Shown piece by piece: positions 1-64,000 of a DNA stretch of 64,000 nt. Position numbers and translations under genes: made by a program. The notes under the pieces were generated by a model. The model saw nothing but the letters and a program-made list of their open reading frames with translations, was not told where the DNA came from and did not search any database. Location: NCBI RefSeq assembly GCF_036588685.1, contig NC_086378.1, positions 64,976,001 through 65,040,000 on the forward strand, given 5' to 3'. This stretch comes from Mytilus trossulus. Its lineage: Eukaryota. The stretch's first letter is position 1, and each line of letters begins with the position of its first letter.

Positions 1-13498: not shown

Positions 13499-16400
13499 TA
13501 GTACGGTGACCAGAGTGAACATTTAAAAAATTTAATCGTCAAAAATGGTATACGGCTGTATCATATATCATTCGAATCGAAAATATATGTACTTTAAAAT
13601 TAATTTGGTCGTCAAAACTAAAAATGGTGCAGTTTTTCAGAAATCGAGATCAAAGGTCAACCATCATGTTTCATACATAATTGCAATGGATATTATATTA
13701 CAACTAAAATACCTTATCGCATATTTGTTTTAGCAAAACAGCATGGGTTCTGTTTTTTCATTCCATTTTTCACCCAAAAATCAAAAATTATCCTAAAATA
13801 AACTGTTTCGATAAAGTAAAACACTTTTAAAAAAAGGGGGTGATTTTTTACTTAAAAAGATGTATTTTTTTCGAAACAATCATTATTACAAGCATCAAAA
13901 CTATGATAAATGAATATAAAATACGAAAAAACATGCCTGCTTTAAGATAAATATAGTTTATTACCCAATATAGGTTTAACAATTAAGTTTTGTTCACTTA
14001 GGATACGGTTGGTACACGCTAAATTTACAACAAACTCTATAAACACAGACTGATATGTGTCTTTAAAAAAACTTTTTATATGTTATATCATGCATTTCAA
14101 GGAACACAAGTCAGCGCAGAACATATATACAATTGTAAAAAGTATTTTGGATTACTAGAACTACATTTAACTGTCTGAAAACTTTAGATTTTTAATAAAT
14201 GATACAATATCAGAAATGCACATTCAATTTGCATATCGCACCATAAGCCTTATATATACTGGCAAATAAAATTTAGTTCTCAAACTTCTTCTGTTAGGGT
14301 ATGTGTATAAACGTTCTTGCATGATTCTGATCCTTGGCAGGAACATAAGTCGGTACATGCAAGGTTTTGGAAGACACAAACACACGACTTTTTACATTGT
14401 GATTTTCCCTTACACGAACACACGAGGTCATGAAGAAAATCTGCTGACATGTTTCCTTCAAAGTATACAGGGTGCAAGGAATCTTTGAATGGTTTCCATC
14501 CGTATTCCAATGGTGAAGGCAGGGGTGGTTTTGCAAGACAAGAAGCATGCCAAATTTTGGTCTGAAATGAGGCACGAAGGATATGCTGTCGAAGCGCCGC
14601 TTCAGAGGGTGACATTCTGACCAGACTTGAATCCTTGCTTGTAGCAAGCTTAACTCGAAGTTTAATAATGTCCTGATGGCAGGATGCATATTTCTGCTTT
14701 TGGTCGTAAAGTCTTGCCACAAACCGTCTAGAGCATGATATGGCAGTCTCTGTGTCGGAATCTCCTAAATTGTACAGATCACTGAAATCAAATACTGCAT
14801 CTTTCAATACTTTATACACTGACTTTTTACCAATTCCAAATAAGGAAGATGAGGTGTCACACCCAGAGAGAGCATGTACGGCAGAAAGAACTCTACAAAT
14901 GATTTCAGGGAGTACTGAACAATTCAGGACCTTCAACGACTTCCTGGTCAGATATCACTTTAGCAATTTCAGGATCTTCAAAGGAACCTGCTATATAATA
15001 AGTATGCCCAGGGAGCACTAATAGAGGATTGCTTTTAATGAACTTGACCAAAAAGGTCACCAAAAAATTTAATGATAGCCTGCTTGTTTTCTTTAACAGA
15101 AAGAAATTTCTTCCAGTCGGGGACATTTCTTCCTTCAATAACCTGAAACACCTTTGCATGAGCAGTGACTTTGGTACGACGCTCTCTTTCAGCTGACTTA
15201 ATGGAGTGTTTTACATCATATCGACCAAAAACATCGGCCACTGTCTGAGCTTTTTTAAAACAACTTAAATAATTGCAATAGGCAAGAGCAAGATCTCCAA
15301 AGGTTTTATGTTTCTTTGCATCCATGCACTGAACTATAGCCATACCGTCTCTTATATAAGTTGTCAACGAAGGATCAAAATCTGGCAACGAAAGAACCGG
15401 CGAGACTTCATTTTCAAACTGTTTTACTAGATCCGATTTACACGATTTTCTCATTGTTCCATCTTCATGGAACACAGAAACCGGGATAGGCCCATGTGGA
15501 AGTGAGAGAATACTTTCAATAGTAACATCATCTCTGCTGTTAGCCAAAATCAGAGCCCGTCTAAAAACAATTTCTAGATTTATATGACCGGTTATAATGT
15601 CGCCAGATTTACACTTAAGGGTTGTCCTAGCGTTCATATGTTCAAATGTTTTCAATTTGGACTTGGTAATTGGACTATACAAGCTACCAGATTGGTCTAA
15701 AGAAAGCGCACTCTTAACAAATTTTCTGCACATATTTTCTCCTTCATCTACTGCAGAAAGCAAAGAATCCTGAACTTCTCTAGTAGCATGCATGCCTGTA
15801 GAGATATTAATGAGACAAGGAGGGTGGGCATCTATATCAAAGGGATCAGTCATGGTTTGGTTCAAATGAGTTACTTTTGCTTGTACTTGTTCTTCGTCTC
15901 GCTTCAAAGCTGTTTGTTTGGTTTCCTCATGCGAATTGTCACTTGTGCATGTAATACCTGCTCTTTCATTCATTTCATTACTAAAGGACGCCAATAAATG
16001 ACGAGTCAGAGTCCACCTTATCAGATCAGATTTCTGATTTGTAATTCCAACGATACCACTTTAACCCTTTGAATCTTTTATGATGGTTTTTTCAGTGCCC
16101 ATATCACTCCAAATACCATTGAACGTGCCTTGCTTTTGTCTGAAAGAAAACTCCTCTAGTTTAAAAGCTGATTCGATCTCTGCTGGTAGTTCGGGCATAT
16201 CAAGAATATATACAGGCATCCATCTAGAGTAATTACTACGGTTGGTAATGTAAAAATAGGGCAGCATTTTGGATGAAGACATTAAATGTGCCGACCAATT
16301 ACCTTCTCATTCTGCTCGTACATTTGACAGCATAATTTGAACGGCAACGAGGAACATATCCCAATATTTGAAAGTAGGTGATGCATCGTGACCCCATACT

Positions 16401-19400
16401 TTGAACACACCAATAAGAGGCTGTACGTGGTCTTCAAACATCTTTTCCAGTCTAGTTTTAATGTCTGAGGCTTGGTCCGTTTGATCACATATACTTGTAT
16501 GGAACTCTAAAAACACATTCCAGAACGCAGATGGTATCTGATCGAAGTAATAAAAGATCCTACACCAGTGTATAAATGCTGATATAAAAAGAACTTGAAG
16601 GGCTTCAAACACAAGCGTGAACCCTCTGACAGCCCTGTTAAATTCTTTACCATTCAACATAAGTTCGGCTGTATTTCCAGCGTACACACCAGAATCTACC
16701 AACAAATCGCGAAGACCGACATCAGCCCAAAGTTTCCCGATAGAGGCTAAGAAACACGACAAACTGTGGAAACCACCAAGCCTGAGAATATGGCGATTAA
16801 AAATGTCAGGCTTGGACCATTTGAACCAGTTGCTGGTCAAATGTTTGAATAGCGTAATCCTGTCCAGCATCATTAGACATGTTAAGACATTTCTTCATGG
16901 CATTATACACTGTGGCCATATCATTTGGTTTAGAATCTATAATTGGAGGATATGCTACAACTGTAACATCGGCGCCCTTTTTAGACAAAAGACAATTGTA
17001 CCCTGTCCAAGAAGGAATCTTTTGTTCATTCACTTTTATTTCCATTGGGAACTCTATAACATCCCTTGACAAAAGTCTGGAGAAAACCCATATCTGATCG
17101 ACATCATTACTCTTAATATAATCACATAATTGAAGTTTATCGAAAGCATCCGATCGTCGTGGAGGTTCTGACCTACATTTTGGTTTAAGGTAAGGAATGG
17201 CATCGGTCAATGATGCTGTTGTATCATCTCTAGCCAAAGATCTCTCTATTCCTCGCTTAATTCGTTCTGAACCATTACTATGAACGCCAGTTGATTTAAT
17301 TTGAAATACAGCCCTAGCTAGAGAATGGAAGGTGTTTTCTCCATCTATTGTCTCGGCGTTTATGTCAATATTATCAGAACCCTCTTGAATCAATCGACCT
17401 CCTTCTGAAATGGGACGAATACCTCCTGGGATTTATCGATCGCCACTAATACGACTTATCTCATGGTTTGCAACACTGGTAAGGTATCTCCGCAATTCGG
17501 TATAGGTAACGCAAAACCCATGCGCGTTCAGAATTTCAATAAGGCGCTTCGACCCAAACTCGTGGTAAACTTGAATTGCAAGACCAAGATGAAAAGGTGT
17601 AAGGATATTGCGGATAGTTGCAACAATACATTCCGTTAAAGCCAAACATTTCCTCACACTTTCTGTTTTGATATTAGAAGGAACAGTGCAAGTGCTAAAG
17701 GCCATTTCGTCTGTAATCCAACTTAGTAGTTTAACCAAAGAAGAGGGCATTGACTGTAAAGAACTTTCGAATGATACCTCCGTTGAAGTTGGGTAGTTTT
17801 CCTTAAAACTTCTTACTTTTTGAATGTCTCTCCGAATTAAACTTGCTACTGAATAAAGGAGTTGGTCATCCGTTTGTTCGCTATACATACGTCTCGTTTG
17901 TTTTTCATGTGACCATTTTAACTCAGTTTTCAAATTACTGGCTGCCTTGATCGCATCCCCTAGTGTTATATTGCTACTCATTATCATATTGGACTTACCC
18001 TGCCCTTGTTGTGATTGAATAACAACAGAATCACCGTAATGGTTTTCCAAATATCGCTGCAGTTTCCTTGTTGTAAAGCTTGTAGGCATATTTTCTGGTA
18101 GGTATGAACCAAACTTCTTAATTAAAGAGGATAATATAAATGCCTATTTATTCCTTAATAAATCATCATTTATGCAAGAGATTAATTTGGAAAAAGCAGC
18201 TGCATTATGGATTCACATTCTGAAGTTGAGTTACCAACGACCTGAATATCTTTTTATAAATACGTTAGATATTTTGTTATGCACTGGTTATGGTAAAACG
18301 CTTGCTCTTTAAAATTGGCTTGACTAATTTTATGCAGCAAGTTTAAATCACCGTTATGGTTTGCAGCGTTTGTTATACGACTAACCCTTTCATCCGATTC
18401 AATTTTCAAAAAAATTTGTCTTGCTTGTAGCTTTTCTTATTACAAAATAAACAAGCACTCCAATTGGTAGGAGAAGACATAGATAAAGTTAAGATACTCG
18501 TGACTGGACTGGACTGGACTGAACATTCCGCTTCTTCATCATCTTGTCTCTTAATAAACACCGCAATGTTGTGTTCACTTGTATAAGACTTGTAGCAACT
18601 TTTATGATAAACCATTTCCAAACTATCATTCGGTATATCATCGAATGAATCATATTCACTAATCAATTTCAAGTAAATCTCATCTTTACGCTTACCAGCT
18701 GCAGCAAAAAACCGAGATTTACTGTTATATGTAAATAAAACTACGGTTTCATTACTGCTTTTCTGGCAAATTACACATTTTTCTAATATTAAACTTGGTT
18801 TGAGTCGCTTTGCAGTACTTGGGCCAAGTTTCAACGGACTTCCCTGTTGTGCCATCTTTTGGGGTTAGACCAGACCTCAATTTCTAAAAATAACTTCCAA
18901 CTAAATAATTTATATTCCTCTTCAAAGAATTAAACCTAATCAACACAACCTCAAAATTGAACAAACAACAAACAAAAAAATCTAAGAAACCAAATACAAG
19001 TAATATCTAGTGATAATTGCTATATATAGTAATCGAGCATATGGTGCGCTCGAACTTCAAAATCGATAAGTTTATACTATCGGATAACCCGTACCTGACA
19101 CCACTTTCCGGAAAATTAAGTAAGATTGTATTTTGATAGTGAATATTTTGAATGCTATTTTACATCTTTTTGTGAATTTTGTTATGATAAAAAATTATGT
19201 CACTGAAAAGAGTATTTGCTGAATTTTCACGTTGTATAAATAAGTTCATAATTTAACGATACGTGCGTTCTTGCAAAGTATAGAAATACGGTGAAGCGAC
19301 AAAATGTCCAAAGTTTTAGAACTTTGTAACTTCATATGTATTTAACAAAAGACTTATAATGTTACTTTTTTTTGCTTAATGAATGACATATTATATGTGC

Positions 19401-19670
19401 TATTCAAATCCTATACGAAAGACACATATATTTGACAACGATTTAAAAAAAAATTGCCGAAATTACATGCCTCGTAAAGTCCACATTCTATGTCATTTTT
19501 GCTAACAAAACGGCAAATTAAAAAAAAATACACAGAACGACTTTTTGACGACCAGTCTAGAATTAAAGTAAAATCATTTCTCTAGATGTATATCAAATTT
19601 TAGCCGTATACCCTAAAGTGAAATTAAACTCTGTTAATAATCGCCTTTTTACTATTCCGTCACCGTACTA
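13499..19670 (-). mobile_element. Academ superfamily (XPG-containing, AcademX-type) DNA transposon, full length, decayed
   Basis: Termini TAGTACGGTGAC (13499) and GTCACCGTACTA (19670), with 3-bp TSD TAT (13496-13498 / 19671-19673). Imperfect sub-terminal inverted blocks GGTATACGGCT and TGGTCGTCAAAA. TAG...CTA ends, a 3-bp TSD and transposase + XPG + Cys8 content are hallmarks of Academ. Confidence 0.85.
14280..18855 (-). pseudogene. Frameshifted Academ transposase (N-terminal Cys/His motifs, DDE-type core, XPG/PIN-H3TH nuclease, C-terminal Cys8 finger)
   Basis: Colinear minus-strand ORF fragments 18406-18855, 17433-18089, 16806-17393, 16307-16873, 16061-16282, 15035-15994 and 14280-14936. 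Motifs: CVICQ..YHKSCY, DNIDINAETIDG..TFH, FDQQL, LRLGGFH, NYSRW, DGMA, HALSGCDTSSSLFGIGKK, CSCK..C...CVC....LACTDLCSC. Confidence 0.88.
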
Positions 19671-20010
19671 TATGAAATGATTATGTGTTATCTTAACTTC
19701 CATGCCGCATTAAGAAATGTACACAATTGTTTAGTTCATGTAGGTAGACTCTTTGAGTTAGTCTGTAAAAGAAATAACAGCTTTCTATTAGTTGGCCATG
19801 AACAATAATACTAAGTCAAGTCAGTATATTACTATTAAAATCCTTTTCATTCCAATTAATTAGACAGTAAAAAAATGAAATATTTTAAGTAAGTTTGATC
19901 AAAACGAAAACATGTAAAATATAAACGCCTGGAAATCATCACCGCTTCTTAAAGAATATATTATCGTCATGCAGTATTCATATCTAAAACATCAAAAATC
20001 GTAATAGTAT

Positions 20011-20262
20011 GTAAAAGAGGGACGAAAGATACCAAAGGGACAGTCAAACTCATAAATCTAAAACAAACTGACAACGCCATGGCTAAAAATGAAAAAGACA
20101 AACAGAAAAACAATAGTACACATGACACAACATAGAAAACTAAAGAATAAACAACACGAACCCCACCAAAAACTAGGGGTGATCTCAGGTGCTCCGGGAG
20201 GGTGGGCAGATCCTGCTCCACATGTGGCACGTGTCGTGTTGCTTATGTGATTACAAATCCGG
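20011..20262 (-). repeat. High-copy bivalve short interspersed repeat (source of the spurious MPHVEQDL..LPEHLRSP ORF)
   Basis: Recognised from memory as a common Mytilus-type dispersed repeat. A degenerate related fragment lies at ~48270-48400. Confidence 0.55.
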
Positions 20263-23200
20263 TTAAATAATATGTGGAAAATTTGAAGTTTGAAAAATAT
20301 TTTAGATGAATACTGAATAGTTTATAATTGTATATGCATAGGAATATGACAGTTGTTATCAAATCGTTTGATGTGTAAGCTTTCGATTTTAAGATTTGAT
20401 TTGGCACCATCCGTTTTAATAAACTCATCATAGATACCAGTATTGACATTTTACTTTCATCGGGGTTCAGTATTTTTGTTATTTTACTTTTTACAACATA
20501 TGCTTCTTGATGTCTGTAAGTCTGTCTCATGTTTACAGATGATGAAATTATGTCTAATTTAATGACATCGATATTACGTCATTTGTGTTATCATATTTGA
20601 GCTCTCTATTAATTTGGTTAATTTTTCTCCTACATGCTATTTTCTCTGATTAATAGTGGATCAGGATAAATATCTGTGAAATTGAAATGAAAAAATCCCC
20701 AACGCTAAATCAAAATTTATATTTGAATAACATTGAAAAAGAATTAATTTGCCGAAGCGGTTTAAGAAGTAATTTAGCATTTCAAAGTCAAATTTTAATT
20801 GAGAAGTCATTTTGAAGCCGTACATGTACCACATAGAAGAAGAGTGACATTTCCAATATTTAACCTCATTAATTGAAAAATAGTAATAAATTGCACCAGA
20901 TTGTAATCACAATTAAAGAATCTAATGAGGCTGCTGTCGCCGACCCGAAATCTTTTTATCGGTAAATAAATAAAAACACTACATTAGTTTTAGTACATTT
21001 GAATTGAAGACTGGAAAAACTAACAGCTTTAAGATGTGTTTGTCTGTAGTTTGCAGTGTCTCCAACAGTTTAACAGACCATTAAATGTTAGTGTTTAGTA
21101 TAACAAGCACATCATAGAAACCAGGATTAATACAGACAATAAAATATCTCATCTTTGTTCTACTTTGTCAGATTCTTGTCCCTGGTGTTTCATTATCAAT
21201 GTTTAAACAACTAAGTAAAAAACTTTTGATGGCTATTTTTCGTTTGTTTCCCTGTCCTATATGTTCTCCCATTTATCTGTTTATTTATTGTAAACCTGTC
21301 GTGTAATGTTGTCCTTTTAATGTTATAATTAACACTGCTATTAAATTGGAGGTTATGCATGTCACAAAACCAGGTTCAATCCACCATTTTTTCATAAAAT
21401 GTACCAAGTCAGGAAAATGGCCATCGTTACATTATAGTTCGATTTTGTGTGTGTTACATTTCGGTGTTGTGTCTCTGCTGTTTCGTAGTTCTCTTATATT
21501 TGTTATGTTTCCTCAGTTTTATTTTGTAACCAAAATTTGTTTTTTCTCTATCGATCGATGAATTGTGAACAGTGGTATACTACTGTTGCCTTTATGTAGA
21601 AAGCTTTATGACAAACTTGTTTTTCTTTAAAATGGCATATAGTTGATTTGAATTTTTCAATGAAACAGAAGCAGGACGTGTAATACTAAACTCTATTACA
21701 TGCAATGTGTGTCCTGGTTTATTTTATTTCTGTTGATACTATATAACAACATATCGTGCAATGTATGTCAAATCAACCCGTCTTGATTTGTCCTATATAA
21801 ACGAGCAATTGGTTTAAATGTACATACATAATATTCAGGTTGATGATTGTATTTGTAAACGATTCATTATTTCAAATGAATTGTCACCCTAATGAAATGA
21901 CTTTTTTCGATGTTTACCTATGCCAATGAAATAAATTGAGAATAGAAATGAGGAATGTGATGAGACAGCCACAAAACAAAAGAGTAGAAAACAGCCAAAG
22001 GCTACTTATGGGATTTCAAAACAGTAAAAATCCTGCACCCTGAGTCGTGATACAACTCAACGATTGTTGATCCTAAATCAGTCTTTTTTTAAATTACTTA
22101 AAAACGAATTAATGTTTTCTCCAATTTACGATCAATGGAGTCTAATACACACAATTAATGAATACACCAATATGTTCTCCTGACAAATAAAGAATGAATA
22201 ACAATACCCTATCTGCAGCCAAATGAACATGACAATTTCTTATTTTTGGAGAAGTCAATATGACTGATGGACATTTTCCTATTCACTTAATTATTGCTAT
22301 GGATTTTCGTCGCTTTAAAGACTAATTTAGTTCTTAAATTTACTGGCAAATGTATAGTGGTTACACATGGCTTTAGTATAAGGAAAACTAAATATATTTG
22401 TTTATATAATTATACAATGTACTTGTCTCGTTGACTACTGGAAACAAAACAATCTCACCTAGCAATTGTAATCAAATGTACTATTGTGTTGTGTTATAGC
22501 AGAATGAAACTAGATTAATGAACTACATTACACGAGAAAGTGATCTACTCGTTCTCTTTTCTGTTCTGATTGATATATAAAATGTACTAAACAAGACCAT
22601 AAATGTTTTATTCTTCATTACCTGCCACTAGCAATATAGGGTCATGTTCCTTATTTTATTTCTTACACCTGGTACCATTTTTCTATTTATTAATTGATAT
22701 CTCATAGTTTATAAGTGTTTGTCCTACGTAACCCAAGATACATTAACTTTATGTTCCAAAGCTCCTCTTAACAAATGACGTGAAAATGGGATATCATCTT
22801 GGTTTTTAGAGCATATACAGAGTTGAGAAGCGGATAAGCAACGGCTAATGAATGACCTACAAGATCGCCTTCAATCTATAATATTCTTACTGAAGTGTAT
22901 GATATCATTTTAGACAAGCAAAATATTGTCACGTGATTTTTTTTATGAAAAGGATTCCTTTAATTTAGATTATGATATGCTTAAACATTTTTCCCCTAAA
23001 AACGACGGTAGTAAATTGACAAATAACAATGTTTCAATACAGGAATTAACAGTACAATATGTATCAGATTTTTTTCAGTAAATGTTGTTGCCAATATATT
23101 TGATAGTCATCATTAAATATTGTTTTGTATTTGTCAGCAAAAAATATAGAGTTATGATCGAACTCTAAATATTTTCATTTTGACACGATCGTTCGAAAAC

Positions 23201-26200
23201 GACTATGACGTACACAAATTTATATTACATTAGTCTTTTTTGTAAATAAATAATATTTGCTTTCTCAAAATTATACTGGCGTATGTTTAAATGAAACTGA
23301 CACGCATGGTTCATTATTCAATGTAAATCTAAAGTATCGATATAATTTTGTTAAGCCAGTGAACGTTAGCTCTGTCTTCCTCGGAAAATAATAGCTAATT
23401 CCAGATAGCAGATACAATTCTCATGACTACTTAAATTGAAATCTTAATATTGCTATAAGTCCTTACACATTTATCGACATAATCATAATTTTTTAAAGTA
23501 TCGTTATGAAAAGAGCTGTTAAATGAGGTAAGCTCAATACATATCACAACACATAAAACATCTCAATCTAGATGTAACACTGATGTCAGGAACATGTCAT
23601 ACTGGATATAGATACTTGAAGGTGGATCACAATGAATGAACCTCTAGGGACAAATAATTACTCCTCTGAAAATACTGAGAGGCGAACTTTTTACCGATTT
23701 GTTTTTTTCTTTCAGAGAGGACTTGCATAGCAAATAGAAAATAAATCCAAATATATATAATCATACATAAAATACTATCATTCAAAAGAATTTGAAATTT
23801 TGTTCGCACTTCGAAATGATAATACGAAACCATATTTTGGTATTGTGTGCAAATATTAGTTTCGCATATGGATACGAACTATTGTAAATGGGCAATCACT
23901 TTAGATATCTATTGTTATTGGAAGAGAGTTCAGTGTTGTGTTATACGCTGTAGACGGGCACTAAAATACTGTTATATGTAGACTTCAAAATTAAGAAAAT
24001 TAGCAAAGCTTGTTTAAAGAAAATTTGTGTAAAAGTAATACTGTAGACATAATCAACCAGTTTATCATCCTGCGTTCAACTATTCTGCTTATATGGTTAT
24101 ATGTCGTACCATTTAGCGAGTATGTGCAAAGCTCTTTTCAAAAACGTTTTTTCTGATTTTATGTATCTTTGGTATGATTCAAATGTCAGATTCAGGACCT
24201 TAAAGATTTGAATAGTATGCAATAAAACAAAAACCAGATATTTATCAAAAAGTTTATAGAAAAACCATGTCAATAAGACCTGTATCCATGCACCGGTTGA
24301 ATTGCCGATCGAAGTAATAAGGTTTAGGATAGAAATATAGCGTGTAGTCATTGCCTAAACTCACCGTTTCTATAATGGATTTAATGATGTGGCATGTAAG
24401 TACTCAATAGAAGCCAGTTATGCTAATTACATCACTGTCTGCACTTTCAAAAGTATGTCATACAAAGTATCTGATAGGTCACTTCGTAACATAACAGGCA
24501 TCGGCATTTGAAAGTACCTTTATTTTTTATTGAAATTGTATGCATCTGTGAATATAGTTGAAATAGTTTAGTTGATATCGTAACTTGAAAGAACTTTCCT
24601 ATTCACACTGAGATCAAACAAATTCCAACAGCAACAGAAACTAATATCATTAGTGCAGCGCATTGTTAATCATTTACATCAAAAAGATTGAACTGCAAAC
24701 TATTAAACCTTACAAGTGAAATGCTGGTGAAGTTACAAATCTCTATAACAGATTTGGATAAACAGCACCGACTTCGTTTGGGGATGCTCCGTGTATCAAT
24801 AACATATTGTTCAGCAGTGAGCTTTTTAATACGCGAGGTATTTTATTAGTATGCAATCCATTCATGGTTCCAGGTGAATAAGTCCCATGAAAATATAAAG
24901 TACACTGCTTTTCAAATTTATAGCTCATGATATAACTATGGAGTTTTTGTTTTCGTGAATGAAACTGAACAACACAAAGCGATGACAACATGCTTATTAT
25001 TTTTATAATCAACACACATTTTACTTGACGTAAAAGTACGTTCAGTTAGCATTAAAACTTTAATTTCAGCCAATTTATTGTACACTTAGTGTTTATTTTT
25101 AAAAAGAAAGTAAAAACAAATATTGAACTCCGAATAAAAGGACCGTTGTAACCCGTGCGACGTCCAAGCAGGTCTTCCCTTTGTTTTGTTTGTGTTCTTC
25201 ATGAATTAGCTTAAAACTACTGTAACGTTATTATCTTAGAAGGTCACTTACTGGATCCTAATTTTACAATCAAAAGATACATGTTTGCCTGTTTCTGAAA
25301 ACAGACGAATACAGATTTTAAAAAAATGCACATTTTCATATTTGAATACTTAAACCATATGGTTGGTTTCATCGAATATATTCATTACCGGTTACAATAT
25401 ACTAACAATTATTTATGGAGACATTAATTCGGTATCATAATTAAGATTATTAGGTTATTATATGTATAATATTACTTGTACCACGTAGATATTTCGAATC
25501 AGGATCGACATTTGAGCCTCAATTAAAGAGTGACAATAAAGAAATAATCGTATAACAGAATCAATATAACCCAAAGCAATATGATACATAATTGATTATG
25601 CAATAAGTAATCCTATATTGAACATTTGCTACTATAAATTGTTTATCAAATGGTTGAGTTGATCATAAAAAAATAAATCATGTCATAAACTAAAAGCTAG
25701 AACAAAGTATATGTGCAACCATTTGATACGTCAACGTCCTTTATATATCAATATTTCATTAAGTGTCAAAATTATCATAGGCTTAACATTTTGCAATGTA
25801 CCACAATACGATCGCAGTTTTAAAGAAACATCCACAATGCTTTACTAAGGAATTGTCCATTAGATTGACTGAAATTCTGTCCGCAGTGAAAGAGGGTCTT
25901 CAAAAATACTGTGAAACTGTTTACTCGCGTAGTGGTATTAACCATATCTGGATTCTTAAAAATTCTAAAGAACTTCTAGATAATTTTAAATCTCGGTCTT
26001 TTTCTGAAATTATTTCCATCAAAATTTAGATTTTTCAACCCTGTATACCACCATTCCCCATGTAAAATTGAAAAATCGCCTAAAAGAAATAATCCACAAT
26101 GCCTTTCAACATAAAAATGGTAGCATACGCTATAAATTTATTACTTTGGGATTTCATAAGGCAAATTTCGTTAATAGTGACAAACAAAAAGGTAAAACAT

Positions 26201-26706
26201 GCTACACAGAAGAACAAGTGGTCAGTATGCTGGAGTTTCTTATCGACAACATATTTGTTGAGTTTGGAGGTAGACTTTTCCAACAAATTGTCGGCATTCC
26301 TATGGGAACAAACTGTGCGCCTCTTCTTGCCGACCTCTTCTTATTTTCATATGAATCGGAGTTCCTCTAGACACTTGTCAAAAACAAGAGGATCAAAGAA
26401 GCCAGATTATTTAATTTCACTTTCAGATATATTGATGATGTTCTTTCCATAAACAATCCGAACTTTTCTGATTGAGTTCCATTGATATATCCCCCAGAAC
26501 TAGAGATTACAGAAACAACAGACATAGCTTCCTCCGCCTCATTTTTAGACTTATATCTCGAATTTGACTTACACAGTCATCTCAGTACCAGAATCTATGA
26601 CAAACGAGACGATTTTAATTTTGAAATTATAAATTTCCCCCACCTTAGTAGCAATATACCAACTGCACCTGCATATGGGATATATATTTCCCAACTTATT
26701 CGATAA

Positions 26707-27213
26707 CACTAGTAACCCGAATTTAGCTTGAACGGACAAAAACGTGTTAACGCTATTTAAATGAGATTAATTGTTATTTGATAAAGATTGACAAAAATTA
26801 AAAATTATTTTTAATTCATTTCAATTCATTTCAATTCATTTTAACGCCAGTCAAATAGATTTCTTTGCGGTGAATCAATTGAAATCAAGTTGCTGGTAAT
26901 GTACGTCAAACTATTAGGCCACGCCCCCGTTAAACTATTTCAAACTGGCATCAATTCGTTTTAAACATCGTTGAGACCCAAGCTTTGTACAGGTAAATCA
27001 CTCAAGCAAGACAAACTTGATTTATTTATCTTTTTTTTTTCATCAAATTTTATCGAATTTAGTTATATGCGTGTATTCTCAGTTAAGTCGCATGCTTCAC
27101 AATTTTTAACAAATGAATGCACAATACATGTGACATTTAAGAAATTTAGATAAAAACATTGAAATATTGATGCACGGTTTAAGAAATGTGAATCTGTTGA
27201 AAATAAAATAGTA
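26707..27213 (+). repeat. Left terminal inverted repeat (507 bp)
   Basis: Reverse complement of 43474-43980 with scattered mismatches. Contains AATTCATTT x3 and a GGCCACGCCCCC GC-box. Confidence 0.92.
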
Positions 27214-29167
27214 GAATGTATAACATAATTTGAATTTGCCAAAATGCTGTAGATCTTTATCTCACATATTCGTTTTAAAAATTGTTAAGTGCTAAGAAAA
27301 CTAGTGGAATCTAAGTAACGTGTGGTACCTTGCAATTGCTTACGAGACTTTAGGTATTCCTGAATATTTATCGTTTCTGTTTTTCTGTTTTACTATTTTG
27401 TACTCTTAAATTAGATATGTAACGGAAATAATAGTAACTTCACAGAAATTATTCATTGCGTATATAATTTAAATCTTATATTTTCGGTAGACAACAAATA
27501 TTCACTAGCTGTATATTAATATATGAAATTACTTGTAATGAAAAACAATGTTTTGTTAAATAATAAAAATGATGAAGATAATGTTGACATTTGTTGAATT
27601 TCAATAATAAACAGTTAAGTCTTGCTCAAAATTGTAAATGAAGTAACAGATCAATGAGCTTTTAAACTGAGTTAAATTGTAATACCGGTCGCTGGAGCAA
27701 AACATGCGTAAATTGTGGAAGAGCATATAGTGGACGAGCATATTGAAGCGTTGTTACGATTCGTATATTATCGTGCTATCATGCACCTTGACGTACAAAA
27801 ATTCTTGTAATAAATGAACATGTATCCTGTATATATGAGATAAGTTTTAGTTTGCGATAACACCGGGTAGGTTTAGTTAAACGATCTTGACTGGCTATTA
27901 GTCGGCATTCTCTTACGCCTTTTAATATACTCTAGCGTTAAATCAAGTCTGTTAAGACTGTTTTGGAAAAATCTAGACCAATCATAAAAAGTAACGTCAG
28001 ATCGGGTCAAGATCCGTTTAGTGTGTCAGAATGATATTAGGAGTTACGCCCTTTCATGTGGATGATACTGTAACATTCATTGTATTATAAATGCTAAAAT
28101 AAAAAAGTATATTATTTTTAATTATGAAACATCAAAATTAATCATTCGTTGATATTATTTAAAAAAAAAAAGGAATTGAAATTTGTAAACGTAACACTAA
28201 TAAAAGAGTAACAACAACATCTAATAAATTTCATACGTCTAATTCACGTTTCTGGATTTTACTTCATCAGGAACGATCAATAACGCAAAATACAAATATT
28301 TTATATGTAAGATCATTTATATAGTTGATTTCGTTATCCTCTTTAGGCCGCATCAGGGAACCGTGTCTTCGTTTGAACTAAGCTTCTGAAACTGCTCTTA
28401 GGCCGTGAAGTGAGAGAGATAAAACTATAATAAAAACAGAAATGAAGGACCCCGTCAAGATCCTCATAGATTTAAACAACACATATGTATGACCTAAATT
28501 TAAGTGTAGCATTGAGTATATGTCTTAGTCTCTTAGTACATTTGTTTGTAAATGCGCTTATCCTATCTTTCATTTGAATAAAAAAAATATTTAATATAAA
28601 TATGTATTTATTTGTTTGTTCAGATTGCACTTTTATAAATAATTCTTCTTCGTCTTCTACCTCTAAACTGTAAAATTAGCGTATGTGTGCGTTAAATATA
28701 CGGTCTATAAAGATTTAGTTCGATGGCACTTGTTAATAATCTAAAGGTAATAAAATGAACGATCCATAAAATAACGTGGCAATTACAATGGCTATTTCAC
28801 AGTGATATCATGGTTACGTTCACTCGTAATGGTATCATACATGTACCTCCGTATGTGGTGTATAAGGTTCTAAATCATGTTTTTATAGCTTCTTTCAAAC
28901 ACTATTGACGACGTTGTTCAAACTACATGTACATATCACAAAACCGCAAATTTAATATAGTTAAAAAGATTATACGATATTAAAAATGCATTTTTTTCTA
29001 TCAAAAATGTAGGGTCGTGTATTTGTAACTCTAAGTGTTTACCTAAAATGTATTGAATTGAAAAAGAATAGATCTGTTCTCAAATATTAGACAAAAGAAA
29101 CATTTTCCGAAAAAAAAATCCACATAATAACGTTTTGTCCTTTAATTCTTTTTTGGGGTGTCCGTTA

Positions 29168-31567
29168 AAATACCGCAAAAGTCCCCCTTAGTGCACTAAG
29201 AACAAAAAAATACACTTAATGACCTGATGGAATGATTCAATTGACACAAAAGACATTGCATATATAAGTCAACGTTTTAAAAATAAACAATTTCAAATTT
29301 TATAATCACATTTTAGAAAGTTATTTTATATTTTATCGACACGCGCCACACTCAGTTGACAGTAATATATAGAAATTCATGTTCGTTCAACCTTGACCCG
29401 TTTTGAATACACTTGTATACTTATTAAGAATGTATATATTTTGTTATTTCGTGTTGTTTTTGTTTTTTTTTATGGTATAGTTATTACTGCAATATCTATT
29501 TTGCTTTTCTAACTGTTATAGTTTTTACTTCTATGTAAGAGTGTATTTTCTTCTTATTTTTGTTTCTTTTAATTTCGTTTGCTTGTTCCGTAAGTTCACT
29601 TTTTTAAGTTCTGTAGAAATGTTTCATAAAGATATTTTGAAATAGTAAAAAATGTATAGAGATTTTATTTTAACCAACACATACTGATATAATAGAAGAT
29701 ATAAACATATTTCGCAAAGTATAATAGTCTATTACATTTTTGTTGAGCCTTCCGACTTTTGTTGCAATAGCTATGATCTACAAACCACAAAACATTACTC
29801 TGTGTGTAAAGTGTTTGAAACTTTAATTACTTTCTTAACTATCCTGGATTTCTAATAAACTAGGACAGAAGCTTGTTTATGATTAAGATAGCTTAAAAAA
29901 AATGTTTATCCGTATTTTTATTTATAACTGATTTTTTTGGTTTTCAAGTTCTGTAAGCTGATATACATGCACTCTGTTTAGAGTTTAAAAAAAAAACACA
30001 TTTCCCAGTCGGGGCCTTTTAGAGATCGGTCGACTATATGGAAGGGGTTTTCTCGTTAATGAAGGCCGGATTGTTGCCTATAATTGCTTATATCCACTTC
30101 AGTTTAGGAGGTTGAGCGTACACACACATGCATGCTTATCACGCCATCTTCTTTCTGTGAAAATTCCAAGTCAGTGACTTGTAGTTCAGTGGTTTCCGTT
30201 GGTTCATGTCTTGCATATTATTTTATTTTTGTTTTTGTAAATTGTTGTTTTTTTCTAGATAAGGCCGTTAGTTTTCCAATTTAATTGTTCAAAATTTGTT
30301 TATGTTGGGACCTTTTATATATATATATATACCCTATTATAAGGTATGCTCGCCTAATATAGCTTATATGTGTACATCCAATTAATTTGATGGATAGTTG
30401 TATAATTGCAAATCATATCACTTCTCCTTAATTTTTTTTTATTGAAAATGGGCTTTGATAAGTTGGACAAGCGATTGTACAGGAAAGGCCCAAGTGATAG
30501 TACAGTAAACTCGCAAACGATTGTACAGTCAATTAATTTATCCGATATTGAAAAAAATATTATTTGTGAATCCCTACTGGTGCAATGGCTTTTAAACTTT
30601 TAGACAGGTAAGACCTTACAACAGAAATAGTACTTTTAAAATTTCTGGACTCAACGATGTGTATTTCAATGATTATTGACATTTTTATCGCTGTTGTGTG
30701 ACAGTTCTGATCGATATATTAAAAGCTCCTCCATTCGTGGAAAAACGTGTGTATGCATACGTCGTTTATTATTTGATTGGTTCATATATACATATAGAAT
30801 GTTTTGAATGTATAGAAGAAACGTTATATAGAATCATTTGATTCATCATTGGAAAACTTTCCATGTTGCAACTTGTTATATTTTCGAATGTCGAAAATGT
30901 AGAAACCGTACAGTTCCGTTCCCACACAATATAATAATAATGTAATCGGGTTTTTAAGATCCCCACGGATGCCACATTTTCCCATCTTCATCTCTATCAA
31001 TCTCTTATGAAAGTATGTACAAATGTAAACTCCTGTGTTGTTAAGAAGGACATGAAATATCGGAAGATTTTTTTTCCTCAAATTATAATCAATCAAAATT
31101 TCCTTCTTAAAAGTAATCTTACAATTTCCCTTAAAACAAAATAAAAACTCTGACACCCACACAAAATCATTTTTTTAAATTATTCTTTCATCAAGTTGAA
31201 AATAAACTACGCTAAATCATTAAGTTTATTCTACAACTATCATAAACTTATCAATTAGTAACGATCAAATGACCATTGTTTATTGGATAAGGTTGACTGA
31301 ACATTAATGCTTGGGAGTTTGCAATAAGCCTTCGGTCACGTGCCTGGCACATGGGATGCGCTGATAAAAAAGTAAGTCAATTTCAAAATTATGATATATA
31401 TATTGATACCCAAATTTATATTTATGAGTTATATACTTATATCTTCTCATATCCATGTTTGTGGTCTAATAACATCGTGTTAATGTCCTTAGTGCAAAAA
31501 CTTTGTTCTTAATGCACCAATGATTTGTATAGTCCTTCAGTGCACTAAGAAGTCCTTTGTGGTATTT
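29168..31567. mobile_element. Possible old TIR element nested in the CACTA-ended element
   Basis: AAATACCGCAAAAG...TTAGTGCACTAAG at 29168-29200 is an imperfect inverted match to CAGTGCACTAAGAAGTCCTTTGTGGTATTT at 31538-31567. Confidence 0.35.
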
Positions 31568-31825
31568 CTACACATCGTACAAAATTTGGCTGTGATCAAA
31601 ATGTTAAAAAAAAATTACCCATTTATTATAACAATTTTCTAATGTTTAAGATTAAATTATGCAAGAAAAAGTGTCTTTGTTTTCTGTCAAAATGATTTTT
31701 TTGACATAAAGTTGTCGATAAATAAATTGGATACCCTGCATTTCAATAGCATATTATCAAATTGCTGAAAGATCACCTACATTTTCTTAACAGGGAATCC
31801 GTTATTAATGAAACCCCCTGTCCTT

Positions 31826-32258
31826 TAGGGTGAATGGGGTATAGAAATATGGTCACTTGGTCTTCTCCCGACCGGCAGTAAAACGCTTGCCGAAATGGGG
31901 CGTCCGTTTGGCTGTGCGGGATGTATCAAGTTCGCAGTCACGTCCGGTCAGAAGGGGGATGTGAAATCCGATGCCTCGTGTAAAGAGACTGCAACGCTCT
32001 TTGCACGTTAAGAACCCTTGCAACAACTCTTTTGAGGGGTCCGTAGGTGGCCTGTTGCAAGGCAAAATTTCTGTTCCTATACAAGGTAACCTCATTTTCC
32101 AGTGGCAGTCCAAATTTCCCTGACCATCATCCCAGATGGCCTCTATCGTATCAACCTACCTAGTGTATTTATTGTGAACTTGTTCTCGTCCTGAATATGC
32201 ATGAAATATTTGCGACTGGACGTTAAGCAACAAACAATCAATCAATCATTCAATCAAT
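31826..32258 (+). mobile_element. SINE (Nin/Deu-domain-like), 5' truncated
   Basis: TSD CCCTGTCCTT (31816-31825 / 32259-32268), (CAAT)n tail, TGCACGTTAAGAACCC core, and GC-rich relative to flanks. Confidence 0.75.
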
Positions 32259-34794
32259 CCCTGTCCTTAATAATTCAATTTGTCGTTCTGCATTATTTTG
32301 GCGTAAGAAAGACGCACACATTCAGGCTAACGCCCTTAAACTGTATAGAATATAGATATAGGAAGATGTGGTGTGGGTGTCAATGAGACAATTCTCCATC
32401 CAAATTACAATTAATGAAAGTAAACCATTGTAGGCTTATGTACGGCCTTCAACACGGAGCCTAGGCTCGCAACGAACAACAAGCTATACAGGGCCCCCAA
32501 ATTACTAGTGTAAAACCATTCAAACGGGAAAACCAACGGTTTAATAGTTTTGTATTCTATATAAATTCCCAGATAGGTTTCTTCATTCGTGTCCCTTACA
32601 CCCACACCAATAAGCTGTGATTTCTGTGTGAATAAATATTTTTAAAGTTTCAAATGAAGTGCATGGATGTAAGTAATGATAGGCAACCGCAATGCCTTCA
32701 ACAATGAGAAGAATACATAACGTTTAATCGGCTTTAAATTGTCCCGCTTGATGATTATACGTTGTTGTTTCCTATAGAGAAATAAATTATCGATTTAAAT
32801 TATTTTTTACATCATAAAAAAGGGTACAATATCATAAAATCAATTTTGTGAAAAACGATGAAAATTTATTGACCCCAATATAAATTTGAACCCCTCTTAA
32901 TCTTTCCCTTGTTAACGAGCACAAAATTCAAGGATCCCTAATTTTTTTAACTGTCTTTATGAAAGTTAGCACCGACGGTTAGCTTTACACTAGTAAGTTT
33001 GTCTTAAAGATAATTGGCTTTGTGTTATAACTGTCGTTACGTTGCTGTCTTGCGGACGAATACCCGAAATCTCTGTGTCATCAGCAATCATACAGAAATG
33101 ACTTTATATCGGGTTATTTGGTTATTTAATACTCTGTTCTTTGCATAGAAATAATTCTTCGTTAATCCAGAGACATATATATGTCTCTGGTTAATCTGAG
33201 CATTGAAAGAATACTTCATATCACAAGCTATAAATATGGATACAAAAAAAATCTAAGCGAAATTGATAATACCGCAAAGCATGAATAAATGTGTTGTATT
33301 TCAGTAAATAACACTTGTTTTCGTTTGATGTAAACATGTTTTAGCCCATCATGCATTGTTTCTTGTTTAGTGGATTGGTAAAAAAAGCGCCCAAAAAAAA
33401 AGAGTTCAAAATAAATTACGTCACACGTTAATACATTATAACAAATGCTCGGACATACGTATGGTAATTCATGCATATCCTAAAAGGTCGTGTTCTCGAT
33501 CTGTTAAAACGGAAATGACACGGCCGGGTATTGTAAAGGTTTGAGGGACTTTTAATGTCAAATTCATATCCCTGGGCAACGAAATTATCGATTTGTTAAA
33601 AAAACACCGTGTTTACGCTGGTGTCTTCCTCGAATGCCAACATTTTATATGTTACCTATTCCTTGAATGCCAACACAAATATTTCTGTTTTTATAAGTAT
33701 TTAACTTTAAAAAATAATTAGTGAACTTGATGAAATTGTAACATTAATTTTTATCCCATTTTGATAAGAAAAGTAGCAAAATTTAAGGGTTAAATAATTA
33801 TGAATATAAAGATAGAAAGAAAATGATTAATAAATAAATTTGGGAATGAACAAGTTTTATTAACATAAGACATATATATAAATATAACATTTATATTTAG
33901 TTAAATATAATTATTTCAAACTAAAAGAGGATATTAGAGATTTATTTTGTTCCATATTATTATAAATATTTATTTGTTAAGTATATATACATGAATTATA
34001 TGAATATTTCCATAAAATAGGGTACTAACAAGAATTTAGTCTATAGCGGATTGATTTTTTTAGTTAGCTGTCAGTAACTGCAAGTTTTCTCAGAGGATGT
34101 ACTTTACAAGTGTTTTTTGTTTGTTTGGATATACAAGAACCTGACCACGTCTATTCTGTGTAGTATTTCTATTTATTTACATCTGATGAGTTAAACCGGT
34201 TTCATCTGATTTGTATAGTTAGTTCCACTATGTGGTATGGGCTTTGCTCATAGTTGAAGACTGTACGGTGGCCTATACTTGTGAATTTCTGTGTCATTTG
34301 GTCTCTTGTGGAAATTTGTCTCGATTCCAATCAAACTACATTACTTTGTTTTATAAGAACACCGATGATTTGCGAACACGATAAACCCCTTACCAGTATC
34401 ATTTCATGAATCACTTGCAAAAAAGTGTGTAGTATTATTACCAAGAAAAATATCCTGAACAAACTGAACATAATACATCAATAGTATTCTAACACGAGAT
34501 ACAAAGTTTCAAGAAATTTAATCAAGTAATATGGTAGGATGCTACAGCACACACAACTATAGAAATATTGAAAAAAACCTTCAAAGTCCAAAGAGGCTTC
34601 ACATTTGTGTAAACTGGAATTTCTCACAATATGCACATGTGATGCAACACTTTTCAAGGTTTCATTTTAAGAGAATCCATATTCGTTCAAGTAGTATCAT
34701 CAGAAACAAAATTCAACAACGTAACAAACATGAATTAGATTTTAACTATCTGTTTAATTATGCCTCGTAATTATGTTCGAATTCAATTCGAATT

Positions 34795-35125
34795 AAATAA
34801 AATTGAGAATGGAAATGGGGAATGTGTCAAAGAGACAACAACCCGACCAAATAAAAAAAAACAACAGCAAAAGGTCACCAACAGGTCTTCAATGTAGCGA
34901 GAAATTCCCGCACCCGGAGGCGTCCTTTAGCTGGCCCCTAAAAAACAGATATATACTAGTTCAGTGATAATGAACGCCATACTAATTTCCAAATTGTACA
35001 CAAGAAACTAAAATTAAAATAATACAAGACTAAGAAAGGCAAGAGGCTCCTGACTTGGGACAGGCGCAAAAATGCGGCGGGGTTAAACATGTTTGTGAGA
35101 TCTCAACCCTCCCCCTATACCTCTA
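34795..35125 (-). repeat. Dispersed copy of the 3' end of the Penelope-like element at 45197-46110
   Basis: Direct match to 45197-45530 (GAATGTGTCAAAGAGACAACAACCCGACC...GACTTGGGACAGGCG). Confidence 0.85.
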
Positions 35126-35997
35126 AATGTCCATTTTTGATAAGCATGCTCTCGTGTTGTGATAACTTTTTGCACCTATTCCTCGAAAGCCAACATTATT
35201 TATAGGTAAATTGTCGGTAGATCAAAGGATGTTGGCATTCAAGGAATAAACCTATACGCTGACTTATAAAAGTGTTTTAATCTTTCATGCTGTCTAGTCT
35301 GAGCAATGTTTGTAGGACGTTATAAATAAAAAAGGAAAACCGTCAAAACATTATGTGAACGGAAAATACATGGGCTTTGCATACGTGTCTCAAACGATTT
35401 AGAAAATCTAGAATATGTGTGAATAATGAATATTTATATTATTTAGACTTTAATATTGTTGTTTTTTGAATATTGTATCTACAAGTTCATGACGATTTAG
35501 AGCTTGGCATTTCGTGTAGACACATGTTTCTTGTTGAAGACTAAACATGCGGTCTTGATTTACCTATAGTGTTTTTGTCGTTTGGTTGCCGTCAAATTGA
35601 ATTATATCCCATATCTCTTATATTATGAGCTTTAAAATCAGCTTATAAGAATTCATTATTGAAAGGTTTATTTGCAATTCTATATGAATATGCCGTAATA
35701 TATTTATCGGTGTGAGCTGTACCACATACTTATATATGAACTTTATTAATTTCGATCTAAAAAAAGTTCCTAGATATTTTAAAAAGTCTTAATAAATTCC
35801 AATGATCACAAATCTAATCTAAATCCACTTTTTTCGTGATTCTAACATACGTTGTTCCTTTTTTTTTGGTTTATTTTTGTAGTAATTTGCTAGTCAGTCA
35901 GATTCGGATTCCGGGTGACATTGCGTACGCTTTGTCCTTTGATTTGAAAATACATAATTTTAGCATTATTTTTTTTTTTATCTTTGCTACGCTCGAT

Positions 35998-38900
35998 AGT
36001 TTAAGTTTAAACATATTTTATTGTCCAAAAACATTGACAATAGGATTAGACACAAGTTTTGCAACTTATAACGTATTCTCCATTACATACAAATAATAAA
36101 TAACCGAACAAAAATGAAATACATAATAATAACATCATAAACAATATTAATATGAAGACATGAAACTAACGAGAATTTAAACGACATGACTCATCTATTT
36201 CTAAAAGTCGAGTTGTCCGTAAATTTTTATGATAGACCTACCTGGTAGGTTGTATTAATCTTGGAATAAATATTCCCTCAAAAGGTAAGTGTTTACTGTA
36301 TTTTAAACAAATAAGTTAAATTGTTGTTGTCAACTGATGAATTATATACTAAAATCAAATTGATGATCCATGTCTTAGGAAAAAATGAACAATTTCATTC
36401 GAGGTCAACAAAAAGTAATAATATTGTTATTGGTATATATTTAACCATAATGTCTATAAACTATGAAAAGCGATTGGTCTCTTTAATATAATTCTGCACT
36501 TTTATAAAAATTACCCTGTTTATGTTAAAAGTAAACAAAGCATTGCCGTACATTACATTTTCAAAGTCAGTAGGTATATTTTCTTTTCTAAGTTCAAAAA
36601 ATAAGGTATTCCTTTGCACTTTATAATTTTTACACGAGAGGAAATAATGTTGGTCATTTTCGTACAAATAACCACATTGACATATTGCGTTAGTTTTAAT
36701 ATTAGCGTGATACAGATCCATGTTCAGGGCACTGCATTTGTTCCTTAATCTTGCGTGTTAAACATTTAAATATCTATCGCCAATATTGAAATATGTAGGG
36801 GGTGATTTGTTTTTATAATATTTCTGTTTAATTTTCAATTTAAACATATTTAAAGAAAGTTCATTTCTAACACTTAAATCAAGCGAATTCCACAGTTTGA
36901 TACTAGATGGAATAAATGATTCCTGATAAAGAGACAGTCTGCTAGAGGTTTGGTATATATTTTGACTGCTTCGTAGATTGTAATTGTTTGTTTCTGCAAC
37001 TGTAGGGGGTATTAAATCTAATAAATATTCTGGAGCATCCTCTTTCATAATTTTGTAAAATAAAGTTAATTTCTTAACTTCCCGTCTAATCCTTAATGTT
37101 TCCCATCCCGTCTCTAAATAAAGTGATTGAGTGCTAGCATAGCTTGTTAGACCAGTGACAATACGTGCTGCTTCCAGTTGTAATTTTTCTAATCTTTCAG
37201 AATTCAACTGTCCGCAATTATCCCAAACTTCAGAAGAATATTCTAGAACAGGCCTTATAAAAGTTAAATATATTTTTTCTAAATATTCCCTTTTTAGTCG
37301 GAATTTCAAACGTCGAAGAACATTTAATTGTTTTGATACCTTTTCTATTAAAGAATCGACATGCTTGGTCCACTTCAAATACAATCACTGCTAAAAAATA
37401 TGCCTAAATGTTTATGACTAGTAACTGTATCTACCTGAACTCCGCCAAAATTAAAAATCAAGTTATTTTTTGAATTTTTGTTACTAAATAACATGATATT
37501 AGTTTTATTTGGATTGAATTTAACTAGCCAATCATTTGCCCAGGAATTAATATTTTGTAGATCGATATTTATCATAGATTGGAGAGTAGTTACATCTGGA
37601 GCAGTATGTCCAATAGATGTATCGTCTGCAAACATTCTACTTAATCCAATCATATCATCTGCAATGTCATTAATAAATATTAGAAATAAAAGAGGACCCA
37701 GTACCGAACCCTGTGGAACACCAGCTTTAAGATTACCTAATTCTGAAGTCGCATCTTTTAATACTACCCTCTGAGTTCTATTTGTTAAGTAACTTTCAAT
37801 CCATAATAACAGATTGCCTTTTATACCATATCTTTCTAACTTAAGAAGTAGACCCCTTATCCATACTCGATCGAATGCCTTGCTTACATCGGCAAAAGTT
37901 AAACTTGTATAGAATTTATTGTCTAAAGCATATACGATAGAATGATACATCTCAATTACTAGTAGTTGATGAAAAGTAGAGCAGCCGGGTAGGAAACCAG
38001 ACTGAAATTTATACAAAAGTTTATTAGAAACTAAATGATTGAATATATGTTTATATATTGTTTTTTTCTAGTACCTTGCTCACGCAAGAAAGAAGTGATA
38101 CTGGTCTATAATTACACGGCATTGACTTATCTCCATTTTTAAATAAAGGAATAACATATGCCAATTTCCAATCTTTAGGAAATATATTTTGAGAGAGCGA
38201 TGATTAAAAAGAATACATAAGGGAAGTGCAATCTCATTTTTTACTGCTATAAGCATTCTATTACTAATTTTGTCTGGACCAACAGCTTTATTTGGATCTA
38301 AAGTAGAAATAATATCTTTAACATCTTCTAAAGTTACTGTAATTTCAGACAAAATGTTAATACCTCTATCATCGAAGTCGGGCAAATTTTTGTTTTCTTC
38401 ATCTAGACTAGCTATTGAACAAAAATATTTATTTAGAATATCAACTTTTTCTTTTGCATCATAAGAAAATTCATAATTATTACTAGGGTTTTGCATCGGT
38501 GGAATATCATTTGAAGATCTGTCTTCTTTTAATAAGGAGTTTATTATTTTCCAATATACTCTACTATTCGTTTGCTTTAGTTCATTTAAGTTTTCATTAA
38601 TATTATCATAAAAGTTTTGTTTAATTTGTTTCTTTAAATTATTCACTCGATTTCTTTGGTTTTTAAATTTCTTTTCGTTTGTCATGCTTTTATTTTTTAT
38701 AAATATTTTACGAAACCTGTCTCGTTTTCTTATTTCTTTACGGAGGTTTGAATTAAACAAAATTTTATCATTAGATCTAATAATTACTTCTTTTTTCGGA
38801 ATGCAAGATTCTGTCACTTTTAAATTCGTCCGTAAATATATTGCAAGATTCATGGATGCCAATATCGTTCTCTAGTAATTTATTCCATTCAACCTCTGAA

Positions 38901-40144
38901 ACCATCTGTTTCATTAAATTATAATCCCCCCTTTTATAGTCCCATATTGTACGTTTGAAACTCTTCGAGTTGCTGAATCCGCTTCTGACTGTTATATAAG
39001 TACCTTCATGATCACTTATGTCTCTATTGATAGGTATAATACTCGAGTCAATAAATTGAATGGAATCAGTTATCAATATTGGGTCTAATAAGGACAACGA
39101 TCCAGTCCGAGAATCAAAATGAGTAGCATCGATAATTGTATTAAATAGACCATTTATACTTAGTAAATCACTGATACAGTTAGGTAGGTCGAGAAGAAAA
39201 TTTTTATTTAGATCACCCAAACAAATAATATGATTAGTTTCGTCTGATGCCCTTTTCAACATCATATCATATAACGACCAAACATTGGACGGTGAAAAAC
39301 GTTCAGGGGCCTGTTTATCGAAACTGTCCTAAGATCGGTCATAAGAATTTCTTAGGACAGAAGTTAGGATAATGTTAGGACCGACTTACGACACGTCTCA
39401 GCATGCACATTGAAGCTATCTTATGAATATCTTAGCTAGGACGTCCTAACTGATGTCCTAAGTATTAGCGGAAAAGAAAATACAAACCAAATATGAAAAA
39501 AACTAATTATGATATAAAAGATGTATTTTATCAATAATTTTATTTTAAATATGGTTAATTAGAATCTAATAACTAATATCATGTAGTTTTAAATTAAAGG
39601 TAATAAATATTTTTTGTAAAATAATTGTACAGTTAAACTGTGTGAAACAAAACATGACACAAAAATAAAAAAAATTACAAACTAACTGTAAACAAGATAT
39701 ATAATACGTAAAAACATGTTTTTGAGTGAGTTGAATTCGAAATGTCACATTATTAAACAGTTCAAATGCAAATCTCGTGCATTATTCATATCATTACGGA
39801 GAAATTCAACTATTTTTATTACTGCTTTAAAAATAATACGCGTGAAAATGAACAAAAGACTAAATTTGAATGTATCCTAAAGTAAGGACCATCCTAAGAC
39901 CATCTTAAGACACCTAAATTGGTATCCTAAAGTTAGGACAATTCCTATGATTTGCGACATGTTTGATAAACCCATTTAGGACTCAGATGTGTCCTAAGTT
40001 GGTCTTAGGACACGTCCTAATCCTAAGAGAGCTTCGATAAACAGGCCCCAGATCGATAAGTTATGTTTATCAGTATCACGTGCAATTTTGTTTTCAACTC
40101 AAACCACATAATTTCTAGACTATCATGCTCCAAATCAATGTTTT
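35998..40144 (-). mobile_element. 5'-truncated non-LTR retrotransposon (CR1/L2-group; APE endonuclease + RT), decayed
   Basis: ORF fragments 38777-39265 (GDLN, LLDPIL, SDH), 38080-38862 (KAVGPDKI), 37375-38016 (QSGF, DVSKAFDRV, GVPQGSVLGPLLF, FADD), 36758-37384 and 36461-36721 (CQCG..E...H....C). 3' AATAAA plus TAAAC-type tail. GCTCGAT flanks both ends (35991-35997 / 40145-40151). Confidence 0.92.
39307..40048. mobile_element. PIF/Harbinger-type MITE inserted in the LINE endonuclease domain
   Basis: TIR GGGCCTGTTTATCGAA / TTCGATAAACAGGCCC with CAG TSD (39304-39306 / 40049-40051). Removing it restores ...NITYRSERFSPSNVW. Sub-terminal CCTAAG/CTTAGG arrays. Confidence 0.9.
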
Positions 40145-40470
40145 GCTCGATGTTTTTGCTTCCGCTGTATCAAAGCTAGTGAATTAGTCAAAATGTCCGT
40201 ACAATGTATAGTAATATTTCTCTTCATGACTTGTTTATTCTTCAATATAAGCGTTGGCTATTTTTATCTGACAATTTCAAATTTGTCTAGAAAGTTCGCT
40301 GTAGTGTTCCATAAATGTCTTAGGGCTTAGTGCACCAAAGCGGCCTGGTTGGGTTTTAGACGTACCGGCAAGTCCCTTGCCCAAAATAGCACAACCGTTT
40401 TTTTTATGATCATTTTTTTTTAATTGCTGGGACTATCATACTAATAGCATAATAGACCCCGTTAAATCTG

Positions 40471-41130
40471 GGGTGGTGTTCTCGAAGCTATCTTAGAGGT
40501 AGTACGTGTCCTAAGTCTATCTTATGACAACTCTTTGTCCTAAGTCGTGTTCTCGAAGCTCTCTTAACTTATGATATATCTCATTTTTCGTCCTAACTTT
40601 AGGACACCCAACAAGGTGTCTTAAGAGCATCCTATCTTCATCCTAGTGTAATAAAGTTTGGATTTCGCTTTTTGCTCATTATTTACGTGAAAATGAACAT
40701 GAAATGAAAAGCACCATCGGTTATTAACTCGTATATAAAGAAAAGGTGAATGATTTTAAACTTTGAACTTCGTGTTTCACGATACGATTATACTAAAAAT
40801 TTAATTCTCTTTTCAAAACAAATTGTTTTCCAGTTTAAATAACAATCTTTTTTTATATAATTACATTGGAAATTATGCAATTTATTCTGTACATGTTATT
40901 ATAAAATTCGTAAATAATTGTATTCAATATTTTCGTCATTTATAAATGTTTTATCAACAAATATCTGTATTTCGATTTAGGATATGTTTATAACGTCCTA
41001 ACATAAGATTCGTCTGAGATAGTTTCGAGACACAACTTAAGATTGTCCTAAGTTGATCTTTAGTCCGTCCTAAAATTGGTCTTAACTATGACTTAGGACG
41101 AATCTTAGGAGACTTTCGAGAACACCACCC
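40471..41130. mobile_element. Second Harbinger-type MITE with CCTAAG/CTTAGG sub-terminal arrays
   Basis: TIR GGGTGGTGTTCTCGAA / TTCGAGAACACCACCC, flanked by CTG and CAG (CWG). Confidence 0.85.
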
Positions 41131-41790
41131 CAGAGCTCTACCGTTAAATAGTAATTATTATTAATGTTATTATTTTATTTTTTACGCTGTCTTAATTTGT
41201 AAATAATTATTAAGTATAATATGTATAGTATAGCGTCGTGTAAGTCATTTTTGGGCTAGACATTGTTTGCTTTATAGTGTATTGAATAATTTTTTATTGC
41301 AATCAATTTATAATTCATTACAAGGAAAACTAAACTAAGTGGACCGTATGTTATCGCATACTAGACAGCTGATTGGATAAATATGATAGGCTGTTACGCC
41401 TACATTGATACTGATGTCCAATCGAATACCAGCAGACACCTGTCAGTAAAAAGAAATTTCAAGCGTGGATAAATTAGAGATTTATTTGTGTATTCGATAT
41501 TTGAAAAATAAGTTAAACTATTCGTTTAATCTTTTTTAGGTGAATTTCAAAAACTGTTTTTTTCACTTTCTTATGGGAAGGTATTTAAATATGAGCGTAC
41601 CACATGTAACGGAATTTTACAAGCATTTTATATAGCGAATTGTGTTTTCCGGAACGTACTATTTTCAATATTTCACAGACCTCTGAAAAAATTAGATCAT
41701 ACAGGTTTCATCTACCATGTGCATAAAAAGCACTATCAAATTTTATTTATAAATTGTAAAAGATTAAGAATATTTTTGTATATGTACTAA

Positions 41791-41898
41791 ATAATCTGAA
41801 ATAAACTGACAAAACATATGGTATTTCTCTCGGCCTGAATTCAATCGTAATCTGAAATAAAACAAAACATATTTCTCTCGGCCTGAATTCAGTCGTAA
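41791..41898 (+). repeat. Local tandem duplication (~50-57 bp unit)
   Basis: TAATCTGAAATAAA..CAAAACATAT..TTTCTCTCGGCCTGAATTCA occurs twice in succession. Confidence 0.8.
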
Positions 41899-43473
41899 GC
41901 AAATTTTCATACTTTTTTTTTTTTTTTATCTATTTGCAAATGACGAAGAATTCTCCTTAAGCTGTGATTCATTAATATTTAATATTACTTCCATGATTAA
42001 ACCGACAGACTAACTTTAAAGGACAAAATACAAGCGTGTACTACCAGCCAAGGAAATGAGTTTAATTAAAGTAACTAATCTAAGTGGTCATCGATGTGTA
42101 ATATTTGACACTGGGCATTATTTGTGGACCAATGCAATAAAAATAATGTATACTTTTAATCAAAATTGAATACTTTTGAATGTAACAATATGCTACAAAT
42201 TCATTTGATTCACTGAATTTTTATATTTTTTTTTTATCTAAATGAAAATGTAATAAACGGCTCCCGTTTAACATAAATAAGAAGATGTGGTATGTGTGCC
42301 TTTGAAACAACTCTCCGTCAAGTCACATGGTATAATTTAATTAGAGGTCAAAAGTACGGCTCAGCACGGAGCTTTGGTCCTCATTGAGCAGCAAGCTATA
42401 ACGGTCCCTAAAATGACAACACAATTAAGATGGAAAACAGAAGTATAATCTATAAGTACGGTCATTTCGCTACGTTATTTCGTCCATTCCAAATTGCAAG
42501 AAAGCGTCTCACTGTTTATCAAAATGAGTAGTAACACTGGTGCCTAAAAAAATCTGATTCGAAACTGAAATATAAACCATTAGATTTTATTAATCGTGTC
42601 TTAACTAACGTTGTTTGATATTTTTTCTATGATATGATTAACTCCTGTATTTATTTCGTGCTAAAAATATAACGATAAAAAAGATCAATGGAGTTATCGA
42701 CATCGGTCTTTATATGTATATAATGGTCAATATAAACTGTCAATTAAATTTTTAAAATATACTTATATTGTTGTTGAATTTATTTAAAAAATAAAATGAT
42801 GTTTTTTTTGTAAATGTAATAATTCAACCCGGTTTAACCTTTTAAATTTTATATAAAAGATAAAACATGGAACTTCATTTATCATACGTCCATTACGTTT
42901 ACGAATGGGTAACTGATATTAGAGTATAAGGCAGCATATCATTCGTTAATAAACTTCAGAAAAAAAACACAATTTGTAATCTGTGGTTTGAATTTTCGTC
43001 AGATGTGCCACTGACATAATGGCTGTATTATGGGTGAAATATTTGCCACTAGACGTTTAGTAAAACCCATTCAAATCCAAATCAAACCGCTCTATTTGAT
43101 GCAAAAGAAACGTGACAGGCAGTGCTATCGAGGTATATGATCAGATTTTTTTCAGCCATCAGTGCACATGATGAAAAATTATAAGTGATGCACGAAAAAA
43201 AAGGAGATGTAAGATATACGCCAATGAGACAGCAACCGAACTACGGAAATAACCGAAAACCATCTAAAGGGAGACGTGTCGACTTCAACAAAAGACAAAT
43301 ATTCCAACATTATGTCTTATAAGTGCTATAATCAATTATTAATTTCGGCCAGAACTCGGACATCGTAGAGTCTATACATTTGTAACATATTGGACTTTCA
43401 TGTTAGTGACGTATCGCATTGAAACATGAACGCGGACCTCGATGAGAACAAATGGATTGAAAGTTTGCAAGTT

Positions 43474-43980
43474 TACTATTTTATTTTCAACAGATTCACA
43501 TTTCTTAAACCGTGCATCAATATTTTAATGTTTTTATTTAAATTTCTTAAATGTCACATCTATTGTTCATTCATTTGTTAACAATTGTGAAGCATGCGAC
43601 TTTACTAAGAATACACACATTTAACTGAATTCGATAAAATTTGTTGAAAAAAAAACGATAAATAAATAAAGTTTGTCTTGCTTGAGTGATTTACCTGTAC
43701 AAAGCTCGGGTCTCAACGATGTTTAAAACGAATTGATGCCTGTTTGAAATAGTTTAACGGGGGCGTGGCCTAATAGTTTGACGTACATTACCAGCAACTT
43801 GATTTCAATTGATTCACCGCAAAGAAATCTATTTGACTGGCGTTAAAATGAATTGAAATGAATTGAAATGAATTAAAAATATTTTTTAATTTTTGTCAAT
43901 TTTTATCAAATAACAATTAATCTCATTTAAATAGCGTTAACACGTTTTTGTCCGTTCAAGCTAAATTCGGGGTACTAGTG
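43474..43980 (-). repeat. Right terminal inverted repeat (507 bp)
   Basis: Reverse complement of 26707-27213. Confidence 0.92.
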
Positions 43981-45196
43981 TAATCAAGAGCTTGCAGCTC
44001 CTACTCAGACTTTGTAAAAAGTCATCAGTGTCTGAAAGTTGATGAACCAGGGATATGTCAAAGAACGTCTCGTCCTTTTTCTAAAAAAGTTCATCGGAAG
44101 GTATCAAGACCTTGTTGATAAATATTCCGTATCAACTTCTCAAATAATACACGATGGTCTTGATGTATAGATTCTGCGTATTGATGTTGTTTATCATCTT
44201 AACAACATGTTTTAATGTTCTTTCATTTGTCTTTGTTCTTTTATTAATATTACTTTTACTGTTGAATGGTTTTATGTTATATCAGTTTGACGTGGCTCGG
44301 TACTTATACATCTCGTCAATGTGTTTGTATAGGCTTTCATTTTTTTGTGGTTTGTTTTGAATATGCGACTTTTTGTATTTCTTTTGTTCTTATTACGTGA
44401 CTCTGTAATTTAAAAGATCCCGTCAGTATTATATTGGTCTATTATATGTCATTATGATATATTTCTATTATGAATTACATATACGTTGAACCACACACGT
44501 CAAAATCATTCAATCGCATAGTGGTATTAACTATTTTTGGATTCTCATAAATTCTACCTATAACTTTTGGACTAGTTTGAATATCGGTCTATTTCTGTAA
44601 TTTATTCTTACATACTTTTGATTTTTTAACCCTGTATGCTTACATTGCCTATATAAATTTTAAAACTGTTTGTATGCACATTGAACGACAACTTTATGTG
44701 ACGTATAAAATTTTCTGACGTCATACACTCAAATCAATTAATGTGTTCGTAGATAAAGAAGATGTTTTTGTGTTCGGTTAAATTGTCCGCTTTTGAAATT
44801 GTTATACGATGATGACTGATGTACCCTTATTTGGACTAGTTTATTAATTGTGACTGTTTATTTAACGCATCATGTAAATATAACGGAATTTGATGAGACT
44901 GTTATTAAAGTGAGAGGGTTAGCGCTATAGAACCAGGTTTAATCCACCATTTTCTACATTTGAAAATGCCTGTACCAAGTCAGGAATATGACAGTTCTTG
45001 TCCATTCGTTTTTGATGCGTTTTGTTATTTGATTTTGCCATGTGATTATGGACTTTCCTAATTGATTTTCCTCTGAGTTCAGTATTTTTGTAATTTTTCT
45101 TTTTACATGAAGATCAACATACTTTTACCTGGAGCATTGAAACAAATAAAAATAAAACACAAAAAGGAACGAAACATGGAATATACATTGATTGAT

Positions 45197-46110
45197 AAAA
45201 TAAAATGGAAATGGAGAATGTGTCAAAGAGACAACAACCCGACCATAGAGTACATAACAGCAGAAGGTCACCAACAGGTCTTCAATACAGCGAAAAATTC
45301 CCGCACCCGGAGCCGTCCTTCAGCTGGCCCCTAAACAAATATTTATACTAGTCCAGTGATAATGAACGCCATATTAAACTTCAAGTTGTACACAACATGC
45401 ACAAGAAAATAAAACCTAAAATAATTCAAGACTAAGAAAGGCTAGAGGCTCTCGACTTGGGACAGGCGAAAAAATGCGGCGGGATTAAACATGTTGATGA
45501 GATATCATCCCTCTCCCTATACCTCTAGCCAACGCAGAAGAGTAAACGCCTAACAATACGCACAACAAAATTCAGCTTAAGAGAAGTCCGAGTCTGATGT
45601 CAGAAGATGTAATCAACGAAAATAAACACAATGACAATAATACATAAATAACATCAAACTAATAGCAGTTAACTGATATGCCAGCTCCAGACTTCAATTA
45701 AACTGATTGAAAGATTATGTCGTCATCATATAAATATCAGGCACAATCCTTCCCGTAAGGGGTTTAGTATCATGTCATCAAAACATATATGGGAAGAAAC
45801 AACAACTGCAGGTTGTTAAATACATTTGTAAATATGTTTAGTTCCGATGCAAAGACTCTATCAGTGAATCATTATTAACGCCAACATATGCAATCTTTAA
45901 TGATCTGACAACAGTATCGTAACTATATCCCTTCTTAATAAGTCTATTCAAACGTTTTGATAGCTTTTGACATTTTTGTGCTTTATAAAAAAAATTCCAT
46001 GAAATATTGGATGTGAAATACCTGAACGTATACGAAGTCTGCATGTTGATCTATATTTACAAATGTCCTTATACCGATGATAAAATTTAGTAAATGTTTT
46101 GACTAGTTTG
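45197..46110 (-). mobile_element. 3' fragment of a second Penelope-like element
   Basis: ORF 45838-46044 (KRLNRLIKKGYSYDTVVRSL) resembles a PLE RT C-terminus. Its tail is repeated at 34795-35125. It is absent from host copies 1 and 3. Confidence 0.65.
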
Positions 46111-47114
46111 TGAAATTGAAAACCTTGGTGTAATAAATTTTCAGCAATACATAAATTTCTCTCATTAAAATCTTAAAAGTTGTTACATTCACGAGAGAAT
46201 TCTACAAGTTGAGATATATAAACACCGTAAGATGGTGACAAGGGTATGATTGCTTAGTTCTAAAAAGTAAAATGTGGTTCGTTTGCATTCATTTTTGTAA
46301 CCAGATCCTCGTGTGATACATTTAAGTTATCAAATCCATATGTGTCATTCATTTTAGTAAACATAAGCAAATGAATATCTTGAAAAAAGAAAATTCTAAA
46401 GCTATCGTGATCCCTTAAAAAGATCCAAAATAAACAAGAAAATATCGCTTGAAATAATTACTTATTTTACAGTGCTTATATCAAGTGCCTAATAAAGTAT
46501 GCACATTAAAGTCACCAGGTTGTTGCACCATTAGTATCATCAATCACATTTACGTCATAGTAAATCTTGGAACACGTACGCATGTGTGGGAGACTTAATA
46601 ACATCCTATGGAACGGAAGTATGTGATAATTTATGTTTGAATCCCATAATTGATTTGATTATGTCTCAGTCACACAAAAACCTCTCGAATAGACAGTATA
46701 AATCAGACACCATGATCTCAAGTACCTTATAATTATCTGAACAAAGTCTAATATCGTTTCCTTATATTGATTATGTTGAAATTATCATACAATCATATAT
46801 TTTAGTCACAACATAGGACATCTGCACTTTTCCAAAGATATGAATTTCATACAAGTTCTGTGATAGCACTGTAATCAGTATCAATATCTTGCATATAAAT
46901 GAAGTTATTGTCTATTTCGTGCATCTATACACGGCTTGACAACGCGTAGATATTGGCCCTCCGGCTTTTTCTGCATATCAAAATTCGCCGACACGACACG
47001 ATATGGCCAGGAGTGCCGATAGTAGCATTACACATCAACAACCAATGAATCATTGACACATGACCACCAACGATGAACAGACTAATTCGGATTGATTGCT
47101 TAGTCTTAGAGGCA

Positions 47115-47665
47115 TGATTTGTTTTATTTGTTAAGTGGCTTTGAACTAGCTGTCAGATAACTGCGAGTACTCTCAGCTCTGTTCATTGTGTCTTTTTATG
47201 TCGGGATGTATAAGTACCCGTCCGCGTCCACTTTTATTTTTTGTCTATCTGATGAGTTAAGCCTTTTTCAACTGATTTTTATAGTTCGTTCTTATGTTGT
47301 ACTGTTAAACCACTGTCCCAGGTTAGGGGGAGGGTTGGGATCCCGCTAACATGTTTAACCCCGCCACATTATTTATGTATGTGCCTGTCCCAAGTCAGGA
47401 GCCTGTAATTCAGTGGTTGTCGTTTGTTGATGTGTTACATATTTGTTTTTCGTTAATTTTTTTACATAAATAAAGCCGTTAGTTTTCTCGCTTGAATTGT
47501 TTTACATTATCTTATAGGGGCCTTTTATAACTGACTATATGCGGTATGGGCTTTGCTCATTGTTGAAGGCCGTACGGTGACCTATAATTGTTAATGTTTG
47601 TGTCATTTTGGTCTTTTGTGGATAGTTGTCTCATTGACAATCATACCACATCTTCTTTTTTATAA
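47115..47665 (+). repeat. Dispersed ~550-bp repeat containing TGCCTGTCCCAAGTCAGGAG
   Basis: Absent at the homologous site in copies 1 and 3. Related fragments at ~30000-30420 and 34060-34350. Confidence 0.75.
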
Positions 47666-49482
47666 GTAGGTCAATGTATAATGCGCCTCGAATAATGCTG
47701 TTAGCATTATTTAGGGCTGGCAAAATGTTGAGGACAATGTCTTTTCTACAAAAACAGTTGCCCAAACAAATGTAAATACAAAAAAATGTAATAATGAAAT
47801 GATTGAGTCATGCTTTGGCAATTTGGTGTAGATCTGACTTTTACATCTCGTTATATATATATATTGCATGCTACATGTACGAATGATATATTACCGCTTT
47901 CGAATCACCTGGTCGTAAATCCGATGAACCTTCATTTTTTTTCAGTAACATTTTTTTTTAAAATAAAACAAAATAAGATGTCAAATATTCGTTCAATGAG
48001 TATTCTTTATAACGTTCGTTTAAGATAAATGTCTTTGTTTTGCAAGTTTTCGCAGGGTTTCTCAATTGAATTGCTGACTACCGTCCGAATGTACCATCTG
48101 TAAAGTCTACATGTATGAGTGATTTTTTTTTTATTAAACGATGACATGGCATTATTTTGAATTAATAAATAAAACATCAAACTACGTAACAACAAAGTGG
48201 GCAATTTCAGTTTTTTTTTCTGCTGTTCTTTATGACCACATGTGTACTTTTATAAGAATCACAACGAGGTGCAATGTGTTGAACAGGAACTGACTACCAT
48301 ACCGGGGAACTATAGTGTATCCTAGATTTAGTGGGGCTTGTGTTTCTCGGTACTGTATATACTGTTGCTTTGTTTGTTTTTTCGTCGTTGGCTATCATCA
48401 GTTTCTTCCACCTATTTTTTGTAAGTATTTTAATGACTGGTTTATAACATCGGAAAATATTACCAGATTAACACTTCTCAGTGAAACAAACTTTAGTTGT
48501 TGATTTGTAGAGTTGCTGTAAGATGCGATTGAAAAATGCATACTTAATTGACAAGTTTTTTTATTCAGTTAACATACCTCAAACAACAAAGGAGAAAAAA
48601 ACTTGTTCACTAGTTAACCTCAGATAGACAAAGTATCGTTAATCAATGAAGCATAAAGGTATAATCACAAAAAGGACATACAATATGTTTGTTGAGCCAG
48701 TTGTAATACTTAAGACCGATAAGGAAAAGACGACACTCAATTAGTTTAAACCGAGTTTGATGACATCTAGAAATAGAACAATCTTGCAAAATATAAGTCT
48801 CTTTTTTCCGACGTCATTTTACAGTATCAGTTTGTGAAATGGTTTCTTAACCTTGTCAAGGTCAAAATTGTTGACAAAAAAAACCCAGTTATTTCAAAGT
48901 ATTTTTGGAGCTGTGCAATTTTCTGATATATCTTACTTCAGTGGGATATGCAAGCATGACACGTTTTATATTCTTTCATTACTTTAATTGTTGAATAACT
49001 TTTTAAATTTCTTTCCAAGGTGGCAAATATGTCACATGTAACGGAATTGTAACATACCATATCTAACTGGTACGATTCGCCGACCAAACTAGGTGACGAT
49101 AGATTAATATTTCCAATTCATACAAAGATTGCCTTATAAAAAGAAATACTTCGTAAGTCATCGTTAGACTATGGCTGCCTTCAAATGATTGTTACAATGT
49201 ATTTGAAACGCGATGATATATTGTGGCATCCTTTATACAGAAGGCAAAGTTTCGTTTACAAACCGAATAGTTCTGCATATGCATGCATACATACATACAC
49301 TATTAAAACGATTACTCCAGCTGCAAATGTTTGCACCTGTCCTAAGTCAGGAATCTGATGTACAGTAGCTGTCGTTTGCTTATGTAATTAATACGTGTCT
49401 CCTTTCTCTCGTGTTTGTTATATAGATTTTACCGTTGGTTTTCCCGTTTGATTGTTTTAACTTGCTTCATAAATATTTTGAT

Positions 49483-49528
49483 GAGCGTCACTGATGAGTC
49501 TAATGTAGGCGAAACGCGCGTCTGGCGT
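49483..49528 (+). ncRNA. Minimal type I hammerhead ribozyme, core intact
   Basis: GCGUCA-CUGAUGA-GUCU(AAUGU)AGGC-GAAA-CGCGCG-UC/UGGCGU. Stem I GCGUCA:UGGCGU, stem II, short palindromic stem III, GUC cleavage triplet. Confidence 0.8.
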
Positions 49529-50763
49529 ACTGAATTATAAGCCTAGTACCTTTGATAACTATTTACACGAGTAATTTTGGGGCCCTTTATAGCTTATTGT
49601 TCGGTGTGAGTAAAAGCTCCGTGTTGAAGGCCGTACATATCAATATTAAACCGTTTTTTATAAATACGTATGAGTAGAATTAATACCAATTAGTGTAATG
49701 AGTATCATGATAAACATGATACTAGAATTCAGGTTAACAACAGCCTTGAAGACAACTTCCCTTTTTCAGTTAACTGTTTTCAGATTGAAAATGACTATGG
49801 TATTGGTGCCTTGATTTATTCTTGTGACATATAACCCATGCCCGGTATGTTTGTGTATGTATATAGATATAGGAAGATATGGTTTGAGTGACAATGAGTC
49901 AACTCTCCATCCAAATAACAATTTATAAAAGTACAACATGATAGGTCAATGTATGGCCTTCCACACGGAGTTTTGACATTGATATATAATACACAGAACT
50001 GTTATTAACCACAAAAAAGATTGACTTACTATGAACGTAAAGCTATGTATAAGATCTGAGGAAAAGTAATAGGTGAATGCTGAATTATAAGAAGAAATAC
50101 ATATGTTGATAAATGTACATTGATCTGCTTCAACTGCTACTTGGTGTCTGCTTCATATTTACAAGCATGATGATATAACACGTATGTTTAATGTAATAAT
50201 TCCGAACATTAATATAATACCATTTGTTTTACAATGATTGACAAAAGACGTAGAACAGACCTATTTGTTAAATTCTTTTAATTTCTCTTGTACATGGTAT
50301 TTTCTCTGGAGAAAATGTTCAGAATTAATATCTGTAAAATTGAAAAGAACAAATCCCCAGCATTCAAAATATTTTATGTTGGAATGACATGGAAAAAGAA
50401 TTAATTTGCAGAATCGCTTCAAGAAGTAATTGACTTTAGAATTCCAAAGGCAATTTTAATTAAGAAGTCATTTTAAATCGGTAAACGTACCACATAGAAC
50501 AAGAGTGACATTTCTCTAATTCTATGGAAATTTATCCCTTTTCGAACCCATTGTTTAAAAAAATTTAATCAACGTGTGGTTGCTGGTGATCTCAGAAGAT
50601 CATTGGATGATTTTAAGGGTCATGACCTTTCTGGCTAACTGGATGAACCAAAATATGATAGCAGGTGTTAATGAAATTGACAACTTCGTGCAATGTGAAA
50701 GGCACTCGAAGGGGATTTTCGGTAAACAAAAAAAGAAAATGTCTTTTTAATCATTAGAGAAAC

Positions 50764-50926
50764 AGATTCTTACACAGTTACTCGTGGATTATCGGATTTA
50801 TCCAATCTCGATAGTTAAATTATAAATTTTAAAGTACTCGCCGAGGCGGCTCGAACTTTAAAATTGATAATTTAACTATCTCGATTGGATAAATCCGATA
50901 ATCCACTGGTATCAATGTAAGAATCT
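50764..50926. mobile_element. ~163-bp near-perfect palindromic (foldback) element
   Basis: AGATTCTTACA..GTGGATTATCGGATTTATCCAATC..GATAGTTAAATTAT is mirrored around CTCGCCGAGGCGGCTCG. Confidence 0.8.
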
Positions 50927-53900
50927 ATATTTCCACTATTAAACTTCATTCGTTAAAATAAACGGCACCAGATTTGAATCACAAATAGAAAAAATAATAA
51001 GGTTGTTGTCGTTAACCCAAATCTGGGTCCAATCACATAGTTAGCTTTATAAAGGGCCTCGAAATGACATTTTAAAGCAACTCTAACGAGAAAATAAACG
51101 GGCTAATTTGATTTGAAAAAACAATGCACGAAAAAAAATCAATAAACCGAAACAAAAAGTAAGCACTGAGTTAAAGGCTCCTTACTTCAAACAGGCACAT
51201 TAAGAATATGGCGAGGTTGAACATAATTATGAGAACCCAACTCTCTCTGAACATTGGAGAACAGTGTTAAAGCACGAAATAAAGTCAGTTAAATAAGACT
51301 AAACCTGTCAGATTAACAATATGTCAAATGAATTTTTAACCACTTTTTTCGTAAAGTTATTTCCTGCTTCGACCCGATAGCCATCAACTTTATGATCCAT
51401 AAGCTTCTCTTATAAATGACGTGGACGGTGAAATATAATAATGGTATATAAAGCATATACAGAGTTGACAAGCGGTAAAGTTACAGCTATTGAATGACTT
51501 ACAATGTACGTGCTCGTCTATAATCTATGAAATTCTTACTGCTGTGTATGATATTCTTTTATACAAGCGAAATATTGTCACGTGATTTATTTAATTAAAA
51601 GGATTCCTGTACATTTAGATAATTAAATGCTTTATTACCATGAATAACGCATGTAGTTAATTGACAAATGACAATGTTTCCATACAGAAATTCAAAGTAC
51701 GATATATAGTGATCAAAGGTACCAGGATTATAATTTGGTACGCCAGACGCGCGTTTCGTCTACATCAGATTTTTTTCAGTAAATGTTATTGCCAATATAT
51801 ATACATTTTGTTTTGTATTTTTTCAGCAACAAATATAGAGTATCATCGTCATGTACAAGTTTTCAGTTTAGTACGATCGTTCGAAAACAATAAATGACAT
51901 ACACAAATTTATATAATCATGATAATATTAGTCTTTATTGTCAATAAATAATATTTGCTTTGAAATTCTCAAAATTATACTACTGCTTGCGTAAATGAAA
52001 TTGACACGCAAAATTCGATATTTACAATAAATTTAATGTGTCGATATAACTTTGTTTTGCCAATGTACATTAACTATGTCTTCTTGGGAAAATAATAGCC
52101 AGATGGCAGGTTTACTTGTCATGATTACTGCAATTGAAATCTTAGAATGGGTTTACAATTTCTGAAAAATTTCTTGACACAATAATATTGGTTTTAAAGT
52201 ACAGTAACGAAAAGAGATCTTCAAATGAGGTAAACTAAATTCATTAAAACATCTCAGTTATGATGTAACATTGACGTCATGAACAAGTCATACTGGATAA
52301 ATAAAGACAACAGTAGTATACCGCTGTTCAAAATTCATAAATCGATAGAGAAAAAAATTCCGGGTAACAAACTAAAACTGAGGGAAACGTATCAAATGGA
52401 AGAGATTTTCGACACAACAGAGACACTGCACCGCAACGTAACACACATCGAAACGAACTATCACGTAACACTGGCCATTTTCCTGACTTGGTATAGGGCA
52501 TGTTATGGAAAACATGTTGGGTTTAACCTGGTTTATTGGCATGTCAAACCTTCCTCTTTAATGGCAGTGTTACTGGAAGGTTTTCACAATTATTGAATCT
52601 CTAATGACAACAAATTACCTCCCATGAAAACAATGAAATATGAACTTGTTAATGGTATGTTTGTTAAAAGCGAGGAGTTGTATAGAAAATAGAAGTACAA
52701 ACAATTATATATATTTAAGCCAGACTTAACATATAATGTATTCGTTTGGCTCTTAATCTGGATATCGATTGGAAGCGAAAAAAGAATAATAAATAGCCAA
52801 ATTTTAATAATATTAAGAAGCTTTTGAAAGATTATTTTTAAGTATTATTGTAAAAGTTGCGATGCCGTAGACATAGTTAGCCAGAATATCCTGTGTGAAT
52901 CTTATTCTACTTATATGGATATTATGTCGTAACATTAAGCAAGTATGTAAAAAGTTCTTTATCGCTCTTTGTTTAATAATTTGAACTGAACAGAATAACC
53001 CCCCCCCCCCAAAAAAAAAACAACATCATTAAAATAATTCAATGTTTATAAACTTGTTGTGTTATTGAAGTTTTTTCTCAAAATCTCAATTTGTGGCACA
53101 TCCGGTCTAACTAAGGCCAAGGAAAAGAAGATAAGATAAAAAGCAGTACACACAGCACTTAACTCTAAAATAACGATTAAAAAATAAAAAAAACCTTAAT
53201 AATTATATACAATACCACATCACAGAATGTTTCCAATTACTTTATGAATGTTTACTAGAGCCTTAAGTTAAGTGAAATAGGTTAATTTAGATGAGTTCTA
53301 ATTTAGAAAAGTACTTTTAATATAAAAGGCAGTCAGTTTTATGTAAATTAAATTACTCTCAGTATAAGATGTAGATAGAAAAATGCATACACCATTGAAA
53401 ACCGACGCTAATATCAGGTTGAAAAAAATGATATAATTAAAATTAAGTTAATTGCAAAATTATGATGCACAGTTTTATTAAAGTGTTTATTTGATTGCTT
53501 GCACATTATGTCAAACAAAGTAACCATTAAAAATACATAAACAGAGTTGGAGTTAATCATTAAAATCTCATAACAAGACCACTTTGACGTAAAACAAATA
53601 TTCAATTTCTTTGGGACGAAAAGCGGAAGAATTTCAATGCGCAAAAGTTATTCATAACATACTGTATTAATTACAGATTCGATTGTAAAGGGCTAAAGTG
53701 AGGTTAATTAATCATTAACCTTTGTTAAGTCTGATCCCCAAAACGTACTAAATTCAATAATTGTGTTCTTCTGTTATTCACTATATGAAAAAGAATTAAT
53801 AAAAGTTTAAATGCTTTGTGCATATAAATCGTACATGTACCTCTGGTTGTACTCATTCAGATATAGGAGAGCGTTAAGATCAAACATTTATTTCTAACGA

Positions 53901-55563
53901 TAAGCTTGAAGCAAGCTATACCTTTCCATTACTGAGGATAAACTTGATCCAAAAATATGTAAAAGAGCGCGACATAATCAAGATTTATTGAATCACTTTT
54001 TAGGTTTTTCTATATCTTTCCTCATTTTTTTCTCATTTGTTGTTCAACAGGGTTTCGTCGTAATATTGGTGTTGTCTTTCCGCAAAAAAAACCAATCCAT
54101 TTTAACTGCCATTCTCTTTTTTTCTGATTTTCTGTATCTTTGTTATTTTTCAAATAAATTCATCATAGATACCAAAATCCAATTCTGCATACACGCCAGA
54201 CTTTTTTTCAAAAGTCAGATTCTTGACCTTAGAGTTTTGAATAATATGCATATGCAATTGAAAAAACCTAGTGATATAACTCAAAGTTAACAGGAAAACT
54301 ATGTCAATGCCACCTGTATTCATGTACCAGCAGAATTACCGATTGAGGTAATCAAGTTTGAAATTGAAATAAAACGTGTAGCCATTGCCTTAATTCACCG
54401 TTTCTTTAATGACATTACTGTCATTGCATTTGAGTACTCTATATCAGGCAGTTGTTAATTACATAATAGTATGCATCACCTTGATCACTTTCAAAAGTAT
54501 GTCATACAAAGTATTGGATAGTTCATTTCATAGCATTCTGTGAATGTAGTTGAAATATTTCAGTTAATTTATTAACTTGAAAGGATTTAACTATTAACAC
54601 TATGATCAAACAAAATCCAACAGCAACAGAAACTAATCTCATTAGTAAAGTGCATTGTTGATCGTTTGCATCAAAAGAATTGAATCGCGAACTATTGAAC
54701 CTTAAGATAGAATATCCTTTAATGCTGGTAAAGTTACACAGGGCCATAAACAGTTCTGATTATCATCACCTACCTCGTCTTGAAACTCTTCATTTATCAG
54801 TACAATATACTTCAGTAATGCCCTTTTAAATACGCGAGGTATTTTACTGTTATGAAAACTAGTTAAGATTCAAGGTGAATATATCCCAAGGATAGTACAA
54901 AACCCAAATGTATTTCTATCGTTTATAAAAAAACAAATACAAATTTTATGAAAATATACTTATTCATACTTAAATTCATAAACCATATGTGAACCAATAC
55001 GTTTTTAAATTCAAAAAAGCCTTTACAGCATGCCAACAATTATTTATGGAGTATCATAATTCGAGGTATCATAATTCAAATAAGTGGGTTATTACCCATT
55101 ATGTATTATATTTCTCATGTTTCATGTAGACATTCCGCATCAGGATCGACATCTGATCTGCAATTAAAGAGGAACAATATATAACCAAACGTTAAACAGA
55201 ACTAATATAACCCAACGCAATGTGATACATAACTGATTATGCAATACGTAATTCTATATTGAACAATTGCTACTGAAAATTGTTTATCGAATAGGTTATT
55301 CGATCATTAAAAATAAATCATGTCGTAAAATAATAGCCATAACAAAGTATATGCACATATATTTGATCTGTCAACGACCTGTACATGTCAATATTGTATT
55401 AAGTGTCCAATGTCAATACGCATTCCCTTTAAGTTGGAACATTACAACAGATCAGATTAAAAGACAAAAAAAGTGAAAGGAACGAACGCATGGTACATAC
55501 ACTTGTTTTATTATGAAAAGTTAAAAAACTCAGTATTGATACCAGTATTGTAATTTTGTATTT

Positions 55564-55609
55564 GCGCCAGACGTGCGGTTCGCCTACAAAAGACTCATTA
55601 CTGACGCTC
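55564..55609 (-). ncRNA. Degenerate hammerhead ribozyme copy within a short repeat
   Basis: Reverse complement GAGCGUCA-GUAAUGA-GUCUUUUGUAGGC-GAAC-CGCACGUC-UGGCGC; the core is mutated. Confidence 0.55.
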
Positions 55610-56672
55610 TAATAGAAAAAAGTTAAAGAGGGAAAGTAAAGTGCGAAGTCTAAGAGCATTAACGAACAGAAATTCCTTAAAGTAAACAATGTTCAGTGAC
55701 CATACATTTTAATGAATAGATCCTTGTGTGACATAAAATTTGGCAAACAGATCATTCGTGTACATATATGTTTTATAGACAGAATCGCGTGTGAAGCATT
55801 TAAATTAACACATGTGTGTGCCTTTCATTTTAGTAAACATAAGCAAATGAAGATGTTGTTTTAAAATAAATAAGAAATTCTTTAGATATCTATGTTTGGC
55901 TTCCATAATTGATTTGGTTACGTCTTGGTAAAAAAAACCACTAAATGTAGAGTGTATAACAGAAACCATGATCTCTAGTTCCCTATAATTATCTGAGCAA
56001 TCGTTGCATTGATTATGTTGAAATAATCATACATTCATAGAAGTTAGTCACACAATAGAACAACTGTACTTTCCCTAAGATATAAATTTCTTTACAGTTC
56101 TGTGATCGCATGGTAATCAATATCAAATAGGTGGAATATAAAAGAAGCTATTGTCAATTCTTCAGTTAGACAATCAACTAAGTATATTCCGTGCTTTAAT
56201 AATACATGGCTAGACGATACGTAATTACAGGCACTCCGGCACTCCAGCTTCTTCCAAATAGTACATTATATATGGCCGCCACGATATGACCAAGACTGCT
56301 GAAAGTAGCATAAAACATCAACAACCAATGAATCATCGACACGTGTTGACCACCAACGATGAACAGGATAAACAGTTACAAGGTATGATACGCCTCGATT
56401 ATTATTGTCAGCAGTTACCAACGACTGGCAAAATGTTAAAGACAATTTGTTTGTACAAAGACAGTTTACTTATAAAAATGAAAAGATATGAAAAGATACA
56501 AATTATAACTAAAGAATTTAATTATCTTTGGTGATATGGTTTGAGTCTGACTTGAACATTTTTTTATATGCAATGTATCCTCAGAATGAGATTGCTGTGC
56601 TGTTCAAGCACTTAGTCGTTATCTAATATATATAAAATTATATAGTTATCAAAGAAACCAGGATTATAATCG

Positions 56673-56718
56673 AACGCCAGAAGCGCGTTTCGTCTACATA
56701 AGACTCATCAGTAACGTT
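56673..56718 (-). ncRNA. Hammerhead ribozyme copy (core intact, one stem III mismatch)
   Basis: Reverse complement AACGUUA-CUGAUGA-GUCU(UAUGU)AGAC-GAAA-CGCGCU-UC-UGGCGUU. Confidence 0.72.
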
Positions 56719-58155
56719 CATATCAAAATATTTGTTAACCCAAACAAGTAAAAAGTTGAAGAGCATTGAGGATTCAAACCTCCAAAACGTTGTGCCAATT
56801 ACGGCTAAGGTAAACTATGCAAGTCTTCACTTATTCTTTTACTTATATTTTTTTTTGTATAAGAACTAATCATACTTTCAAAAAAAAAAATGATTCGCTA
56901 AGTACGTATGTTTAAAATATAATAAAATGTCTTTGGTTTCCAGGGTTTCTTAATTGGATTGCAGTCTTCTGTCTGTTTCATTTGTGGCCTCTTTGGGCAT
57001 GTTGGACAATTTTGTGTCAAATATTTTACACATCAACGGGATCAGTGGGCTATGCGATTTAACATTCTTGACTTAACTTAGCCTTTGTAATAGTTCTATA
57101 AAAACTACATTGTGAATAGAGCCGGAATAATAACAAAAAAAAACGTCTGAATTATTTAGATTACTGTTAATGATAAAAATATATGTATCGTCAGACAAAC
57201 TACTTAAATTCTTCATTTATGCAGTTATAAACTATATGTTTGAGGTTGTGCATACATAACATATATTTCCTTTTCGTTCCGAAATTTACAATTAAATATA
57301 CATAAATATAACACGATCTGATCTAAATGAGGATGCAAAACATAATATCCTTTTATCTTATTTGTTCTTAGTGAATGATTACATGGCATTAATTTGCTTG
57401 GTGAAAAGAACATCGTACTTTGTAACAATTGAGTATTTCTGACTTGTTTGTCTTTTGGTCGTTTGCTTGTTCTATATGTATTCCGGGTTTTTTTTAATTT
57501 ATTTTTCGTAAAATTCTTTATAACAATGGAAAAAAAATCTTATAAGCATCAAATCAACCTTTTCCCAGTGACGGAAACAAATTGATTTGAAGAGCTGCTG
57601 TAAGATTGAAATGAGTATTCCAATGATACGTTTTAATTGAAAAGTTTGTTATCGTCAGTAAACATGTATCAAACACCAAGAGAAAAAAGATTGATGTGTT
57701 CACTTTTTAACCCAAGATGGTGTAAGACAAATTATCGTACATCATTGAAACATATAAGTTTATATCACAAATAGGTCATACAATATGTTTGTTGTCGCCA
57801 GTTTTAAAACCTAATACCGATAAGACAAAGACATAACTTATTAGTTTAAGCATTATCTGATGTACATTAGGGAATAGGAATAGCCTTAAACCATATCAGT
57901 CTCTATTTACCAACGTCTTTTCACTGTTTCAGTTTGTGAAATGGTTTCAACCTTGTCAAGGTCAAAATTGTTGACAAAAGGAAATAACAGTAATATCACG
58001 GTATTTGTGGAACTTTGGTGAGCTGGGTTGACAGTTTCCAATCATACCACATCTTCTTTTTAAAACAAAAGCGTGTTTGGCACAACGTTTTGGAATTTTA
58101 GGTCCCCAATGCTCTTCAACTTTTTACCTTTTTAGCTGTATAATTATTTTTATCT

Positions 58156-58201
58156 GAGCGTCACAGATGAGTTTTATGTAGACGAAACGCGCGTGTAGCG
58201 T
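58156..58201 (+). ncRNA. Degenerate hammerhead ribozyme copy
   Basis: GAGCGUCA-CAGAUGA-GUUUUAUGUAGAC-GAAA-CGCGCG-UG; the core and cleavage site are mutated. Confidence 0.6.
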
Positions 58202-58845
58202 ATTAGATTTAAATCCTAGTAACTTATCATTATATTCATTAACTTAGAGAAACAAGATACAACGAGAACAATAAAACTCATGTATAATTTCAATAAAACT
58301 GAATACACAAGAACATATGAATTATATAAAAACAAACAACAATAGCAAAACAATGTACGCTTTTATTGTCCAGCATAAACCAGGACGTTTTGTTTCCATT
58401 TTTCCTTGTCGAGTGCAAATTATTATCCCCTCGATTTGTGGTCTGCAACCGCTAGATTCTGATTAAACTCTGTTCTCAAATTGAAAATTACCTATCCACA
58501 TTTACTTTTGAATTGTTTTAACAATGTGCAGAATATCAAAATAGTTTCAATATGTAACGTTTTATTAAATAACTGAATCCATTTCTAAAAGGGAAAATTA
58601 AATGCATTCTTTTATCGCCTTTTTTTATAGTATAGATTGATGAATAGTTCAAATAGATATTATTTAAAATTATTTTAGATGAAACTAACTTTACATGCAT
58701 GTTATATTATTATAAATTTAGGAATGAATCTACCTCATGCAAAGCTCTGATTCCTTTCACGGATTTGGCTATTCTTTTTGGACCTTTTGGAGTATAGCTC
58801 TATATCTTTTATATAAGCTTGGGATTTCAAATATTTTGGCCACGA

Positions 58846-58889
58846 GCATCACTGAAGAGACGTGTATTGTCGAAATACGCATCTGGTGC
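58846..58889 (+). ncRNA. Second-family minimal type I hammerhead ribozyme, core intact
   Basis: GCAUCA-CUGAAGA-GAC(GUGUAUU)GUC-GAAA-UACGCA-UC/UGGUGC. Stem sequences differ from the 49483 copy while pairing is preserved. Confidence 0.75.
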
Positions 58890-61800
58890 AAGAAAATTGA
58901 GACCGTTAGTTTTATTATAGCTTTTTAGATGTACATGCAACAATATTATGAACTTTACGTATAGCTATACACTGACTATGAAAATACATACACTGACTAT
59001 GAAAGTTTGGGATAAAACATTTTGTTTCAGAAATTTTGCATGACTGCAACAAAGCAAAATTGTCAATGAATTCATCACGTTGCATTTCACCAGGAATTAT
59101 TTCAATTTGCAATTAAATGCGGCTTTGTTCAAATTTAAAAAATCACCGAGTCTTAACGTTGAAATGTATTACTTAATTCATTTTCAAGCTGTCAAAAGAA
59201 ATTAACCCTGCAGCTTTAACTGTGAATTTCCGTCAATTAGTGTTCATTACACTTTTCAAGGTTGGAACTTTATTGCTTTAAGTATTCTATTTGTTTAATC
59301 TTTCAAGACACTGACTGATCACTATTAATTTAATTTGTATTCCAAGGAAAAAAAACAGGAAGCCTCTAAGACACGGATAAGTTAGATTTTTCAATTCAAT
59401 TAATTTAGTTATTTAAAAAAGATACCGTGAACAGAATGTTTAGACATGGAAACAATTTATTGAACAATAAAAAGTTTTGTTTTTTTACTGTGATCGGACA
59501 TAAACAATATCCATAATTTTATAGATTCTTACATGTACGCTGCAAAATAATTTGGGTCATGATTTTTGAAGTCGAGTATTCATTTTGTCCAGTTAAAAAT
59601 GGTAAAATGTAAGTATGTCTGACATATTGAAATCAAGAACCAACAATTTTGAATTAAAACTAATGAACTTATTTATATTGTGATATAACTTGTCACAAAA
59701 GTAAAATGAAACACTGTAAAAAATAGCATGTGCGTCTTTTGCTTTCATTGTTTAATAGAATTGCAATACAAATTGAGTGAGATACAGAGACAATATCTAC
59801 ATTTGTAGACTTGTAGATTACCGCGGTGATTATTTCCATATAATTTTCATAACAAACAATTTGAAAGCAATGCAAATGCAAGAAAGGAATGTCATTGATA
59901 ATAGACACAGGGAACGTGACAGAGAGATCATAACCCGACGAAAGAGCAGTAAACAGCTAAAGGCCAACAAGTAATCTTTTTTGTTTATCCTGTCGAATAC
60001 ATTCGAGAAATTACCAGATTGAGTTTCGTTTACCACGAAATCTGGATTTGACATTTTAAATAACAGCGAGAGTTGTTCGGGAATCCGATACCATAACAGG
60101 AAAAACAATTAAAATCTGCACGATTCTGTAAGACATTGTTTTCTATTAAAAACATTTGCTGTCATGTATTGCTTCCAGTTTCTAATCATTATGACAGAAT
60201 CGGCTTTGTCAAATTTTCTTTCTTTTAAGCAAACTATTGATATATATATATCAGAACCAAAAGATCAAAACGTTAAATAGACAGATAACTGAATTAATTT
60301 GTTCACTGTAAATTTGTCATTTATATCAGACAAATTTGCATATTTTATTCTAACATATCTATTCATCATGCAGTTTCAATACATTGTATTGTAGTGAGAA
60401 AGGTTGAGCCTCTGATATTCATTGCATGATGAAATGTTTCTAAGAATGGTATTTTATTTGAAAATTATATATTTAGTTATGTTGTGTGGTTGCTGGAGAG
60501 CAATATGTCTAACCGAAATCGATGGCAAATGATGGTGACCACTACAGAACATCGTCTGTTGTGTATAAGACCGAGCAAATGTGGATCAGTAAAAAAACTA
60601 TCGACAGAATTCGAAATGAAATAAAAAAAAATTCTGTTCATTTGGGACTAAGTTCTCATAAAGATCACTATATCTTTTTTCATTCTCATTCTCGGTTCAT
60701 TCTAATATTCAGTCGATTGTTTAACATATTTTACATATAGATTTAACCTATGGTTTTTGTGGGGTCAGTCTTGAGTTTACTGTGTTTCTTATATTCGTCG
60801 TTTTATTAACTTTTTGATACAGCATGTACAGTGTGTGATTTATTGTTTTAATGAGTAATTAATATTTTAATTTGAAAAAAAAGGAATTACAAAACTAATT
60901 ACAATTTTCCTATGTAAGCATTCCAGTAGTTTGAGATAGCGTAGTTACACAAACTGTAATACAATGAATGTGTACATCGTATGTTAAATGTTTTCTGATC
61001 TGTTTTAGTCCTTATTAAAATATAGCTTCATTGTGTATTTTTAAAATTATTTTGCAGTTTCAATGGAAGACAACTTTTCATTACAGATTAGACTAATGCG
61101 GGACTTCGGAGATAGTTGCCGTAACAATATGTTGTGGTTGGACATTGGAATCACTATGAATAGTTCAGAAACATGAATAGTCTGGAATAGTTCAGATATA
61201 TGCATAGTCTTCCAGACATGTTGTGAAAATGGACAGTTATTACATTTAATAATCATCGTATATCTGTAAAATCTCAGAAAAGCTATTCGATGGGACAAGT
61301 ACAATGTATAAAAACTGTTGTAAAACATAATTCCTGAACCTAATTAAATTCTTCGGTATCTGAACCATCAACCGTACTGGCCACTTTGCCATATGTATCG
61401 TTCTCCCTCAAAAGTTGACAGTTGATTTAAATGTTACTGAAATATTTGTCACTTGGTGTTAAGGAACTTATAATCAGATAGCCACAGCCAGCTTTTCAAA
61501 ACGTTGCATTTATCTATTCATATATTGATAACTAGTATTTTGTTATACTTTTAAAATGTCTAGACGCATTCATTTATTCGGCGCACATTAAACATACCGA
61601 AACACTATACTTTGGTTTGCAAACATCGTTATTTCGAAAGAACTTAATCCTTGGTAAATGCGTCAAGTTACGCTTGTTAGGAAGATTTCATGCCGGTCAA
61701 GTAAAAAGATAAATTAGACAATTTACATAGGATATTATCTTAATGTATTTTCTGTCACCCAAACCGTCCATTACCAACAGTACCAATGCAATATTTGTTT

Positions 61801-62857
61801 TTTCTTTAAATATGATAATAAAGAATATGTAGTCAAAGTAGAAAACATATGGATCAATTTCAATACCTGTGGAGTAATTTGCCTTTCATGGCCATAGTAA
61901 TGTACTAAGCGTGTTGGTGAAACTGCAATGTGAAACCTCCATGGAAACAGCTACAGTAATAACTATCATCGAATTACTTCTCCCGTCTGACAGACATTAA
62001 TTCCATTAGGAATGTCAATTTTTAAGGGATATACATTTGCAAAATTGTATGCAATTGTTATTGCAATGGGAATATTATAACATATTCCTTATTTTAAATT
62101 TACTTCTGTTTCCAATAGTGGTTCGAAGTACCAACCTTTGATTCTAATCATACGAGTTCCATTTTTGCGTGACCAATTCGATCAAACTTTTGAGACTCTC
62201 AACATGCTCAAGCAAAATTGAAAGAAGCTAGTATTATATATATCCTTGAATATCAGAGTCCTAAGAGTCCTTATATATGGTTTCGTTCATAAAATAGTGT
62301 AGTATGTTAAGCATATATATCCAATTATCAAACTTTCAATTCAGGATAGCGAAGACACATTTTGGTCTGCTGTATACATGTATCATTATTTACCAAAACC
62401 ACGAAATTGGCAATTTGAGCCTGTTGAGAACTAAACCCTTTGACAAACAAGATGATTTTATATTTCAAATATTGATAGTAGTCCAAATTACCCAATGTCT
62501 ATGTTTGTCCATTGATAGAAGTCCAAATTACTCAATGTTTATTTTTGTCCACGCTAACCGGCATTTGCAAAACCTTTTGAATTGATCTTTGGTTTGATTT
62601 GTTATTTTTCACTGAAAATTTGCTGCTTACGTTCATCAAATATTTATGAGTTGTTGCTTACTTTACTTCATTTGTATACATCTTATTTAGGAAAAAGAAA
62701 AAAATCACAGACAAAATGACGTTGATTTTAGCGCAAACCTGCAGGTTTGACATGACTAGTTTCAACAAATACTAAAAATAAACATGATATACAGAATCAA
62801 GTTTGGAATACTACGGGACATAAATGTATCATAGAAACCAGAATTAAAATTTAAATT

Positions 62858-62903
62858 ACACCAGGCGCGTGTTTCGTCTACAAAGGACTCATCAGTGACG
62901 CTC
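62858..62903 (-). ncRNA. Hammerhead ribozyme copy with a mutated cleavage triplet (GCC)
   Basis: Reverse complement GAGCGUCA-CUGAUGA-GUC(CUUUGUA)GAC-GAAA-CACGCG-CC-UGGUGU, within a ~350-bp repeat (62815-63165). Confidence 0.65.
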
Positions 62904-64000
62904 GAATAAAAAATGTTAAGAAGGCAAAATAAAGCACGCAGTTGAAGAGCATCGAAGACCAACAGTTCTTAAAAGTTTTACTTAAATCAGCTAAGGTAAT
63001 CTATTTATGAGGAAGAAAGGCCTTCCTATTTAAAAAAATCAAAGTTTTGTTAACAGTTAATTTATAATTAAACATATCAATGATAACTCAAGTCAACACA
63101 GACTACAAAACTACACCAGCAGTGGCATCGACCCATTGGTTGAAAATAAACTCATCATATATACCAGAGAAAAAAGTTGGTGATAAGTTATGAGCAAATT
63201 GAAACATGTCTAACAGGCCACCTTTGTACCCCTCTTTTCATGTGACATCTAAGATAACTTCCCTTGCAACCGGATCTGTATGCATATTTATAAATTATAT
63301 ATTAATAGAATACGTGCATGCAAAACGGATGCCCGTATTAGGTATAATGTGTTATTTAAATATAGGATAACAATTTTAGGAATGTTAACAAAAAACACAA
63401 TTTCGCCTATTTAGTGTCGATGTAAAACACCATATAACATCTATGTTAAGCACTGTTTGAATGAGGCCATGTCAACTTGAAATGTTCTATTAAATAGTTA
63501 CATTCTTCAAGGGGGTTGGTGGTTCAGTAGTATATTAATATATTGTTTTGTATTCGTCAGACCACTACCAGACCTTTAAATGAATCATGCAAAAGGTTGT
63601 TTACTAAACAGAAAGCACCACCATAAGATTTGATCGACCACACCCGACTGGGCATGGCTGTGTAAATATGCATCCCACACATCAAACATACCCTTAAATC
63701 ATTAGAACTGTGACTAACATCTTTACCTAATCATTCTCATTACATGCTCTGTATATACATAGTATGCACATACATAATTAAACAACACGTTAATTTGTAA
63801 ACTTCATTAACTTCTTATTCAACTTTGTGTAATCTGTGTTTGTAAGAATGTCAATCGTTGACAATTATAAGTAGATTACAAATAGAAAAACAGAAACAGA
63901 TGAGTAAGACCTTTCAGGAGAAGAAGAAACAATATTCAATTTTACAAACATCTGTGTCAGCCTCGAAGTGTCATCGTCAATACAATTATAGTGGCATTTA

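What the first reader, a model, noticed from the sequence alone, without database searches (positions are those of the whole stretch)
26707..43980. Giant 17.3-kb CACTA-ended element with 507-bp TIRs and no visible transposase
Seen: exact CACTA...TAGTG ends, a 3-bp TAA duplication, very long near-identical TIRs, and a clean insertion into a Penelope RT frame, which shows that the two ends moved together. After subtracting the nested LINE, MITEs and SINEs, roughly 10 kb of interior has no transposase-like ORF. Established: CACTA/EnSpm elements usually have short TIRs plus sub-terminal repeats and can capture host sequence in plants. Inference: an unusual large non-autonomous, possibly cargo-carrying family in a mollusc.
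Basis: partly seen in the sequence, partly recalled or inferred. Interest (0 to 1): 0.7.

Follow-up and report, generated by a model that had tools for sequence, protein, structure and literature searches.

The report
Giant gene-less mussel transposon, mover found
This 17-kb stretch is one copy of a multi-copy mussel jumping-DNA family with half-kilobase mirrored ends and about 12 kb of interior without any detectable gene, and it is likely moved by the intact EnSpm/CACTA enzyme of a 31-kb relative with the same ends elsewhere in the genome; no captured host gene was found in it.

Summary
Observation confirmed: CACTA...TAGTG ends at 26707/43980, 507-bp TIRs (96%), TAA duplication, in-frame split of a Penelope RT. 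It is a real family, not a chance pair. The genome has 161 forward and 163 reverse termini, and 37 of 42 elements with both ends carry a perfect, variable 3-bp TSD. Copies share a colinear 12.35-kb core (1-4% apart). The core shows no Pfam or Rfam hit, no codon-position bias and almost no RNA reads outside nested repeats.

The likely mover is in the same genome: a 30.7-kb element with the same TIRs, an ATA TSD and an intact 4-exon, 873-aa Transposase_21/DUF4218 gene. A 3.56-kb copy of its end elsewhere is 99.97% identical, which suggests recent activity. Both ends of the window family match the partner's 3' end. A second interior type (B) and an amplified A/B chimera also exist.

Cargo: nested LINE and MITE DNA is shared with sister copies, but two probes found no host donor, only 76-89% relics. 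This scan reported similar large gene-less CACTA elements elsewhere in this genome. Verdict: a large, long-TIR non-autonomous EnSpm family; ordinary mechanism, unusual architecture.

The parts
26093..26706 (+). Degenerate Penelope-like RT, upstream half (YIDD motif); host site of the insertion. Start is that of the open frame; the Penelope label is from recall of the motif, with no Pfam hit
26704..26706 (.). Left target-site duplication TAA
26707..27213 (+). Left TIR, 507 bp. Outer ~250 bp about 95% identical across family A, family B and the autonomous partner; tandem 10-mer x3 near 26806-26845
27214..27927 (+). Left subterminal region; together with the TIR, 89% identical over 1.2 kb to the partner's 3' end (inverted)
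27928..36002 (.). Family-A non-coding core, left part (117-bp insert at 31060-31176). Embedded dispersed repeats at about 30166-30319, 31827-32250 (SINE-like, very high DNA/RNA depth), 32342-32545, 34065-34361, 34791-35126
36003..40144 (-). Nested LINE (RVT_1 at 37378-38067), broken, flanked by a ~7-bp duplication; contains a MITE at 39307-40048; partly shared with copy C8:1.898 Mb
40145..40468 (.). Family-A core fragment between the two inserts
40469..41130 (.). Nested MITE shared by the window's close subfamily, absent from the others
41131..42908 (.). Family-A non-coding core, right part
42909..43470 (+). Right subterminal region, 76-88% identical to the partner's 3' region (its positions 27537-28386); ends in part of a 120-160-bp module that occurs three times in the partner
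43474..43980 (-). Right TIR, 507 bp
43981..43983 (.). Right target-site duplication TAA
43984..44160 (+). Penelope-like RT, downstream half (SRACSSYS...), in frame with the left half

Best explanation
The stretch is a gene-less member of a multi-copy mussel EnSpm/CACTA transposon family, likely cut and pasted as one unit by the transposase of a 30.7-kb partner element that has the same ends. Shown: the ends, 3-bp TSDs at unrelated sites, a colinear 12.35-kb core, no coding or transcription signal, and a partner with an intact DDE gene. Inferred: (1) the partner's enzyme binds the outer ~250 bp of the TIR, the part conserved across subfamilies and identical between the partner's own two ends; (2) both ends of family A descend from the partner-type 3' end and were trimmed by separate internal deletions, leaving a 0.5-kb TIR; (3) the interior is old neutral DNA that has ridden in this lineage for a long time, gaining SINEs, LINEs and MITEs and losing blocks, and new master copies arise by exchange between families (A/B chimera).
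For: Family: 161 forward and 163 reverse termini, 0 in the reversed-pattern control. TSDs: 30 of 34 elements read in full (plus the window), 3 of 4 end-only pairs, 4 of 4 further pairs = 37 of 42, with 19 different triplets among 30. Core colinear in 19 family-A copies; p-distance 1.1-2.0% within the two tight subfamilies, 3-4% between, 8-9% to the oldest complete copy. Majority left and right TIR bases differ at 13 positions, all at or inside position 240; L-L 1.8%, R-R 2.1%, L-R 3.9%. Partner G000:C8:22195295-22225975: TSD ATA, TIRs 91% alike, four GT-AG exons in phase, 873 aa without a stop, with ALFTDG / CDIP / CxxC / HLLHH / YERVN motifs. It is 98.7% identical to an independently annotated 872-aa Mytilus protein with Transposase_21 + DUF4218. 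Only 2 loci encode this transposase at >=98%; the next full-length ones are 55% or less, and the one of these whose ends were found has different 65-bp TIRs. A 3,559-bp copy of the partner's 3' end at another site is 99.97% identical with a different outer flank. Older relative L199 links TIR + 3.4 kb of partner-type end to family-A interior at 76-78%. Six elements join A and B halves at the same junction region.
Against: Transposition in trans is not demonstrated. RNA reads over the transposase exons were 0-3x in four runs from a possibly different mussel species, with no splice joint among those shown. Family A shares only its ends with the partner; the partner's 5' subterminal DNA exists in just 2 copies, so A is not a simple deletion derivative of today's partner. 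The second partner copy (C13) lacks the exon with the catalytic E and had no right end within 70 kb. 5 of 42 pairs lack a matching TSD. About 10 kb of the interior has no assigned origin. Only about 60 of some 160 end pairs were inspected, biased toward ends most like the window's.
Confidence: 0.85

Rival explanations
1. Pack-CACTA / composite capture: two inverted copies of the partner's 3' end landed around ordinary host DNA and moved it as one unit, so the interior is captured host sequence.
For: Both ends of family A match the same (3') end of the partner. Families A and B have largely unalignable interiors between related ends. Core GC (31.4%) is close to that of the flanks (32.1%), and it holds typical dispersed repeats. 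TIR length varies by subfamily, from 0.5 kb to about 1.2 kb.
Against: Two core probes (29 and 50 matches) found no intact donor. The 9 regions without a terminus in 20-30 kb hold 76-89% fragments, several joining left and right core pieces 11-12 kb apart, as deletion relics of the element would. No exon, Pfam, Rfam or RNA signal. Short islands are shared among A, B and the partner's 3' interior, which points to common descent.
Confidence: 0.2
2. The core hides a spliced or non-coding functional gene (helper or regulatory RNA) that explains why 12 kb is kept.
For: The core is kept near full length in many copies (about 11-12 kb in 12 of 19).
Against: Copies with 4-7 kb internal deletions still have both ends and a TSD. 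Only 2 of 85 ORFs >=40 aa stay open in all copies, and the top 15 show no third-position bias; 18-23% of deletions are multiples of three. Divergence is flat along the core. Unique-core RNA depth is about 0-1x.
Confidence: 0.05
3. Two independent solo TIR repeats happen to face each other, or the structure is an assembly artefact.
For: Solo and truncated ends exist. No sequencing record listed spans the whole stretch laid.
Against: Same interior, same order and distinct TSDs at many unrelated loci; left- and right-specific TIR alleles; in-frame split of a Penelope frame; the interior is also held by independent public runs.
Confidence: 0.02
4. It belongs to Chapaev3 (CAC ends, 3-bp TWA TSD) and is moved by a Chapaev enzyme.
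For: The window's own TSD, TAA, fits TWA (PMC4079192 passages).
Against: Only 3 of 30 TSDs are TAA or TTA, and the partner's enzyme is Transposase_21 + DUF4218.
Confidence: 0.02

Closest known systems
EnSpm/CACTA superfamily in the CMC/CMCT clade (PMC12730594, passages read)
   Same: [quoted passage not shown]
   Different: The window element has no transposase; 0.5-kb TIRs; a 12-kb non-coding interior.
Plant non-autonomous CACTA elements, e.g. sunflower Tetu1 (PMC7139988, passages read); large Triticeae families such as Jorge (its size and gene-less nature are recalled; the passages read in 10.1101/363192 gave only its abundance)
   Same: CACTA/TAGTG ends, 3-bp TSD, no transposase, cross-mobilisation by an autonomous partner.
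   Different: Plant TIRs are given as 10-28 bp with arrays of 10-20-bp subterminal repeats. Here the TIR is 507 bp, and only one short tandem 10-mer and a 120-160-bp module were seen.
Animal Pack-TIRs (PMC8277862, passages read)
   Same: A TIR element with a long interior that spreads by repeated transposition with distinct TSDs.
   Different: Pack-TIRs are defined by an identified parental host copy; none was found here. Multicopy cases in that survey were few (four in reference genomes plus Ssk-FB4).
Paralogous mussel EnSpm element at G000:C14
   Same: CACTA ends, 3-bp TSD, the first three transposase exons at matching positions (55% identity in exon 1), large size (19.1 kb).
   Different: 65-bp TIRs of unrelated sequence, so the long TIR looks specific to this family (one paralogue's ends seen).

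Membership tests
EnSpm/CACTA (non-autonomous) | 5'-CAC(TA)...(TA)GTG-3' termini | tested here: met
EnSpm/CACTA (non-autonomous) | 3-bp target-site duplication of variable sequence | tested here: met
   37 of 42 two-ended elements
EnSpm/CACTA (non-autonomous) | Autonomous partner with the same termini encoding a Transposase_21 DDE enzyme with C(2)C and H(3-4)H | tested here: met
   C8 partner, 873 aa, motifs present
EnSpm/CACTA (non-autonomous) | Mobilisation in trans by that enzyme | not testable with these tools
   inferred from ~95% identity of the outer TIR
Plant-type CACTA end architecture | TIR of 10-28 bp | tested here: not met
   507 bp; about 0.5 kb in the partner
Plant-type CACTA end architecture | Arrays of 10-20-bp subterminal repeats | tested here: inconclusive
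   8-mer counts over 1.3 kb gave only AT-rich words (at most 5 copies) and one tandem 10-mer; no shuffle control
Plant-type CACTA (two-gene autonomous element) | Second, TnpA-like gene in the partner | tested here: inconclusive
   Minus-strand exons with Mytilus homologs and no Pfam family; gene model incomplete
Pack-TIR / Pack-CACTA | Interior matches a parental host locus not flanked by the TIRs | tested here: inconclusive
   Two 30-nt probes found only relic fragments; a whole-core genome search was not possible
Pack-TIR / Pack-CACTA | Captured gene fragments or chimeric transcripts | tested here: not met
Chapaev3 | TWA target-site duplication | tested here: not met
   3 of 30
Polinton/Maverick (long TIRs, 15-20 kb; features recalled) | 6-bp TSD and integrase/polymerase genes | tested here: not met
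   3-bp TSD; no such ORFs

The most novel reading that the evidence does not exclude
Mussel EnSpm ends act as a composite transposon: two inverted copies of one half-kilobase end capture 10 kb or more of host DNA, spread it to tens of sites and swap interiors with other such elements. This would make a still-active vehicle for large structural variants, and possibly for the hemizygous, dispensable DNA of mussel genomes.
Probability: 0.2. Interest if true: 0.62.

Novelty: new variant of a known kind. Interest (0 to 1): 0.35.

Why it matters
Cut-and-paste elements that move 6-30 kb units with no coding use show that this EnSpm enzyme tolerates a very large load. The likely intact enzyme and its end sequence are now identified, so the load limit and the role of the conserved outer 250 bp can be tested directly. 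Tens of young 9-30-kb insertions (1-2% apart) are a plausible minor source of the structural heterozygosity reported in bivalves (10.64898/2026.02.10.705023, passages read). With about 50 to 100 large copies (a rough estimate from the probe counts) they make up well under 1% of the genome. The mechanism itself is a known one.

Tried and rejected
Hidden transposase in the core: tblastn with the partner's 873-aa protein gave no hit at E<=1 in any of the 33 gene-less elements; masked tblastx against the partner and four paralogues gave only a LINE RT match. Gene cargo: Pfam on 65 core ORFs, none over cut-off; Rfam 0 matches at E<=0.5; ORF-retention and codon-position tests negative. Transcription: two RNA runs (6% and 18% of reads laid) show depth mainly on nested repeats, with no spliced joint among those shown; these may be another mussel species and unsuited tissues, so this is weak for germline expression. 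Immune genes near family ends (Mab-21, AIG1, C1q) were tested as cargo and rejected: no partner TIR within 50 kb; these loci were picked because they had ORFs. Large copies (23-33 kb) tested as autonomous candidates are family A or A/B with nested elements. Chapaev3 and Polinton were rejected. The empty-site allele at this locus could not be tested: the stretch laid left out the right flank. Literature: 8 searches found no description of this family or of long-TIR mollusc CACTA elements. Repbase and Dfam are not available here and may hold it. The Yuan and Wessler paper was not held.

Full report
1. Observation. The element starts CACTAG at 26707 and ends CTAGTG at 43980, flanked by TAA on both sides. 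The arms align over 507 bp at 96% and then stop. The left flank ends a reverse-transcriptase frame (...RYIDDVLSIN...AYGIYISQLIR) that resumes in frame after the right TSD (SRACSSYS). The joined junction exists uninterrupted 341 times in the genome. Calling it Penelope rests on recalled motifs. A LINE (RVT_1), two MITEs and a 117-bp insert are nested; sister copies and DNA contigs lack them.

2. Family. The window is G000:C6:64976001-65040000 of a 1.3-Gb genome; the closest named protein homologs are from Mytilus mussels. The terminal 31-mer with up to 3 mismatches occurs 161 times forward and 163 times reverse, and 0 times in the control (only 100 places listed). Of 34 elements read from end to end, including the window's, 30 have a perfect 3-bp TSD. 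With 3 of 4 end-only pairs and 4 of 4 later pairs the total is 37 of 42. Lengths run from 0.5 to 33 kb, and one pair without TSD is 50 kb apart. The sample is biased toward ends most like the window's.

The 34 fall into these interiors: family A, the window's type (19 copies, 12,353-bp colinear core); family B (7 copies, interior largely unalignable to A); an A/B chimera (6 copies joined in the same region, so it spread as a master); one other type; and one transposase-bearing element. A further chimera was seen later. A-core probes match 29 loci (left part) and 50 loci (right part, shared with chimeras). Copies differ by 1.1-2.0% within the two tight subfamilies, 3-4% between them, and 8-9% from the oldest complete copy. 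Solo or truncated ends also occur: of 20 further termini read 10 kb inward, 2 were small complete pairs and several kept only 0.1-0.4 kb of TIR.

3. TIR anatomy. Across 14 A copies the majority left and right bases differ at 13 positions, none outside position 240. Mean distances are L-L 1.8%, R-R 2.1%, L-R 3.9%, so the two ends are inherited as a pair. The outer 260 bp is about 95% identical among A, B and the partner, and the partner's own two ends match the window's at the same positions there, while inner parts fall to 75-89%. I infer that the outer ~250 bp is the working end. No plant-type array of short subterminal repeats was evident (no control); a 120-160-bp module recurs up to three times in relatives.

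4. The likely mover. Transposase_21 matches 46 places in the genome. Two lie next to this family's TIR. C8:22195295-22225975 is 30,681 bp with TSD ATA and 0.5-kb TIRs. Four GT-AG exons in phase give 873 aa without a stop, with ALFTDG (205), CDIP (298), CxxC (318-321), HLLHH (629) and YERVN (652). This matches an annotated 872-aa Mytilus protein at 98.7% that carries Transposase_21 and DUF4218. The C13 copy lacks the third exon and had no right end within 70 kb. The next full-length transposases are 55% identical or less, and the one whose ends were found has unrelated 65-bp TIRs. A 3,559-bp piece at C8:15.96 Mb is 99.97% identical to the partner's 3' end but has another outer flank, which suggests very recent movement. 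RNA depth over the exons was only 0-3x.

5. Relation of A to the partner. A's left 1.2 kb is the partner's 3' end inverted (89%), and A's right subterminal 0.56 kb also matches the partner's 3' region (76-88%). The partner's 5' subterminal DNA occurs only in the two partner copies. An older relative (L199) has TIR plus about 3.4 kb of partner-type 3' end followed by A interior at 76-78%. The inference is that both A ends descend from that one end and lost different blocks; the direction of exchange between A and the partner cannot be fixed.

6. The interior. No Pfam family passed its cut-off in 65 ORFs, Rfam gave nothing, tblastx and tblastn found no transposase remnant, and ORF retention and codon-position patterns look neutral. 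RNA reads fall mainly on nested repeats; the unique core has about 0-1x. For a donor, 3 of the 29 left-probe loci and 6 of the 9 fetched right-probe regions had no terminus within 20-30 kb. They hold 76-89% fragments, several joining pieces that lie 11-12 kb apart in the element, as deletion relics would. Short islands are shared among A, B and the partner's 3' interior. So the interior has been in this lineage for a long time; whether it began as host DNA is open. The passengers that are shown are transposons: MITE2 and part of the LINE are shared with sister copies at other sites.

7. Comparison and novelty. Termini, TSD and partner motifs meet the EnSpm criteria in PMC12730594 (passages). 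The 507-bp TIR departs from the 10-28 bp given for plant CACTA in PMC7139988 (passages). The TSD spectrum excludes Chapaev3 (PMC4079192 passages). Pack-TIR status needs a parental locus (PMC8277862 passages), which was not found. PMC10294476 (passages) reports CMC elements across mollusc genomes; the passages shown did not describe large non-autonomous ones. Eight searches found no description of this family; Repbase and Dfam could not be checked, and supplements were not read. Unchecked notes of this scan describe other 12-14-kb gene-less CACTA-type elements in the same genome, so large size seems common here.

8. Verdict. A real, young, large non-autonomous EnSpm/CACTA family with unusually long TIRs, recombining interiors and an identified likely mover; host-gene cargo not found. 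New variant of a known kind; interest 0.35.

Noticed in passing
L082:886-1561, L081:9468-9773 and L083:3821-4036 (all minus strand; partner element C8): A second gene of no Pfam family in the partner. Three in-phase last exons lie upstream of the transposase on the opposite strand, with Mytilus homologs. A Cys-rich exon lies 6 kb downstream of the transposase; weak homologs sit 5-6 kb upstream of two paralogous EnSpm transposases. If these are one gene, the transposase lies in its intron in antisense.
   Followed up: partly
L204 (G000:C8:15.958-15.961 Mb): A 3,559-bp, 99.97%-identical copy of the partner's 3' end, cut off inside a small dispersed repeat, 2.7 kb from a C1q-domain exon; no partner end within 50 kb.
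   Followed up: partly
L190, L191, L204: Solo family ends lie within a few kb of Mab-21, AIG1/GIMAP and C1q genes. They are not enclosed by TIRs and were picked for having ORFs, so no enrichment is claimed.
   Followed up: partly
L086-L088, L114 (G000:C13:62.95-62.98 Mb): The defective partner copy runs into a long array of ~0.7-0.9-kb tandem units, many 99% alike, with one inverted unit further on.
   Followed up: no
L111, L099, L100 (G000:C14, 19.1 kb): Another complete EnSpm element with 65-bp TIRs, TSD ATA and a related transposase.
   Followed up: partly
L079:4692-6983: A nested 764-aa Cys/His-rich ORF with no Pfam hit inside a family-B copy.
   Followed up: no
L206 (G000:C8:55.121 Mb): A 515-bp MITE-like derivative of the family with TSD AGC.
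   Followed up: no
window 26887-26930 and the mirror site in the right TIR: The conserved outer TIR holds words that resemble a GC-box and a CRE half-site, and the repeated subterminal module holds CCAAT- and E2F-like words. These labels are recalled and were not tested.
   Followed up: no
window 14280-18864 (minus strand): A cluster of ORFs of 100-341 aa outside the element, probably another decayed mobile element.
   Followed up: no
G000, at least 10 loci: A family with identical scores and 861-aa open frames matching Transposase_21 weakly, suggesting another very young EnSpm-like family.
   Followed up: no
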